The position numbers and the translations under genes are program-made. Under the pieces are notes generated by a model that was not told the origin of the DNA, searched no databases, and was given only the letters and a program-made list of their open reading frames with translations. Source: an uncultured Gammaproteobacteria bacterium (lineage in GTDB: Bacteria > Pseudomonadota > Gammaproteobacteria > Steroidobacterales > Steroidobacteraceae). From it: 64,000 nucleotides of DNA. The stretch spans positions 4,972 through 68,971 of the forward strand of contig CAVQQX010000085.1 in the NCBI GenBank assembly GCA_963714645.1, given 5' to 3'. Positions 1-64,000 of the stretch are shown one piece after another. Position 1 is the first letter of the stretch. Every line of letters begins with the position of its first letter.

Positions 1-4
1 TGGC

Positions 5-400
5 TTACTGGGCTCCGGGGGCTGCAACGGTCACTGGGGGTCCACTGTGCGACGTCAGGTCGCCGTAATACGTGATCTCCCGCCTAAATTCGTCACGATC
101 CAGCGGCGAGAGCAGTTCGTCGATCAGGCTGCCCAGCGGCCGGTCGGGCCCGGCGGGCGGTTCGGCCGCCTTCCAGGGCACGATGCTCATGACCTTGGGC
201 AGTTCGCGATTGCCGGTGATCGAGGTCGCATCGAGCTGCAGCCGGTCGACGGCACGATCAGCCGGCGCCGACGCGGTCCTCGCCGCCGGCCGGGCCGGCG
301 TGGCTTTCGCAGGGGCCGCAACCGTGTCCGCCCCGTGCGCCACGTCGGTGGCGCCCATCAGCGCCAGCCCGAGCAGGGCCACGACCAGCACGCGGATCAC
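5..400 (-). CDS. small exported protein of unknown function (about 131 aa from GTG)
   Basis: Part of ORF 5..460(-). A signal-like segment (VIRVLVVALLGLALMGATDVAHG) begins at GTG 400. That GTG overlaps the stop of the upstream TPR gene (GTGA at 397-400). It is the last gene of a co-directional operon. Confidence 0.55.
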   Translation of the reverse strand: MIRVLVVALLGLALMGATDVAHGADTVAAPAKATPARPAARTASAPADRAVDRLQLDATSITGNRELPKVMSIVPWKAAEPPAGPDRPLGSLIDELLSPLDRDEFRREITYYGDLTSHSGPPVTVAAPGAQ

Positions 401-3400
401 GGCTGAGCCCCGGCGGTGCGGGTCACGGCGGCGAGTCGGGCCTTGAGTTCGACGAGCCATGCGGTCACCTCCTGGTCGGAGCCCTGCGTGAGCGCCTGGT
501 AGCGCTCGTAGTGCGGCAGGGCCGCTGATGCGTCGTCCAGATAGAGGTCGAGCAGGATTGCCAGGTTGCGTTCGGCATCGGCAAACAGCGGGTCGGCGGC
601 GATCGCGCGCTCGTACGCGGCGCGGGCCGCAGCGAAGTTTCCCTCGCGGCGCCGGCTGACGCCGTCGCGGTTGGCGTCCACTGCCGCGAGCGCGGCAGCA
701 GGGTCCGTCACGGCTGCCGCTGTGCCGTCGGATGCCGCAACCGCGGGCGCCGCCGGTGCATCAGGCACGCGCTCCTCGCGGGCGTAGCGCCCGGGCTTCA
801 GCTGGGCGAGGTCCGCGAAACTCCTGCGGACCCACTCGTCATACACACCCTGCGACGCGAGCCGGGCATTGCGTTCATGCAGCCCGATCGCCTTCTCCTC
901 GAACGGGAACGCCTGCTCCTCGAGCAGCAGCGTGTACTGTTCGAGCGCGTCGGCGTCGAGGTCGTGCGGCCGGTCGGATTCGAGCAGGGCGCGGCCGAGG
1001 TCGCGGTAGAGGTCCGCCATCGCATACGCGGCGGCGGCGGTGACCTGCGCCACGCCGTACTGCTCGGCGACGCCGTAGGCATCGAGCGCCGCCTCGAGCG
1101 ACTTGCGCTTCGCGGCGAAGGACTTCTCGAGCGGCAGCACGAGCTTTACGGCGCGTGCCTGCGTGTCGAGCGGGCGTGCGAGCTCGAGCGCGGCCGTCGC
1201 TGCGAGGAAGCGCGTGCGATCCGTCCGTTCGACACCTGCGACGCGGTCCGCAACGACGACTTGCGCGAGCCAATGCAGGCGTGCCGCGCCGTCGCCGGTG
1301 TCGCGAGCGAGGTCGGCGAGCGCCTGCCGCGCATCGATCGCGGCTGCAGCAGGCACCGGAAAGCGTTCGACATACCGGGCATAAGTCCGTATCGCGGCCG
1401 GGCGATCGCCGGCGGTGACGTGCAGTTCGGCCGCCTGCCAGAGTGCCGCGCGGCGCGCCTCCGGCGTTTCCGACTCGGTCGCCGCGACGCGCTCGAACTC
1501 CAGGGCCGCCTTGCCCGGTTGCCCGGACTCGACGTAGGCCACGGCAAGCTTGCCATCGACCTCGCGTGCGAGCGCATGGGTCGGGTGGTCGAGCCGGAAC
1601 CGCTCGAGCACGACGGCCGCCTCGGTCCACTGCTGCGCGCCGAGCAGCAGGGTCGCGGCATCGAACTCCGCCGTGGCGCGGACGGGGGAATCGGGCGCCA
1701 CCTGCGCGACGCGCAGGAAGTTCGCCACCGCGCCGGCGACGTCGCCGGCGGCCTGCCGCTGCTCCGCCTGCCGGTACACCGCCGCCGCGCGCCGCTCGAC
1801 GGTCTCGGCGCGCAGCGGATCGCCCGCGGGCAGGCGTGCGAGCACCTCGGCATACGCGGGCTCGGCGTCGACATAGCGACCCGAGTCGAAATACGTGTGC
1901 GCGAGGACCGTCCAGGCCACGAGCTGCTGTCCGTTATCCGCGCGGGCACCGAGCGCCAGCAAGCGCTGCGCCACCGATTCCGCGCGCTCGCGATCGCCCG
2001 CGTCGAACAGCAGCTTGGTCGTGCGCGTCAGCACTCCGGGCGTCTCGACGTGCTGGGGGAACGTGTCCGCGAACTTGAGCGAGGACCCGACCATGCGTGC
2101 CTGCAGGCCGGCACCTGCGGCGACCGGCAACCCGGCCGCGGCCTGGTCGAGCGACACCAGCGCGGCGTAGCCGGCCCGTGGCGCCTCGGTCGCATTCGCA
2201 TACCCGTACGCAGCCCGTTCGTACTCCGTCGCGGCTTCGTCGTAGCGCCGGCCTTCGTAGAGCAGGTCGGCCAGCAGCAGCCGCGTCGCGGCGGCCGGTG
2301 CGGCGGCATCGAAGCCGTCGAGGTATTCGCGGTACCAGCGCACCGCCGCGTCGCGGTCGGCCGCCGCGCCCGACTTCTGCGCGAGGGCGTGGTGATGACG
2401 CGCGAGGTCGAGCAGGTTCGACTGCACCGCGGCGCTCACGCGCGGATCCACGTTCGCGGCGCCGCGCTCGATCCAGAAACGGCTGTTCGGCCCATAGAAC
2501 TCGACGAGTTCCTGCTTCGACTCGAGCACTAGGGCGACGAACCCAGCCCGGGCGTAGGCCTCGGTCGCCTGCCCGAGCAACAGCGGCGCCTCGGGGTCCA
2601 TCGGTTGCCGGCGCGCGTACGAGCGATACACCTCGGCGCCGTCCTGGAAGCGCTGCTTCTCGACGTAGAGGTCGCCGAGCCCGCGATACAGCCGGGCCTC
2701 GTATGGGGCCGGTCCACGCTTCGACAGCGCCGCCTGCAGCGATTCGGCGCCTGCTTCGGCCGCGAACATCAGGCTGAGTGCCCGCAGCGTGTCGTCGCTC
2801 AATTCCAGCTCGGGTCGCGTGAGCCGGGTGACCTCGCGCAAATGCCCGTCCGCCACCAGCAACCGGTCGAGCAATGCGAGGAAGTTCGCGCTGCTCGCGT
2901 CGTTGTCGCCCAGCTTGTACAGCGCCCAGCCGCGCTTGTAGAGCGCCTGCTCGTGGAACGCGCCGTCGGCACCGAACGCGAGCACGGCGCCGTAGGCCCG
3001 GTCGGCGTCCGCATACCGCTTGGCACTGAAGTAGACCTCGCCCCGCCGGAACTGTGCTTCGTCGGCGTGCGCGCCGCGCGGATACCGGGTCACGAGCTCC
3101 TCGAGCGCCGCCATGGCGGCTTCGGCGTCGCCGCCGGCTTCGCACGCGCGCGCCAGCTGGTACAGCACGGCGTCGCGCGCCGGGTACGCGGGATGGCCGG
3201 CCAGCAGTTCCTGGTAGGCCGCGATCGCCTGCTTCGCGGTCGCGACGGCGGCGACGTCCGACGCTTCGCCCGCGGCACTCGCAGCCATGGCTTGTTCCAG
3301 CCGCAGGTCGCCCACCCGACGCAGGGCTTGCGCCTTCAGCGCCGGGTCCGCGTCGTCGATCTGCAGGAACTGCTCGTAGCTGCGCGCCGCGTCGGCCGCG

Positions 3401-3555
3401 CTCGCCTGCACCGGCTGGGTGCGATCGATGGGCGCCGTACGCTGGGCCAGTGTCCCGAGCGTCGGCGCAGGTTTCCGGCGCGCCGATTCGGCCGCCGCAC
3501 CGAAGCCCGTCGCGAGGACGCAGGTGATCGCCAGCGTGAGCGAGCGGGTCTTCAC
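397..3555 (-). CDS. large TPR-repeat envelope protein (about 1052 aa)
   Basis: In-frame GTG at 3555 inside ORF 397..4914(-). The N-terminus VKTRSLTLAITCVLATGFGAAA looks like a signal or lipoprotein leader. Many TPR-like helices follow (AQFRRGEVYF, ALYKRGWALYKLGD, and others). The GTGA overlap with the stop of 3552..5450 supports this start. The upstream 450 codons of the ORF are R/A/G/P-rich junk. Confidence 0.75.
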   Translation of the reverse strand: MKTRSLTLAITCVLATGFGAAAESARRKPAPTLGTLAQRTAPIDRTQPVQASAADAARSYEQFLQIDDADPALKAQALRRVGDLRLEQAMAASAAGEASDVAAVATAKQAIAAYQELLAGHPAYPARDAVLYQLARACEAGGDAEAAMAALEELVTRYPRGAHADEAQFRRGEVYFSAKRYADADRAYGAVLAFGADGAFHEQALYKRGWALYKLGDNDASSANFLALLDRLLVADGHLREVTRLTRPELELSDDTLRALSLMFAAEAGAESLQAALSKRGPAPYEARLYRGLGDLYVEKQRFQDGAEVYRSYARRQPMDPEAPLLLGQATEAYARAGFVALVLESKQELVEFYGPNSRFWIERGAANVDPRVSAAVQSNLLDLARHHHALAQKSGAAADRDAAVRWYREYLDGFDAAAPAAATRLLLADLLYEGRRYDEAATEYERAAYGYANATEAPRAGYAALVSLDQAAAGLPVAAGAGLQARMVGSSLKFADTFPQHVETPGVLTRTTKLLFDAGDRERAESVAQRLLALGARADNGQQLVAWTVLAHTYFDSGRYVDAEPAYAEVLARLPAGDPLRAETVERRAAAVYRQAEQRQAAGDVAGAVANFLRVAQVAPDSPVRATAEFDAATLLLGAQQWTEAAVVLERFRLDHPTHALAREVDGKLAVAYVESGQPGKAALEFERVAATESETPEARRAALWQAAELHVTAGDRPAAIRTYARYVERFPVPAAAAIDARQALADLARDTGDGAARLHWLAQVVVADRVAGVERTDRTRFLAATAALELARPLDTQARAVKLVLPLEKSFAAKRKSLEAALDAYGVAEQYGVAQVTAAAAYAMADLYRDLGRALLESDRPHDLDADALEQYTLLLEEQAFPFEEKAIGLHERNARLASQGVYDEWVRRSFADLAQLKPGRYAREERVPDAPAAPAVAASDGTAAAVTDPAAALAAVDANRDGVSRRREGNFAAARAAYERAIAADPLFADAERNLAILLDLYLDDASAALPHYERYQALTQGSDQEVTAWLVELKARLAAVTRTAGAQP

Positions 3556-5450
3556 TTGCGGCCTCCGCCCGAGCTGGCACCGTCGTAGAGCGAGGCGAGT
3601 GCAAACTGCGCCTGCGTCGCATAGCTCGCGAGCCGCCGCTGCTGCGCCTCGAGCTCCTGCACGGCCAGGTCGGCGAGCACGCGCTCCTGCCGCGTCGCCG
3701 TCGCGTCGATCTGCGGCCCGATCCGCTCCACGCGCGCGGCGAGCCCGGAGACGCGCGCGGCAAATTCGGCATTGTCCTGCGGCACGAGGTCGCCTGCCGC
3801 GTCCACGGCGCCGAGCTGCGCCTGTGCGCGGCCGAGTTCCAGGGCCGCGCGCTCGAGGTCGCGCCGCGCGGTCGCGGCCCGGTAGCGGAAGGCCCCATCG
3901 AGCTGCCAGGCCAGCACGCCGCGCAGCAGTCGTGCGCGCGCGGCGAGCTCGTCGGACTGCGGTCCGGGCGGCACGGTCGCGAGCTTGCGTGTCACGCTCT
4001 CGAGCGCAGTCCATTGCGCCCGCTCGGCGTCGGTGGCGAAGGACACGATGTCGCGGTCCGACGTCGCCCGCTCGAGCTGCGTGGCCACCGACGCGTAGCG
4101 CTGCGCATAGCCGTCGAGATCGGTCGCCGCGAGCGCCTGCTCGCGCAGCGGCGCACGACGTGTCGCTGCCTGTTGGCGAGCTTCGATCATCGTGCCGAAT
4201 GCGTCGAGCGAATCGCGCCAACGCTCCAGGTTCGCCTGCATCCAGCGCAGGTCGCGGTAGTTCTTCAGACCCTCCTGGAACTCGTGCGAGGCCAGCAGGT
4301 GGTACAGGTATCGCGTGTGCGGCGCGTCCGGCAACGTCTCGAGCTGCCAGAACCAGCCCACGTCGCCCTTGCGCGGCGACGCCTGCAGGATCGAGTCGAG
4401 GAATCCGCCCTGCCGGATCGAGGCGATCGATTCGTCGATGCGGCGCGCCTCGCGGGCGTAGGCGTCGACGGCCTCCCGGTAGTGCTGCGAGGCCTGCCCG
4501 TTCGACGCGAGTTTCACGTATGCGTACGGCACCGCGAGCAGCGACTCCTGCACCGACGCGTCGAGCGGCTTGCGGTGCTGCAGCTCGAGCCAGGGCACGA
4601 GCGCGCGCTCCGGGCGATCGGCGCTGGTCTCCGCCCAGCCGAGCGCGAGCAGTGCGCGGTTGGTGAAGGGACCGTCGAGACGCACGCGCGTGAGGGCCGC
4701 CACGGCCGCGTCTCCGTCCTGCTGCGCCTGCAGCAGCGCGAAGCCCAGTGCCAGGTTGGCGCGGTCGCGCAGGGCGGCCTGCTCCTCGTTGCGGGTCTCG
4801 AGCGAACCGACCTGCTCGAGCAGCGGACGCCCCCGTGCGAGCTGGCCCGAACGCACCAGTGCCACGCCGAGGTTGAAGCGGGCGTAGTTCGACCAGCCCG
4901 TCGTGTCGGTCCACGTCGCGAGTCGGGCCGCGGCCTCACCGAAGCGCCCGAGCGCCATCAGCACGTTCGCTTCGAGCAGCCGGCGCTCGGGTTCGAGCTT
5001 GCCGGGCAGCGTGCCTGCGACGTGCCCGAGGCTCTTCAGTGCCTCCTCATAGTACCCGCGCTGGTAGCCGATCCGGGCCAGATAGAAGTGCGCGCGGTCG
5101 CGCACCGTCGGGGCCACCGGTCCGGCGAGCAGCCGGTCGAAGATCCTGGCGGCCTCCGTATGCAGCCCCAGCGAAAGATAGAGCCCGCCCGAGAGCAGCT
5201 CGGCCTCGGCCGCGTGCGGCTGCATGCGGCCGAAGTCGCGGTTGGCTTCGAGCCGCACGACGCTCTCGAAGTAGTCGTCCTGGAAGAAATGGAACAACAC
5301 GTCGCCGTAGTCGAGGTCGCGCACCTTGCCGGGCGGAGGTGCATCGCGCCCGATTTCGTCGGCGCGCGCGGTCCACGCGGCCGCGGCACCGAGCACGGCA
5401 CATGCCACGCAGGGCCCGAGCGTGCGAAAGCGGGTGCGGCGGGTCGGCAT
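3552..5450 (-). CDS. exported TPR protein with long C-terminal coiled-coil region (632 aa)
   Basis: Clean ORF. Signal peptide MPTRRTRFRTLGPCVACAVLGAAAAWTARA. TPR-like repeats (HFYLARIGYQRGYYEEALKSL, and others). The C-terminal half is heptad-like and rich in A/R/E/Q/L. Confidence 0.8.
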   Translation of the reverse strand: MPTRRTRFRTLGPCVACAVLGAAAAWTARADEIGRDAPPPGKVRDLDYGDVLFHFFQDDYFESVVRLEANRDFGRMQPHAAEAELLSGGLYLSLGLHTEAARIFDRLLAGPVAPTVRDRAHFYLARIGYQRGYYEEALKSLGHVAGTLPGKLEPERRLLEANVLMALGRFGEAAARLATWTDTTGWSNYARFNLGVALVRSGQLARGRPLLEQVGSLETRNEEQAALRDRANLALGFALLQAQQDGDAAVAALTRVRLDGPFTNRALLALGWAETSADRPERALVPWLELQHRKPLDASVQESLLAVPYAYVKLASNGQASQHYREAVDAYAREARRIDESIASIRQGGFLDSILQASPRKGDVGWFWQLETLPDAPHTRYLYHLLASHEFQEGLKNYRDLRWMQANLERWRDSLDAFGTMIEARQQAATRRAPLREQALAATDLDGYAQRYASVATQLERATSDRDIVSFATDAERAQWTALESVTRKLATVPPGPQSDELAARARLLRGVLAWQLDGAFRYRAATARRDLERAALELGRAQAQLGAVDAAGDLVPQDNAEFAARVSGLAARVERIGPQIDATATRQERVLADLAVQELEAQQRRLASYATQAQFALASLYDGASSGGGRK

Positions 5451-5487
5451 GCAGCTCAGTCCGGGACGTGGGCGGGCGTGGAACCCG

Positions 5488-6039
5488 TCATTCCCACTGC
5501 CGGACGACGAATTCCGGTTGCAGCGACGCCGCGCGGTCGCTGATGCGCAGCTCGACGTACCTGGCGCCGACGGTCTTCTCGAACTTCAGCGTCGTGCCGC
5601 GACGATAGTCGCGCTCGTGCGGCCCCTTGCCGGTGAAGAACGCGACCAGCTCGTGCTCGCCGGCCTTGAGGTTGCCGAGGTAGAGCTTCTGCACGCCGCC
5701 ACGGTGCAGCGCCTGCACCTCGCGGTCGGTATAGAGGTAGTTGGCGACTTCCTTGTCGTCGACCTTGAGCGTCACGGCGTCGAGCGCGAAGAACGTGCCG
5801 ACGTCGACCGACAGGAACACGGCGACCTGCGTGCTCGCCGGGTAGAGGAGTTCCTCCTCGAGCTTGAAGAGATCACGATTCAGGTCGATCAGCTGCTTCT
5901 TGAGCGCCTGCACGTCCTGGTCGACGCCTTTCGTGGCGGCGGCCGCCTGCGTCTCCGGCAACGCCGCAGCGACCGGCAGGCACGCGCCGAGCGCGAGACA
6001 GGCGAGGCGGACGATCAAGCTGGCGGGTGAAGCGTGCAT
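5488..6039 (-). CDS. exported conserved hypothetical protein (183 aa)
   Basis: Signal peptide (LACLALGACLPVAAA), then a short coiled-coil (VQALKKQLIDLNRDLFKLEEELL), then a beta-rich domain. Normal-looking composition. Lies 37 nt upstream of the TPR gene. Confidence 0.75.
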   Translation of the reverse strand: MHASPASLIVRLACLALGACLPVAAALPETQAAAATKGVDQDVQALKKQLIDLNRDLFKLEEELLYPASTQVAVFLSVDVGTFFALDAVTLKVDDKEVANYLYTDREVQALHRGGVQKLYLGNLKAGEHELVAFFTGKGPHERDYRRGTTLKFEKTVGARYVELRISDRAASLQPEFVVRQWE

Positions 6040-6055
6040 GGCGGGTTCCGTCCGG

Positions 6056-6592
6056 TCATTCGTGGCGCAGGTCTTCGATGCGTCGCGCGAGATCGGCCGC
6101 GTCGACGGCGGTGCCCGACCACGACGCGCGCACGGCGCCGTCGCGGTCGATCAGCAGGGTGAGCGGGAGCTTGTCGACGTCGTATGCGCGTGCCACGGCC
6201 TGGCGCGAATCGACGAGCGTGGGGTAGCGAAGTCGGAGCGAGCCCGCCACCGAGGCTGCGCGCTCGGCGGTGGTGTCGAGGTTGACGCCCAAGGTCGGGG
6301 CCGACGTGCGGCGGGCGACCCCGTCGAGCGCCACGAGTGTCTCGCGACACAGCCCGCACCAGCTGCCCCAGAACATCACGACGACGGGCTCGCCGCGGTA
6401 CTCGGACAGGCGGTGGTTGTGGCCGTCGACGGCCTTCAGCGCGAAATCGGGTGCCGTCGTCGACTGCGGCGGCGGGGCGGCTGCAGCGACGCCCGCGCAG
6501 GCGAGCGCGCACGCCGCGGCAAGCGCGGTGAGCGCGGCGAGCGAGCGGTGGCCCTCCGCCGGGGCACGGTGTCCTGCAGTCCTGCGTTGCAC
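6056..6592 (-). CDS. TlpA-family periplasmic thiol:disulfide oxidoreductase
   Basis: Thioredoxin-fold motif VVVMFWGSWCGLCRE, with a preceding signal-like segment SLAALTALAAACALACAGVAAA. The start is uncertain: I chose GTG 6592, and no ATG is available in a sensible position. Confidence 0.8.
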   Translation of the reverse strand: MQRRTAGHRAPAEGHRSLAALTALAAACALACAGVAAAAPPPQSTTAPDFALKAVDGHNHRLSEYRGEPVVVMFWGSWCGLCRETLVALDGVARRTSAPTLGVNLDTTAERAASVAGSLRLRYPTLVDSRQAVARAYDVDKLPLTLLIDRDGAVRASWSGTAVDAADLARRIEDLRHE

Positions 6593-6906
6593 GCTGGCAA
6601 CCCCGCTGTCATGGGAGAAGTCCCGAAGACCGGTGGCTTTGCGTCCCCGTCTTTCGACGGGTTTGCCTTTTTCAGTCGCATCGCTTGCGCCGATCGCGAC
6701 CGTCCGGACGCCAACGTATCGCGTCGTGGCGTTCCGCACACGGGCAGTGGGTCACAAAACAGGGCGCGGGTTGCCGAATTCACTTATTGCACCCGCCCCG
6801 AGGGACGCGCCCGGCACCGGGTCGATGCCACCCGCGTCGCTCACCCGCGCGAGCAGGCGATCTCCATCATCTGACCACACGCTCCAGGCCGCAGGACGTA
6901 GCGCCG

Positions 6907-7872
6907 TCAGCGTGCGGCCGCGAACCCCGCGGAATGGAACACGCGGCCGTTGCGGTCGACGATCACGGCCTCGACGTCCTCGAGCCCCCGGATGAACGCG
7001 AGTCCCCGCTCCACCCCCAGAATGAACACCGTCTTGGTGAGGCCGTCGGTGCGCGTTGCATTGGGTCCGACGACGGTGACGCTGTGCACCGCATCCGGCG
7101 AGCGGCCGGTGCCGGGCTCGAGGATGTGGTGGTAGCGGATCCCGTCGTGTTCGAAGTAGCGTTCGTAGTCGCCGGAGGTGGAGATGGCCTCGTCGGCGAG
7201 CGGGATCCGCGCGACGACGCGCCCGGGATCGCGCGGGTCCTGCACGCCGACGACCCACGGCTGCCCGCGGCGATCACCGAGAAAGGCCGTGTCGCCGCCC
7301 GCGTTCACCATGCCGTGGCACACCCCGTGGCGGCGCAGGATCTCGACGCCGCGGTCGACGGCCCAGCCCTTCGCGATGCCGCCCAGGTCGATGCGCATGC
7401 CCGGACGGAGGAAGCGTATGGTGCACGCCTCGCGGTCGACGGCGACCTGCCGATAATCGACGCCCGGGAGATGGGCCTCGATCTGCGCCGCGCTCGGGTG
7501 GACCTGGCGCCGGTAGTCGTAGAGGTAGCCGACGCTTGCATAAGTGATGTCGAACGCGCCGCCGCCGAGTGCCGAGTACTCGAGCGCGGTCGTTACCACG
7601 TCGATGATGTCCGGATCGACCTGCACGGGTCGTTCGGCCGCGTGCGCATTGACCTGTGAGAGTTGGCTCCAGGGCTTGTACGTGCTCATCAGTTCGTCGG
7701 TGCGATGCATGTCGGCCATGACCGCCTCGATTGCGCGGTGCGCCGTCTGTGCGTCGGCCCAGGCCTGCACCGCGATGCGCGTGCCCATGATCGCCTCCTC
7801 GCGCTCGTGCCAGGCCGCGCCGTCTGACGGCGGGGCGACGTGGCTCGGGTCGACCGGCATCTCGTTACTCAT
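6907..7872 (-). CDS. apbE: FAD:protein FMN transferase (ApbE family), no recognisable signal peptide
   Basis: ApbE-like hallmarks: IMGTRIAV at the start of the mature domain, DLGGIAKGWAVD, VNAGGD, STSGDYERYF. The N-terminal 28 aa (MSNEMPVDPSHVAPPSDGAAWHEREEAI) are hydrophilic. ATGA overlap with the upstream methyltransferase stop at 7869-7872. Confidence 0.9.
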   Translation of the reverse strand: MSNEMPVDPSHVAPPSDGAAWHEREEAIMGTRIAVQAWADAQTAHRAIEAVMADMHRTDELMSTYKPWSQLSQVNAHAAERPVQVDPDIIDVVTTALEYSALGGGAFDITYASVGYLYDYRRQVHPSAAQIEAHLPGVDYRQVAVDREACTIRFLRPGMRIDLGGIAKGWAVDRGVEILRRHGVCHGMVNAGGDTAFLGDRRGQPWVVGVQDPRDPGRVVARIPLADEAISTSGDYERYFEHDGIRYHHILEPGTGRSPDAVHSVTVVGPNATRTDGLTKTVFILGVERGLAFIRGLEDVEAVIVDRNGRVFHSAGFAAAR

Positions 7873-9236
7873 TCCTTGCCGGGCTGCGCCGCCTCGTCGA
7901 CGAGCCGCGCCACGTAGTCGCGCACGATCCCGCCCGCTTCGTCGGGCAGCAGCAGTCGCTCCTCGACGAGCCGTGCCGCAATCGCGTCGATCGACCGGCG
8001 CCCGTCGACGAGCGATGCCACGTAACCCTCCACCCGCAGCGCGAGCGTCCGCTGGGCCACGTCGTCCGTCAGCGGCACCGGCAGCCGCGGATCCTCGAGC
8101 CAGGCAGGCATTTCAGCGCGGCGCTGCGGCACGCTGGCCACACGCTCCACCGCAAACGTGACGACCTGCTCGTGGCGAGCATGGCGGCTCGCGGGCGACG
8201 CGAGGTACGGCACGACGCGCTCGTCGAAATCGGGTGCGGTGAATCCGGCCTCGGCGACCACCTGCGCAGCCTCCTCCGTGGCGTACGCTCGCGCGGCATC
8301 GCGCGATTCGAAGTACAGCGTGCCGGTGCAGATCCACCGGCCACCCGGGCGCAGCAGCGCATTGACGATCGACGCGAGCACGGCGAGGTCGGCGTCGACC
8401 ACGTCGACGAGCCACGGAGTGACGACCGTGTCGAACCGGCCGGGCGCGAACGGCGGTTGCCTCACGTCGGCGAAGACTACGGCAAGGCCTGGGCGGGCCG
8501 GTGCCGGCGCGGACAGTGTCCGCAACAACGCATGGCTCGCGAGGTCGCGCGGTGCCACCGGGAATTCGTAGAGCTCGAGCCGTTCCCCTGCGTACAGGCG
8601 GCGGGCGACGAACAGGAGCAGGGGGTTCACGTCGACCGCAACCGTCGTCGACGCCCCGGCGTGCTCGTGCAGGTCGTAGGCGAGCCGCCCCGCTCCTGCG
8701 CCGAGCACGAGTGTCGTGCCCGGCGCCGCTTCGCCCAGGGCACGCCGGACTGCGTGCAGCGTCGCCTCGTTCTCGGCGCTGCCCCAGCACCAGTCGCGAT
8801 GGATGTTCGCGTAGTAGCCGGCGAGGTTCCCTCCCGGCGCCGCCGCTGCACCGAGCGCCGCGTAGGTCGCGACGTGCGCCGACGCATCGCCGGCGCCGAG
8901 GGGGGCCAGCAGCGCACGCAGCCGGCGCGCATGGTCGTCGCATGCGTGCGCCAGCAGCTTGAGTCGATTGCGCGTGAGTGTGCGGCCGCAGCTCGCCAGG
9001 GCCGACCGGTAGCCGGCGGCCTGCCGGTCGAGGTGCTGCAGCAGCAGTCTCTGCCGGGCACGCCAGGTCTCGAGTGCGCGCTCAGGCTCGGGCAGCAGCC
9101 AGGGAATGTGGTCGACGCAGGGGTACGCGTCGTCGCACGCGGCGCAAGCCAGGCAACCCGCCGCGGCGACGAGCCCGCCGGCGCAGCGGGGACAGCGCAG
9201 GAACGAGAGGAAGTCGCTGGCGGGCGTCGTGCTCAA
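7869..9236 (-). CDS. class I SAM-dependent methyltransferase with N-terminal Trm112-like zinc-ribbon
   Basis: C-terminal part of ORF 7869..10034(-). It has a CPRC...CLAC...C zinc-ribbon segment followed by HIPWLL. The SAM motif reads TLVLGAGAGRLAYDL...AVDVNP. TTG 9236 was chosen as the start because it lies 12 nt after the stop of the upstream gene. The start is uncertain. Confidence 0.72.
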   Translation of the reverse strand: MSTTPASDFLSFLRCPRCAGGLVAAAGCLACAACDDAYPCVDHIPWLLPEPERALETWRARQRLLLQHLDRQAAGYRSALASCGRTLTRNRLKLLAHACDDHARRLRALLAPLGAGDASAHVATYAALGAAAAPGGNLAGYYANIHRDWCWGSAENEATLHAVRRALGEAAPGTTLVLGAGAGRLAYDLHEHAGASTTVAVDVNPLLLFVARRLYAGERLELYEFPVAPRDLASHALLRTLSAPAPARPGLAVVFADVRQPPFAPGRFDTVVTPWLVDVVDADLAVLASIVNALLRPGGRWICTGTLYFESRDAARAYATEEAAQVVAEAGFTAPDFDERVVPYLASPASRHARHEQVVTFAVERVASVPQRRAEMPAWLEDPRLPVPLTDDVAQRTLALRVEGYVASLVDGRRSIDAIAARLVEERLLLPDEAGGIVRDYVARLVDEAAQPGKE

Positions 9237-9247
9237 CGCCCGACAGA

Positions 9248-10882
9248 TTAGCCGATCTGGCCGCTCACGATGGGATCGAAGGCGATCAGGCTGTCCTGCA
9301 GGGTGGCGTTGCCGAGCCCGTGCCGCGGGAATTTCGCCGCGAACTGTCCGTGTTCGCCATGCAACGCCATGTAGTTGAGCACCACCGTCTCGACCAGCAG
9401 GTTGACGTTGTTGGCCGCGGGGCTCGAGGCCGTCTCGACCGACGCGTCCGCGCGGAAGTAGCCGATCTGCTGGTGTCGCGCGGTGCCGCCGGCGCCCGTC
9501 GACACGAGGCTCGCCCGCCCGCCCGGATTGTAGACCAGGAAGAACGACGCGGCGGTCGACTGGTTGTCGCTGGTCCACATGAACTTGCCGCGGCCCTCGG
9601 GGGAGGTGTCGACCTGCCCGCTCGCCGAGATCGACCCGTCCGAAAACACGTAGAGCATCAGCGGCAGACCACGCCGCGCGGCGTACTCGAGGCACGCACC
9701 CATGCAGCGGCCCGCGCGCAGATCGCGCAGCTCCCCGGTCGAACGCCCCTGCCCATGGTAGTCGTAGCCGCCCATCGTGATCGTGCCGGCGCCGGCGTAG
9801 CCCGACAGCACCATCTTCATCACGGCCGCAGTCTTGCGGAACTCGTCGTCCGAGTCGTATTCGGCGCGGCTGAAGACGCCGCCGGCACCGACGATGTCGG
9901 GATCGAGCTCGGGATCCAGGCTCGCCGGGTCGCCGAACCGGTCGACGACGTCGGCCGCCTTGACGTAGCCGCAGCTCACGAGTTCCTTCACCACCTCGTT
10001 GCGCGTGACGGAAGTCTGCTGGGGATCGGCCCACGGCTGCTTGGGATCGATCACCGCGATCTTGCGGTCGCTGATGCGCTGGATCGCCTCCATCACCGCG
10101 ACGGTGTCGTCGAGACTCAGCAGCGACGCGAGCTGGCCGGTGTCGACCAGGCCCGTGACGTCGCTTGCGCGGTCGACCTTGGTGGGTCGGACCGACAGGT
10201 CGATCATGCCGGCCGGCGCCATCGAGTTGCCGCCGGAGTCCGAAGCGCGCGAGCCGACCAGCGTCGCGAGGGAGCCGTCGGCTCCCGCGGTGTGGATACC
10301 GTACATCGGGTTGTGCGGGTTGTTGCCGGTGTCGTTCTCGGAGCGCGCGGCAATCACTGCGCCGTTGACCGCGGCCGCCGTCGCCGGCGCGACGCGATCG
10401 AGGATTCCGCGCAGGAACGCACTGTCGCTGTGGAACGCGAGCCCGAGCCGCGTGTCGGTGAAGCTCGCGCCGGTGGTCGGGTTCGTCATGCCCGGCAGCA
10501 TGTCGCCCGGCAGTCCGAGCTTCCCGTAGCCGGCCGTCGACAGGAAGTCGAGCTGCCCGCCCGGTCCACCGATCAGCACGTTCGACCCCACCATGTTGGC
10601 GCCGCCGGCGAGGTCGATGCAGATGAAGGGGATCTTGCCGGCGCCGAGCACGTCGATGCCGCAGCTCGCCTTGAGCGCCTGGATGTCAGGCGAGAGTGCG
10701 GCCATGGCCGCACGCGGGTCGGCGAACAGGCTGAACACCGTGGGCGCCACGACGGTCGCGAGGCCGGACGTGAGTCCCTGGGAGATGAAGTCGCGCCGGG
10801 TGACCGGGCGCTTGTGCGCCTGCTCGTGCCGGATCGGTTCGTCCAGGCGCAGCGTTCGCGGGGCGGGTTTTCGGATCAGCAT
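9248..10882 (-). CDS. Tat-signal exported protein, DUF1501/DUF1552-like (unknown function)
   Basis: ATG 10882 is preceded by GGAGGA. Twin-arginine motif VTRRDFISQGL is followed by a hydrophobic stretch. Segments ICIDLAGGANMVGSN and TMGGYDYHGQG resemble the Tat-exported partner proteins of the 'planctomycete cytochrome c' families. Contains NPTTGAS (10463-10483). Confidence 0.78.
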   Translation of the reverse strand: MLIRKPAPRTLRLDEPIRHEQAHKRPVTRRDFISQGLTSGLATVVAPTVFSLFADPRAAMAALSPDIQALKASCGIDVLGAGKIPFICIDLAGGANMVGSNVLIGGPGGQLDFLSTAGYGKLGLPGDMLPGMTNPTTGASFTDTRLGLAFHSDSAFLRGILDRVAPATAAAVNGAVIAARSENDTGNNPHNPMYGIHTAGADGSLATLVGSRASDSGGNSMAPAGMIDLSVRPTKVDRASDVTGLVDTGQLASLLSLDDTVAVMEAIQRISDRKIAVIDPKQPWADPQQTSVTRNEVVKELVSCGYVKAADVVDRFGDPASLDPELDPDIVGAGGVFSRAEYDSDDEFRKTAAVMKMVLSGYAGAGTITMGGYDYHGQGRSTGELRDLRAGRCMGACLEYAARRGLPLMLYVFSDGSISASGQVDTSPEGRGKFMWTSDNQSTAASFFLVYNPGGRASLVSTGAGGTARHQQIGYFRADASVETASSPAANNVNLLVETVVLNYMALHGEHGQFAAKFPRHGLGNATLQDSLIAFDPIVSGQIG

Positions 10883-10910
10883 GTGCGTCGTTCCTCCGGC
10901 TGCCGGTGCC

Positions 10911-13364
10911 TCACTGCACCAGCGTCGCGGCGCTGCCGAGCAGCGCGGCGCAACTGGCCTTGACGATGGTCTCGGTGCGGTCGGCCGCACAGGCATTGCC
11001 GCAGCTCGCGAGCCGCGTGATCAGCTGGTCGAGGTCGGAGCGCACGCCGGCCGCGGCGGGCTCGGTGCCGACGTTGCTGCTGAGCATCCGCCCGACCAGC
11101 GCATCGAGCACGATGTCGCGGCCGGCCGGGGCGAAGGCGGTGGCCGGGCTCGCGCCGAAGTCGAACCCCGGGAAGTACTGCGCACGCGCCGTCGTGTTCT
11201 CGACCAGTGCGTTGCAGTACTGGATCGAGAGCTGCGCGACCGCGACCGGGTGCGCCGAGACGAACGTGTCGATCTTCTCGACCGTGGGCAGCGACTGCTT
11301 GATCGTCGCGTACGTCGACGCGACTGCCGGCGCGGTGGTGGCGATGCCGGTGAGCTCGGACATCGTCGCGTTCAGCTCGTCGAACACGCGCAGGCCCACG
11401 TCCGCGGGACGCGGCACGTCCGCCGGCGGTGCCGGCGCCAGCGGCACCGGATCGAGCCGGACGTTGGTGTGCGTGCCCAGGCGGTCGAAGGTCAGGAAGA
11501 ACTCGTCGGCCTCGGGGCCCTGCTCGAGCGCGATGACCGTGCCGACCGTCGCGAGCGGCTGCCCGAGCGGCCCGTAGTTCGAATCGCTGACCGTCGTGTC
11601 GAGCGTGCGGTAGGCCTGGCCGACGTCGGCCTCCTCGCCGTTGACGCCGATGCGCATGCCGGCGATCGGGATCGATCCCGGCCTGGCGTTCGGGTCGAGG
11701 CTGATGAACGTCGGCTGCTCGAACAGGTAGCTGTACGAGTCGAACTGGCTCACCTCGAACAGGATGTACGCCCGCGGCACGTCCACCAGGTGGCTCACGG
11801 AGAACAGCAGGTAGAACTTCTCGCCGACGCCGGCCTGGAAGTTGGTCTGGATCTGCGGATCGGTGAGCGCCCGGTTGTAGACCGCGACCAGCCGGAACAC
11901 GCCCTGGAACTGCCGGTCGCCCGACACCTCGTTGCCGAGCACGAAGGCGAACGTGTCGTCCCAGTCGGCGATCGTGCCGCCGGCGCCCGGGTCCGCGTCG
12001 CCCGTGTACTCGCCGTTCACGTGGATCCGGCGGCCGCGGATCGGGTCGAAGGTGACGATGACGTGCTGCAGCGTGGCCTGCAGGTCCTCGTCCGCCGCGG
12101 CCGTGGCCAGCTTCGGGTCGCCGTTCTGGTTGGTGAGGCTCGACCGGTTGAAGAAGTCGTAGCTGTAGAGCGTCTGCCCCAGCGTGAAGTTGCGCGCAGT
12201 CGTGCCGCCGGAGTACGAGACGATGCGCGAGTCTTCCTGCGCCACGTTGCCAGGTGCCACCCACGCCTCGATCGTGTATTCGCCCGTCGCCTGGATCAGG
12301 TCGTGCAGCTTGCGGCTCGCCGTCGTGGAGCCCTGCGCCTTGCCGCTTCGCACGTTGATGCCCCAGCCCCCGACCCACTGCACGTCGCCCGAGAGGTTGA
12401 GGTTGAGCGCGGGCTCGATGCCGCTGGTGTCGTAGGCGACGGTGCCGCTGCCCGTCTTGAATTCCCAGAGGCCCACGAGGCTGCCGGAGTAGCGGTTGCC
12501 CCCGCTCGCGACGATGCCGTCGGGCAGCAGCAGCGCCTTGGACGCCACGAGCGAGGGATCGACCTCCGCGAGCGGCACCTGGTTCGCGAACGCGAGGATC
12601 GCGTTCTCCATCGTCGTCGCGTTCGCCGCGCAGTCGCTCCAGCAGTTGTGGAACTCGGTGCGCAGGCGCACGACCAGCCGCGAGAGCGAAGGCTGGTCGA
12701 GGTTGATCTTGACCTTCGCCGCCGCGTACGCCTCGGCGAGGTCGCTCGAGGCGAAGAACGGCGACTGCGACGCAGCCGCCGTCGCGGTGTGGCAGCGCGA
12801 GCAGTATTGCGTGAGCAGCGGATGGACCGTCGAGCCGAAGAGGGCCGGCGCATCCGGGAACGACTTGCTGCCGCCCGGATCCTTGAGCACGGGGTCCTCG
12901 AGCGCGATACCCTGGCCCCCGCCGGCCGTCGCGCCGGCCCACGCTGAGATCCAGGTGGTGAGGATGTCGGCGCAGGCGTCGTTGCTCGCGAGCCAGCAGT
13001 TGTGGCCGCCGCCGACCTTCTGGACCATGCGGGAATCGCGGGGCGAGGCGAGGTCGACGATCGGGTTGGCCGCAGCGTAGGCCAGATTGACGTCATCCAG
13101 GCGCACGAACTCGGGGGACTGCTCGCCCGCGACGTGGCACTGGCCGCAACGGTTGGTGGCCTTGAGGTTGTCCCAGACGTTGATCTTGAATGCCTGCACG
13201 TCGGCGGTCGCCGGCGCCGGGCCGTTGTACGTCGGCGGCGCCCCGCCCGACGTGGCCGGGTTCTCGACGGTCTTGGCGCCGCCTCCGCACGCCGTGAGCA
13301 ACGTGCAGAGCGCGGCGAGCGCGGCGGCGCGAAGCGACCAGGAGCCTGCCTTGGTGTTGTCCAT
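10911..13364 (-). CDS. lipoprotein with two CxxCH motifs and a LamG/concanavalin-like domain (817 aa)
   Basis: Lipobox LLTAC. CxxCH motifs CGQCH and CSRCH sit in two similar N-terminal modules. The central region (LWEFKTGSGTVAYDTSG ... YTIEAWV ... HVIVTFD ... RIHVNGEY ... FRLVAVYNRALT) reads like a LamG jelly roll. The C-terminal domain is uncharacterised. Confidence 0.8.
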   Translation of the reverse strand: MDNTKAGSWSLRAAALAALCTLLTACGGGAKTVENPATSGGAPPTYNGPAPATADVQAFKINVWDNLKATNRCGQCHVAGEQSPEFVRLDDVNLAYAAANPIVDLASPRDSRMVQKVGGGHNCWLASNDACADILTTWISAWAGATAGGGQGIALEDPVLKDPGGSKSFPDAPALFGSTVHPLLTQYCSRCHTATAAASQSPFFASSDLAEAYAAAKVKINLDQPSLSRLVVRLRTEFHNCWSDCAANATTMENAILAFANQVPLAEVDPSLVASKALLLPDGIVASGGNRYSGSLVGLWEFKTGSGTVAYDTSGIEPALNLNLSGDVQWVGGWGINVRSGKAQGSTTASRKLHDLIQATGEYTIEAWVAPGNVAQEDSRIVSYSGGTTARNFTLGQTLYSYDFFNRSSLTNQNGDPKLATAAADEDLQATLQHVIVTFDPIRGRRIHVNGEYTGDADPGAGGTIADWDDTFAFVLGNEVSGDRQFQGVFRLVAVYNRALTDPQIQTNFQAGVGEKFYLLFSVSHLVDVPRAYILFEVSQFDSYSYLFEQPTFISLDPNARPGSIPIAGMRIGVNGEEADVGQAYRTLDTTVSDSNYGPLGQPLATVGTVIALEQGPEADEFFLTFDRLGTHTNVRLDPVPLAPAPPADVPRPADVGLRVFDELNATMSELTGIATTAPAVASTYATIKQSLPTVEKIDTFVSAHPVAVAQLSIQYCNALVENTTARAQYFPGFDFGASPATAFAPAGRDIVLDALVGRMLSSNVGTEPAAAGVRSDLDQLITRLASCGNACAADRTETIVKASCAALLGSAATLVQ

Positions 13365-13379
13365 GTGCGTGCTGCCCCC

Positions 13380-14576
13380 TCAGTCGCCCATGCAGTAGGT
13401 GGCCGCCTCGGCGAACACCTGCTTGAGCTTGAAACCGCCTGCCTTGAAGTCCGCGGTCATGGCCTGGACGCGCGCGCGGTCCTGCGCGTCGCTCGGGGCC
13501 CGCAAGCAGACGTTGCGGAAGACCTTCTGCACCTGGCAGGACGCGAACGCGTCGCTGTGCGCGAGCTCGCGGCCGAGCGATTTCGCGCCGGCGCCCTGTG
13601 CGGGCAGGGATTCGTCCCAGCCGAGCAGCGAGTTGCGGCCGTGCCGCCAGCGGTTTTCCCAGCGATCGTCCGGCGTCGAGAAGCCGGCCGGGAACGTGTC
13701 CTTGTTGTTGAAGTACTTCGGGCGCACGACGCCCGGGGTGTACTGCAGGCGCCCGGTGGCCTCGTCGTAGTCGTAGTAGGCGAACGCCTGTGCCATCGGG
13801 TCCATGCCCGAATGGCAGGCGATGCAGTTGTTCAGGAACACGCGGCTGTCGCCGCCGGGGCTGCGGCTCACGTCCTGGCGGATCCTGTCGGGCGGACGCG
13901 TCGGGTCCTGCACCTGCTCGAGGTCGGTGCAGAGATGGTTCACGAGCGTGAAGCGGAACATCGCGCGGTTGGTGCCGGCCACGAAGAACGCCTGGGCCGC
14001 GGCGCGTGTCGTCAGCACGCCGGCCGTGGCCTCCGGCGCCAGGCCGTAGGCCGCGGACTGCGTGGTCCGCACCAGGTCGTTCTTCAGGTTGACTCCCTGC
14101 GTCTCGAGCGCGGCGAAGTGGTCGTTGGTCGAGGCGGAGGGGCCGGGAACCCCGCCGAGGCCGCCGCGTCCGGTGTAGAGGATGTCGTCGGACAACACCG
14201 TGTCGAACGACACGTCGTCGCGCACCATGCCGATCACCGTCGCCACGTAGTCGTTGAGCGGCGCGAACACCGTCTGGTCGCGGTTGGTCCACGGCATCGC
14301 GAAGTTCTTGAGCGTCACGTCGTAGAACGCGCGGTGCTGCATGGCCGTATACGCCGCGTCGGTCGCGCGCCCGGCGGCGATGTCCGTCGCCATCGAATCG
14401 AGCACCGCGGCGGTGGGCGGCACGCCGGCGAGCCGGTCGTGGAGGCGCTTCGCCTGCGAGCGCGCATCGGCAAGCGCGATCGCCGGCTGCAGGGCGAGCA
14501 GGCATGCGAGCGCGGCGGCCAGCCAGCCGCGCGAGGCGCCCGATCCCGATCCGCCCGTCGTCCACGTCCGCTGCAT
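13380..14576 (-). CDS. exported protein with one CxxCH motif (PSD/DUF1585-1588-like, unknown function)
   Basis: ATG 14576 is preceded by GGGAGGG. Signal peptide WLAAALACLLALQPAIALADA. Motif FLNNCIACHSGMDPM. First gene of the leftward operon. Confidence 0.8.
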   Translation of the reverse strand: MQRTWTTGGSGSGASRGWLAAALACLLALQPAIALADARSQAKRLHDRLAGVPPTAAVLDSMATDIAAGRATDAAYTAMQHRAFYDVTLKNFAMPWTNRDQTVFAPLNDYVATVIGMVRDDVSFDTVLSDDILYTGRGGLGGVPGPSASTNDHFAALETQGVNLKNDLVRTTQSAAYGLAPEATAGVLTTRAAAQAFFVAGTNRAMFRFTLVNHLCTDLEQVQDPTRPPDRIRQDVSRSPGGDSRVFLNNCIACHSGMDPMAQAFAYYDYDEATGRLQYTPGVVRPKYFNNKDTFPAGFSTPDDRWENRWRHGRNSLLGWDESLPAQGAGAKSLGRELAHSDAFASCQVQKVFRNVCLRAPSDAQDRARVQAMTADFKAGGFKLKQVFAEAATYCMGD

Positions 14577-14613
14577 GCGTGCACCCTCCCGGCGGAAGTA
14601 CCGCCGTGGTGCA

Positions 14614-14638
14614 GCAATCTGCGGGTCTTGCGGATTGC
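14614..14638. promoter_or_regulatory. inverted repeat in divergent promoter region
   Basis: GCAATCTGC-gggtctt-GCGGATTGC. The arms match at 8 of 9 positions. Confidence 0.3.
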
Positions 14639-14656
14639 AGCCAAGCCGGCTTCGTG

Positions 14657-14680
14657 GTTGTGAGAGGCGCCTCACACAAC
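14657..14680. promoter_or_regulatory. 24-bp near-perfect palindrome (candidate operator) in divergent promoter region
   Basis: GTTGTGAGAGGC|GCCTCACACAAC pairs at 11 of 12 positions with no spacer. It is flanked by outer inverted arms GGCTTCGT (14648-14655) and ACGAAGCC (14693-14700). Confidence 0.4.
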
Positions 14681-14766
14681 TCGTGCCCCGCAACGAAGCC
14701 GCGGCTTGGTTATGCGAGAAAGTGCGCCTGCGGCCGCCCGTGTCGGCATGGCCGAGAGGAAGAACG

Positions 14767-17424
14767 ATGCGCGCAGGTTACGCGAACCCGTGGAGGCGGT
14801 GCGCCACATTCGTGCGCACGGGCACGCTGTCGCTGCTCGTCGGAGCCGGCGTCGTCGCGTGCACCAGCGGCGAAGGCGACGGTGCGGGACCCGGCGGCGG
14901 ACAGTCGCCGGACCCGGTCGTGCTCGACTTCCCGATCGCATACGTGAAGCGCCCGGTGCCGACCGGCGCGGCGCTCGCGCCCGACGCGCGCGAGCTGCTC
15001 GACTTCGAGCCCGGCGCGGACCTGTGGATCCGCGACCGTGCGTCGCCCTCGGCCGCCGAACGCAACGTCACCGGCCCGGTCACACTGGGCCTCGGCGACG
15101 TACGCGACGTCGAGCCGTCCTACGACGGCACGAAGGTCGTCTTCGCGCTGCACGAGCCCGGGATCGAGGGTGCTCCACCCGAGGAGCAACCTACGTGGGA
15201 CATCTGGGAGTACGACCTCGGCGCGCAGGAACTGCGCCGCCTGATCCCCTCGGACACGACCGCGCGCGAGGGTGACGACGTCGCACCGCACTACCTGCCG
15301 GACGGCCGCGTCGTGTTCTCCTCGACCCGCCAGCGCCAGTCGAAGGCGATCCTGCTCGACGAGGGTAAGCCTCAATTCGCTGCGCTCGACGAGAACGGAA
15401 ACGAACCGGGATTCGTGCTGCACGTCATGAATGCCGACGGCTCCGACGTACACCAGATCTCGTTCAACCAGAGCCACGACCTGGATCCGGCGGTGCTGCC
15501 GGACGGGCGTATCGTCTTCAGCCGCTGGGACGCCGCACCGGGTCACGACGAAATCAGTCTCTACGCGATGCGTCCGGACGGCACGGACCTCGAGCTGCTG
15601 TACGGTGTCAGGAGCCACGCGACCGGGACCGACGGCAGCGACGTGCAGTTCCTCGACCCGCGCCCGATGTCGGACGGTAACGTGCTGGTGCGCGCGCAAC
15701 CGTTCGAGGCACCCGACCTCGGCGGGCAACTGCTCGCGATCGACACCACGAACTACGTCGAGATCGCGCAGCCGACGCTCCCCAATGCGGGCGCGCTCGC
15801 GGGCCCGGCGCAGCTCGCTGCAACGGTCAACGAAGTCCGCACGATCGAGGGCCCCTCACCCGGCGGCCGTTACAACTCGGCCTACCCGCTGCAGGACGGC
15901 ACGGGGCGGTTGCTCCTCACGTGGACCCAGTGCCGGTTGCTCGAACAGTCGTCGTCCTCATCGACCGCGCGGATCGTGCCTTGCACCGACGACGCCCTCG
16001 CGACCGGCACCGCGGCATCGGCGCCGCCGCTCTACGGCATCTGGATCTACGACCCCGCGCAGGAGACGCAGCTGCCGGTGTCGTCGCCGGTCGAAGGACG
16101 ACTGGTCACGGACGTGGTGGCCTTGCAGCCGCGTGCGCTGCCGCCGGTGCTGCTCGATCGCGTGGCCGGCGTCGACTTCGACGCCGAGCTGGCCGAACAG
16201 GGTGTCGGCCTGCTCGATATCCGGAGCGTGTACGACATCGCCGGCGTGGACACCGCGCCGGGCGGCCTCGTGCCCTTGCGTGACCCGGCGCTGACGCTCG
16301 CGGCACAGCGACCGGCGCGGTTCGTGCGGCTGGAGAAACCCGTCAGTATCCCCGACGACGAGGTGCGCGAATTCGACGGCAGCGCCTTCGGCGTGACTTC
16401 GGCGTTCGGGATGCGCGAGATCCTCGGGTATGCGCCGGTCGAGCCGGACGGCTCCGTGCGCATCAAGGTGCCCGCGGACGTCGCGTTCGCGATCACCGTG
16501 CTCGATGCGGACGGGCGACGCATCGGCGCACGCCACGACAACTGGCTGCAGGTACGCGCGGGCCAGGAACTCGAATGCAACGGTTGCCACGTCGCGACCC
16601 GCGACGACTCCCACGGTCGCAGCAACCTGTTCGCCTCCGCCAACCCGGGCGCACCGGGCACCGGTACGCCGTTTCCGCACACGGACCCCGCGCTGTTCGC
16701 CGACCTGGGCGAGACGATGGCGCAGGTGCGCTCGCGCGTGAGCTGCCAGACCGACTGTGCGGCCCTACTGCCCTCGACGGCCGTCGTGTTCGAGGACGTC
16801 TGGACCGATCCGGCGACGGCAGGCCGAGCCGCGGACGCAAGCTTCGAGTACTCGTACCTCGACCTGGACACGCCCGCCCCCACCTCGACCGACTGCGTCA
16901 CGACATGGCGCGCCGGGTGTCGCATCACGATCCACTACGAGCAACACCTGCACCCGCTCTGGTCCAAACCGCGCGTCACGCTCGCGATGGACGGCTCGGT
17001 GCTGCAGGACGACACCTGTACCCGTTGCCACACGGCGCGCGCCGCGGACGGCACGACGCAGCTGCCGGCCGGCCAGCTGGAGCTCACCGACGGCCCGTCG
17101 GCCGACGAACCCGACCATTTCCACGCCTATCGCGAACTGCTCGCGACGGACGCCGAGCAGGAAGTCGTGGACGGCGTGCTGCAGGACCGGCTGGTGCAGG
17201 TCGGCACCGACCCCGTGACCGGTGCACCGCAGTTCGTGACCGTGCCGGTCGCGCCGTCGCTCGCCGCGGGCAGCGCCGCCGCGAGCGTGACGTTCTTCTC
17301 ATTGTTCGCACCCGGCGGCTCGCACGCGGGGCGGCTGACGCCCGCAGAGTTGAAGCTCGTCTCAGAATGGGTGGACATCGGGGCTCAATACTTCAACGAC
17401 CCGTTTGCCGCGCCGGTTCCGTGA
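14767..17424 (+). CDS. lipoprotein with TolB/PD40-like beta-propeller and C-terminal region carrying two CxxCH motifs (HzsA-related-like, 885 aa)
   Basis: ATG 14767 lies inside ORF 14341..17424. Lipobox GVVAC. Propeller-like repeats include DGTKVVFAL, DGRVVFSSTR, MNADGSDVHQISF, DGRIVFSRWD and MRPDGTDLELLY. Motifs LECNGCHV and CTRCHTA are present. Confidence 0.8.
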   Translation: MRAGYANPWRRCATFVRTGTLSLLVGAGVVACTSGEGDGAGPGGGQSPDPVVLDFPIAYVKRPVPTGAALAPDARELLDFEPGADLWIRDRASPSAAERNVTGPVTLGLGDVRDVEPSYDGTKVVFALHEPGIEGAPPEEQPTWDIWEYDLGAQELRRLIPSDTTAREGDDVAPHYLPDGRVVFSSTRQRQSKAILLDEGKPQFAALDENGNEPGFVLHVMNADGSDVHQISFNQSHDLDPAVLPDGRIVFSRWDAAPGHDEISLYAMRPDGTDLELLYGVRSHATGTDGSDVQFLDPRPMSDGNVLVRAQPFEAPDLGGQLLAIDTTNYVEIAQPTLPNAGALAGPAQLAATVNEVRTIEGPSPGGRYNSAYPLQDGTGRLLLTWTQCRLLEQSSSSSTARIVPCTDDALATGTAASAPPLYGIWIYDPAQETQLPVSSPVEGRLVTDVVALQPRALPPVLLDRVAGVDFDAELAEQGVGLLDIRSVYDIAGVDTAPGGLVPLRDPALTLAAQRPARFVRLEKPVSIPDDEVREFDGSAFGVTSAFGMREILGYAPVEPDGSVRIKVPADVAFAITVLDADGRRIGARHDNWLQVRAGQELECNGCHVATRDDSHGRSNLFASANPGAPGTGTPFPHTDPALFADLGETMAQVRSRVSCQTDCAALLPSTAVVFEDVWTDPATAGRAADASFEYSYLDLDTPAPTSTDCVTTWRAGCRITIHYEQHLHPLWSKPRVTLAMDGSVLQDDTCTRCHTARAADGTTQLPAGQLELTDGPSADEPDHFHAYRELLATDAEQEVVDGVLQDRLVQVGTDPVTGAPQFVTVPVAPSLAAGSAAASVTFFSLFAPGGSHAGRLTPAELKLVSEWVDIGAQYFNDPFAAPVP

Positions 17425-17431
17425 GCCACTG

Positions 17432-18178
17432 ATGCTGCGACCCCTGCTGGTCCTCTGCGCCGCGCTCGGCGGCGTGCTCCTGGCGCCCGTCGCGTCGGCG
17501 ACGCGCGCGCCCGCGAGCGTCGTGATCCAGGACGCCTTTGCCGATCTGCACACCGGGCCGGGGCGCGGCTTTCCCGTGGCCTACTCGGTCGAACGCAGTG
17601 CGACGATCCAGCTGCTGCGCCAGCGCACCGACTGGATCAAGGTCCGCACTGCCGGCGGTCGCGAGGGCTGGGTGCACCGCAACCAGCTCGAGCGGACGCT
17701 GACGCCCGGTGGCCGGGAAGTGCGGGTCGCCGGCCCCCGCCCCGAGGCGCGCACCGACCACCGATGGGAGGCAGGCCTCGCCACGGGCGACTTCGGCGGC
17801 GCGAACGTCGTGAGCGTCGGCGGCACCTTCCTGCTGACGCCGAGCCTGGTCGTGCGAGCGGACGCGAGCCACCTGCTCGGCGACTATTCCAATGGCTGGC
17901 TCGGCGCGGTCGGGATCGCGCATGTCTTCGTTCCGCAATGGCGCGTATCGCCGTTCGCGGGCATCGGTGGCGGCGTGCTCTCGATCTCGCCGAAGGCGAC
18001 GCTGATCCAGGCCGGGGACCGCACCGATTCCATCGCGTATGCCGGGCTCGGACTGCGCGGCTTCCTGACCAACCGCTTCCTGCTGCAGGCGGAATACCGC
18101 AGCTACGTCGTGTTCACGAGCCGCGACGAGAACGAGGAGATCGACGAATGGACCGTGGGCTTCACGTACTTCTTCTGA
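17432..18178 (+). CDS. exported SH3-like domain fused to an outer-membrane beta-barrel
   Basis: ATG 17432 lies 7 nt after the upstream stop. Signal peptide MLRPLLVLCAALGGVLLAPVASA. SH3_3-like segment (LHTGPGRGFPVAY...DWIKVRTAGGREGWVHRNQL). Alternating beta-strand region ending in the aromatic terminus TVGFTYFF. Confidence 0.72.
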   Translation: MLRPLLVLCAALGGVLLAPVASATRAPASVVIQDAFADLHTGPGRGFPVAYSVERSATIQLLRQRTDWIKVRTAGGREGWVHRNQLERTLTPGGREVRVAGPRPEARTDHRWEAGLATGDFGGANVVSVGGTFLLTPSLVVRADASHLLGDYSNGWLGAVGIAHVFVPQWRVSPFAGIGGGVLSISPKATLIQAGDRTDSIAYAGLGLRGFLTNRFLLQAEYRSYVVFTSRDENEEIDEWTVGFTYFF

Positions 18179-18816
18179 GCACCGTCGCGGCGCTCGCCTG
18201 GCCGGCGGCCGGTTCCGCGCAGTCGCGCGCAGGCGAGTCGGCCGTGCTCCCGTCGCAGCAGCCGCAGGTCGTGGAACCGGCGCTCCGGCGTCGCGACATC
18301 GAGCGGGCGGACATCGACACCGAGAATTTCGAGACCGGCCTCTTCGTCGGCACGATCAGCATCGAGGATTTCGGCTCGAGCGTCGCCTACGGCGGCCGGC
18401 TCGCCTATCACTTCACCGAAGACCTGTTCGCCGAGGCGACGTTCGCGACGTCCAAGGCCGGCAGGACCAGTTACGAGGACCTGAGCGGCGCCGCGCAGCT
18501 TCTCACCGACAGCGAGCGCCGGTACACCTATTACGACCTCGCGGTCGGCTGGAACGTGCTGCCCGGTGAGGTGTTCCTCGGCGGCCGGCGCGCGCTGCCG
18601 AGTTCGGTCTACGTCACGCTGGGCGCGGGCAGCACGCGCTTCGCGGGCGACGACCACTTCACCGTCGCAGCGGGCGCCGGCCTGCGCCTGCTCGTCACGG
18701 ACTGGCTGGCGCTGCACCTCGACGTGCGCGACCACATGTTCGACAGCGACCTGCTGGGCGAGCAGAAGCTCACCCAGAACCTGCAGGTCGGCCTCGGCCT
18801 GACGGCCTTCTTCTGA
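18148..18816 (+). CDS. outer-membrane beta-barrel domain protein
   Basis: ATG 18148 lies inside ORF 17764..18816. Signal peptide LLLSTVAALAWPAAGSA. Alternating strands and a C-terminal GLGLTAFF. Overlaps the previous gene by 31 nt. Confidence 0.7.
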   Translation: MDRGLHVLLLSTVAALAWPAAGSAQSRAGESAVLPSQQPQVVEPALRRRDIERADIDTENFETGLFVGTISIEDFGSSVAYGGRLAYHFTEDLFAEATFATSKAGRTSYEDLSGAAQLLTDSERRYTYYDLAVGWNVLPGEVFLGGRRALPSSVYVTLGAGSTRFAGDDHFTVAAGAGLRLLVTDWLALHLDVRDHMFDSDLLGEQKLTQNLQVGLGLTAFF

Positions 18817-18827
18817 GGAGCGACCCG

Positions 18828-19322
18828 ATGCCATCCCGCCCGGTCCTCGCCTTCCTGTTGCTCGTGTCCGGTGCCGCTGCAGCCGTCGCCAGCGCCGCGC
18901 CGGGCGGTGCTGCTCCCGACTTCACGCTCGCGGCGCGCGACGGCAGCAAGGTACGCCTCGCCGACCTCAGGGGGCAGGTCGTCATGATCAATTTCTGGGC
19001 CAGCTGGTGCGGCCCGTGTCGCCAGGAGATGCCGCTGCTCGGGCAGTTGCAGGCGAAGTACGAGCCGCTCGGCTTCACGCTGCTCGGCGTCAACGTCGAG
19101 CCCGACAGCGCAGCGGCCGTCGCCTGGCTCAAGGGCGTGCCGGTGGCATTCCCGATCCTGTTCGACACGGACTCGAGCGTCGCGACCCGCTTCGGCGTCG
19201 AGGGCATGCCGAGCACGGTGTTCGTCGATCGCAACGGCCAGGTGCGCTATGTGCACCGCGGCTACAAGCCCGGTGACGAGGCGAAGTACGCGGACATGAT
19301 CCGCAGCCTGGTGAAGGAATGA
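18828..19322 (+). CDS. TlpA-family thiol:disulfide oxidoreductase (exported)
   Basis: Signal peptide, then VVMINFWASWCGPCRQEMP. The thioredoxin fold runs to the end of the protein. Confidence 0.87.
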   Translation: MPSRPVLAFLLLVSGAAAAVASAAPGGAAPDFTLAARDGSKVRLADLRGQVVMINFWASWCGPCRQEMPLLGQLQAKYEPLGFTLLGVNVEPDSAAAVAWLKGVPVAFPILFDTDSSVATRFGVEGMPSTVFVDRNGQVRYVHRGYKPGDEAKYADMIRSLVKE

Positions 19323-19555
19323 ACGCCGCCCGCGCGACCCTCGCCTGCGTGCTCGCCGCGGCCGCGCTCGTGACGTCCGGCTGCAGCAGCGTCGAGCCCT
19401 GGGTGAAACCGTACGAACGGCAGAATTTTGCCGACATCATCATGGCCGCCGAGCGCGACCCGGTCGCGGCCGCATACCTGAACCACGTGTTCGAGGCGCG
19501 CGAGGGCGCGCGCGGCGCGACCGGCAGCCACGGCGGCGGCTGCGGCTGCAACTGA
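19319..19555 (+). CDS. DUF4266-like small lipoprotein
   Basis: 78 aa. Lipobox LVTSGC. The C-terminal GGGCGCN matches the conserved GCGC tail I associate with DUF4266. ATGA overlap with the TlpA stop. Confidence 0.78.
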   Translation: MNAARATLACVLAAAALVTSGCSSVEPWVKPYERQNFADIIMAAERDPVAAAYLNHVFEAREGARGATGSHGGGCGCN

Positions 19556-19567
19556 GGATCGACCGCA

Positions 19568-20713
19568 ATGTCGCACGGCAACCACCGCAGCGGCGCGCTG
19601 ACGACGCTCGCAGGCACTCTGGTCACGGGCGTTTCGCAGGGCGCGGTGCTGCCCGACGACCGTGCGGACGCGATGTACCACAGCTACGACGGCGGCGGCG
19701 TGCAGATCGACGGCCCGTCGCTGCTCGTGCGCAAGAAATTCGCCGAGAAGTATTCCGCCTCGGCCAACTTCTACATGGACATGGTCTCGAGCGCGTCGAT
19801 CGACGTGGTGTCGACCGCGAGCCCGTACCAGGAAGAGCGCACGCAGGGCACCGTCTCGTTCGACGTGCTGCAGGGCAAGACGCAGTACAGCCTCAGCTAC
19901 ACGCTGAGCGACGAAAGCGACTACACCGCGAACACGGCGAGCTTCGACGTGAGCCAGGACCTCTTCGGCGACCTGACGACGGTGTCCTTCGGGTTCAGCC
20001 AGGGCTGGGACGAAGTGGGCAAGCGCGGCGACGACGAATTCCAGGAAGACGTGGACCGGCGCAACTACCGCGTGAGCCTCTCGCAGATCCTGACCCCGGC
20101 GCTGATGGCCGGCGTCAACTACGAAGTGATCACGGACGAAGGGTTGCTCAACAACCCGTACCGCTCCGTGCGTTACGTCGACGAGTCGAGCCCGCGAGGT
20201 TACGCGTACCAGGCAGAGCTCTACCCGCGCACGCGGACCAGCAACGCCGTGGGCGTGACGGCGCGCTACTTCCTGCCCTGGCGCGCGTCGGTGCACGGCG
20301 AGTACCGCTTCTACTCGGACACCTGGGGCATCGGTGCGAACACCGTCGCGGCCGGCTACTCGCATCCGTGGGGCGAGCGCTGGATCTTCGAGGCCGGCGT
20401 GCGCTGGTACGACCAGTCCGCCGCCGACTTCTACTCCGACCTGTTCCCGCGCGCCGACGCCCAGAACTTCCTCGCGCGCGACAAGGAGTTGAGCACGTTT
20501 TCGAACCTGATGCTGAGCCTCGGCGCGACCTACGAACTGCCGCCGCTCGGCTGGGACCGGCTGAAGCGCACGACCGTCAACGTCTACTTCGACCGCATCC
20601 GCTACGAGTACGACGACTTCCGCGACGTCACCCACGGGGGTGCGCCGGGCGCCGAGCCGCTCTACGGCTTCGACGCGAACGTCTTCCGGGTCTTCTTCTC
20701 GGGCTGGTTCTAA
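19568..20713 (+). CDS. DUF3570-like protein (predicted beta-barrel)
   Basis: 381 aa with alternating aromatic/polar strands and terminal FFSGWF. It has the typical genomic partnership with DUF4266, thioredoxin-like and ApbE genes. No obvious N-terminal signal is seen in this frame. Confidence 0.75.
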   Translation: MSHGNHRSGALTTLAGTLVTGVSQGAVLPDDRADAMYHSYDGGGVQIDGPSLLVRKKFAEKYSASANFYMDMVSSASIDVVSTASPYQEERTQGTVSFDVLQGKTQYSLSYTLSDESDYTANTASFDVSQDLFGDLTTVSFGFSQGWDEVGKRGDDEFQEDVDRRNYRVSLSQILTPALMAGVNYEVITDEGLLNNPYRSVRYVDESSPRGYAYQAELYPRTRTSNAVGVTARYFLPWRASVHGEYRFYSDTWGIGANTVAAGYSHPWGERWIFEAGVRWYDQSAADFYSDLFPRADAQNFLARDKELSTFSNLMLSLGATYELPPLGWDRLKRTTVNVYFDRIRYEYDDFRDVTHGGAPGAEPLYGFDANVFRVFFSGWF

Positions 20714-20733
20714 GCGCGCCGCTGCCCCTGCCC

Positions 20734-21681
20734 TCACCGGGCGTGCGCGCTGCTCGCCCCTGGCGAGCGGATGCGTTCCAGCACGGCGCGAGCCAGGCGG
20801 TCCGCGCTGCCCGGCGCGTGCGCGAGGAACAGCGACGGTTCCGTGAGCTCGAGCTCGAGCACCACCGGCGCGCCGCGCATGTCGCGGATCATGTCGATCC
20901 GCGCGTAGAGCGGCGACGCGAACGGCAGTGCCGCGTACGCGGCCGCCGCGAGCGCCCGCTCGTCATCGCCAGGGTCGCGTGCACGGATGTCTTCGGGCGC
21001 GAACAGTCCCGCGACCAGCCCGTCGTCGAGACGCAGCAGCGGACCCTTGCGGATCGCGTGGCTCGGATGCCCACCGAGGTACATGATCGCCGTCTCGCCC
21101 TCGATGTCGACGCTCGGCAGGTAGGGTTGCAGCATCGCGCTGCGTCGCTCCCGCTGCACCAGCCGCTCGAGGTGATCGACGGCGCGTGGAGCGTCGGCGC
21201 GCCGATAGCGCGCCGCGTCGCGCGACCCCGCACCCACCGACGGCTTGACCACGAACTGGTCGAACGCGGACGACCTGCCCGCGACATGCAGTGCGGGAGT
21301 GCCCCGCAGGAACGCCGCAAGCGCCGTCGCGGCCGACTCGCCCGGCTCGACGAACACCGTGGGCACCACGTCGACGCCCGACTGGTGCAGCCGGAGGAGG
21401 TAATGCTTGTCGGTGTTCCAGGCGACGACTTCGAGCGGATTGCAGAGCTGCGTACGCTGCCCGCACATGGCCGCCCAGCCGAGGAACTCGTCGATGCGCT
21501 CCGCGTAGTCCCAGGTCGAGCGCAGCAGCGCGAGGTCGAACGCGGACCACTCGACGACGGGGTCGTCCCAGCACGGCGTGGCCACATCCGCGTCGAGCGC
21601 GCGCAGCGCCGCGATCAGCGGCAGCATGTCTTCGTCGAGCGGGAGCGCGGCCTGAGCGCTCACGAGGGCGATACGGGTCAC
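20734..21681 (-). CDS. ATP-grasp domain protein (RimK/glutathione-synthetase-like fold)
   Basis: GTG 21681 (VTRIALVSA...) lies inside ORF 20734..21825. It has ATP-grasp-like segments: NTDKHYLLRL, FVVKPSVGAGSRD, LQPYLPSV and ARIDMIRD. It lies 19 nt downstream of the PPK2 stop. Confidence 0.68.
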   Translation of the reverse strand: MTRIALVSAQAALPLDEDMLPLIAALRALDADVATPCWDDPVVEWSAFDLALLRSTWDYAERIDEFLGWAAMCGQRTQLCNPLEVVAWNTDKHYLLRLHQSGVDVVPTVFVEPGESAATALAAFLRGTPALHVAGRSSAFDQFVVKPSVGAGSRDAARYRRADAPRAVDHLERLVQRERRSAMLQPYLPSVDIEGETAIMYLGGHPSHAIRKGPLLRLDDGLVAGLFAPEDIRARDPGDDERALAAAAYAALPFASPLYARIDMIRDMRGAPVVLELELTEPSLFLAHAPGSADRLARAVLERIRSPGASSAHAR

Positions 21682-21700
21682 GCAAGGATTCCCGGTCGTC

Positions 21701-23215
21701 TCAGGGCGAACGCCTGGCGGCCGCGGCTCCGTCGAGCGCCAGCTCGACGGAATCGCACAGGCTGGCAAGCACCTGCAGCCGCGCCCTGCGCTTGTCGTCC
21801 GCCGGCACGACCGTCCAGGGCGCATGGCTCGAGTGCGTGCGCGCGATCATCTCGCGAGCCGCGGCCTGGTACGCATTCCAGTGCTTGCGATTCTCCCAGT
21901 CCTCGGGATCGACCTTGAAGCGCTTGAGCGGGCTGCGATCGCGTTCGCCGAAGCGTTCGAGCTGCTCCTCACGCCCCACCGACAGCCAGAACTTGGCGAC
22001 GATCACCCGGTGCTCGTGCAGCTGCCGCTCGAACTCCACGATTTCGTCGTAAGCGCGTCTCCAGTCCGGCGGGGGCGCGAACTTGCGCACGCGCTCGACC
22101 AGCACGCGCCCGTACCAGCTGCGGTCGAAGATCGTGAGATTCCCGCGGGGCGGCGCCTGACACCAGAACCGCCAGAGATACGGGCGCGCCAGTTGGTCGG
22201 GCGTCGGGGCCGATATCGGCACGACGCGGTACTGCCGTGCGTCGAGCGCGGCGGTGATGCGACGGATCGCGCCGCCCTTGCCCGCGGCGTCCATGCCCTC
22301 GAACGCCGCCACGACGGAGTACCGGGCGAACCGCCGTCGCCGCGTCAGCAGCGCCAGGCGGCCCTGCAACCGCTCGAGTTCGCGCTCGTACTCGTCGTCG
22401 TCCGGGCGCTCCCCGGGTGCGGCGCTCGGCAGTGCAACGATCCGGCGGGCGGCGGCACGGGCGGTACGCGTGCGTGTCGTGCCGGGCAACGGTTCCCTGA
22501 TCGCCTCGAGCAGGCGGCGACCGACCGCCAGCGCGCGGTGCTGCGCGTCCGTGCCGTCGACGAGCTGCCACGGCGCCGCGTGCTGCTCGGTCGCGTCGAT
22601 GCAGCGCTCCATGGCGCGCCCGACTTCGTCGTAATGGCGTGCCATCCAGCGATCCTCGCGCGTCACCCGCCAGCGTGTCGCCTTGTCCGCCTCGAGCTTG
22701 TCGAGCCGCTTGCGTTGCGTCTGCGACGCGACGTGCAGGTGCACCTTCGCCACCGCCACGCCGTCGGAGACGAGCATCCGCTCGAGCTGGCGGATGCGGT
22801 CGACGGCCCGGCGCAACTCCCGCGGCAACGCGCGCCGCGGGCCGTCGAGCCGGACCGCCTCGTGCAGCAGTTCCTGGTACCAGCCCGCGTGAAGGATCGC
22901 GACGCGCCCTTTCGGCGGCAGCAGCCGCCAGTAGCGCCAGAGCGGCGGTCGCTCGCGCTCGACCTCGCTCGGAAGACGGAAGCCGTGCGTCGAGACCAGC
23001 TTCGGATCGAGCCACTCGAGCAGCTCGTTGACGACCTCGCTGCGTCCGGCCGCGGGTATTCCGGTGACGACGAGCACGACCGCGCGATCGCGCCGCTGCT
23101 TGAGTTGGAACTGGGCTTCCAGCAGGGCGTCCTGCAGCGGCGGCAGCGCGTGCTCGTACTCGAGCCGCGTCATCCGGCGACCCTGCAGCACCTGGCCGAG
23201 TCGGCGCGCAGCCAT
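21701..23215 (-). CDS. ppk2: two-domain polyphosphate kinase 2 (polyphosphate:AMP phosphotransferase-type)
   Basis: Two tandem PPK2 modules. The N-module reads VVTGIPAAGRSEV. The C-module has Walker A FEGMDAAGKGGAI, plus YLWRFW and FDRSWYGRVLVERV. ATG 23215 (or 23173) lies inside ORF 21701..23476. Confidence 0.85.
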   Translation of the reverse strand: MAARRLGQVLQGRRMTRLEYEHALPPLQDALLEAQFQLKQRRDRAVVLVVTGIPAAGRSEVVNELLEWLDPKLVSTHGFRLPSEVERERPPLWRYWRLLPPKGRVAILHAGWYQELLHEAVRLDGPRRALPRELRRAVDRIRQLERMLVSDGVAVAKVHLHVASQTQRKRLDKLEADKATRWRVTREDRWMARHYDEVGRAMERCIDATEQHAAPWQLVDGTDAQHRALAVGRRLLEAIREPLPGTTRTRTARAAARRIVALPSAAPGERPDDDEYERELERLQGRLALLTRRRRFARYSVVAAFEGMDAAGKGGAIRRITAALDARQYRVVPISAPTPDQLARPYLWRFWCQAPPRGNLTIFDRSWYGRVLVERVRKFAPPPDWRRAYDEIVEFERQLHEHRVIVAKFWLSVGREEQLERFGERDRSPLKRFKVDPEDWENRKHWNAYQAAAREMIARTHSSHAPWTVVPADDKRRARLQVLASLCDSVELALDGAAAARRSP

Positions 23216-23219
23216 CTCG

Positions 23220-24329
23220 TCAGCCGCCCCGGTCGCGCGGCAGCGGCACCTGCTGCGTGACGCAGTGCACGTTGCCTCCGCCGAGCAGGATTTCGCGCCC
23301 GGGCACGCCGACGACCTCGCGCTTGGGGAAGAGCGCCTGGAGCTTGCGAAGCGCGTCGCCGTCGCGGCGCGAGTCGAGCAGCGGCACGACGACGCGCCGA
23401 TTTCCCAGGTAGAAGTTGACGTACGAACCCGCGAGGCGGGCGCCTGCCACCCGCGGCCGGGTGCCATCGGCGGCATCGACCCCCGCTGCTTCCTCTGCCG
23501 TCATGTAAAGCGGCCCGGGCTGGCGCAGCTTGTGGATCCCTAGACGACGCCCGCGTGCGTCGCGCGCATGCGCCAGGCGCTCGTACGCATCGCGCGAGAT
23601 CTCGTACTGCGGATCGTTGCGATCGTTGGTCCATGTGAGCACGACTTCACCCGGCCGCACGAACGCACACAGGTTGTCCACGTGTCCGCCGGTCTCGTCG
23701 AGGTGCACGCCGCGACCGAGCCAGATGACGACGTCGACGGCGAGGAAGCGCTTGAGCAGCGTCTCGACCTGTGCGCGGCCGAGCTGCGGATTGCGGTTCG
23801 GATTGAGCAGGCACTCTTCCGTGGTGATCACGGTGCCCTGTCCGTCGACGTGGATCGCACCGCCTTCGAGCACGAACGGCGCCCGGTACCGGTCGACACC
23901 CTCGATCTCGCAGACCTTCCGCGCGACCTCGTCGTCGCGGTTCCATGGAAAATAGAGGCCACCTTCCAGGCCGCCCCACGCGTTGAACCGCCAGTCGACG
24001 CCGCGCAGGCCGCCGCGATCGTTGACGACGAAGGTCGGCCCGACGTCGCGCATCCAGGCGTCGTCGCTCGAGAGCTCGACGACGCGGACGGCGGCGGGCA
24101 GCGCGCGCCGCGCATTGGCGTATTGCGCCGCGGACACGCCGACCGAAACTGGCTCGCTCGCCGCGATGGCCGAGGCCAGCGCCGCGCAAGCCGCCTGCGC
24201 CGGCTTGCCGCCGAGTCGCCAGTTGTCAGGCCGCTCCGGCCACAGCAGCCAGCAGCCGGCATGCGGCTCGAACTCGCCCGGCATGCGGTAGCCGTCGCGG
24301 CGCGGATGGCTGTCGAGCGTGCGCGTCAT
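23220..24329 (-). CDS. aguA: agmatine deiminase
   Basis: [22 protein letters not shown] near the N-terminus and the catalytic-Cys end [13 protein letters not shown]. Full length, 369 aa. Confidence 0.9.
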
Positions 24330-24424
24330 CCACGCATGGTAACAAACCGGTCAGCCGGGCCCCGGCTGAACCATGGATCCTTGCGCGCGGCGCTGCATGA
24401 AGGCTCGCTGAAGAATCGTCAGAC

Positions 24425-24597
24425 ATGCTCGCAGAGACCATGCCGCCCACCATCGGGGCCGCGATGCGCCGCATCACTCCGGATCCGGTGCCCGAGCCTT
24501 ACATGATCGGCAGCAGGCCGACGATGATCGTGACGACGGTCATGAGCTCGGGCCGCAGGCGCAGCAGCACGCCCTCTGCGAAAGGCTCCCGGCCAGC
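24425..24597 (-). pseudogene. remnant of the C-terminus of a CusA/CzcA-type heavy-metal RND efflux pump
   Basis: The minus-strand translation reads [57 protein letters not shown]. This closely parallels the E. coli CusA tail [46 protein letters not shown]. An in-frame TAA sits where Trp is expected. No upstream pump body is present, and similarity is lost after GGMVSASM. Confidence 0.7.
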
Positions 24598-24643
24598 TCA
24601 CGTTTTTGCGGCAAGTCCCTGCGACCGTGCCAGAATCTCCGCG

Positions 24644-25921
24644 ATGTTCCGATTGCACCTGCGTCCCGGGACGGGGCCCCTCGCCCTTGCGCTGTCTCTC
24701 CTGGCGGGCGGCTGCTCGCGCGAGGCCCCGTCCGGACCTGCCCTGGCGCAGGACGCCAACGCCGGCTGGCTCGGCGTGGTCGAAGCGCTCGATCCGCCGG
24801 CCGTCGCGGGTTCGCGTTATCCGCACCTGGCGTCGACCCCCGCGGGCAACGTCGTCGCGAGCTGGCTCGAGCCCGCGGGCGAGGACACGTACGCGCTGCG
24901 GTTCGCGCGACTGGACCAGGCCTGGCAGCCCGCCCGCACGGTCGCAACGGGCCGGGACTGGTTCGTGAACTGGGCGGACTTTCCATCCGTCGTGCCGTTC
25001 GACGGCGGCCCATGGGTGGCGCACTGGCTGCAGCAGCGACCCGGCAATGTGTATGCCTACGACGTCAAGCTCGCCGTCAGTGACGACACGGGCGCCACGT
25101 GGTCGATGCCGTTCACGGCGCACGACGACGGCACGCCGACCGAGCACGGGTTCGTCTCGATCGGCGAGCGCGCGGGGCGGCCTTACGTGGCATGGCTCGA
25201 CGGACGTCGCACGTCCGCGGATGGCCACGCTCACGAGGCCGGGGAGGACCCCACCGCCGGATCGATGACCCTGCGCGGCGGTCATGTCGATGCGCGCGGT
25301 GTGCACGACGGATCGGAACTCGACGCGCGCGTGTGCGACTGCTGCCGGACCGATGCGGCGCGCACTGGCGACGCGCTGCTCGTCGTGTATCGCGATCGCA
25401 GCGACGACGAAGTGCGCGACGTGCTGGCGCTGCGCCTCGGCGTCGACGGATCCGTCGCTGCGCCGGTGCCGGTGCACGCCGACGGCTGGCGCATTGCGGG
25501 CTGCCCGGTCAACGGACCCGCTGTCGCGGCGCGTGGCGACGAGGTGGCCGTCGCATGGTTCACGGCGCCCGACCGTCCGCGCGTGCGCCTCGCCTTCTCC
25601 GCTGACGGCGGGCGCAGCTTCGACGCGCCGATCGAGGTCTCGACCGGACGCACGGCGGGCCGCGTCGACGTCGTGCTGCTGCAGGACGGACGTGCGGTCG
25701 TGAGCTGGCTCGCCGAGTCGCCGTCGGGCGGCGCGCTGCTCGCGCAACCGTTCACGAGGCACGGCGCGGCCGCTGCCGCGACGATGATCGCGGACCAGTC
25801 AGTCGCGCGAAGTTCCGGTTTTCCACAGATGGTCCTCAGCGGTGCGGACGAACTCGTCTTCGCATGGACGGATCCCGGCAACGTACCGCGTGTCCGGGCC
25901 GCGCGCGCCCGTCTCCGCTAG
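24644..25921 (+). CDS. BNR/sialidase-fold lipoprotein
   Basis: ATG 24644 lies inside ORF 24425..25921. Lipobox LLAGGC. Asp-box-like motifs SDDTGATW and SADGGRSF. Confidence 0.75.
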
Positions 25922-26001
25922 CCACCGGTGCCGCGCCGGACGCGGCCACTGTGCTAGCATTCCGGCCCCCTTCCGACCCGCTGAAACCGGAGCCAGGCTC
26001 G

Positions 26002-27303
<1,302 letters not shown>

Positions 27304-27344
27304 CCGGGCCGGCTGCGCGCGCCCCCAGGGACGTCCCTTCCCCG

Positions 27345-29102
27345 ATGAACCTCCAGCTCGCGCAGGCGCAACCGCTGAGCCGGAACGAACTCGTCCGCGA
27401 GTGCGCGCAACTGCTCGCGGACGCGTTCGCCGACTACAACGCGGAGTTCCGCGCCGTCACGCAGCGCGCGCGCCAGCGCTTCGAGGACCGCGACTGGCGC
27501 GGCAGCCAGAAGGATGCCGTCGAGCGAATCGATCTCTACGAGAAATACGTCCAGGGCACCGTCGAGATCATGCGCCGGCGGCTCGGTGACGACGTGCTCG
27601 AGCGGGCAGTCTGGTCGAGCATCAAGCGTCGCTTCGACGAAATGATCGACCCGCTGCCGGACTGCGAATTCACCAAGACGTTCTTCAGCTCGATCACGCG
27701 CAAGACCTTCGGCACGGTCGGCGTCGACCCGGCCGTCGAGTTCGTCGCGCTCGACCTCGATCCGCTCGCCAACGTCCATTCGAACGTCGAGACGCGCGTG
27801 TACCCGATGCGCGGCGACGTGGAGCTGCTCGCCGAGGAACTGCTCGCCGATTTCCGCTTCCGCACGCCCTATCGCGACTTCGACCGCAGCGTGAAGATGG
27901 TCGCGGACGAGGTGAAGGCCCTGGTCGTCTCGGGCGTCGAGCGCCGGGCGATCGACTCGATCGAAGTGATCAAGGAAGTCTTCTACCAGATGACGCGCGC
28001 CTACCTGGTCGGGCGCATCAACGGGCGCGGCTGGACGCGGCCGTTCGTGGTCGCGCTCCGGAACGGAGACAGCGGCGTCGTGGTCGACGCGATCATGCTG
28101 GAGGAAGGGCCGGTCAGCGTGCTCTTCAGCTTCACGCGCACCTATTTCCACGTCGATCTGGCGCACGTGGGCGAGGCGGTCCAGTTCCTCGGAACGATCC
28201 TGCCGAAGAAGCGCGTGAGCGAGCTCTTCACGGTGCTCGGTCGCGCCAAGCAGGGCAAGACCGAGCGCTACCGCGAGCTGTTCAAGCACCTGCAGCACTC
28301 CGACGACCGGTTCGTGCTGGCGGAGGGCGAACGCGGCCTCGTGATGATCTGCTTCACGCTGCCGTCGTTCGACGTGGTGTTCAAGCTGATCCGCGACAGA
28401 TTCCCGGTGCAGAAGAACATCCTGCGCGAGGACGTGCTGTCGAAGTACGAGCTGGTCTTCAAGCACGACCGTGCGGGCCGCCTGGTCGATGCCCAGGAGT
28501 TCAAGCGCATCCGCTTCCCCCGCTCGCGGTTCTCGCGGGAACTGCTCGACGAGCTCGCGCGCGAGGCGGCATCCACCGTGCACGTCGAGGGCGAGGAGAT
28601 CACGATCGACCACCTGTACATCGAGCGGCGCATGACGCCGCTCAACCTGTACCTGCGCTCGGCGGACGGCGAGCAGGCCGAGCGCGCCGTGATCGAGTAC
28701 GGCCAGGCCGTGCGGGACCTCGCGGTCTCGAACATCTTTCCCGGCGACCTGCTGCTCAAGAACTTCGGCGTCACGCGGCACGGCCGCGTGATCTTCTACG
28801 ACTACGACGAGCTGTGCCTCGTCACGGATTGCCGCTTTCGCGACGTCCCGAAATCGCAGCACGAGGAAGACGACATGCGGGCCGACGCCTGGTTCTACGT
28901 CGGCGAGAACGACGTCTTTCCGGAGACATTCATCAACTTCCTGGGCTTCGACCAGCACCTGAAGCAGGTCTTCCTCGAGGCCCACGCCGAGATCCTGACG
29001 GCCGAGTGGTGGCGCGGCATCCAGTCGCGTCTGAAGGAAGGCGAACTGCTCGAGGTCCTGCCGTACCACCGGCACCGCGTGCGCGTCTTCAGCAGCCTCT
29101 AG
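27345..29102 (+). CDS. aceK: isocitrate dehydrogenase kinase/phosphatase
   Basis: ATG 27345 lies inside ORF 25842..29102. AceK-like throughout (FADYNAEFRAVTQRARQRFE..., NIFPGDLLLKNFGVTRHGRVIFYDYDE). Confidence 0.92.
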   Translation: MNLQLAQAQPLSRNELVRECAQLLADAFADYNAEFRAVTQRARQRFEDRDWRGSQKDAVERIDLYEKYVQGTVEIMRRRLGDDVLERAVWSSIKRRFDEMIDPLPDCEFTKTFFSSITRKTFGTVGVDPAVEFVALDLDPLANVHSNVETRVYPMRGDVELLAEELLADFRFRTPYRDFDRSVKMVADEVKALVVSGVERRAIDSIEVIKEVFYQMTRAYLVGRINGRGWTRPFVVALRNGDSGVVVDAIMLEEGPVSVLFSFTRTYFHVDLAHVGEAVQFLGTILPKKRVSELFTVLGRAKQGKTERYRELFKHLQHSDDRFVLAEGERGLVMICFTLPSFDVVFKLIRDRFPVQKNILREDVLSKYELVFKHDRAGRLVDAQEFKRIRFPRSRFSRELLDELAREAASTVHVEGEEITIDHLYIERRMTPLNLYLRSADGEQAERAVIEYGQAVRDLAVSNIFPGDLLLKNFGVTRHGRVIFYDYDELCLVTDCRFRDVPKSQHEEDDMRADAWFYVGENDVFPETFINFLGFDQHLKQVFLEAHAEILTAEWWRGIQSRLKEGELLEVLPYHRHRVRVFSSL

Positions 29103-29108
29103 CCGAAA

Positions 29109-30635
29109 GTGTCGCGCCCAGGTCCACCACCCGGCGAGATCGAGCGCCGCGCGCTCGCGGGCCTGCTCGGGTTGCTGCTGCTGGTCGCGTTCGCGTTCCA
29201 GGGCACTCGCGGCATCTGGGAACCCGACGAAGGCCGCTACAGTGCCGCCGGCATCAACATGCTCGAGAGCGGCGACTGGCTGGTGCCCAGCGTCGACGGC
29301 GAGCATCCGCACCTGAGCAAGCCGCCTGTCACCTACTGGGCGCTCGCCGCGAGCTTCGCGCTGCTCGGCCTCGACGAATGGGCCGCGCGCCTGCCGAGCG
29401 CACTCGCCTTCGTCGGCACGGGCCTGCTGCTACTCGGTCTCGGGCGGCGGCTCTGTGCGCCCCGCCCGTGGTTGCCGGCGGCGGTCTGGGCAACCTCGTT
29501 CGCGCCCGTGGTCGCCTCGAACGTCGTGTCGACCGATCCGATCCTGGTGCTGTGGGAAACGGCGGCGATGTTTGCGTTCGTCGAGGGCTGGTCGCGACAC
29601 GGCAATGACGGCCGGCGCTGGTACGTCCTGATGTGGCTGGGCTGGGGCGGCGCCTTCCTGACCAAGGGGCCGCCGGGCGTGCTGCCGCTGCTCGCCATGC
29701 TGGCATTTCTCGCAGTGCACGACCGCCCGCGACTCAGGTCCATGTGCGCACCGGACGGCATCGCCCTGTTCGTGGTGGTGGGATTCTCGTGGTTCGCGCT
29801 GTTGATCGTGCAGGACCCGGCCAGGTTGCGTTACTTCCTGGACTACGAGCTGTACGACCGCGTGTTCACCGGGGCGCACGATCGCCACGCGCAATGGTAC
29901 GGCGGGCTCGAGGTCTACCTGCCGGTCCTGCTGGCTGGAACGCTGCCGTGGTTTCCGCTTGCGCTGCTGGCGGCGGGCGGCCCGGCCCGGGCGTGGCAGC
30001 TCGCGCGTGCGCGGCTGCAGGAACGGTCGCGAGACTGGCTGCTGCTCGCTTACTGGCTGCTGGTGCCGCTCGCAGTCTTTTTCGTCGCCCGCTCGCGGCT
30101 GCACCTGTACGTGCTGCCGCTGTTCGTGCCGCTGTCGCTCGCCATGGCGCGGCCGCTCGCCGGGTGGCGCAGGTTGGCGGGGCGGCGGCTCGCAGCGCTC
30201 GTCGTCGTCGCGGCACTCGCCATGGTCGCGTTCAAGGGCACCCTCGCCTACTGGCCGTCCGATCGCGATGCGCGGGAGCTCGCCGCCCAGCTGCGGCGAT
30301 TCGTCGATCCGCGCGAGGTCGACGAGATCGTCTTCGTCGGCATGCGGCCGTTCTACGGGCTCACGCTCTACCTCGACCGACACATCGCAGAGCTTCAGGT
30401 CGGCAAGCGGCGCCACGAGAACTCGAAGCTGGTCCAGCCGGTCGGCTTCTGCGGCGAAATTGCGGACCACCCGCGCGCCGTGTACGGGATCAAGCGGCAT
30501 CACGCGACCGAACTGGCCGACGCCACGCGACCGTGCGGCGTGGTCCCCCGGCCGCTCGGCACCGTCCGGGCCGACGGCAACGACATCCTGTTCTTCGAAC
30601 TGGCCGCGCGCGCGGACCAGCCCGATTCCGGCTAG
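29109..30635 (+). CDS. glycosyltransferase family 39 (ArnT/PMT-like) membrane protein
   Basis: GTG start lies 6 nt after aceK. WEPDEGRYSAAGINMLESGDWLVP...LSKPPVTYW is typical of ArnT-like enzymes. Multiple transmembrane segments. Confidence 0.8.
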   Translation: MSRPGPPPGEIERRALAGLLGLLLLVAFAFQGTRGIWEPDEGRYSAAGINMLESGDWLVPSVDGEHPHLSKPPVTYWALAASFALLGLDEWAARLPSALAFVGTGLLLLGLGRRLCAPRPWLPAAVWATSFAPVVASNVVSTDPILVLWETAAMFAFVEGWSRHGNDGRRWYVLMWLGWGGAFLTKGPPGVLPLLAMLAFLAVHDRPRLRSMCAPDGIALFVVVGFSWFALLIVQDPARLRYFLDYELYDRVFTGAHDRHAQWYGGLEVYLPVLLAGTLPWFPLALLAAGGPARAWQLARARLQERSRDWLLLAYWLLVPLAVFFVARSRLHLYVLPLFVPLSLAMARPLAGWRRLAGRRLAALVVVAALAMVAFKGTLAYWPSDRDARELAAQLRRFVDPREVDEIVFVGMRPFYGLTLYLDRHIAELQVGKRRHENSKLVQPVGFCGEIADHPRAVYGIKRHHATELADATRPCGVVPRPLGTVRADGNDILFFELAARADQPDSG

Positions 30636-30696
30636 GATGATGACCGCGGGCGACTCGGACGCCCCCGCTGCGCGCGCCTGTCGCAAGAGGTGACGG

Positions 30697-31689
30697 ATGG
30701 GATCGATCTCGCGGCTCGCCCGGACCTTCGTCGTCCTGTCGCTGCTGGCCGTGGCCGGGCCCGCTTCTGCGCAGGATGCCAACATCCTGCAACCGGTCGC
30801 GGACCTCGAGCGCCTGCTGCAATCGGAGCCGCTCGTCATCGAGCGCGCGGAGATCAGCCGCCCGAAGGCCAAGGGCGACATCACGCTCAAGGCGGACGTC
30901 CGCCTGGGCGGCGCCCCGCCGCTGCGCGTGAAGCTGCGCAAGTCCGAACCCGGCGCCGAAGCGTTCAACAACGTGCCGCGCTACGACCTCGCTGCGTACG
31001 AGCTGCAGAAGCTCTTCGTCGACCCGCCCGAATACGTGGTGCCGCCCACTGCCCTGCGCATGGTCGCGCTCGCCGACTTCGCGAAGTACTCGCCGGACGT
31101 GAAGCGCACGTTCCCGCCGGCCGAGCAGGTGCTCGCCGTGGTGCAGTACTGGCTGAGCGACATCATGGTGCTCGCCGACGTCTACGACGAGTCGCGCTTC
31201 AACTCAGACCCGGTTTATGCGCGTCACATCGGGCACCTCAACATCCTCACGCATCTGATCCAGCATCGCGACTCGAATGCCGGCAATTTCCTGATGGGTC
31301 GCGCCGAGAAGGGCGCCCGCGTGTTCTCGATCGACCATGGCGTCGCGTTCGCGTCGCAGGACAGCGACCGCGGCGAGCTCTGGAAGGACATGCGGGTGAC
31401 GCGGTTGCCGGCCGCCGCGATTGCCCGTCTGCGCCAGGTCACGCCCGAAGTGCTCGAGGCAAAGCTCGCCGTGCTGGCCCAGTGGCGACTCCAGGACGGG
31501 ACCTGGCGACCCGAGGCGCCAGGCAAGAACCTGTCGCCGCGGCGCGGCGTGCGTCGCGCGGGCGACCGGCTCCAGATGGGTCTCACCAGCATCGAGCTGC
31601 AGGCGGTGGAGCGCCTGCGGAGGAAGCTGCTCGAGCGCATCGACCAGGGCGAAATCAAGGCTGACGGCGGCAACGCCCCGGCCTCTTGA
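30697..31689 (+). CDS. exported protein with atypical kinase-like catalytic motifs
   Basis: Signal peptide FVVLSLLAVAGPASA. HRDSNAGN (31264-31287) has the D-x4-N spacing of kinase catalytic loops. It is followed by SIDHGVAF (a DFG-like position). RBS AAGAGG lies upstream. Confidence 0.65.
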   Translation: MGSISRLARTFVVLSLLAVAGPASAQDANILQPVADLERLLQSEPLVIERAEISRPKAKGDITLKADVRLGGAPPLRVKLRKSEPGAEAFNNVPRYDLAAYELQKLFVDPPEYVVPPTALRMVALADFAKYSPDVKRTFPPAEQVLAVVQYWLSDIMVLADVYDESRFNSDPVYARHIGHLNILTHLIQHRDSNAGNFLMGRAEKGARVFSIDHGVAFASQDSDRGELWKDMRVTRLPAAAIARLRQVTPEVLEAKLAVLAQWRLQDGTWRPEAPGKNLSPRRGVRRAGDRLQMGLTSIELQAVERLRRKLLERIDQGEIKADGGNAPAS

Positions 31690-31702
31690 GCAGCGAAGCA
31701 TC

Positions 31703-33583
31703 ATGCAAGCGAGGCTGCGTGAGGGGGTGGTCGCATTGCGCGTTGCCGCGGCGATCACGCTGGCGTTCGCGTTCGGTTGCGTCACGCCCGCGACGTCGAG
31801 CGCACAGTCCGCGGCCGCGCAGGTCGAGTGGCGCAACGTGCCGCGGGTCGTCGCGTTCGCCGACGTCCACGGCGATTTCGACGAATTGCAGCGCCTGCTG
31901 CGCGAAGCGGGGGTCGTCGACGGCAAGGATGCCTGGGCCGCGGGCCGTACCCACGTCGTGAGCCTCGGCGACCTGCTCGACCGCGGTGCGGGTTCGCGCA
32001 AGGTCATGGACCTGCTGATGCGCCTGCAGGACGAAGCGGGCGCGGCGGGCGGTGGATTGCACGTCGTTCTCGGCAACCACGAGGCGATGAACCTGCTGGG
32101 CGACCTGCGCTACGTCGATCCCGGCGAGTACGCGTCGTACGCCGACCTGGAGCCCGCAGGCCTGCGCGAGAAATCGCGCGCGGCCTGGGAGCAGTCGCAC
32201 GGCGCGGGCTCGGGCGCAACCTTCGAGCAGAAGTTCCCGCCGGGCTGGTTCGGCCACCGTGACGCGCTTGGCCCCTCGCGCAGGTACGGCCGCTGGTTGC
32301 TGGGCCTGCCCGTGGCGGTCGTCGTCAACGACACTCTGTTCATGCATGCGGGGCCGTCCGGGGTTCTCCAGGGCATGAGCCTCACCGACCTCAACACACG
32401 CTACCGCACGGCGCTGGTCGACTACCTGCAGTCGTACGCGAAGCTCGAGCAGGCCGCGTTGCTGCAGGCGGGCGACGATTTCAATGCGAGGCCGAAGCTC
32501 GCGGCGCAGCGGCTCGCGGCCAAGGCCACCGAGACGGGCGCCCCACCGCCGCCGGACCTCGACGCGGCCGTCAAGCGCTTCATGCAGGCGGACAACCACC
32601 CGCTGCTGAATCCCGACGGCCCGAACTGGTATCGCGGCGCCGCCCTCTGCAACGAGGTCGTCGAGACGGACGTTCTCACGCCGCTGCTCAAGCAGTTCGG
32701 CGTCGCGCGACTCGTCGTGGGGCACACGCCGACCCGCAACCTGCGGGCAGTCACGCGTTTCGCCGGCCGCGTCGTCAAGCTCGACACCGGCATGAACCGC
32801 TCGGCTTACAAGGGACGCGGCGCGGCGTTGACGATCGAGGGTTCGAAGCTCGGGGTACGTTACGTGGGCGAGCCCGCACCGGCGGAACCCGAGCCGGAGG
32901 GGCTGTTCGTGGCTCCGGACTCGGTGGCCGACGCGATCGTCGTCGCGGCGCTCGAGCGCGGCAACGTGACGGTCGCGGGGTCTCGTCCGACCGGCGAGAT
33001 CACCGTGACGGTCGAGCACGAAGGCCGGAAGGTTCCCGCCGTGTTCCTCGAGCGCAACGACGCCGGTACCCGCAAGGAGCTCGCAGCCTACCGCCTCGAC
33101 CGGCTCCTCGGGCTCGGCATCGTGCCGGCCTCGGTGGCGCGGGAGGTCCAGGGCAAGTCGGGCGTGCTGCAGGCCAGACCTGCCAACTGGGTCACGCAGG
33201 GGGACGTCCAGCGCCAGTCCCTCCGGGACGATGGCTGGTGCCCGCTCGAGCCGCAGTTCCAGCTCGTGTACGCGTTCGACACACTCGTGGGGAACGAAGG
33301 ACGCACGCCCGAGACGCTGCTGTTCGACTCCGACGGGTGGTACGTTTACGTGACCGGCCACCAGCGCGCCTTCGGCAACGGCCGTGCGTTGCCCGCCTAC
33401 CTCAAGGCCCAGCCGCCACGTCCGGGCGCGGAGTTGCGCCGACGAGCCGCGGCGCTCGACGACGAAGCGCTGGCCTCCGCGCTGGGCGATTCACTCGACA
33501 CCCGGGGCCGCAAGGCCATCCTCGAGCGTCGCGACACCCTCCTCGCACTGCCCGAAACGCCCGCGGCGACCGCCGGACGCTGA
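31703..33583 (+). CDS. exported PPP-family metallophosphoesterase fused to a degenerate copy of the neighbouring kinase-like domain
   Basis: ATG 31703 lies inside ORF 31421..33583. Signal or lipoprotein-like leader (AITLAFAFGC). PPP signature motifs are FADVHGD, LGDLLDRG and LGNHE. The C-terminal approximately 200 aa align by eye with 30697..31689 (ELAAYRLDRLLGLGIVP versus DLAAYELQKLFVDPPEYVVP). The catalytic loop reads GNEGRTPET. Confidence 0.78.
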   Translation: MQARLREGVVALRVAAAITLAFAFGCVTPATSSAQSAAAQVEWRNVPRVVAFADVHGDFDELQRLLREAGVVDGKDAWAAGRTHVVSLGDLLDRGAGSRKVMDLLMRLQDEAGAAGGGLHVVLGNHEAMNLLGDLRYVDPGEYASYADLEPAGLREKSRAAWEQSHGAGSGATFEQKFPPGWFGHRDALGPSRRYGRWLLGLPVAVVVNDTLFMHAGPSGVLQGMSLTDLNTRYRTALVDYLQSYAKLEQAALLQAGDDFNARPKLAAQRLAAKATETGAPPPPDLDAAVKRFMQADNHPLLNPDGPNWYRGAALCNEVVETDVLTPLLKQFGVARLVVGHTPTRNLRAVTRFAGRVVKLDTGMNRSAYKGRGAALTIEGSKLGVRYVGEPAPAEPEPEGLFVAPDSVADAIVVAALERGNVTVAGSRPTGEITVTVEHEGRKVPAVFLERNDAGTRKELAAYRLDRLLGLGIVPASVAREVQGKSGVLQARPANWVTQGDVQRQSLRDDGWCPLEPQFQLVYAFDTLVGNEGRTPETLLFDSDGWYVYVTGHQRAFGNGRALPAYLKAQPPRPGAELRRRAAALDDEALASALGDSLDTRGRKAILERRDTLLALPETPAATAGR

Positions 33584-33759
33584 AGCGCGCACGGGCACGC
33601 TGCCGCGCGGTCGTGGTGCGTGCGTCTGTCCAGCGTCGACCGGACCGGGCTGTAGGAATTGCGGACACGTCGCGCAGCACCGACGCTCGAGCGGGCAACC
33701 AACGCTGTCCATCGAGGTACTTAGGTTCGTGGACCCCAAAAACGGGAGGACCCGGACCG

Positions 33760-34080
33760 ATGCCGAAAACATGCCCCAAATGCAGGATGGAATCTCGCGT
33801 CGACGCCTCGTGGTGCTGGCATTGCGGGTACTCTTTCGAAGACCCCGAGGTCGGCGGCGACCGCAAGGGCGGAACCTCCGCGGACGATCCGGCCAGCGAC
33901 GACGCGGACGAGGATGAAAAACACGGCCTGCTAGAATGGCGCCGATGCGCCCGCCGATCGAGAGCAAGCTGCCCGCCGTCGGCACCACGATTTTCACGGT
34001 CATGTCGCGGCTCGCCGCCGAGCACGGGGCCATCAATCTCTCGCAGGGCTTCCCCGATTTCGATCCGCCCGCGCGCCTGA
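33760..34080 (+). CDS. possible small zinc-ribbon protein (uncertain)
   Basis: ATG 33760 lies 9 nt after GGGAGGA. The N-terminus is MPKTCPKCRMESRVDASWCWHCGY (CxxC...CxxC), followed by an acidic tail. The last approximately 48 codons overlap the aminotransferase in another frame and look like junk. Confidence 0.35.
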   Translation: MPKTCPKCRMESRVDASWCWHCGYSFEDPEVGGDRKGGTSADDPASDDADEDEKHGLLEWRRCARRSRASCPPSAPRFSRSCRGSPPSTGPSISRRASPISIRPRA

Positions 34081-35114
34081 TCGACCTGGTCGAGCAGGCG
34101 ATGCGACGGGGCGGCAGCCCCACCGCCAGCAACCAGTACGCGCCGATGAGCGGCCTGCCGCCGCTGCGCGAGGCGATCGCGGCCAAGGTCCGCGACCTCT
34201 ACGGGTGCGAAGTCGATCCGGACGCGGCGATCACCGTCACGTCGGGCGGAACCGAGGCGCTGTTCTGCGCCATCCAGGCAACGGTCCATGCGGGCGACGA
34301 GACGATACTGCTCGATCCCGCCTACGATTCGTACGAGCCCTCGGTGCTGCTCGCGGGCGGATGCGCCGTGCGCGTGCCGCTGCTGCGACCGACCTTCCGC
34401 GTCGACTGGCAGCGCGTGCACGAGGCGATCACGCCGCGGACGCGACTGCTGGTGCTCAACTTTCCGCACAATCCGACCGGCGCCGTGCTGGTGCGCGAGG
34501 ACCTCGATGCGCTGGCCGGGATCCTGCGCGGCACGCGCGTGCTCGTGGCCGCCGACGAGGTCTACGAGCACATGGTGTACGACGGCGTGCGGCACGCGAG
34601 CCTGCTCACCCATGCGGAACTCGCCGAACGGAGTTTCGTCGTGTCCTCGTTCGGCAAGACCTACCACGCGACGGGGTGGAAGGTGGGCTACTGCGTTGCC
34701 CCTGCGCCCCTGACGTCCGAGTTCCGCAAGGTCCACCAGTTCGTGCAGTTCTCGGTCGCCACACCGCTGCAGGCCGCGCTCGCGCAGTTCATGCAGGAAT
34801 GTCCCCGGCACGCCCGCGACCTGCCGCGGTTCTACCAGGACAAGCGCGACCGCTTCGCACGCCTGCTCGAGGGCACGGCGTTCCGCTTCCATCCGGCCGC
34901 GAGCACGTATTTCCAGCTGGTCGACTATTCCGGCCTGAGCGAGCTGCCGGACACGGAGTTTGCGCGGCGGCTCACAATCGAGCACGGGGTGGCCGCGATC
35001 CCGATCTCGGTCTTCTCCGAGCGACCCCCGGCGGACGAGCGCATCGTCCGGTTCTGCTTCGCCAAGCATGCGGCGACGCTGGACGCCGCCGCCGAAAAAC
35101 TGAGGATGCTATGA
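33936..35114 (+). CDS. PLP-dependent aminotransferase, methionine aminotransferase (YbdL)-like
   Basis: The N-terminus SKLPAVGTTIFTVMSRLAAEHGAINLSQGFPDFDPP matches the YbdL type. SSFGKTY marks the PLP lysine region. Confidence 0.87.
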   Translation: MAPMRPPIESKLPAVGTTIFTVMSRLAAEHGAINLSQGFPDFDPPARLIDLVEQAMRRGGSPTASNQYAPMSGLPPLREAIAAKVRDLYGCEVDPDAAITVTSGGTEALFCAIQATVHAGDETILLDPAYDSYEPSVLLAGGCAVRVPLLRPTFRVDWQRVHEAITPRTRLLVLNFPHNPTGAVLVREDLDALAGILRGTRVLVAADEVYEHMVYDGVRHASLLTHAELAERSFVVSSFGKTYHATGWKVGYCVAPAPLTSEFRKVHQFVQFSVATPLQAALAQFMQECPRHARDLPRFYQDKRDRFARLLEGTAFRFHPAASTYFQLVDYSGLSELPDTEFARRLTIEHGVAAIPISVFSERPPADERIVRFCFAKHAATLDAAAEKLRML

Positions 35115-35911
35115 GTGCAATGCTGCGCGTGTCGATGATCCAGGCCGAACTCGCCTGGCAGGATCCGGCCGCGAATCGTACCGCCCTGGCGCGGCACTTC
35201 CGCGGCCTGCAGGGTCATACCGACCTGATCGTCCTGCCGGAGATGTTCTCGACCGGGTTCACGATGGAAGCGTCTGCGCTGGCCGAGACGATGGACGGGC
35301 CCACCGTCGACTGGATGCGGGAGGAATCCGCCGCGGTCGGTTGCGCGATCACCGGCAGCCTGATCGTGCGCGACGGCGCGGGGGCCGATGCGCGCCACTA
35401 CAACCGCCTGCTGTTCGCCAAGCCCGACGGGACGCTCGCGCACTACGACAAGCGTCACCTGTTCCGCATGGCGCGCGAGCAGGAGCATTACGCCGCGGGC
35501 CGCGAGCGGCTCGTCGTGCAGTTCAAGGGCTGGCGCATCTGCCCCATGGTCTGCTACGACCTGCGCTTCCCCGTCTGGAGCCGCAACCGCGGCGACTACG
35601 ACGTGCTGATCTACGTGGCGAACTGGCCGGCACGCCGCCGGAGCGCGTGGTCCGTGCTGCTCAGGGCGCGCGCGATCGAGAACCTCTGCTACGTCGTCGG
35701 AGTGAACCGCGTCGGCCGCGACGGCAACGGCGCGAGCTACGCGGGCGACAGCGCGGCCCTGGACTTCCTCGGCCAGTCGCTCGGCGGCGACCACGGCGGC
35801 GCATTCGTCGAGACCGTCACGCTCGATCGCGAGGCGCTCGAGCGCTGGCGACAAAAATTCCCGGCCCACCTCGACGCGGACAAGTTCGAGCTGGGGCCGG
35901 GCGCGGCCTGA
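35111..35911 (+). CDS. nitrilase-superfamily omega-amidase (YafV-like)
   Basis: ATGA overlap with the aminotransferase. LPEMFSTGF, HYDKRHLF and CYDLRFPVW supply the Glu-Lys-Cys triad context. Confidence 0.85.
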   Translation: MSAMLRVSMIQAELAWQDPAANRTALARHFRGLQGHTDLIVLPEMFSTGFTMEASALAETMDGPTVDWMREESAAVGCAITGSLIVRDGAGADARHYNRLLFAKPDGTLAHYDKRHLFRMAREQEHYAAGRERLVVQFKGWRICPMVCYDLRFPVWSRNRGDYDVLIYVANWPARRRSAWSVLLRARAIENLCYVVGVNRVGRDGNGASYAGDSAALDFLGQSLGGDHGGAFVETVTLDREALERWRQKFPAHLDADKFELGPGAA

Positions 35912-35927
35912 GCGGAACGCGGCCGCG

Positions 35928-37100
35928 ATGAAGAAACGCACGCGCGTCACCCATCCGCCCGAGGCGCCGGTGCCGCCGGGCAACCGGCCTCTGGTCGCAC
36001 CCATCTACCAGTCGGTCAAGTTCACCTTCGACGACGTCGCGAAGTCGCTCGAGCATTTCCGCGGCCAGCGCGAGGGCTTCTACTATTCCCGCATCTCGAA
36101 CCCGACGCTGCGACAGCTCGAGCAGCTGCTCGCCGAACTGCAGGGACGCGATGCCTGCCTGCTGACGGGGTCCGGCATCGCTTCGATCTCCATGCCGATG
36201 CTCGCGCTGCTCGCAGCCGGCGATCACGTCGTGCACTTCGCCGAGCAGTATCACCCGACCCGAGTACTCGTCACGCGCGTGCTGCGGCGTTTCGGTGTCG
36301 CGAGCACGATGCTCTCGATCGACGACCTCGACGGACTCGAACGCGTGCTCGGGGAAACGCCCACCCGCCTGGTGGTGTTCGAGTCCCCGACCAACCCCGT
36401 GCTCAAGGTGGTGGACCTCGAGCGACTGACCGCGCTCGCCCGGCGTCACGGCGCGCTCACGCTGCTCGACAACACGTTCGCCGGGTTCCACAACCACGGG
36501 CAGTACGACGTCGACCTGTTCGCGCACAGCCTGACCAAGTTCGCCTCGGGCCACGGCGACGTCATGGGCGGTGCAGTGATCGGCCGGGCAGACCTGATCG
36601 ATTCCATGCGCGACGACGTCAACATCCTCGGCCCGACGCTCGACCCGCACGCCGCCTACCTCGTGCTGCGCGGCATGAAGACGTATTACCTGCGCTGGGA
36701 CGCGCAATGCCGCGGCGCGCAGGCGGTGGCGGAATACCTCTCTTCGCACCCGGCGGTGGAGCGCGTGTTCTACCCCGGCCTGCCGGGCGACGCGGGCCAC
36801 GCGCTGGCACGACGGCAGATGCACGACTTCGGCTCGATCGTCGCGTTCGACCTCCGTGGCGGGCTCGAGGCGGGTACCCGCTTCGCGCAAGCCCTGCGGC
36901 TGTTCGCGATCGCGGCGAGCCTGGGTTCGACGGAGTCGCTGGTCGTGCCGCCGGCCATGCAGCAGCCACGCGGGCTCACGGCCGAGCAGCGGCGCTGGAC
37001 CGGAATCGGCCAAGGCACGGTGCGGCTGTCGATCGGCGTGGAAGACCCCGACGACCTGGTCGGCGACCTGCGCCAGGCGCTCGCGTCCGCTTCGGCCTGA
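35928..37100 (+). CDS. Cys/Met-metabolism PLP-dependent enzyme (cystathionine gamma-synthase/beta-lyase family)
   Basis: YSRISNPT, ESPTNP and HSLTKFASGH (PLP lysine). Confidence 0.85.
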   Translation: MKKRTRVTHPPEAPVPPGNRPLVAPIYQSVKFTFDDVAKSLEHFRGQREGFYYSRISNPTLRQLEQLLAELQGRDACLLTGSGIASISMPMLALLAAGDHVVHFAEQYHPTRVLVTRVLRRFGVASTMLSIDDLDGLERVLGETPTRLVVFESPTNPVLKVVDLERLTALARRHGALTLLDNTFAGFHNHGQYDVDLFAHSLTKFASGHGDVMGGAVIGRADLIDSMRDDVNILGPTLDPHAAYLVLRGMKTYYLRWDAQCRGAQAVAEYLSSHPAVERVFYPGLPGDAGHALARRQMHDFGSIVAFDLRGGLEAGTRFAQALRLFAIAASLGSTESLVVPPAMQQPRGLTAEQRRWTGIGQGTVRLSIGVEDPDDLVGDLRQALASASA

Positions 37101-37173
37101 CTGCGAGGCCGCACGCCGGGGGCCGGCGCCGTCGCTCTGCTATGCTGCGCGAAAAGGGAGACGGGCCGAACTC

Positions 37174-38817
37174 GTGCTGACCGACCAATCCGGGCTCAGT
37201 CGCTTCGAACGGCTGCTCACGGTCGTCACCCGCATCCGGCCGGGCGAGGGACGCAGCGCGTTCCTGTTCCTCCTGCACGGCTTCCTGCTGCTGTCGTCGT
37301 ACCAGATCGTCAAGGCGCTGCGCGAGGCGCTGATCCTCACGAAGTTCTCGGCCGAAGTCCGGTCGTACGCCGTCGCAGTGATGGCGCTGGTGCTGATGTT
37401 CGTCGTGCCGCTGTACGGCGCGCTCCGGCGACGCCTCGACGGCGCCCGGCTGCTCGCAGCAGTCACCCTGTTCTTCGTCGTCACGCTGCCGCTGTTCGCG
37501 GGGCTGCTCTGGGCCGGCGCGCCGATCGAGTTCGTGTTCTTCATCTGGGTCGGCATCTACGGCGTGATGGTGATCTCGCAGATGTGGGCGTTCGCGGCCG
37601 ACACGTTCAACATCAAGAGCGGTCAGCGCCTCTTTCCGGTGATCATGGTCGGCGCCAACGTCGGCGCGCTCGCCGGTGCGAAGGTCGCGCAGCTCGCCGC
37701 CGCCGCGCTGTCGGTGCCGGGCCTCATGGTGTTCGCGACCGGGACGCTCGCGGCGACGCTCTTCCTCGCCGGACCGGAACGAAATTCCGTGCCGGAAGGG
37801 TCGCGCGCGGTGGCGGCGGAGCACGGCCGGCCGGTTCCGCGGCTGCTGGGCGGCATCGGCCTGGTGCTGCGCGACCGCTACCTGCTGCTGATCGCGCTGC
37901 TGGTGGTGCTGCTCAACTGGATCAACTCGACCGGCGAGTTCATCCTGGCGGACTACGTCAAGGCCGATGCGTTGCGGCGCGTAGCGGCCGACGCCTCGCT
38001 CGACCTGGGCGCGTTGATCACTTCGTTCTACGGCAACTTCCAGTTCTGGGTCACCGTCGTCACGCTCGTGATCCAGGTCTTCCTGGTCGCGCGGATCTAT
38101 CGCGCGGTCGGCATCCGCGGCGCGCTGATGATCCACCCGGGGCTGGTGGCGATCGGGTACGGCCTGCTCGCCATCTCACCGCTGCTCGGCGGTTTCGTGC
38201 CGATCTTCACGCTGATCAGCATCGTCAAGATCATGGAGAACAGCGTCGACTACTCGCTGATGAACACGACGCGGCAGGCGCTGTTCCTGCCGGTCGACCG
38301 CGACAGCAAGTACGACGGCAAGACGGCGATCGACACCTTCTTCTGGCGTTTCGGCGACCTGATCCAGGCCGGCGCGATCTATGCCGGCACGAACCTGCTG
38401 CAGTGGGAGGCTCCGCAGTTCGCGCTGCTGAACGGGATACTCGCGCTCGGCTGGATCGCGCTCGCGGTCGCGATCGGACGTGGCTTCGGCCGCAAGGCGA
38501 TCGAGAACGTGATCAACGTCGCGCCGGAGCCCGGGGATCCGATCCCCGACCTGCACTACGCGCCCGGCGAGCCCTTCATGCACCCGATCGCGCACACCGC
38601 TTTCCGCGACGCGGACCCGGGCGACGTGTTGTACCTGCGCGCGTGCCTCGAGGACGGCCGGCCGCTGCCGCGCTGGCTGCAGTTCGACGCTCGCCGCCGG
38701 GCGTTCCACGGCAAGGGGCCGACGGTGATCGAGGAAGTGCGCATCACCGTCATCGCGAGCGACGTCGACGGCATGGAAGCCCGGAGCATGTTCGTGGTCC
38801 GCCGACTCCCGAACTGA
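37174..38817 (+). CDS. TLC/Npt-type (ATP:ADP antiporter family-like) membrane transporter with C-terminal cadherin/Ig-like domain
   Basis: GTG 37174 lies inside ORF 36856..38817. MWAFAADTFNIKSGQRLFPVIMVGANVGALAGA parallels the FWxFAN...AKRFY...GxN motif of TLC transporters. The tail RPLPRWLQFDARRRAFHGKGP...ITVIASDVDGMEARSMFVV resembles putative-Ig/dystroglycan-type cadherin-like domains. The start is uncertain. Confidence 0.72.
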   Translation: MLTDQSGLSRFERLLTVVTRIRPGEGRSAFLFLLHGFLLLSSYQIVKALREALILTKFSAEVRSYAVAVMALVLMFVVPLYGALRRRLDGARLLAAVTLFFVVTLPLFAGLLWAGAPIEFVFFIWVGIYGVMVISQMWAFAADTFNIKSGQRLFPVIMVGANVGALAGAKVAQLAAAALSVPGLMVFATGTLAATLFLAGPERNSVPEGSRAVAAEHGRPVPRLLGGIGLVLRDRYLLLIALLVVLLNWINSTGEFILADYVKADALRRVAADASLDLGALITSFYGNFQFWVTVVTLVIQVFLVARIYRAVGIRGALMIHPGLVAIGYGLLAISPLLGGFVPIFTLISIVKIMENSVDYSLMNTTRQALFLPVDRDSKYDGKTAIDTFFWRFGDLIQAGAIYAGTNLLQWEAPQFALLNGILALGWIALAVAIGRGFGRKAIENVINVAPEPGDPIPDLHYAPGEPFMHPIAHTAFRDADPGDVLYLRACLEDGRPLPRWLQFDARRRAFHGKGPTVIEEVRITVIASDVDGMEARSMFVVRRLPN

Positions 38818-39567
38818 TCAGGGTGGCACGGCGCGCGCGGCGGTCATCGCGGCGCCGATGATGCCCGCGTCGTTGCCGAACGCCGCGGGCAGTATTTCCG
38901 CGCGACTCACTAGCAGCGGGCCGAAGTGGCTCCAGTTCTCGGTGACGCCTCCGCCTACGACGAACACGTCGGGCCAGAGCAGCGCGTGATAGGCCTCGAG
39001 CACGATGTTCAACTCGCGCGCCCATTCCACCCAGTCGAGCCCGCGCTCCGTGCGCACGCGCCCAGACGCCCGGTGCTCGGCCTCGCGCCCCTTCACCTCG
39101 AGGTGGCCGAGCTCGGTGTTCGGCAGCAGGTGCCCGTCCACGAAGATCGCCGTGCCGATGCCCGTGCCGAGCGTGAGCACCATGACCACGCCCTGCTGCC
39201 GGTGGCGGCCGGCGCCCAGCGTCATCTCGGCGACGCCGGCGGCGTCCGCGTCGTTCAGGAACGACACCGGACGCTGCAGGCGCGCCTGCAGATGCGTCTG
39301 CACGTTCATGCCGATCCAGCGCTTGTCGATGTTGGCCGCGGTCCAGGCCACGCCGTTCTTGGCGACGGAGGGAAATGCCAGCCCGACCGGCCCCGAGGCG
39401 GGCAGCTCGCCGGCGATCTGCACCAGGAGCTCGAGCACCGCTTCCGGCGTGCCGCCGGGCGGCGTCGGGCGGCGCAGGACCTCGCCGAGCACCAGGCCCG
39501 TGTCGGTCGCGACGAGCCCCGCCTTTACGAACGAGCCGCCGACGTCGAATGCCAGGACGGCGGACAT
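38818..39567 (-). CDS. ppgK: ROK-family polyphosphate glucokinase
   Basis: AFDVGGSFVKAG, LNDADAAG and LGTGIGTAIF. The short (249 aa) PpgK-type architecture. Confidence 0.83.
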   Translation of the reverse strand: MSAVLAFDVGGSFVKAGLVATDTGLVLGEVLRRPTPPGGTPEAVLELLVQIAGELPASGPVGLAFPSVAKNGVAWTAANIDKRWIGMNVQTHLQARLQRPVSFLNDADAAGVAEMTLGAGRHRQQGVVMVLTLGTGIGTAIFVDGHLLPNTELGHLEVKGREAEHRASGRVRTERGLDWVEWARELNIVLEAYHALLWPDVFVVGGGVTENWSHFGPLLVSRAEILPAAFGNDAGIIGAAMTAARAVPP

Positions 39568-39571
39568 CCGT

Positions 39572-40441
39572 TCAGCCCCGCTTGACGCTCTCGATCATCT
39601 GCTGATTGGCCGCGAGCGCCATCTGCGCGTCCCGGTCGCGGACCTTCTGCTGGCGTGCGTTGAGGTAGCCGGCGACCCCCGCGCCGATACCGACGATGAC
39701 GACGAGGATCGTGGCCAGCGCATTGATGTCCGGGCTCACGCCCAGGCGCACCTTCGAGAAGATCACCATCGGCAGCGTGCTCGATCCAGGACCTGCGACG
39801 AAGCTCGTGATCACGAGGTCGTCGAGCGACAGCGTGAACGCGAGCAGCCAGCCCGAGAGCAGTGCCGGGAAGATGATCGGCAGCGTGATAAGGAAGAAGA
39901 CCTTGTGCGGCCGCGCGCCCAGGTCCATGGCCGCTTCCTCCAGCGAGTCGTCGAGCTGCGAGAGGCGCGACTGCACCACCACCGTCACGAACGCCATCGT
40001 GAACGTGATGTGCGAGATCACGATGGTCGTCATGCCACGCCCCGCAGGCCAGCCGATCAGCTGCTCCATCGTCACGAACAGCAGCAGCAGCGACAGGCCC
40101 GTGATCACCTCGGGCATCACCAGCGGGGCCGTGGTGAGGCCCGAGAGCAGCGTCCGGCCCTTGAAGGGCCCGAAGCGCGCGAGCGCCATGCCGGCGAGAG
40201 TTCCGAGCACCACCGAGAGCGTCGCCGACGCGACGGCCACCTTCACGCTGAGCCACGCGGCGTTCAGGATCTGCTGGTTGTGCAGCAGCTCGCCGTACCA
40301 CTTGGTCGAGAATCCGCCCCAGACCGTCACGAGTCGCGACTCGTTGAACGAATAGACGATCAGCGAGACGATCGGGATGTAGAGGAACGCGAAGCCGAGC
40401 GTCAGCACGACGGCGCGGAAGACCGTGATGCCCTGGCCCAT
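39572..40441 (-). CDS. potI: putrescine/spermidine ABC transporter permease
   Basis: PotI-like N-terminus FLYIPIVSLIVYSFNESRLVTVWGGFSTKWY. ATGA overlap with the potH stop. Confidence 0.9.
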   Translation of the reverse strand: MGQGITVFRAVVLTLGFAFLYIPIVSLIVYSFNESRLVTVWGGFSTKWYGELLHNQQILNAAWLSVKVAVASATLSVVLGTLAGMALARFGPFKGRTLLSGLTTAPLVMPEVITGLSLLLLFVTMEQLIGWPAGRGMTTIVISHITFTMAFVTVVVQSRLSQLDDSLEEAAMDLGARPHKVFFLITLPIIFPALLSGWLLAFTLSLDDLVITSFVAGPGSSTLPMVIFSKVRLGVSPDINALATILVVIVGIGAGVAGYLNARQQKVRDRDAQMALAANQQMIESVKRG

Positions 40442-41361
40442 CAGCGGTGCACTCCGCCGCCGGCCTCGGCATCCTGCGCGCGCTGGTAGAACATGATCGG
40501 GATCACGAGGAACAGCAGCAGCGCGATCGCGACGGCGCTCGCGACCGGCCAGTCGCGGTTATTGAAGAACTCCGTCCAGAGCACCTTGCCGATCATCAGC
40601 ATGCCGGGGTCGCCGAGCAGCGACGGGATCACGAACTCGCCGACCGCCGGAATGAACACCAGCAGGCAGCCGGCGACGATGCCGGGCCGCGAGAGCGGCA
40701 GCGTGATCTTGCAGAACGCCTGCCACGGCTTGCAACCGAGGTCGGAGGCCGCCTCGAGCAGCGCGACATCCATCTTCTCGAGGTTCGCGTACAGCGGCAG
40801 GATCATGAACGGCAGGTACGAGTAGACGATGCCGACGTACACCGCGAAATCGGTCTGCAGCATCTGGATCGGCTGGTCGATCAGGCCGATCCAGATGAGG
40901 AAGTTGTTGAGCAGCCCGTTGTTCTTGAGGATGCCGATCCACGCGTAAACACGCAGCAGGAACGACGTCCAGAACGGCAGCACGATCAGCAGCATCAGGA
41001 TGTTGCGGGTCGACGGGTTGCTGCGCGCGATGGCGTACGCGATCGGGTAGCCGATCAGCAGGCATATCAGCGTCGAGACTCCGGCGACGAAGATCGAGTT
41101 CAGGTACGCCCTCCAGTAAAGGTCGTCCTCGAACAGGAAGGCGAAGTTCGCGAAGTTGAGCTGGAGCTGCACCAGCTTGTCGCCGGCCCAGTGCAGCAGC
41201 GGCAGGTACGGCGGCATCGCGATCTGCGTGCTCGAGAAGCTGATCTTCAGCACGATCGCGAACGGGATCAGGAAGAACAGCACGAGCCAGAGGTACGGCA
41301 CCGCGGTGACGAGGTTGCGACCCCGCATCCCCGCCCGCTTGAGCCACCGGCGGGCCTTCAC
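40441..41361 (-). CDS. potH: putrescine/spermidine ABC transporter permease
   Basis: PotH-like. I prefer GTG 41361 because it forms a GTGA overlap with the potG stop, and because the N-terminus KARRWLKRAGMRGRNLVTAVPYLWLVLFF parallels E. coli PotH. The track's ATG 41394 would overlap potG by 37 nt. Confidence 0.87.
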   Translation of the reverse strand: MKARRWLKRAGMRGRNLVTAVPYLWLVLFFLIPFAIVLKISFSSTQIAMPPYLPLLHWAGDKLVQLQLNFANFAFLFEDDLYWRAYLNSIFVAGVSTLICLLIGYPIAYAIARSNPSTRNILMLLIVLPFWTSFLLRVYAWIGILKNNGLLNNFLIWIGLIDQPIQMLQTDFAVYVGIVYSYLPFMILPLYANLEKMDVALLEAASDLGCKPWQAFCKITLPLSRPGIVAGCLLVFIPAVGEFVIPSLLGDPGMLMIGKVLWTEFFNNRDWPVASAVAIALLLFLVIPIMFYQRAQDAEAGGGVHR

Positions 41362-42503
41362 TTGGTCACCACCACCGGGCTCTCGGGATGCCACTGCACG
41401 TACACGCGCTCGTCCCAGGTCAGCCGGTCGTCCGCGTGCCGGTGCACGTTCGGCTGGGTCACGCGCACGACCTTGCCGGAAACGAGCCGCAACAGGTAGA
41501 TGGAGACGTCGCCCATGTACGCGATGTCCTGCACGACGGCGCTCGCCCAGTTGTCCTGCTGCTCAGGCTTGTCACGGCCGATCGCGATCTTCTCGGGACG
41601 GATCGCCGCCCACACGGTCGCGCCCGGCGCCGAGCTCACGCCGTGGTCGACGTAGATGGGCGCCTCGAGGTCGTCGCACGCGATCCTGACGTACGACGGC
41701 TCGTCCTCGATCAGCTTGCCCTCGAACATGTTCACCGAGCCGATGAACTCGGCCGCGAAGCGCGAAGCCGGGTACTCGTACATCTCGCTCGGCGTACCCA
41801 CCTGGATGATCTCGCCGTGGTTCATGAGCCCGATGCGCGAGGAGAGCGTCATCGCCTCTTCCTGGTCGTGGGTCACGACGATGAACGTGACGCCGAGCGT
41901 CTCCTGGATGTTGATCAGCTCGAACTGCGTGTGCTCGCGCAGCTTCTTGTCGAGCGCAGCGAGGGGCTCGTCGAGCAGCAGCAGCTTCGGCTTCTTGACG
42001 AGCGCGCGCGCGAGTGCGACGCGCTGGCGCTGGCCGCCGGAGAGCTGGTGCGGCTTGCGCTTCGCGAACTCCCCGAGCTTGACGAGACCGAGCATGTCGG
42101 CGACGCGGCTCGCCGTCTCCGCTTTCGGCAGGCCTTCCTGCCTGAGGCCGAACGCGACGTTCTGCTCGACGGTCATGTGCGGGAACACCGCGTACGACTG
42201 GAACATCATGTTGACTGGCCGCTCGTACGGCGGGATCGCCGTCATGTCGACCCCGTCGATGAAGATGCAGCCCGACGTCGGGCGCTCGAATCCCGCGAGC
42301 ATGCGCAGCAGCGTGGTCTTGCCGCACCCGGACGCACCGAGCAGGCAGAAGATCTCCTTCTTGTAGATGTCGAGCGTGACGTCGTCGACCGCCACGAAGT
42401 CGCCGAATTTCTTGGTGACCTTCTGGATCCGGACGTATGGCTTGGCGTCCGGATCGTTCCAGGGCTCGAATTTCTGCTGGGTGGCGCGAGGTGATGTGGC
42501 CAT
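41358..42503 (-). CDS. potG: putrescine/spermidine ABC transporter ATP-binding protein
   Basis: Walker A GASGCGKTT, signature LSGGQRQR, Walker B LLLDEP. C-terminal TOBE-like domain. Confidence 0.9.
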   Translation of the reverse strand: MATSPRATQQKFEPWNDPDAKPYVRIQKVTKKFGDFVAVDDVTLDIYKKEIFCLLGASGCGKTTLLRMLAGFERPTSGCIFIDGVDMTAIPPYERPVNMMFQSYAVFPHMTVEQNVAFGLRQEGLPKAETASRVADMLGLVKLGEFAKRKPHQLSGGQRQRVALARALVKKPKLLLLDEPLAALDKKLREHTQFELINIQETLGVTFIVVTHDQEEAMTLSSRIGLMNHGEIIQVGTPSEMYEYPASRFAAEFIGSVNMFEGKLIEDEPSYVRIACDDLEAPIYVDHGVSSAPGATVWAAIRPEKIAIGRDKPEQQDNWASAVVQDIAYMGDVSIYLLRLVSGKVVRVTQPNVHRHADDRLTWDERVYVQWHPESPVVVTK

Positions 42504-42597
42504 GTTCGCTGGTTCTTCTGCCCGCCGGAATCGTTATAGCTCAGGCCACAGCGCTTTGGATAGCGGGATCGGGACGGGCAACGAGCCGGCGCCTGCC

Positions 42598-42636
42598 GCA
42601 AACGAAACGGGGCGGCCGGATCCGTCCGGCCGCCCC
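42598..42636 (-). terminator. intrinsic terminator after potF
   Basis: Perfect 12-bp stem GGGGCGGCCGGA / TCCGGCCGCCCC (42609-42620 / 42625-42636) with a 4-nt loop. On the minus strand it is followed by GTTTCGTTTGC. Confidence 0.6.
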
Positions 42637-42670
42637 GCGGCTCATGTGCGTCCCGGGATCGGGTGGCGAG

Positions 42671-43837
42671 TTATTTGCCCGTGGTGAACCGCGTCCAGGT
42701 GCGGTTCAGCAGGCGCGTGAACTCGGCCGTCTCGGCGAGGTCGGGGAACAGCTTGGCCTTGACCTCGGCCGACGGGTACACGCCAGGGTCGGTGCGGACC
42801 GACTCGTCGATCAGCTCGAACGACTTGGCGTTGCCGTTCGCATAGTTGATGAAGTTCGAGTTCGCCGCGGCGACGTCGGGGCGCATCATGAAGTTGATGA
42901 ACGTGTGCGCGTTGTCCGGGTGCGGCGCATCGGCCGGCACGGCGTACATGTCGAACCAGATGATCGTGCCTTCCTTCGGGATCGTGTACCTGATCACGTT
43001 GCCCTGCCCGGCCTCCGCGGCGCGGTCGCGGGCCTGCAGCATGTCGCCGCTCCAGCCGACCGCGACGCAGATCTCGCCGTTCGCGAGCGCGTCGATGTAC
43101 TGGGAGCTGTGGATCATGCGGATGCTCGGCCGGATCTTCATCAGCAGGTCTTCGGCGAGCTTCAGGTCGGCCTCCGACTGGCTGTTCGGATCCTTGCCGA
43201 GGTAGGCGAGCGCGATGCCGACCATCTCGCTCGGCGCGTCGAGCACGGAGATGCCGCAGTCCTTGAACTTGGCTGCCCACTTCGGATCGAGCACCAGGCT
43301 CCAGCTGTCGACCGGGGCATTGGGGTCGATCTTCTTGACCTTGCCCTCGTTGTAGCCGATGCCGTCGGTGCCCCACATGTGGTTGACCGCGTGCTCGTTG
43401 CCCGGGTCGTGCAGGGCCACCCGCTGCAGCACCTCGCCATCGAGGTTGTCCCAGTTGCTGAGCTTGGTGCGGTCGAGCTTGCGGAACACCCCGGCCTTGA
43501 TCTGCCGCTCGAGGAACGACGCCGAGGGGACGACGACGTCGTAGCCGGTGTTGCCTGCGAGGAGCTTGGTCTCGAGCACCTCGTTCGAGTCGAACACGTC
43601 GTAGTTCACTTTGATGCCGGTTTCGGCGGTGAACTGCTCGAGCATCTTCGGGTCGATGTAGTCCGACCAGTTGTAGACGTTGACGACCTTTTCCTCGCTC
43701 GAGGCCGGCGCGGCGGCGGAAGGCGCCTGAGCGCCGGCATCGGCGGCCGGCGGAGCCTCTTCCTTCTTGCCGCAGCCGACGAGCGCAGTCGCGGCCAGCA
43801 GGCCGAACAGTCCTGCGCGAATGCTGCTGGTGGTCAT
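42671..43837 (-). CDS. potF: putrescine-binding periplasmic lipoprotein
   Basis: ATG 43837 is preceded by AAGGGGA. Lipobox ALVGC. PotF/PotD-like body (VNVYNWSDYIDP...). Confidence 0.88.
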   Translation of the reverse strand: MTTSSIRAGLFGLLAATALVGCGKKEEAPPAADAGAQAPSAAAPASSEEKVVNVYNWSDYIDPKMLEQFTAETGIKVNYDVFDSNEVLETKLLAGNTGYDVVVPSASFLERQIKAGVFRKLDRTKLSNWDNLDGEVLQRVALHDPGNEHAVNHMWGTDGIGYNEGKVKKIDPNAPVDSWSLVLDPKWAAKFKDCGISVLDAPSEMVGIALAYLGKDPNSQSEADLKLAEDLLMKIRPSIRMIHSSQYIDALANGEICVAVGWSGDMLQARDRAAEAGQGNVIRYTIPKEGTIIWFDMYAVPADAPHPDNAHTFINFMMRPDVAAANSNFINYANGNAKSFELIDESVRTDPGVYPSAEVKAKLFPDLAETAEFTRLLNRTWTRFTTGK

Positions 43838-43993
43838 CGTGGAATCCCCTTCGTTGGTGGTTTGAAGTGCGAAACGGGATGTATAGCGAAGATCAACTGC
43901 GGTGGCTAGGGGGACGCGACCGCCGCATCGGCGGGGTGCACGGGGAGTGTCCGGCCGCCCCATGACCGCGCACGGGCGGCTGGACGGGCCGGT

Positions 43994-45370
43994 TCAGCAG
44001 CGACCCTCGGCACGGCAGCGCTCGAGGGTCAGGTCGAGGCAGACCCAGGCCTTCTCGACCAGCTCGTCGATCTGTTCCCGCGCGATCACGAGCGGCGGGG
44101 CGATGATCATCGTGTCGCGGACGGCCCGCATGATCAGCCCGTTCTCGAAGCAGAAATCGCGGCAGATCGTGCCCACCTCGCCGCGCTTGTCGAAGAAGGT
44201 GCGCGCAGCCTTGTCGCGGACCAGTTCGAGCGCGCCGATCAGCCCCACGGAACGCGCCTCGCCGACCAGCGGGTGGCCTGCGATCTCGCGCCATTTCTGC
44301 GCCAGGTAGGGACCGGTCTCATCGCGCGTCCGGCCGACGAGGTTCTCCTGCTGGATGAGCTGCAGGTTCACGCTCGCGACTGCACACGCTGCCGGGTGCC
44401 CGGAATAGGTGAAGCCGTGGGCGAATTCCCCGCCCTGCTCGATCATGACCTCCGCCACCCGGTCGCCGACCATGACCCCGCCGATCGGCAGGTACCCCGA
44501 GGACAGACCCTTGGCGATGGTCATCAGGTCTGGCCGGATCCCGAAGTGCTCCGACCCGAACCACCGGCCGGTGCGTCCGAAGCCGCAGATCACCTCGTCT
44601 GCCACGAGCAAAATGCCGAAGCGGTCGCAGATGCGCTGGATCTCGGGCCAGTAGGTGTCGGGCGGAATGATCACTCCGCCCGCGCCCTGGATCGGCTCGC
44701 CGATGAAGGCTGCCACGCGGTGTGGCCCGAGCTCGAGGATCTTGCGTTCGAGGGCGCGTGCCACCTCGAGCCCGAACTCGGCGGGCGACCGGTCGCCGCC
44801 GTCGGCATACCAGTAGGGTTGCGGGATGTGAACGATGTCGGGGATCGGCAGCCCGCCCTGCTCGTGCATGAACGACATGCCGCCCAGGCTCGCGCCCGCC
44901 ATGGTGCTGCCGTGGTACGCATTGACCCGGCTCACGATCACCTTGCGCTCCGGCTGCCCGAGCAGGTCCCAGTAGCGGCGCACGAGGCGCACGACGGTGT
45001 CGTTGCCCTCCGAGCCGGAGCCCGTGAAGAACACGTGGTTGAACTGCGGCGGCGTCAGCTCGACGAGCTGTCGCGCGAGCTCGATCGCGGGCGGGTGGGC
45101 GGTCTGGAAGAAGCTGTTGTAGTACGGCAGCTCCATCATCTGCCGGTAGGCCGCTTCCGCGAGTTCCTTGCGCCCGTAGCCGACGTTGACGCACCAGAGG
45201 CCGGCCATGCCGTCCAGGAACCGGTTGCCGTCGGAATCGAACAGGTAGACGCCCTCGGCGCGAACGATGACCCGCGAGCCCCGCGCGTGCAGGGCCTTGG
45301 AATCCGTGAACGGGTGGAGGTAGTGCCGGCGGTCCAGCGCCTGGTAGTCGGCCGTGGTGCGGGTGGGCAT
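43994..45370 (-). CDS. spuC: class-III aminotransferase, putrescine-pyruvate aminotransferase-like
   Basis: LDGMAGLWCVNVGYGR, FFTGSGSEGNDT and ADEVICGFGRTG. Context with pot and puu genes. Confidence 0.83.
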   Translation of the reverse strand: MPTRTTADYQALDRRHYLHPFTDSKALHARGSRVIVRAEGVYLFDSDGNRFLDGMAGLWCVNVGYGRKELAEAAYRQMMELPYYNSFFQTAHPPAIELARQLVELTPPQFNHVFFTGSGSEGNDTVVRLVRRYWDLLGQPERKVIVSRVNAYHGSTMAGASLGGMSFMHEQGGLPIPDIVHIPQPYWYADGGDRSPAEFGLEVARALERKILELGPHRVAAFIGEPIQGAGGVIIPPDTYWPEIQRICDRFGILLVADEVICGFGRTGRWFGSEHFGIRPDLMTIAKGLSSGYLPIGGVMVGDRVAEVMIEQGGEFAHGFTYSGHPAACAVASVNLQLIQQENLVGRTRDETGPYLAQKWREIAGHPLVGEARSVGLIGALELVRDKAARTFFDKRGEVGTICRDFCFENGLIMRAVRDTMIIAPPLVIAREQIDELVEKAWVCLDLTLERCRAEGRC

Positions 45371-45391
45371 CGGTCAGGTCCGGTGTTGCTT

Positions 45392-45510
45392 CGGTGACCA
45401 GTGAGTGGTGAACGGTGAATAGTGATCAGTAAGAGGTGAACCCAGTCTCGCGGCGAGTGTTCGCCTCCGACCATTCACCGGTCACTGAGTCACCGACCAC
45501 CAGTCACCTC
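45392..45510. repeat. heptad-repeat imperfect palindromic intergenic element
   Basis: The left arm is tandem 7-mers: GGTGACC AGTGAGT GGTGAAC GGTGAAT AGTGATC AGTAAGA GGTGAAC. The right arm carries the complementary units (..TTCACC GGTCACT GAGTCAC CGACCAC CAGTCAC CTC). The central part is GGCGAacacTCGCC. The element fills the whole puuA-spuC spacer. Confidence 0.55.
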
Positions 45511-46848
45511 CTACACATTGAGCAGCAGGTGCTCGCGCTCCCACGAGCTGATCACCTGCAGGAACGTGTCGTGCTCGCTCTCCTTGACGGCGGTGTACGC
45601 GAGCACGAAGCGGTCGCCGAGCATGTCGATCAGCGGACGGCAGTCGCGCAGCATCCGCACCGACTCCTCGAGGCTGCGCGGCAACCCGAACGGCAGGTCG
45701 TAGGCACTGCCCGGGACGGGCTCGGACGGCTTGAGGCCCTCCATCATGCCGAGGTAGCCACAGGCGAGCGATGCGGCGATCGCGAGGTACGGGTTCGCAT
45801 CCGCGCCCGCGAGGCGATTCTCGACGCGCCGGTTCTCCGGGTTCGAGAGCGGCACGCGCAGCCCCGCGGTGCGGTTGTCGTAACCCCACTGCGTGTTGAT
45901 GGGGGCGAGGTGCCGCAGGATGATCCGCCGGAACGCGTTCACGTTCGGCGCGAACAGGCACATCGCCGCCGGCAGGTACTTCTGCAGCCCGGCGATGTGC
46001 GAGAAGAAGAGCTGGCTCGGGTTGCCCTCATGGTCGCAGAAGACGTTCTTGCCCGTCTTCGCGTCGACGATGCTCTGGTGGATGTGCATGGCGGAACCGG
46101 GCTCGCGCGCCATCGGCTTCGACATGAACGTCGCATACATCTTGTGGCGGAACGCGGCCTCGCGCGCCGTGCGCTTGAACATGAACACCTGGTCCGCGAG
46201 CGACATCGCGTCGCCGTGGATCAGGTTGATCTCCATCTGCGCCGCGCCGTCCTCGTGGATCAGCGTGTCGATCTCGATCTCCTGCGCCTCGCAGAACGCA
46301 TAGATGTCGTCGAACAGCGGGTCGAATTCGTTGACCGCGGCGATGCTGTACGACTGCCGGCCGATCTCGGGGCGGCCGGAGCGGCCGACCGGCGGCTTGA
46401 GCGGGTAGTCGGCGTCGATGTTCGGCTCGACGAGGTAGAACTCGAGCTCCGGCGCGACGATGGGCTTCCAGCCCTTCTGCGCGTAGAGGTCGAGAATGTG
46501 GCGCAGCACGTAGCGCGGCGCCATGGTCACCGGGCGGCCGTCAGAGTAGAAGGCGTCGTGAATGACCTGCGCGGTCGGCTCCGCCGCCCAGGGCACGACG
46601 CGCGTCGTGGCCGGATCGGCCTTCAGCACGATGTCGATCTCGGCGGGACTGATCGCGCGGTCGTCGTCGGGGTACTCGCCCGTGACGGTCTGCAGGAAGA
46701 TGCTCTCGGGCATGCGCATGCCCTCGTCCTCCGCGAATTTCATCGCCGGCATGACCTTCCCGCGCGCGATGCCCGCCATGTCGGGCACGACGGCCTCCAC
46801 TTCGGAGATGCCGTGTTCCTTGAAGAATTGCTGGATCGGGGTGCTCAT
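45511..46848 (-). CDS. puuA: glutamine-synthetase-family gamma-glutamylpolyamine (putrescine) synthetase
   Basis: ATG 46848 lies inside ORF 45511..47106. Type III-like GS/PuuA motifs are PELEFYL, HEDGAAQMEINL, KPMAREPGSAMHIHQS and NRTAGLRVP. ATGA overlap with the puuD stop. Confidence 0.85.
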   Translation of the reverse strand: MSTPIQQFFKEHGISEVEAVVPDMAGIARGKVMPAMKFAEDEGMRMPESIFLQTVTGEYPDDDRAISPAEIDIVLKADPATTRVVPWAAEPTAQVIHDAFYSDGRPVTMAPRYVLRHILDLYAQKGWKPIVAPELEFYLVEPNIDADYPLKPPVGRSGRPEIGRQSYSIAAVNEFDPLFDDIYAFCEAQEIEIDTLIHEDGAAQMEINLIHGDAMSLADQVFMFKRTAREAAFRHKMYATFMSKPMAREPGSAMHIHQSIVDAKTGKNVFCDHEGNPSQLFFSHIAGLQKYLPAAMCLFAPNVNAFRRIILRHLAPINTQWGYDNRTAGLRVPLSNPENRRVENRLAGADANPYLAIAASLACGYLGMMEGLKPSEPVPGSAYDLPFGLPRSLEESVRMLRDCRPLIDMLGDRFVLAYTAVKESEHDTFLQVISSWEREHLLLNV

Positions 46849-47609
46849 GACTGGGATTTCCGTGCGTCGACTCGGGCGCGCGCTGCAGCGCCGAATCCGG
46901 CAAACAGCGCGCGCGAAAATGGGTTCTTCATGACCTGCCACTCGGGGTGCCACTGCACGGCGAGTGCGAAACCCGGGGCGGACCCGACCCGGAACGCCTC
47001 CACGAGGCCGTCGGGCGCGCGGGCCTCGACCTGCAGGTCGCGACCGAGCGTCTGGATGCCCTGCGAGTGCAGCGAGTTGACCGTGACGCGGTCGGTACCG
47101 GCCCACCCGTGCAGCAGGCCGCCACGCTCGAGCACGACCTCGTGCGCCGGTCCGTACTGCACTTCGAGCGGCTGTTCCTTGTCCTCGCGGTGGTCGCTCA
47201 AGCCCGGCACGTCCTGGACCTTCTGCCAGAGCGTGCCGCCGAACGCGACGTTCATCTCCTGGAACCCGCGGCAGACGGCGAACACGGGCAGGCCGGCCCC
47301 GATCGCGTGTGGTATCAGAGCGAGCGTAGTCGCGTCGCGATGCGGGTCGTGCAGCGTGTCCGGGTCGCTCGCCGGTCCGGCGTAACGGTGCGGTTCGACG
47401 TTCGAGGGGCTGCCCGTCAGCAGGATGCCGTCCAGCGCGCGCAGCAGCTCGTCGAGGTCGCGCTCGCCCAGCGCCGGAATCAGCAGCGGGATCGCCTCGG
47501 CCGCGTCGGCCACCGCAGCGATGTATTTCTCGCCCACGCAGTGGAACGGGTGCGGTCCGAGGATCCGGCGATCCGCGGGTATGCCGATGAGGGGTTTGCG
47601 GCGCGACAC
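46845..47609 (-). CDS. puuD: gamma-glutamyl-gamma-aminobutyrate hydrolase (peptidase C26, class I amidotransferase)
   Basis: VFAVCRGFQEMNVAFGG and VQWHPE. I prefer GTG 47609 (VSRRKPLIGIPAD, AGGA 8 nt upstream) because codons between 47610 and 47645 are AT-rich rare codons. ATG 47645 is the alternative. Confidence 0.83.
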   Translation of the reverse strand: MSRRKPLIGIPADRRILGPHPFHCVGEKYIAAVADAAEAIPLLIPALGERDLDELLRALDGILLTGSPSNVEPHRYAGPASDPDTLHDPHRDATTLALIPHAIGAGLPVFAVCRGFQEMNVAFGGTLWQKVQDVPGLSDHREDKEQPLEVQYGPAHEVVLERGGLLHGWAGTDRVTVNSLHSQGIQTLGRDLQVEARAPDGLVEAFRVGSAPGFALAVQWHPEWQVMKNPFSRALFAGFGAAARARVDARKSQS

Positions 47610-47709
47610 GTTTAAAATCCTAGACGGCTTCTGCTCGGCCGCCATCGGGGGGTGACGGGGATTAAACCACAGCCACCCCCGCGCAGTCGCCAAGTACTGC
47701 AAAAAATCA

Positions 47710-47725
47710 GGCAAAAATAGGCCCA
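47710..47725 (-). promoter_or_regulatory. weak sigma-54-like -24/-12 element facing puuD
   Basis: The minus strand reads TGGGCCTATTTTTGCC, that is TGG-N9-TTGC with the canonical spacing. Only the core dinucleotides match. Confidence 0.2.
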
Positions 47726-47841
47726 TACAGGGACTTGACTCCGTGGACGTCCGCGGCGGCCCGGCTTGCCGCCCGCGCCTGCCAGCGGCTATCCTGCCGA
47801 CTCCCCGACGGCCGAGCCGTCGCTAAATCCTAAACAATGGG

Positions 47842-49218
47842 GTGATCATGCCGCAGTTCGCGGAGTTCGAGCAGGCGGCCGCCTGGCTCGCGCGGCGGCC
47901 GCAGGTCCGGTTCGTCGACCTGCTGCTCGCCGACCAGATGGGCATCCCCCGGGGGAAGCGCGTCACCGTCGAGGAACTCTCCGCAATCCACGCGGACGGC
48001 CTGCTGCTGCCCGCCTCGATGTTCGCTCTCGACGTGCTCGGCGGTACCATCGAGGCGACGGGACTGGGCTTCGACGAAGGCGACGCCGATCGCGTCTGCC
48101 TGCCGCTCCCCGGGACGCTCGTATCGGTGCCGTGGCTCGGGTCACACGTGGCACAGATGCAGGTCGCGATGTACGAGCACGACCGGACGCCGTTCCACGG
48201 CGATCCTCGGCACGCGCTCGAGCGCGTCGTCGCGCGGTTCGCCGGGCTCGGCCTCACGCCGGTGATGGCCGTCGAGCTCGAGTTCTACCTCGTCGATCGC
48301 GAGCGCACGCCGCAGGGTCACGCACAGCCGCCGCGCCAGCCGCTCACGGGGCGTCGCGAGCACAAGACACAGATCAACTCGATGCAGGAAATGAACGAGT
48401 ACTCGGCCGTGCTGAGTGCGATCGATGCCGCGGCGAGGGAGCAGGAGCTGCCGACGGGCACCGTGCTCGCCGAATACGGCCCCGGCCAGTTCGAGGTCAA
48501 CCTGCACCACGTCGACGACGCGCTGCTCGCCTGCGACCACGCCATCCGCCTGAAGCGCCTGGTCAAGGGCGTCGCCCTGCAGCACGGCATGGAAGCGACG
48601 TTCATGCCGAAGCCCTACCGCGACCAGGCGGGCAGCGGCGCCCACCTGCACGTCAGCGTCGTCGACGCGCAGGGACAGAACGTCTTCGCCGCCGAGGACC
48701 CGGCCGGCAGCGCCCAGCTGCGCCACGCGATCGGCGGGCTCGCGGCGACCGTGAACGACGCGATGGCGATCTGCGCACCGACGGCCAACTCGTACCGGCG
48801 CTTCCGGCCCGAAGCCTACGTGCCGCTGAACCCGAGCTGGTCCGTCAACAATCGCGGCGTGGCGTTCCGCGTCCCGCACGGGCCACCGGCGAGCCGCCGC
48901 GTCGAGCACCGCATCGCGGGCGCCGACGCGAACCCCTACCTGCTCGCGGCGATCGTGCTGGCCGGCATGCACCTCGGGCTCACGTGCAAGCTCGATCCCG
49001 GCCCCGTGCTCGCCGGCAACGCCTATCGCGACGCCACGGCCACGATCCCGCTGTCGTGGCCGGAGGCGCTGGCCGTCTTCGACCGCAGCGAGTTCGCGCG
49101 CGAATACCTGGGTGAACGCTTCGCACGGCTCTACGCGCAGACCCGGCGCGGCGAGATGATGGACTTCAATTCGTACGTGCCGGCGCTCGATTACGACTGG
49201 TACCTGACGACGAGCTGA
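47842..49218 (+). CDS. second glutamine-synthetase-family gamma-glutamylpolyamine synthetase paralog
   Basis: VELEFYLV, GPGQFEVNLHH, KPYRDQAGSGAHLHVS and NNRGVAFRVP. Confidence 0.85.
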   Translation: MIMPQFAEFEQAAAWLARRPQVRFVDLLLADQMGIPRGKRVTVEELSAIHADGLLLPASMFALDVLGGTIEATGLGFDEGDADRVCLPLPGTLVSVPWLGSHVAQMQVAMYEHDRTPFHGDPRHALERVVARFAGLGLTPVMAVELEFYLVDRERTPQGHAQPPRQPLTGRREHKTQINSMQEMNEYSAVLSAIDAAAREQELPTGTVLAEYGPGQFEVNLHHVDDALLACDHAIRLKRLVKGVALQHGMEATFMPKPYRDQAGSGAHLHVSVVDAQGQNVFAAEDPAGSAQLRHAIGGLAATVNDAMAICAPTANSYRRFRPEAYVPLNPSWSVNNRGVAFRVPHGPPASRRVEHRIAGADANPYLLAAIVLAGMHLGLTCKLDPGPVLAGNAYRDATATIPLSWPEALAVFDRSEFAREYLGERFARLYAQTRRGEMMDFNSYVPALDYDWYLTTS

Positions 49219-49235
49219 GCAACACCCGCCCGCGC

Positions 49236-50522
49236 ATGTCACCGGCCCGGCACATCGACTCGTACTACGCGGCAACGGCCAGCACCGCGCCGGACCGCCC
49301 GGTGCTCGCGGCCGACCTGGATGCGGACGTGTGTGTCGTGGGCGGCGGCATCGCCGGTTGCTCGACCGCGCTGCACCTCGCCGAGCGCGGATACAGCGTG
49401 GTCCTGCTCGATGGCCGGCGCGTCGGCTGGGGAGCCTCGGGTCGCAGCGGCGGCCAGGCGATCGTCGGCTACGCATGCAGCCAGGACAAGCTGGTCGCCC
49501 AGGTCGGACGCGAGGACGCACGGCGCATGTTCGACCTCTCGGTCGAAGCCATCGAGCTGCTGCGCACCCTGGTCGTGCGGCACGGGATCGACTGCGACCT
49601 GCAGTGGGGGCACCTGCACACGGCCATCAAGCCCCGGCACGTGGCCGAGTTGAGCGCTTACCGGGACGAACTCGAACGCGACTACGGCTATGCAGGCACT
49701 CGCTGGCTCGACAAGACGGAGCTGCAGCAGGTGCTCGCCACGGAGCGTTACCTCGGCGGGCTGCGCGACGACCGCAGCGGCCACCTGCATCCGCTCAACT
49801 ACACGCTCGGCATCGCCGCCGCCGCCGAACGTGCCGGCGCGCGGATATTCGAGCAGGCGGAGGTCGTGGGGCTCGAGCACGGCCCCAGCGTGCGCGTGCG
49901 TACCGCAGGCGGGGCCTCGGTGCGGGCGCGGCACGTCGCGCTCTGCTGCAACGCCTTCATCGACGACCGCCTCTCGCGCAAGCTGCGCGAGCGCATCATG
50001 CCGGTCGGCACCTACATCATCGCGACGGAGTCGCTCGGCCAGGCGCGCATCGAATCACTGCTGCGCGAGAATCTCGCCGTGTCCGACGTGAACTTCGTGC
50101 TCGACTACTTCCGCCGCTCGGCCGACCACCGGCTGCTGTTCGGGGGTCGCGTCAGCTACTCGGGACGCGACGCCCGCAACACGGCGAACGCCACCCGACT
50201 GCGCATGCTGAACGTGTTCCCGTCGCTCGCCGATGCCAGGGTCGAGTTCGCGTGGGGCGGGCACGTCGACATCACGATGAGCCGCGCGCCCGACTTCGGG
50301 CGGCTGGCGCCCAACGTGTACTACCTGCAGGGGTTCTCGGGCCACGGCATCGCGCTCACCGGCATCGCCGGCCAGCTCGTCGCCGAGACGATCGCCGGCC
50401 AGGCCGAGCGCTTCGACCTGTTCACGAAGTTGAAGCACCACAAGTTCCCGGGCGGCCGGGCGCTGCGGATGCCGGCGCTGGTGCTCGCGATGCTGTGGTT
50501 CCGGCTGAAGGACCTGCTGTAG
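49236..50522 (+). CDS. puuB: FAD-dependent oxidoreductase, gamma-glutamylputrescine oxidase-like
   Basis: Dinucleotide fold VCVVGGGIAGCSTALHLAERG. DAO-family body. Context. Confidence 0.8.
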   Translation: MSPARHIDSYYAATASTAPDRPVLAADLDADVCVVGGGIAGCSTALHLAERGYSVVLLDGRRVGWGASGRSGGQAIVGYACSQDKLVAQVGREDARRMFDLSVEAIELLRTLVVRHGIDCDLQWGHLHTAIKPRHVAELSAYRDELERDYGYAGTRWLDKTELQQVLATERYLGGLRDDRSGHLHPLNYTLGIAAAAERAGARIFEQAEVVGLEHGPSVRVRTAGGASVRARHVALCCNAFIDDRLSRKLRERIMPVGTYIIATESLGQARIESLLRENLAVSDVNFVLDYFRRSADHRLLFGGRVSYSGRDARNTANATRLRMLNVFPSLADARVEFAWGGHVDITMSRAPDFGRLAPNVYYLQGFSGHGIALTGIAGQLVAETIAGQAERFDLFTKLKHHKFPGGRALRMPALVLAMLWFRLKDLL

Positions 50523-50788
50523 CCGACCCGCGTCCCGAGCGCTTCCCGTCGAGCTCCCGCACGGCCCGGTCCAGCCACTCGAGGGCCTTGTCGGCCTCGC
50601 CGAGACGCGCAAGGTCCACATCGAGCGCTGCCTGACGACGTCCGGCCAATGAAAAGCATCGGCCGCGAACCCAATGACCTGCAGCAGTGCCCAGGAGCCG
50701 GCGGCGCATGCGAGGCCTCACTGCACCACCTTGCGACGGCGCAGTCCCTCGCGGGCACCTTCGTCGGCACGCCCTTGCGGGGCGTCGG

Positions 50789-51151
50789 TCAAGCATCGAC
50801 CCCGTCGTAACTCGCGCCGCTCGTGCACGTCTCGTGCACGACCACGCGCGCGAGGGCGGGCAGGGCCGGCTCGAGTTCGCGCCAGATCCAACGCGCCAGG
50901 TTCTCGCTGGTGGGATTCTCGAGGCCCGGCACGTCGTTGAGGTAGCGATGGTCGAGCAGTTCGTGCAGCGGTGCGAAAGCCTGCTTGATCTCGGCGAAAT
51001 CCATCACCCAGCCGAGGCGAGGATCGACGGGACCGGCGACGTGCAGCTCGACGCGGAACGAGTGGCCGTGAACACGCGCGCACTTGTGCCCGGCGGGCAC
51101 GTTCGGCAACCTGTGCGCGCTCTCGAGCGTGAAAGACTTGAAGACGTGCAT
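50789..51151 (-). CDS. queD: 6-carboxy-5,6,7,8-tetrahydropterin synthase
   Basis: [17 protein letters not shown] and [11 protein letters not shown]. 120 aa. Confidence 0.9.
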
Positions 51152-51175
51152 GCAGCCGTGCGGCCCCGCGCCCGA

Positions 51176-51664
51176 TCAGTGCTCGCGATCCTCGCGACGC
51201 TTGTCCTCGCGCTCCAGGCAGTCGAGGATGAAGACGCGGCGGAAATCGCCGCTCAGGTTGCGCTCGTTGGCCTTGCGGTAGCAGCTGCGATCGTCGGCAT
51301 AGCGCCGGTCGTCGTACTTGTGGCGCTCGCCGCGATCCACGCACCACTCCACCCACTCCCTGCGTGCCTGCCCCTTCATGTTGCGCTGGTTCGCGCGGTG
51401 GTTGCACGCGGAGACGGCCTGGCCGTGGTTCTTGAGCTGGTCTTCGCGGTATCCGTCGAACTCGTGCAACTTGCGACCGTCGCGGTCGTCGCGGTCACGG
51501 TCGTCGCGCTCCATGGCGCGAGCCGCCCGGGAGTCCGGGGACATGCCTCCGGGCAGGTTCGCATCCTTGCCCTTGTCCGACGGCGGGTCGGCGAGTGCGG
51601 CCGGGGCGAGCGCCACCGCCACGACCAGCGCGGCCACGGCCTGCCGCATGAATTTCGTCTTCAT
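51176..51664 (-). CDS. exported, highly charged (R/D/E-rich) four-cysteine protein of unknown function
   Basis: ATG 51664 is preceded by AGGAGG. Signal peptide AVAALVVAVALAPAALA. The mature part carries RDDRDRDDRDGRK-type tracts and four Cys. Confidence 0.6.
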   Translation of the reverse strand: MKTKFMRQAVAALVVAVALAPAALADPPSDKGKDANLPGGMSPDSRAARAMERDDRDRDDRDGRKLHEFDGYREDQLKNHGQAVSACNHRANQRNMKGQARREWVEWCVDRGERHKYDDRRYADDRSCYRKANERNLSGDFRRVFILDCLEREDKRREDREH

Positions 51665-51705
51665 GGATCGTCCTCCTGACTGAATGCCCGCAGTATCGCA
51701 GGCCG

Positions 51706-53958
51706 TCACGGGGTCGCAAGCCCCGCGGCACGTGGCTGCAGCACGAAGCAGGCGTGGATCCGCTCGTTGCGGGCGAAATCTTCGGGGATCGTCGCGCGTG
51801 TGACGTCCTCTACGTCGAACTGCGCGGAGACCGCCGGATCGAGGCGGAATCGCTGGTAGTTGTTCGAGAAGACGATGATGCCTCGCGGCGCCAGCAGCCG
51901 GGACGTCGTCTCGAGCAGCCACGCATGGTCCCGCTGCACGTCGAACTCGCGCTGCATGCGCTTCGAGCGCGAGTGCGTCGGCGGATCCACGAATACCAGG
52001 TCGTAGCGGGGCGCTGCCGACGACGACGCCTGCGCCTCGAGCCACGCGAGGCAGTCGGCCTGGACGAATTCGTGCTGCGGCGCGCGCAGCCCGTTCAGGT
52101 CCATGTTGCGGATCGCCCAGTCGAGATAGGTGCGCGAGAGGTCCACGGTCGTGGAAGCGATCGCGCCGCCGCCCGCCGCATGGACGGTGGCCGTCGCCGT
52201 GTAGCCGAACAGGTTGAGAAAGCGTGCACCCCGTGCCATTTCGCCGATCCGCGCACGCGTCAACCGATGGTCGAGGAAGAGGCCCGTGTCGAGGTAGTCG
52301 CTGAAATTGACCCAGAATCGGTAGGGCCCTTCGCGCACGGCGTGGAACGCACCGCCGGCATCGACCTTTTCGTACTGTTCCCCCGCTTTCTGCCGGCGTC
52401 GCACACGCAGGAACAGCCGCTCGGGTGGCAGGTCGAGGATCGTGGGGATCGTGGACAGGGCTTCGTCACGACGTGCCCGCGCCGCCTCTGGCGCCACCGT
52501 GTCCGGCGCCGCGTACTCCTGCACGTAGACCCAGCGCTGGTCGTTGCCGTAGACGTCGACGGCGAACGCGTATTCGGGCATGTCCGCGTCGTAGACCCGG
52601 AAGCACGCGATGTCCTCGCGCCGCGCCCAGCGCTCGAGCCGGTCGAGGTTCTTGCGCAGCCGGTTGCCGAACATCGTCGCCCCCGGACGCGTGCGCGCCA
52701 CCTCGAGACGCGCCGCTCGCACCTGTTCCGGGTCCGGCTCGATCGCGGACTCGTCGAGATGGATCCGCAGCAGCCGGCACTCGATCGGGCCGTTGAAGAA
52801 CGTGTGCGTCCGATATGCGCGCAGGCGCAGCGCCCGGCCGAGCGCAGGCTCGCCCGTGAACACGGCCGCTTCCCATCCGGGAAAGCAGCGCAGCAGCTTC
52901 TCGCCGAGCAATCCGTAGAGCGCCTCGATCTTCCCCGGGTCGCCGATGCGCACGCCGTAGGGCGGATTCGTGAGCACGAGACCGTGCGGCGCGCCGGTCG
53001 CGGGCAGGTTCGAGAGGTCGCGACGCTCGAACACGAGGTGGTTGCCGAGACCCGCGTAGTTCGAGTTCGCGAGCGCGGCGCGGATCGCGGACTGGTCGCG
53101 ATCGCTGCCGCGGCAGCGACCCGCGGACAGCGCGTCGAGATCGCGTTCCGACTCGGCAGCGGCACGCAGCGCCGCCCACGCCGGCGCATCGTGCCCGAGC
53201 CAGCGCTCGAAACCGAAGCGCTTGCGCAGCAGCCCCGGTGCGATGCATGCCGCGATCATCGCGGCCTCGATCACCAGTGTTCCTGACCCGCACATCGGGT
53301 CGTGGAACGCCCCGCCGGCGGCTGCGATCGCGGGCCAGCCCGCACGCAGCAGCAACGCGGCCGCGAGGTTTTCCTTGAGCGGGGCCTCGACGCCCGACTG
53401 CCGGTAGCCGCGCCGATGCAGGGGGCCGCCCCCGAGGTCGATGCCGATCGTGGCGTGCTCGCCTGCGAAACGCAGGCTCACGCGCAGGTCCGGCGACTCG
53501 AGGTCGACCGACGGCCGGCTGCCGGCCACGTCGCGCATCCGGTCGACGATCGCATCCTTGGCGCGCAGGGCGGCGAACTGCGTGTGCCGCAACCAGCGCG
53601 GCGGCTCCCCGACGACGTCGACCGCGAGACTGCCGTCGGCGGCGACGTGGCTTTCCCATGCGAACTCGAGCAGTCCGCGGTACATGACGTCGGGATCGTG
53701 GGCGGGAACCTCCCCGAGCCTCAGCACGACGCGGCTCGCCGTGCGCGACCGGAGGCAGGCAGCGTACCCGTCGCGCAACGGGCCCGTGAACGACACTCCC
53801 GCGCCGTGCTCGCGGTCGACCGCGATCCCGGCCTCCCGCAGCTCCGCGGCCAGCAGGTCGCTCACGTTGCGCGGGCATGCCGCGAAAAACGTGCGAGCCG
53901 TGCCGGCAGGCGTCGCCAGGGCAGCGGCGCCCGCCGTCTCCCCGGCGACGACGTTCAT
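51706..53958 (-). CDS. rlmL: bifunctional 23S rRNA (guanine-N2/N7) methyltransferase RlmKL
   Basis: THUMP plus two methyltransferase modules (DPMCGSGTLVIEAA, LTNPPYG, VFVDPPT). ATGA overlap with the upstream gene. Confidence 0.9.
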   Translation of the reverse strand: MNVVAGETAGAAALATPAGTARTFFAACPRNVSDLLAAELREAGIAVDREHGAGVSFTGPLRDGYAACLRSRTASRVVLRLGEVPAHDPDVMYRGLLEFAWESHVAADGSLAVDVVGEPPRWLRHTQFAALRAKDAIVDRMRDVAGSRPSVDLESPDLRVSLRFAGEHATIGIDLGGGPLHRRGYRQSGVEAPLKENLAAALLLRAGWPAIAAAGGAFHDPMCGSGTLVIEAAMIAACIAPGLLRKRFGFERWLGHDAPAWAALRAAAESERDLDALSAGRCRGSDRDQSAIRAALANSNYAGLGNHLVFERRDLSNLPATGAPHGLVLTNPPYGVRIGDPGKIEALYGLLGEKLLRCFPGWEAAVFTGEPALGRALRLRAYRTHTFFNGPIECRLLRIHLDESAIEPDPEQVRAARLEVARTRPGATMFGNRLRKNLDRLERWARREDIACFRVYDADMPEYAFAVDVYGNDQRWVYVQEYAAPDTVAPEAARARRDEALSTIPTILDLPPERLFLRVRRRQKAGEQYEKVDAGGAFHAVREGPYRFWVNFSDYLDTGLFLDHRLTRARIGEMARGARFLNLFGYTATATVHAAGGGAIASTTVDLSRTYLDWAIRNMDLNGLRAPQHEFVQADCLAWLEAQASSSAAPRYDLVFVDPPTHSRSKRMQREFDVQRDHAWLLETTSRLLAPRGIIVFSNNYQRFRLDPAVSAQFDVEDVTRATIPEDFARNERIHACFVLQPRAAGLATP

Positions 53959-55412
53959 GGCTCCTCGTGCCGCGGCAGCAGCGGAATCTGCACGAGGTCG
54001 CGGGGGCGGACATCGCGCAGCGCACGGCCGATGATCCGGTAGCTGTCCGCATCGCAGGCGACGCTCGACGGCTGGCGCAGGACGTCCGCGATAGCGCGCT
54101 CGTCACGTACCGTCCCGACGTGGCGCCAGCGGTCGATCACGTGCATGCAGCTGCCGCGGCCCCCGGGCACGGGCTCACGGATCCCGACGGCACCGGCGAA
54201 CGGCCACGGCCTCACGCGCAGGCTTGCCAGGGCGAGCTGGACGCGCGCGTCGTGCAGCGCACGGGGCTCGAGTCCGGCGCAGGTGCCACGGCACTTGCGA
54301 ACCTGAAACCCGAAGCAGCTGCCCCCGCCCGCTTCGAGCCCGAGCGCCTTCAGGCACAGCTGCGCCTCGCGTGCCTTTCCCTCGAGCGCGCGCCACGCGT
54401 CCTTCTCGGCGCGAAACGGTCCGAACACGGCCGCCTCGGGGTCGAACGCCCCGGGGTCGAGCGGCACTACGCGCGGCACGAGGCCGCTCCCGTCGTGGTC
54501 GAGCCGAATCACGCAATCGCCGGCACCACCACCCAGGCGGCGATTGCCCGGCGGGGCGAGTTCACGGACGAGTCGCGATTCGAGCAGCAGCGCACCGAGT
54601 TCGCCGCCCGTCTCCACCCATTCGATCCGGCGCACGTCGCGGGCGAGCTTCGCAGGCTGCTTCGGGCCGTGCGCAGGGGCGAAGTGGTCGAATACGCGGC
54701 TGCGGATGTTGCGGCCCCTGCCGACGTAGAGCGGCGCGTCGCCTTCGCCGCGGAACAGGTAGACGCCCGGTCCCTCGGGCAGGTCGTCGGCGAGCTCGGG
54801 CGGCAGCTGCGGCGGCAGCCGCCGCTCGCGCAGCGCCTCGACCACGGCCGCCTGCAGCATCTCCGTCCCGAGTTCGCGCTCCATCGCGGCGAGCAGCGCG
54901 GGCAACACCTGCGCGTCGCCGAGGGCGCGGTGACGCGCGCTGCAGGCGAGCCCGAAGCGGTCGATCAGCGTGTCGAGGTTGTGGCGGGGCTGCTGCGCGT
55001 AGAGCGCACGCGAGAGCCGGACCGTGCAGAGCACGGGCGCCGAGAATCGCAGGCCGAGCCGCCGGAACTCCGTGCGCACGAAGCCGTAGTCGAAGCGCGC
55101 GTTGTGCGCGACGAACAGGCGGCCTGCGAGGCGCGTGCGCACCTCGTCGAGCACGTCCTCGAAGCGCGGCGCGTCCGCCACCATCCCGTCGTGGATCCCG
55201 GTGAACGCGGCGATCGACGGCGGAATGCGCAGGCCCGGATTGACCAGCGTGCTCCACTGCTCGACGACCTCGCCGTCCTCGAGCCGCACGATCCCCACCT
55301 CGATGATGCGATGGTGGGCGGCCTGTCCGCCGGTCGTCTCGAGGTCGACGCACGCCACCGGCCCGCGCAGCGATTGCGCGCGCAGGGCATCCGGCAGCGG
55401 CACTTCCGTCAT
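53955..55412 (-). CDS. DEDDh 3'-5' exonuclease (epsilon-like) fused to GIY-YIG nuclease domain (Cho-like)
   Basis: ATG 55412 lies inside ORF 53955..55874. The three exonuclease motifs (Exo I, II and III) are VDLETTG, AHNARFD and HRALGDA. The GIY-YIG segment reads GVYLFRGEGDAPLYVGRGRNIRSRV...E. Confidence 0.85.
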   Translation of the reverse strand: MTEVPLPDALRAQSLRGPVACVDLETTGGQAAHHRIIEVGIVRLEDGEVVEQWSTLVNPGLRIPPSIAAFTGIHDGMVADAPRFEDVLDEVRTRLAGRLFVAHNARFDYGFVRTEFRRLGLRFSAPVLCTVRLSRALYAQQPRHNLDTLIDRFGLACSARHRALGDAQVLPALLAAMERELGTEMLQAAVVEALRERRLPPQLPPELADDLPEGPGVYLFRGEGDAPLYVGRGRNIRSRVFDHFAPAHGPKQPAKLARDVRRIEWVETGGELGALLLESRLVRELAPPGNRRLGGGAGDCVIRLDHDGSGLVPRVVPLDPGAFDPEAAVFGPFRAEKDAWRALEGKAREAQLCLKALGLEAGGGSCFGFQVRKCRGTCAGLEPRALHDARVQLALASLRVRPWPFAGAVGIREPVPGGRGSCMHVIDRWRHVGTVRDERAIADVLRQPSSVACDADSYRIIGRALRDVRPRDLVQIPLLPRHEEP

Positions 55413-55417
55413 CGCGT

Positions 55418-56290
55418 TCAGGCGTCGGTGCGCCCGTCGAGCGTGAAGATCGGGCCGTAGAGTTCGGGCCGACGGTCGCGGAACACGCCCCACGCGTGCC
55501 GCTGGTTCCGGAGCCGGTCGAGGTCGAACGTGGCCGTGAGCACGGTCTCGGTCGCGCGGTCTGCCTCGACCACCTTGGCGCCCGTGCCGTCCGCGATGAA
55601 CGACGAACCGTAGAACGTCATCTCGTACTTCTCGCCGCGCTCGACGCCGATGCGGTTGGAGGCGACCAACGGCATCACGTTCGCGGCCGCGTGCCCCTGC
55701 ATGCAGCGCTGCCAGTGATCGCGCGAATCGATCGACGGGTCGTGCGGCTCGGACCCGATCGCCGTCGGATAGAACAGGATCTCGGCACCGAGCAGCGCCA
55801 TGCAGCGCGCAGCCTCGGGAAACCACTGGTCCCAGCAGATGCCGACGCCGAGCGTGCCGAACCGCGTGCGCCACACCTTGAAGCCGGTGTCGCCGGGCGA
55901 GAAGTAGAACTTCTCGTGGTAGCCCGGGCCTTCGGGGATGTGCGACTTGCGGTAGACGCCGAGTGCAGAGCCGTCCGCGTCGACCATCACCAGCGAGTTG
56001 TAGTACGCGTTGTTGGCGCGCTCGAAGACGCTCACCGGCAGGACCACCCCGAGCTCGCGCGCGAGTGCCTGGAAACGCCGGACGAGGGCGTTGTCCGGCA
56101 GCGGATGCGCCGTCTCGAAATGCTTCGCGAGTTGGTCCTTGCAGAAATACGGGCCCTCGAACAGCTCCTGCAACAGCACCACGTTGGCGCCGCGCGCAGC
56201 GGCCTCGCGCACGAGGGCCTCGGCCTTGTCGAGGTTCTCGGCCGGGTCCGGCGTGCAGGCGAACTGGGTGGCGGCGACGGTCACGAGCAT
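55418..56290 (-). CDS. aguB: N-carbamoylputrescine amidase
   Basis: Nitrilase superfamily. QELFEGPYFC, YRKSHIP and ICWDQWFPE. Length and ends are typical of AguB. Confidence 0.9.
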   Translation of the reverse strand: MLVTVAATQFACTPDPAENLDKAEALVREAAARGANVVLLQELFEGPYFCKDQLAKHFETAHPLPDNALVRRFQALARELGVVLPVSVFERANNAYYNSLVMVDADGSALGVYRKSHIPEGPGYHEKFYFSPGDTGFKVWRTRFGTLGVGICWDQWFPEAARCMALLGAEILFYPTAIGSEPHDPSIDSRDHWQRCMQGHAAANVMPLVASNRIGVERGEKYEMTFYGSSFIADGTGAKVVEADRATETVLTATFDLDRLRNQRHAWGVFRDRRPELYGPIFTLDGRTDA

Positions 56291-56352
56291 CGCGATCTCC
56301 GGCGGGCGACGGGCAGGTCGGGGAGTCTAGCGAACGACGGTACCGGCACCAA

Positions 56353-57546
56353 TCAGCCCGCCTGCAGCAGGCCGGTCACGTGGCGCGCGATCATTGTTTC
56401 CTCGTCGGTCGGCACGACGTACGCGGCCACCCGGCTGCCCGTCGCGCTGATCCGGGGCCCGTGTCGCCCGTTCGCGACCGCGTCGAGCTCGACGCCGAGC
56501 CACGCGGCCTCGCCGCAGATTCGCGCGCGGATGACGGGCTGGTTCTCGCCGATGCCCGCAGTGAACACCAGCGCATCGACACCGCCGAGCGCAGCCGCGA
56601 GCGAGCCGAGCTCGCGCCCGGCCCGGTAGACGAACACGTCGAGTGCCTCGCGCGCCGCGGCCGCCGGGCTCGCGAGGAGGTCGCGCACGTCGTTCGAGAT
56701 CCCCGACATGCCGAGCAGGCCGGACTCGTGGTAGATCAGCCGCTCGATCTCGCGCGCGCCGAGCTCGAGTTCGTCCATCAGGAACAATACGACGCCCGGA
56801 TCGAGCGTGCCGCAGCGCGTGCCCATCGGCAGCCCGTCGACGGCCGTGAAGCCCATGGTCGTGGCCACGCTGCGGCCGCCCGCCAGTGCGCACATGCTCG
56901 CTCCGTTGCCGAGGTGCAGCACGATCGTGCGCCCGGCGGCCGCGCGACCATCGAGCGCGGGCAGCTGCGAGGCGATGTACTCGTAGGACAAGCCGTGGAA
57001 CCCATAGCGACGCACTCCGGCCTCGGCAAAGCGTGGCGGCAGGGCGAAACGCTGCGCGACCTCCGGCACGGTGCGGTGGAACGCCGTGTCGAAGCAGGCG
57101 ACCTGGGGCGTTCCGGCCCAGCGCTCGAGCAGCACGCGAATCGGTGCGAGGTTGTGCGGCTGGTGAAGGGGCGCGAGGGGCACGTACCGGTCGAGCCGCG
57201 CCAGGATCGGGGCGTCGACGCGGACGGGCGCCATGAATTCGAGCCCGCCGTGCACCACCCGGTGACCGACGCCCACGATTCGCCGGCCTTCGAGTCGCGC
57301 CTCGACCTGCGCCAGGAGCAGGTCGAGCGCCGCGGCGTGGTCGAGCTCGTCATCCCCGCGTGCTTCGTCGACGAGCGTCTGCGCTCCGCGCCGCAGCGTG
57401 AGCCGCGGTTGCACGCCGAGCCCCGCGACCTGGCCGCGCAGATCGCGTTCGAGCCGCGTCCCCTGCAGACGGAAGACGCAGAACTTGATGCTGGACGATC
57501 CCGCGTTCAACACCAGGATCGACGGGGCCCCGGCGGCCGACGTCAT
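56353..57546 (-). CDS. ackA: acetate (short-chain acyl) kinase
   Basis: ILVLNAGSSSIKF, GHRVVHGG and VFTAGIGEN. Confidence 0.9.
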   Translation of the reverse strand: MTSAAGAPSILVLNAGSSSIKFCVFRLQGTRLERDLRGQVAGLGVQPRLTLRRGAQTLVDEARGDDELDHAAALDLLLAQVEARLEGRRIVGVGHRVVHGGLEFMAPVRVDAPILARLDRYVPLAPLHQPHNLAPIRVLLERWAGTPQVACFDTAFHRTVPEVAQRFALPPRFAEAGVRRYGFHGLSYEYIASQLPALDGRAAAGRTIVLHLGNGASMCALAGGRSVATTMGFTAVDGLPMGTRCGTLDPGVVLFLMDELELGAREIERLIYHESGLLGMSGISNDVRDLLASPAAAAREALDVFVYRAGRELGSLAAALGGVDALVFTAGIGENQPVIRARICGEAAWLGVELDAVANGRHGPRISATGSRVAAYVVPTDEETMIARHVTGLLQAG

Positions 57547-58958
57547 GCGTCCCTACCGGCCGGCGAGCCGCCCGGCGCCGCGAGCGCCGCACGCTTCGCG
57601 TGCACCAGCAGCTTGGCGACCGCGGCGGAGCCGATGCGCATGCGGACGTTGTCGGCGCGGCTCGTCAGGATCACGGGCACGCGTGCACCGAGCACGATCC
57701 CCGCACTGTCCGCGCCCGCGAAATACTGCAGCTGCTTCGCGAGCATGTTGCCGGCCTCGATGTTCGGCACGAGCAGGATGTCCGCCATGCCCGCGACCGG
57801 CGACACGATGCTCTTGGTCCGTGCCGCAATCAGGCTCACCGCGTTGTCGAACGCGAGCGGGCCGTCGAGGATGCCGCCGACGATCTGGCCGCGGTCGGCC
57901 ATCTTGCACAGCGCCGCGGCGTCGAGCGTCGAGCGGATGTCCGGGCTCACCATTTCGACGGCGGAGAGGATCGCCATCTTGGGCGACTCGACCCCCAGGC
58001 TGCGCGCGAGGTCGATCGCGCTCTGCGCGATGTCGCGCTTCTCGGCGAGCGACGGCTCGATGTTGATCGCGGCGTCGGTCACGAACAGGATCCGGTCGTA
58101 GGCCGGCACGTCCATGACGAACACGTGGCTCACGCGGCGCTCGGTGCGCAGGCCGGTATGGGAAGCCACGACGGCCGACATGATCTCGTCGGTGTGCAGG
58201 CTGCCCTTCATGATGGTCTCGACTTCGCCGGCCCGCGCGAGGCCGACGGCCGCCGCCGCCGAGGCGTGGCTGTGCTCCGTGTCCACGCGCCGGAACGCCG
58301 ACAGGTCCACCGCGAGACTCGTCGCGAGCGCGTCGAGCCGTGCACGGGGCGCGACCATTACGGGCACGATCAGGTTGCGCCGCGCGGCCTCGAGCGCTCC
58401 GAGCAGCGAGTTGCGATCGCAGGGATGCGCCACCGCGCAGGTCACCGGGGCGAGCGGCTCGCAGCGCTTCAGCAAACGTGCGAATACGTCGTTGCGCCGG
58501 ACAATGAACTCCGGGCGCTCGAGTTCCTCGTAGGTGGCCTTGCTCTGCGGGGCCTCGACCAGGACGGTGCCGCGCAGGACCTCGCGGCCGCCGGCCTCGA
58601 CCCGGCACTCGAACAGCACGCGGTGCCCGGCGGGGTGCTTCTCGCGTGCGGTCACGGTGGCGCGCACCGTCTCGCCGACGCGGAGCTTGCCGTCGAACTC
58701 GAGGTTCTGCGAGACGATCCTCGTGCCGGGACCCGGCAGACGTCGCTCGAGCATGCCGGAGACGATCGCCTCGGCCGCCACCGCGTCGACGGTCAGGTGT
58801 TCGGGGTCGAAGTCCAGGCCCTGCTCGACGTGGAACGGAACGACGTCGCCCGAGACGAGCAGCAGCGCCTCGACTTCCGACTGCGTGAGCGCGCGCTCGA
58901 CCGTCGCGGTTGCACCCACGTCGATCTCGTCGAAGGTGACGTTGCTGTAGCCGCTCAT
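57543..58958 (-). CDS. MaoC-like dehydratase domain fused to phosphate acetyl/butyryl-transferase
   Basis: ATG 58958 lies inside ORF 57543..60233. N-terminal hot-dog domain (FDEIDVGATATVERALTQSEV...). C-terminal PTA_PTB-like domain (IMKGSLHTDEIM, LVPNIEAGNMLAK). ATGA overlaps at both ends. Confidence 0.85.
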   Translation of the reverse strand: MSGYSNVTFDEIDVGATATVERALTQSEVEALLLVSGDVVPFHVEQGLDFDPEHLTVDAVAAEAIVSGMLERRLPGPGTRIVSQNLEFDGKLRVGETVRATVTAREKHPAGHRVLFECRVEAGGREVLRGTVLVEAPQSKATYEELERPEFIVRRNDVFARLLKRCEPLAPVTCAVAHPCDRNSLLGALEAARRNLIVPVMVAPRARLDALATSLAVDLSAFRRVDTEHSHASAAAAVGLARAGEVETIMKGSLHTDEIMSAVVASHTGLRTERRVSHVFVMDVPAYDRILFVTDAAINIEPSLAEKRDIAQSAIDLARSLGVESPKMAILSAVEMVSPDIRSTLDAAALCKMADRGQIVGGILDGPLAFDNAVSLIAARTKSIVSPVAGMADILLVPNIEAGNMLAKQLQYFAGADSAGIVLGARVPVILTSRADNVRMRIGSAAVAKLLVHAKRAALAAPGGSPAGRDA

Positions 58959-60472
58959 TGCGACAGGTCGATCCAGGTCGTCTTGAGCTCGGTGTACTTG
59001 TCGAACGCGTGCAGCGACTTGTCGCGGCCGATCCCCGATTGCTTGAAGCCGCCGAACGGCACGGTGATGTCGTCCGCGTCGTAGCAGTTCACGTAGACCA
59101 TGCCGGCGCGGAGCGCGCGTGCGATCCGGTGCGCCTTGCCAAGGTCCCGCGTCCAGACGGCCGCGGCGAGGCCGTACTCGACGCCGTTGCCGACGCGGAT
59201 CGCCTCCTCGGCGTCCTGCACCGTGATGGCGGCCAGCACCGGCCCGAAGATCTCCTCGCGCGCGATGCGCATGTCGGCGCGAACGCCGTCGAACACCGTC
59301 GGTTCGACGTAGTACCCCCCCGACGATTCCCGCGCGCGATGGCCGCCCGCGATCACGCTGGCGCCCTCTGCCCGGCCGGTCTCGATGTAACCGAGCACGG
59401 TCCGCATCTGCACGTCGTCCACGATCGCGCCGAGCCGGGTGGCGGGATCGAGCGGATCGCCCGGCGCGAGGTCGTGGCCCGCCGCGACGATCTTCTCGAG
59501 CACCCGGTCCCGCACCGGCGCCTCTACCAGCAGGCGCGAACCCGCCGTGCACATCTCGCCCTGGTTGAAGAAAATCGCGGAGGCCGCCGTCGCCGCCGCG
59601 CGATCGAGGTCGGGGCAGTCCGCGAGGATGATGTTGGGCGACTTGCCGCCGCACTCGAGCCACACGCGCTTCATGTTGGAGCGGCCGGAATACTCGAGCA
59701 TCCGCTTGCCGGTCCGCGTCGAGCCCGTGAACCCGATGCAGTCCACGTCCATGTGCAGTGCGAGCGCCTCGCCGGCCGTCCGGCCGTGCCCGGGCAGCAC
59801 GTTGAACACGCCGTCGGGCAGCCCCGCCTCGGCTGCGAGGGCGGCGAGCCGGATCGCAGACAGCGGCGATTTCTCGGACGGTTTCAGGATGAGGGAATTG
59901 CCGGCGGCGAGCGCCGGACCGATCTTCCAGGCGGCCATGATCAGCGGGAAGTTCCACGGCACGATCGCAGCGACCACTCCGACCGGTTCGCGCGTGACCA
60001 GCGCGAGGACGTCGCGTGCCGTCGGGGCGATCTCGTCGTACACCTTGTCGACGGCCTCGCCGTACCAGGCGATGCAGCGTGCGGTCGCCGGGACGTCCAC
60101 CGCGAGGCTGTCGGAGATGGGCTTGCCCACGTCGAGCGTCTCGAGCAGCGCGAGCTCGTCGCGATGGGCGAGGATCAGCTCCGCGAAACGCAGCAGCACG
60201 CGCTTGCGCTCGCGGGGAGCCTGCCGGGACCACCTGCCCGCCTCGAACGCGCGGCGCGCAGCCGCGACGGTCCGGTCGACGTCGGCGCGGTCGGTCGACG
60301 CGACGCGCGCGATCACGCGACCGTCGATCGGGCTCACGTCGTCGAAGGTCTCGCCGCTCGCAGCCGCGACGTAGCGTCCGTCGACGAAGGCGCGTGCCTC
60401 GATCGACAGCGCGTCGGCGCGGCCGCGCCAGTGGGTCGTCGCCGCGGGGGCGGGGCTCGCGGGGTGGTTCAT
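58955..60472 (-). CDS. puuC: NAD(P)-dependent aldehyde dehydrogenase, gamma-glutamyl-gamma-aminobutyraldehyde dehydrogenase-like
   Basis: FPLIMAAWKIGPALAAGN, LECGGKSP and FFNQGEMCTAGSR (catalytic Cys). Context. Confidence 0.83.
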   Translation of the reverse strand: MNHPASPAPAATTHWRGRADALSIEARAFVDGRYVAAASGETFDDVSPIDGRVIARVASTDRADVDRTVAAARRAFEAGRWSRQAPRERKRVLLRFAELILAHRDELALLETLDVGKPISDSLAVDVPATARCIAWYGEAVDKVYDEIAPTARDVLALVTREPVGVVAAIVPWNFPLIMAAWKIGPALAAGNSLILKPSEKSPLSAIRLAALAAEAGLPDGVFNVLPGHGRTAGEALALHMDVDCIGFTGSTRTGKRMLEYSGRSNMKRVWLECGGKSPNIILADCPDLDRAAATAASAIFFNQGEMCTAGSRLLVEAPVRDRVLEKIVAAGHDLAPGDPLDPATRLGAIVDDVQMRTVLGYIETGRAEGASVIAGGHRARESSGGYYVEPTVFDGVRADMRIAREEIFGPVLAAITVQDAEEAIRVGNGVEYGLAAAVWTRDLGKAHRIARALRAGMVYVNCYDADDITVPFGGFKQSGIGRDKSLHAFDKYTELKTTWIDLSQ

Positions 60473-60487
60473 GCGGCTATCACTCGT

Positions 60488-61066
60488 TCAGAACGTCGGC
60501 GGGGTGCTCGCCGAGATGATCTCGCACGGCTCCGTGCCGGTGTTGCGAAAGCGGTGCGGGATGGCACTCGTGAAATAGTAGGCGTCGCCCGGCCCGAGCT
60601 GGCGGGTTTCGGCGCCGACCGTGAGCTCGATGCAACCGCTGACCACCACGCCGCCCTCCTCGCCCTGGTGGCGCAGCATGTCCGCTCCGGTGTCGGCCCC
60701 CGGAGCGTACTGCTCGTGGAGCACCGCCATCGCCCGGTTCGGGCGGCGGGCAGCGACCAGCCGGAACGTCACCGAGCGGTCGCCCATCACGGCGAGTTCG
60801 TCGGCCTGGAAGAACACCTGTGGACTCGACGAGAGATCGAGCGTGAAGAACTCTGCGAGCGACATGGGGATCCCGTCGAGCACCTTCTTGAGCGAGCTCA
60901 CCGAGGGACTCACCCGGTTCTGCTCGATCAGCGAGATGAGTCCGTTGGTCACGCCGGCGCGCTTGGCGAGTTCGCGTTGGGAAAGGCCGTACATGGTGCG
61001 GACCGCGCGCAGGTGGATCCCGACGTCGATGTTCGGCTCGTTCACAGGGTGTTCAATATCCTGCAC
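60488..61066 (-). CDS. puuR: HTH-XRE plus cupin transcriptional regulator, PuuR-like
   Basis: Colinear by eye with E. coli PuuR, from GLSQRELAKRAGVTNGLISLIEQNRVSPSVSSL through RHQGEE to IISASTPPTF. The GTG start at 61066 is uncertain. Confidence 0.85.
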   Translation of the reverse strand: MQDIEHPVNEPNIDVGIHLRAVRTMYGLSQRELAKRAGVTNGLISLIEQNRVSPSVSSLKKVLDGIPMSLAEFFTLDLSSSPQVFFQADELAVMGDRSVTFRLVAARRPNRAMAVLHEQYAPGADTGADMLRHQGEEGGVVVSGCIELTVGAETRQLGPGDAYYFTSAIPHRFRNTGTEPCEIISASTPPTF

Positions 61067-61073
61067 AGTTCAT

Positions 61074-61096
61074 GTGAAAATCGTGGAGAATTTCAC
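61074..61096. promoter_or_regulatory. AT-rich inverted repeat, candidate operator in puuR / aminotransferase divergent region
   Basis: GTGAAAAT-cgtggag-AATTTCAC lies in a locally AT-rich spacer (61067-61182). Confidence 0.3.
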
Positions 61097-61182
61097 GTCC
61101 GATTGAGGGGCGTGTCAATTTTATTTATCATTTTGGCCTCCTCAAGCCCATCAGACCTTCCACCTGCCCGGGGACCAGACCC

Positions 61183-62517
61183 ATGTCCGCGACGCCTGCC
61201 CCTTCCCTCGAGCGCAGCGAACTCGAAGCCTTCTGGATGCCGTTCACGGCCAATCGCCAGTTCAAGTCGAACCCCCGTTTGCTCTCGCGTGCCGAAGGCA
61301 TGCACTACTGGACCCCGGACGGACGCGAGGTGCTCGATGCCGCCGCCGGGCTGTGGTGCGTCAATGCGGGACATGGGCGCAAGGAGATTACCGATGCGGT
61401 CAGCCGGCAGATCGCGACCATGGAATATGCGCCGCCGTTCCAGATGGGACATCCGGCGGCGTTCCAGCTCGCGAACGAAGTGGTGCGCTGGCTGCCGGAC
61501 GGGCTCGCCCACGTGTTCTTCACGAACTCCGGGTCCGAGTCGGTCGACACGGCGCTCAAGATCGCACTCGCCTACCATCGCGCGCGCGGCGAAGGGACGC
61601 GCACGCGGCTGATCGGGCGCGAGCGCGGCTACCACGGCGTCGGGTTCGGCGGCATCTCGGTCGGCGGCATGGTCAACAACCGCAAGTGGTTCGGCAGCGG
61701 GCTGCCCGGCGTCGATCACCTGCCGCACACGCACGACCTCGCGCGCAACGCGTACACGCGCGGCGAGCCGGTCCACGGCGCCCACCTGGCCGACGAACTC
61801 GAACGGCTCGTGGCGCTGCACGACGCGAGCACGATCGCCGCGGTCATCGTCGAGCCGGTCGCCGGCTCGACCGGGGTGCTGATTCCGCCGCGGGGCTATC
61901 TCGCGCGCCTGCGTGAGCTATGCACGCGGCACGGCATCCTGTTGATCTTCGACGAGGTGATCACGGGGTTCGGCCGGCTCGGGGCGCCGTTCGGCGCGTC
62001 CTACTTCGGCGTCACGCCCGACATGGTCACGATGGCGAAAGGCCTGACCAACGGCGCGATACCGATGGGCGCGGTGGCCGCGAGCCGGCAGATCTACGAC
62101 ACTTTCATGCAGGGCCCCGAAGGCGCAATCGAGCTGTTCCACGGCTATACGTACTCGGCGCATCCGGTGGCCTGCGCCGCGGGCATCGCGACACAGGAGA
62201 TCTATCGGCGCGAGGGGCTGCTCACGCGCGCGGCCGGGATGTCGGAATACTGGGCCGACGGACTGCATTCGCTGCGCGGGTTGCCGCACGTGATCGACCT
62301 GCGCAACCTGGGCCTGATCGGTGCGATCGAGCTGGAGCCGCAGGCCGGCAAGCCCGGTGCACGGGGCTTCCAGGCGTTCCTGCGGGCCTTCGAGAAGGGC
62401 GTGCTCGTGCGGGTGACCGGCGACATCGTCGCGTTGTCACCGCCGCTGATCATCGAGCGCCGGCACGTCGACCAGGTGTTCGAGACACTGGCGGACGTCC
62501 TGCGCGAAGGCGCCTGA
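61183..62517 (+). CDS. class-III omega-aminotransferase, beta-alanine-pyruvate transaminase-like
   Basis: FWMPFTANRQF, AAGLWCVNAGHGR, FDEVITGFGRLG and TMAKGLTNG. Confidence 0.85.
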   Translation: MSATPAPSLERSELEAFWMPFTANRQFKSNPRLLSRAEGMHYWTPDGREVLDAAAGLWCVNAGHGRKEITDAVSRQIATMEYAPPFQMGHPAAFQLANEVVRWLPDGLAHVFFTNSGSESVDTALKIALAYHRARGEGTRTRLIGRERGYHGVGFGGISVGGMVNNRKWFGSGLPGVDHLPHTHDLARNAYTRGEPVHGAHLADELERLVALHDASTIAAVIVEPVAGSTGVLIPPRGYLARLRELCTRHGILLIFDEVITGFGRLGAPFGASYFGVTPDMVTMAKGLTNGAIPMGAVAASRQIYDTFMQGPEGAIELFHGYTYSAHPVACAAGIATQEIYRREGLLTRAAGMSEYWADGLHSLRGLPHVIDLRNLGLIGAIELEPQAGKPGARGFQAFLRAFEKGVLVRVTGDIVALSPPLIIERRHVDQVFETLADVLREGA

Positions 62518-62521
62518 CGCG

Positions 62522-62559
62522 GGCCAGCCCCCTCGCCCGGGACGGGAGAGGGGGCGGCC
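62522..62559. terminator. GC-rich hairpin between convergent genes (possible bidirectional terminator)
   Basis: GGCC(A)GCCCCCTC ... GAGGGGGCGGCC with a 13-nt loop. No clear U-tract on either side. Confidence 0.35.
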
Positions 62560-62573
62560 GTCAACGCAGGAGA

Positions 62574-63281
62574 TTACTCGTTCGACCAGGGGAACGTGGT
62601 CGAGACGGAGAGGATCGCCACGCCTTCGCTGTTGAAGACGTCGTCACCGACGCCGCCGTCGAGCGTCTCGAGGTCGCTGCCGTCTGCGTACTTGAGGCCG
62701 AGGTCGAAGTGGCCGACGGTATAGCTGACGCCCACCGCCCAGTCGAAGTAGTCGCTCTGGCCGTACGAGGCTTCGACGCCATCGCCGTCGCTGTAGCCGA
62801 CGTGGGCATTGAGCCCGAAGTTGGCGGGCAGCTCCCACTCGCCGTTCAGCTCGAAGTAGACCGCCGTCTCGTCGAGGTTGGCGAAGTCGCTCGTGTACGA
62901 GACCTTGCCGCTCAGCCAGTTGTAGCCGAGGCCCGCATAGACCTCCCAGAAGTCGAGGTCCTCGCCGCCGGGATAGGTGTAATAGATCGCACCCAGGTCC
63001 CAGGTGAGGTCTTCCCCGCCGCCCAAGCCCAGGTACAGATCGAGTTCGACTTCCTCGTCGCAGCAGTCGCCGAAATCGACGTTGCTGGCCCAGGCGCCGG
63101 CGTAGAAGCCGCTCTCGTGCGCAAAGTCGAGGCTCGCCTGGAGCGCCGGGTCCTGTGCTGACTGGGTGATGCCGCGCCAGTTGTAGTCGCTCACCGCCGT
63201 GATCGTCCCGGTGACTTCGGCTTGCGCCGCCATCCCCGCGAAGATCAATCCGATCGCAACCATCCCGTGGCTCAATTTCAT
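62574..63281 (-). CDS. TorF-family putative outer-membrane porin
   Basis: ATG 63281 is preceded by AAGGGG. Signal peptide. VSDYNWRGITQSAQDPALQASLDFAHESGFYAGAWASNVDF is characteristic of the TorF/gcw_chp family. Confidence 0.8.
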   Translation of the reverse strand: MKLSHGMVAIGLIFAGMAAQAEVTGTITAVSDYNWRGITQSAQDPALQASLDFAHESGFYAGAWASNVDFGDCCDEEVELDLYLGLGGGEDLTWDLGAIYYTYPGGEDLDFWEVYAGLGYNWLSGKVSYTSDFANLDETAVYFELNGEWELPANFGLNAHVGYSDGDGVEASYGQSDYFDWAVGVSYTVGHFDLGLKYADGSDLETLDGGVGDDVFNSEGVAILSVSTTFPWSNE

Positions 63282-63519
63282 CTCGTTACCCCTTTGTTGT
63301 ATGAAGACAACACAAAACACACCTTTAACGCGGCAATTGTAGCAGAGGTGATACGAATGCAGCATCGTACCTCGGCCCAGCCGCGACTCGGCCTGTTGCA
63401 CTGCAGAAACCGTGCCACCGAAAAATCGTAGGCAATGCCCGGACTTAGGCAGGTGCAGCGCACCGATTCAGGGCACGGAAATATGGCGGCGCACCGCGCT
63501 TGTTCAGCGCCGAGGACCG

Positions 63520-63942
63520 TCAACCGGCGGGCGGTTCGTAGATGGCGTAGAACTTCTGGGCGGGCTCGAGCACTTCCCACAGCCCGTGGAACCCCGCCGG
63601 CATCACGAAGCAGTCGCCCGAGCCGAAGGTCCAGCTGCGGCCGGCGTCATCCGAGATGCGGACGCGCCCGCGCGTGAGCACGCAGAGCTCGTTCTCGGTG
63701 TAGGCGACGCGCCAGGCGCCGACGCCGCTGCGCCAGATGCCGCCGAAGAAGCGGCCGCTCGGGTCGGTAAACCCGTTGCGCACGAACTGTTCAGGCATCG
63801 GACTGCCGTCCGCGAGACGCGCCGGGTCGAGGGCGAGCGGCTCCTCGGCGGCGACGTGCTCGTCGATCCGCAGGACCTCGGGACCGAGCGGTGCCGGAAT
63901 GGCAGCGGGAGGCGGCGTCGACGACACGGACCTTGCTCTCAA
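63520..63942 (-). CDS. cupin-fold protein (DUF861/Cupin_3-like)
   Basis: C-terminal cupin barrel (ENELCVLTRGRVRISDDAGRSWTFGSGDCFVMPAGFHGLWEV). TTG start at 63942 forms a TTGA overlap with the upstream stop. The start is uncertain. Confidence 0.65.
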   Translation of the reverse strand: MRARSVSSTPPPAAIPAPLGPEVLRIDEHVAAEEPLALDPARLADGSPMPEQFVRNGFTDPSGRFFGGIWRSGVGAWRVAYTENELCVLTRGRVRISDDAGRSWTFGSGDCFVMPAGFHGLWEVLEPAQKFYAIYEPPAG

Positions 63943-64000
63943 TCCACCGGCTTCTCGCGCAGCGTGGGTTCGCCTCGCAGCGCCGACATGCGCTGCTGCA
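63939..64000 (-). CDS. 3' end of an unidentified upstream gene (partial)
   Basis: The minus-strand frame reads ...QQRMSALRGEPTLREKPVD* with a TGA stop at 63939-63941. It is too short to identify. Confidence 0.35.
   Translation of the reverse strand, partial: QQRMSALRGEPTLREKPVD

Follow-up and report, generated by a model that had tools for sequence, protein, structure and literature searches.

A strongly conserved divergent gene cluster of Gammaproteobacteria that may encode a multi-component extracytoplasmic redox system

The window, a 64,000-nucleotide stretch of DNA from a member of the Steroidobacteraceae, carries three genes on the minus strand, here called C (13380..14576), B (10911..13364) and A (9248..10882), which face a fourth, D (14767..17424), on the plus strand. 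All four are open reading frames at the positions given in a preliminary description of the locus, with a strong coding signature (GC content of 0.87-0.95 at third versus 0.51-0.54 at second codon positions), and the tight packing proposed there is confirmed: C and B lie 15 bp apart, B and A 28 bp apart, and C and D are separated by a divergent spacer of 190 bp (14577..14766). The N-termini of its orthologues favor a start of A at 10882 over an upstream ATG at 10996. The spacer holds a 22-bp palindrome, TTGTGTGAG-N4-CTCTCACAA (14658..14679), the only copy in the window (chance expectation 0), whose conservation is limited to close relatives. As already described, all four proteins look exported: B (817 aa) and D (885 aa) are lipoproteins with the lipoboxes LLTAC and GVVAC, the cysteines of which (C26 and C32, respectively) are 100% conserved, C (398 aa) is Sec-exported, and A (544 aa) carries the twin-arginine motif VTRRDF.

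These genes are part of a larger cluster of approximately 13 genes, strongly conserved in Gammaproteobacteria. The plus-strand arm consists of six genes, in which D is followed by an SH3-domain outer-membrane beta-barrel protein (17405..18178, C-terminal signal ...YFF) and a barrel of the family TIGR04565 OMP_myx_plus (18148..18816, E=2e-50, ending in ...AFF), each present in 63/64 loci, then by a TlpA/ResA-like thioredoxin (WCGPC, 18828..19322, 58/62 loci), the small lipoprotein DUF4266 (19319..19555, E=7e-21, 59/61 loci) and a DUF3570 protein (19568..20713, E=7e-39). The minus-strand arm comprises seven to nine genes, from C to TPR proteins. Downstream of A it encodes a methyltransferase (7869..9236), an ApbE-type FAD:protein FMN transferase that overlaps the methyltransferase stop by 4 bp (6907..7872, E=3e-80, adjoining the cluster in 21/63 loci), another TlpA/ResA-like thioredoxin (WCGLC, AhpC-TSA and Redoxin families; 6056..6739, a maximal ORF whose true start is probably later), a conserved 183-aa exported protein without family match (5488..6039, in 30/58 loci at 51-90% identity) and a 632-aa TPR protein co-occurring with it (3552..5450, 30/54 loci). 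The C-B-A block facing D, the arrangement first singled out, is kept in every related locus with enough flanking sequence (64-69 loci from several gammaproteobacterial orders; C in 69/69, B in 69/69, D in 64/64), and its combination with the D-SH3OMP-OMP2-TlpA-DUF4266-DUF3570 order in 53-69 of 61-69 such loci. These come from Steroidobacteraceae, Woeseiaceae, Alteromonas, Paraglaciecola, Shewanella, Microbulbifer, Kangiellaceae, Sedimenticola and others.

Five CxxCH heme motifs had been reported in three of the proteins, and translation places them in B (CGQCH, 13134..13148, and CSRCH, 12789..12803, minus strand), in C (CIACH, 13812..13826, minus strand) and in D (CNGCH, 16576..16590, and CTRCH, 17017..17031, plus strand). 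With typical Cys and His frequencies, about 0.004 such motifs would be expected by chance in some 2,100 residues, against the five observed. In 62-69 orthologues (38-82% identity), the Cys and His residues of all five motifs are conserved without exception, and the candidate distal histidines H121 and H239 of B (both 100% conserved) and H853 of D are invariant. B is a three-part fusion. Its first part (approximately residues 45-270) holds two tandem heme modules, CGQCH...GGHNCW and CSRCH...EFHNCW, that are homologous to each other (hhalign 99.2%, E=1.7e-19); the second is the LamG domain that the preliminary description had recognised (residues 352-506, 11847..12311; Laminin_G_3, E=4e-20); the third is a C-terminal domain, Bc (approximately residues 656-815, 10920..11399). 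The matches of C itself to PSD2 (21.6 bits, cut-off 25.8) and PSCyt3 stay below threshold. Among 18 C orthologues, which share invariant columns, 15 match PSD2 (best 7e-6) and 13 match PSCyt3, in collinear order. Judging from these profiles, C, a monoheme protein, is remotely related to PSCyt3-PSD2 (DUF1588-DUF1585), which make up the C-terminal half of planctomycete-type cytochromes.

No other protein of the set is as well conserved as A, which keeps 63-90% identity across orders. Its homologues number more than 8,000, of which the top 120 share 85-92% identity with it, and its family forms 1,356 clusters at 50% identity (E<=1e-3). D184, D374, H376 (within GGYDYH, 9755..9772), D415, D439 and Q472 are invariant family-wide. 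The suggested likeness to DUF1501 or DUF1552 is undetectable by HMM: neither A nor any of 59 relatives matches these or any other Pfam or NCBIfam family, and what speaks for the likeness is the gene context together with a weak fold signal. The AF2 model of A (pLDDT 85.8) finds in Foldseek only members of the alkaline-phosphatase superfamily of binuclear-metal enzymes among its top-50 matches, but at E>=0.017; it is compatible with an alkaline-phosphatase-like alpha/beta core, to which the resemblance is only weak. The Tat leader of A is unusual in the conservation of its n-region, DEPIRHEQAHKRPVTRR (10793..10843, minus strand), which follows the family pattern D/N-x-P-L/I-x-H-x-x-H-x-R-P-x-T/S-R-R upstream of the RR pair. 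H23, R29 and R30 are invariant family-wide and P26 in a subset of 13 sequences (A2), and the motif is kept in 80 orthologues as well as in relatives at approximately 30% identity.

Directly behind A, with a TTG start 11 bp after its stop, lies the gene of the cytoplasmic, 455-aa SAM methyltransferase, which joins three parts: a Trm112-like zinc ribbon at the N-terminus, a catalytic domain resembling CARNMT1 (with a GAGAG motif within 8688..8714) and, at the C-terminus, a PqqD/RRE-like domain (7872..8114). The protein itself matches CARME (27 bits) and Trm112p, its family profile matches human CARNMT1 (5yf0, E=1.2e-12), the yeast structure 5x62 and the zinc-ribbon 2kpi in the PDB, and 19/20 C-terminal domains of the family match PqqD (best E=1e-5). 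In 3/3 sampled homologues (42-47% identity) the gene directly follows A; among gammaproteobacterial loci it is adjacent to the cluster in only 18/68, though the leader motif of A persists in all of them.

The fold of A raises the question of a nutrient-scavenging hydrolase locus of the type known from PVC bacteria (PSCyt, CBM and DUF1501/DUF1552 or sulfatase), in which A would act as a phospho- or sulfo-esterase on a glycan bound by LamG, with the cytochromes in an accessory role, e.g., in sensing or in the maturation of A. Hydrolases of the alkaline-phosphatase/sulfatase superfamily are the only matches to the A model, the LamG of B is a carbohydrate-binding-type domain, and many of the host genera degrade polysaccharides. 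There is also a precedent in PSCyt genes with CBMs found beside partner families of unknown function and sulfatases, for which a carbohydrate-related role was suggested (PMC5615132). Yet A varies far less across orders than substrate-diversified hydrolases do, five invariant hemes and a flavin/thiol module are present, and glycoside hydrolases, SusC/D genes and transporters are all missing from the cluster, which makes such a locus quite unlikely in our view.

The TlpA thioredoxin, DUF4266 and DUF3570 together with ApbE correspond to the flavinylation module of Méheust et al. 2021 (PMC8238504), a study that also showed experimentally the ApbE-dependent flavinylation of a DUF3570 and reported the CXC feature of DUF4266, here seen at the C-terminus (...GGGCGCN). 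Conserved flavinylation-type motifs are found in DUF3570 only: DMVSSAS (SSAS, 19787..19798) and VVSTAS (STAS, 19811..19822), kept in 24/24 and 19/24 orthologues, respectively. Its C-terminal ...SGWF looks like an outer-membrane beta-signal. Given three proteins predicted as outer-membrane barrels with aromatic C-terminal residues, two lipoprotein cytochromes (B and D) with a non-Asp residue at +2, and a link of some DUF3570 clusters to iron transport (PMC8238504), one could picture a conduit across the outer membrane, in which the flavinylated barrel together with B and D exchanges electrons with a metal or mineral outside the cell. However, the hemes number only five, are divided among three proteins and form no multiheme wire, nothing points to surface exposure, and A and the methyltransferase would be left unexplained, so that we hold this conduit to be improbable. 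Since the flavin/thiol part has been published as a flavinylation-associated cluster (PMC8238504), the locus is not the wholly undescribed system it was taken for. HMM and structure matches assign the set to no characterised pathway.

Distant relatives of A (approximately 30-40% identical) reveal the modularity of the locus. C orthologues of 37-42% identity adjoin A relatives of 29-38% identity (a 30% C orthologue occurs in L086), and the recurring unit, seen in L083, L084 and L091, consists of C, a small Bc lipoprotein, A and the CARNMT1-like methyltransferase. Bc is encoded there as separate lipoproteins of 226-279 aa, which align to residues 656-815 of B, and within the sequence available D and the DUF3570 module are absent from these clusters. 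The four-gene core originally proposed, syntenic as it is in Gammaproteobacteria, thus has to be redrawn: the unit is larger, and the deep evolutionary core is C, the C-terminal domain of B, A and the methyltransferase, which had been overlooked, whereas D belongs to the other arm.

We tentatively propose, with somewhat less than even confidence, that the locus encodes a single extracytoplasmic, outer-membrane-associated redox system, in which two modules were fused head-to-head in Gammaproteobacteria. The first, the ancient minus-strand core, would comprise C, B with two bis-His-type heme modules, the LamG ligand-binding domain and Bc, the metalloenzyme-like A, and the cytoplasmic methyltransferase with its peptide-binding PqqD-like domain; the second, with ApbE and one TlpA on the minus strand, would comprise diheme D, two outer-membrane barrels and the TlpA/DUF4266(CXC)/ApbE-flavinylated DUF3570 set. 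Dithiols would bring in reducing equivalents via the TlpA thioredoxins and DUF4266, a direction assumed because TlpA-type proteins usually act reductively; it counts against the proposal that the window encodes no membrane electron donor of the DsbD/CcdA type. Covalent FMN on DUF3570 could convert the two-electron into a one-electron currency, and the five c-type hemes of D, B and C could form the path to A, the putative metal-dependent catalytic subunit and electron end-point, its substrate held by the LamG of B on the periplasmic side of the outer membrane. As presumably the sole component to fold in the cytoplasm, A might be methylated before Tat export by the methyltransferase docked on the motif preceding RR. 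The earlier idea of a periplasmic, heme-dependent redox machine is partly supported, by export, conserved hemes and synteny, with its gene set redrawn.

The two modules may also be independent systems with nothing in common but a conserved divergent promoter region: on one side an enzyme set made up of C-B-A(-methyltransferase), on the other the flavin-thiol pathway of DUF3570/DUF4266/TlpA/ApbE, which would have D and the barrels as its own clients. L083, L084 and L091 have module 1 but not module 2, and therefore coupling could be lineage-specific or absent; DUF3570 clusters are, moreover, widespread without such cytochromes (PMC8238504). We consider two separate systems unlikely: the head-to-head order is retained in 64/64 loci across several orders, and the arms are intertwined, with ApbE and one TlpA embedded in the C-B-A operon and DUF3570 and DUF4266, their presumed substrate and partner, in that of D.

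In D, the propeller and HzsA likeness seen initially are borne out: the protein has the architecture of hydrazine synthase alpha, with a beta-propeller (PD40, 24 bits, cut-off 20.9), an HZS_alpha middle domain with CNGCH (E=4.7e-13) and, at the C-terminus, a heme domain that carries CTRCH. Four collinear segments align to 5c2v_A (profile E=2e-9), also the best Foldseek match of the low-confidence D model (pLDDT 54; E=9.5e-21, next 1.7e-8). One might then expect a hydrazine-synthase-like enzyme converting nitrogen oxides, hydroxylamine or ammonium, which we regard as scarcely conceivable; the host organisms are mostly aerobic heterotrophs. We reject the system as a hydrazine synthase because D reaches 45.7 bits in the hydrazine_alpha equivalog model, whose cut-off is 800, no homologues of the beta and gamma subunits are encoded in the cluster, and alpha-Tyr591, one of the key HzsA residues (PMC12758564), is replaced by a non-conserved Arg. 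D is nonetheless an HzsA-type protein, whose H853 (17323..17325), invariant in its orthologues, aligns with the distal ligand alpha-His772 of HzsA.

All four genes of the proposed core are present in the window (about 70% GC) as the preliminary description stated: A, a 544-aa twin-arginine (Tat) protein (9248..10882(-)), B, an 817-aa heme and LamG lipoprotein (10911..13364(-)), C, a 398-aa monoheme protein (13380..14576(-)), and D, an 885-aa HzsA-like lipoprotein (14767..17424(+)). Their GC content at third codon positions (0.87-0.95, versus 0.51-0.54 at second positions) is the coding signature expected in such a high-GC genome. C and B are 15 bp apart, B and A 28 bp, and the divergent C and D genes are separated by a spacer of 190 bp. 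Translation bore out the five CxxCH motifs, the two lipoboxes and the twin-arginine motif VTRRDF. Among orthologues taken from 82 related loci, the Cys and His of all five CxxCH motifs, as well as the lipobox Cys of B and D, are 100% conserved (62-69 orthologues, 38-82% overall identity). The original sequence observation is confirmed, far beyond what chance would give.

The four-gene set is also kept together in other genomes. One genome per GTDB species was scanned with an alignment of the A family; 585 relatives were confirmed, the best 80 loci were kept, and 14 proteins of the window were compared with all loci by tblastn, counting only loci with enough flanking sequence. C and B were found at the expected place beside A in 69/69 loci each, and D in 64/64. 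The constant part extends beyond these genes to a barrel protein with an SH3 domain (63/64), a second barrel (63/64), the thioredoxin-like TlpA2 (58/62), DUF4266 (59/61) and DUF3570 (53/61). The variable part comprises a methyltransferase (18/68), ApbE (21/63), a 183-aa protein (30/58) and a TPR protein (30/54), all encoded downstream of A. The hosts include metagenome-assembled genomes of Steroidobacteraceae (the lineage of the window itself), Woeseiaceae, Kangiellaceae, Chromatiaceae, Sedimenticola and Colwellia, and isolates of Lentisalinibacter, Paraglaciecola, Alteromonas, Shewanella maritima, S. algicola, S. phaeophyticola, Microbulbifer, Ningiella and Agaribacter. Locus L001 (GCA_041320355.1, on a 5.9-Mb contig, 3307..6313) carries an A sequence identical to that of L002 in a second context. 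There, D can be detected over just half of its length, and the genes called upstream of C are a TonB-dependent receptor and a TetR gene; either D was truncated by a rearrangement or the assembly is chimeric.

Of all proteins in the set, A is the best conserved (63-90% identity), and the C gene lies upstream of it in all loci. The A family is large: a database clustered at 90% holds more than 8,000 homologues, and a library clustered at 50% holds 1,356 clusters at E<=1e-3. The top 120 homologues share 85-92% identity with A, and almost all have a length of exactly 544 aa. A resemblance to DUF1501/DUF1552 proteins had been suggested for A and was not borne out, as PF07394 and PF07586 were matched by 0/60 family members at E<=1. 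Scans of A and 59 diverse relatives with Pfam and NCBIfam found no family, except for Tat-signal models in six members, and sequence and profile searches of the PDB with A gave no match. One homologue 87% identical to A (P0105) bears the NCBI name 'general secretion pathway protein GspF', which looks like an annotation error since A showed no similarity to GspF-type membrane proteins in any scan. In a 60-sequence alignment reaching down to about 30% identity, H23, the twin arginines R29 and R30, G93, G94, D184, D374 and H376 (in GGYDYH), D415, G416, D439 and Q472 are invariant, and position 90 is a conserved D/E. The AlphaFold model computed from this alignment is confident (pLDDT 85.8). Its best 50 Foldseek matches in the PDB all belong to the alkaline-phosphatase superfamily, including sulfatases, alkaline phosphatases, cofactor-independent phosphoglycerate mutase, LtaS and ENPP, with a best E of 0.017 and TM-scores of about 0.2. 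Taking an alpha/beta core, a metal-binding Asp after strand 1 and a D-x-H pair as the marks of this superfamily, we treat the possibility that A is an alkaline-phosphatase-like metalloenzyme as a lead, not a classification, and do not file A in the superfamily. Sulfatases and phosphatases among the structural matches would fit a rival reading, in which the cluster is a nutrient locus of hydrolase type; the invariant heme motifs of B, C and D count against it.

B, a lipoprotein, is fused from three parts: two heme modules (CxxCH ... H-N-C-W ... C), each some 110 residues long, a LamG-like domain, now assigned to Laminin_G_3 at E=4e-20, and a C-terminal region without family match, hereafter Bc (residues ~656-815). 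The heme modules are tandem duplicates (hhalign 99.2%, E=1.7e-19), and the invariant H121 and H239, one in each, could be their distal ligands. B matched none of the PSCyt and PSD models of planctomycete-type cytochromes. C is predicted to be a Sec-exported monoheme protein, and scores 21.6 bits with PSD2 (cut-off 25.8) and 14.6 bits with PSCyt3, both below the Pfam gathering scores; PSD2 is matched in 15/18 and PSCyt3 in 13/18 of its orthologues, in the same order as in planctomycete-type cytochromes. The N-terminal domains PSD3, PSD5 and PSD4 were found neither in C nor in its orthologues, and a PDB search with C returned just a heme-motif match to cytochrome c6 (E=0.35). Homology of Bc with C, or of the heme modules of B with the heme domains of D, was considered and rejected, as the CxxCH region alone aligns.

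The likeness of D to HzsA noted in the preliminary description was upheld by its middle domain (HZS_alpha, PF18582, E=4.7e-13, 49.9 bits against a cut-off of 26.6). D aligns with chain 5c2v_A in four collinear HMMER segments spanning a propeller, middle and C-terminal heme architecture. This chain is also the best Foldseek match of the D model (E=9.5e-21 over 650 columns, the next being a generic propeller at 1.7e-8); the TM-scores of just 0.31-0.35 reflect the low confidence of the model (pLDDT 54). In HzsA, Tyr591 is the ligand of heme alpha-I, His587 binds a zinc ion instead, and heme alpha-II is bis-His ligated with His772 as distal ligand (Hägglund et al., 2025, PMC12758564). D retains both CxxCH sites, and its 100% conserved H853 aligns with residue H745 of the 5C2V chain, which corresponds to alpha-His772. 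These shared features would fit hydrazine-synthase-like chemistry as a rival explanation. At the Tyr591 site, however, CSGCH-YGS-Y of HzsA is replaced by CNGCH-VAT-R612, an Arg that is not conserved, the hydrazine equivalog model NF052339 gives D 45.7 bits versus a cut-off of 800 and covers the middle domain alone, and no beta or gamma subunit genes adjoin D, whose neighbours are C and the SH3/outer-membrane barrel protein. A hydrazine-synthase function was rejected on these grounds, and D is classed as an HzsA-type cytochrome, not a hydrazine synthase; HZS_alpha matches in metagenomes should accordingly not be equated with anammox potential. The cluster contains no diheme protein of the cytochrome-c-peroxidase/MauG type and no second propeller.

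The genes around remote members of the A family (A 29-38% identical) point to a deeper core. L083, L084 and L091 each encode a C orthologue (37-42% identical), a lipoprotein of 226-279 aa that aligns to B residues 656-815, A, and a methyltransferase orthologue (25-35%), and in L083 and L084 the B-type 'CxxCH...HNCW' module is borne by separate proteins. L086 encodes a C-like protein, a 225-aa protein and A before the contig ends. Moreover, three methyltransferase homologues (42-47% identical), picked solely for their long contigs, all lie directly after A in clusters with D divergent from C-B-A. From these gene sets, and from the adjacency of methyltransferase and A, the ancestral unit is C, Bc, A and the methyltransferase; B is a fusion, and D is part of a second module. 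Neither D nor the DUF3570 module was found in the available sequence of L083, L084, L091 and L086, which would also fit a rival reading as two independent neighbouring systems; the head-to-head arrangement of D and C-B-A, kept in 64/64 of the closer loci, counts against it.

On the + strand, D is followed by the SH3 and outer-membrane barrel protein, the second barrel (TIGR04565, E=2e-50), a TlpA/ResA-like thioredoxin (WCGPC), a DUF4266 lipoprotein ending in CGCN, and DUF3570. On the - strand, A is followed by the methyltransferase (7869..9236(-)), ApbE (6907..7872(-)), a second TlpA, the conserved 183-aa protein, which has no family, and two TPR proteins. DUF3570 (E=7e-39), DUF4266 (7e-21), a thioredoxin-like protein (2e-30) and ApbE (3e-80) are thus all in one cluster, with a C-terminal CXC in DUF4266 and CxxC motifs in the thioredoxin-like proteins. 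This combination is known as a flavinylation-associated cluster, in which DUF3570 was shown to be flavinylated by its ApbE at two [S/T]GA[S/T] motifs, and the function of the DUF3570 electron-transfer system was left uncertain (Méheust et al., 2021, PMC8238504). The DUF3570 protein of the window has two tandem motifs at the equivalent place, SSAS and STAS, which are putative flavinylation sites and are conserved as SSAS in 24/24 and as (S/T)TAS in 19/24 orthologues. DUF3570 alone has such motifs, and no conserved flavinylation-type motif was found in the other proteins of the locus. A had been considered as a second ApbE target because of STAAS (residues 442-446); this was rejected, the stretch lying in a predicted strand and being kept in just 62/80 orthologues. 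No DsbD or CcdA is encoded within the 64-kb window; 316 DUF3570 clusters without DsbD have been reported too (PMC8238504). The main text of that study and the portion of its supplement consulted do not mention HZS- or LamG-containing neighbours (PMC8238504).

Several further features of the neighbourhood were recorded. No sigma-70 promoter was found on scanning the spacer between C and D. The spacer holds a near-perfect 22-bp palindrome (14658..14679), TTGTGTGAG-GCGC-CTCTCACAA, with a further CTCTCACA half-site nearby. The palindrome has no second copy in the window (0 expected by chance) and is kept in the close relatives L001-L008 and L077, not in the distant loci. It is probably the operator of a regulator of both operons. 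In the region downstream of the 632-aa TPR gene (397..3555(-) and 5..460(-)) lies a 1,051-aa TPR/YbgF-like protein, and in the syntenic L002 (18338..21635) the genes after such a protein encode a 122-aa protein, MotA/ExbB and ExbD. The - strand operon may thus extend into a TonB/Tol-like energy-transducing set truncated by the start of the window. Between DUF3570 and a polyphosphate kinase 2 gene (21701..23476(-), two matched PPK2 stretches in Pfam, PPK2 E=1e-120) lies a 363-aa ORF without Pfam match (20734..21825). Elsewhere in the window (38818..50522, 23220..24350, 55418..56326), a polyamine-catabolism neighbourhood encodes an ABC transporter, a class-III aminotransferase, Peptidase_C26, a glutamine-synthetase-like protein and a DAO oxidase, which resemble the Puu pathway, in addition to agmatine deiminase and a CN-hydrolase; it seems unconnected with the A-D cluster.

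The methyltransferase starts with TTG 11 bp past the A stop codon and is overlapped by ApbE over 4 bp. As it lacks a signal peptide, it should be cytoplasmic. The best PDB match of its family profile was human CARNMT1 (5yf0, E=1.2e-12), with the yeast enzyme 5x62 next, and the N-terminus of the methyltransferase matches Trm112-like zinc ribbons. Pfam CARME (PF07942) scores 27.0 bits on the window protein, exactly its cut-off, and is found in nearly all of the best 120 homologues, whose names are generic. The last ~80 residues match PqqD (PF05402) in 19/20 of the C-terminal domains, as their sole shared match; the best is the L083 orthologue (E=1e-5, 25.3 bits versus a cut-off of 23.4), and the window protein itself reaches just 13 bits (E=0.12). 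PqqD has the fold of the recognition element (RRE) of RiPP enzymes. In the low-GC distant clusters of L084 (3753..5778) and L091 (3775..5142) the methyltransferase lacks the N-terminal Cys-rich zinc ribbon, which therefore seems to be an optional addition, and that of L084 adjoins the lipoprotein signal peptidase LspA.

The leader of A carries, before the twin arginines, the motif D/N-x-P-L/I-x-H-x-x-H-x-R-P-x-T/S-R-R, which 80 orthologues conserve and which can still be recognised at 30% identity. Such conservation is unusual for a Tat n-region. Being the only Tat-exported protein of the set, A alone would fold in the cytoplasm. From this, the conserved leader motif and the PqqD-like domain, we infer that this domain may dock on the leader and that A may be methylated before export. 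Counting against methylation of A, the methyltransferase adjoins the cluster in just 18/68 gammaproteobacterial loci, whereas the leader motif is present in all. No small-ORF precursor for the RRE domain was evident in the 28-bp gap between B and A or the 11-bp gap between A and the methyltransferase. A 45-aa gene called between B and A in L087 (7983..8120) would be relevant if the PqqD-like domain had a short precursor peptide; with just 28 bp at this place in the window, the call is probably spurious.

How could these parts work together? Three barrels with aromatic ends and two lipoproteins with Gly or Thr at +2 would place the assembly at the inner face of the outer membrane. Barrels and hemes could also make up an outer-membrane electron conduit, a rival reading; the simplest path using every conserved part, A included, would instead run from TlpA and DUF4266 through FMN-DUF3570 and the hemes of D, B and C to A. 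Thioredoxin-like proteins and the CXC lipoprotein DUF4266 would exchange electron pairs and c-type hemes would carry single electrons, with covalent FMN as the natural converter between the two; the LamG domain of B may hold the substrate. The direction of electron flow is assumed from TlpA proteins, which are usually reductive. We hold this thiol to FMN to heme to A system at the outer membrane to be tentative, a little short of probable. The fuller proposition is unlikely: that A is a Tat-exported metalloenzyme, methylated in the cytoplasm (possibly on histidine) by a CARNMT1-like enzyme reading its Tat leader through a PqqD/RRE domain, and then serves as terminal catalyst of an unrecognised, outer-membrane-anchored thiol-to-FMN-to-heme chain. 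If true, it would give a first function to the DUF3570 flavinylation system and to PSCyt/DUF1501-like gene pairs.

In the literature on DUF1501/DUF1552/DUF1553, PSCyt/PSD and HZS_alpha, we found neither a functional characterisation nor a description of this cluster. As far as the searchable literature goes, four features are undescribed: that such parts are combined in a single locus, the A family (without Pfam match and with a conserved leader), Bc, and the dedicated CARNMT1-like/PqqD-like methyltransferase. The A enzyme and its methylation before export stand a substantial chance of being new in kind. The locus joins already recognised groups, namely PSCyt/PSD cytochromes (PMC5615132), non-anammox HzsA homologues (PMC12758564) and the DUF3570 flavinylation cluster (PMC8238504), and we rate it as belonging with extracytoplasmic flavin/thiol/heme electron-transfer clusters. 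Three large groups of 'known unknowns' (PSCyt-type proteins with Tat partners, non-anammox HzsA homologues, and ApbE/DUF3570/DUF4266) meet here in one compact, highly conserved locus. A, B, C and D are a concrete candidate client of the DUF3570 electron pathway, and the locus would also allow leader-guided methylation of a Tat substrate to be put to the test. Among the bacteria that have it are cultivable and genetically tractable ones (Alteromonas, Shewanella maritima, S. algicola, Microbulbifer, Paraglaciecola).

Among known systems, the PSCyt/PSD cytochrome genes of PVC bacteria are paired with DUF1501 or DUF1552 Tat proteins (He et al., 2017, PMC5615132). The locus resembles these pairs in setting a CxxCH heme protein beside a Tat-signal protein of unknown family, often with Laminin_G_3, and in the collinear weak PSCyt3 and PSD2 matches of C. 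It differs in that A and its 59 sampled relatives lack DUF1501/DUF1552, B lacks PSCyt/PSD and C lacks PSD3, PSD4 and PSD5, in adding the small lipoprotein domain Bc and a dedicated methyltransferase, and in being single-copy and highly conserved where PSCyt/PSD proteins form large paralogous families. With HzsA (Kuenenia, PDB 5C2V), D shares the beta-propeller, middle and C-terminal heme domains, both CxxCH sites and the distal His. Unlike HzsA, it lacks the Tyr591-type proximal ligand and beta-gamma partner genes, and is a lipoprotein of aerobic Gammaproteobacteria. Its neighbourhood also differs from those of the published non-anammox clades I-IV, which feature beta-gamma homologues, FG-GAP proteins and ABC binding proteins (PMC12758564). 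With the DsbD-type/DUF3570 cluster (Méheust et al., 2021) the locus shares all four components, the CXC of DUF4266 and two tandem flavinylation-type motifs. Here, in contrast, these motifs are SSAS and STAS instead of [S/T]GA[S/T], no DsbD is nearby, and an HzsA-like cytochrome, two outer-membrane barrels and the C-B-A set always accompany the module. CARNMT1 (PDB 5YF0) is a carnosine N-methyltransferase and a histidine N-pi methyltransferase; the enzyme of the locus resembles it in its catalytic domain and differs in being bacterial, with an added Trm112-like zinc ribbon and PqqD-like domain. For leader-guided modification before export, the comparison is with the RRE/PqqD domains of RiPP enzymes and the Tat proofreading chaperones TorD, DmsD and NapD. 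Like these, the locus has a predicted peptide-binding domain, fused to a modifying enzyme, and a candidate target with a conserved N-terminal leader; unlike in RiPP systems, the putative substrate is a 544-aa Tat enzyme and not a short peptide.
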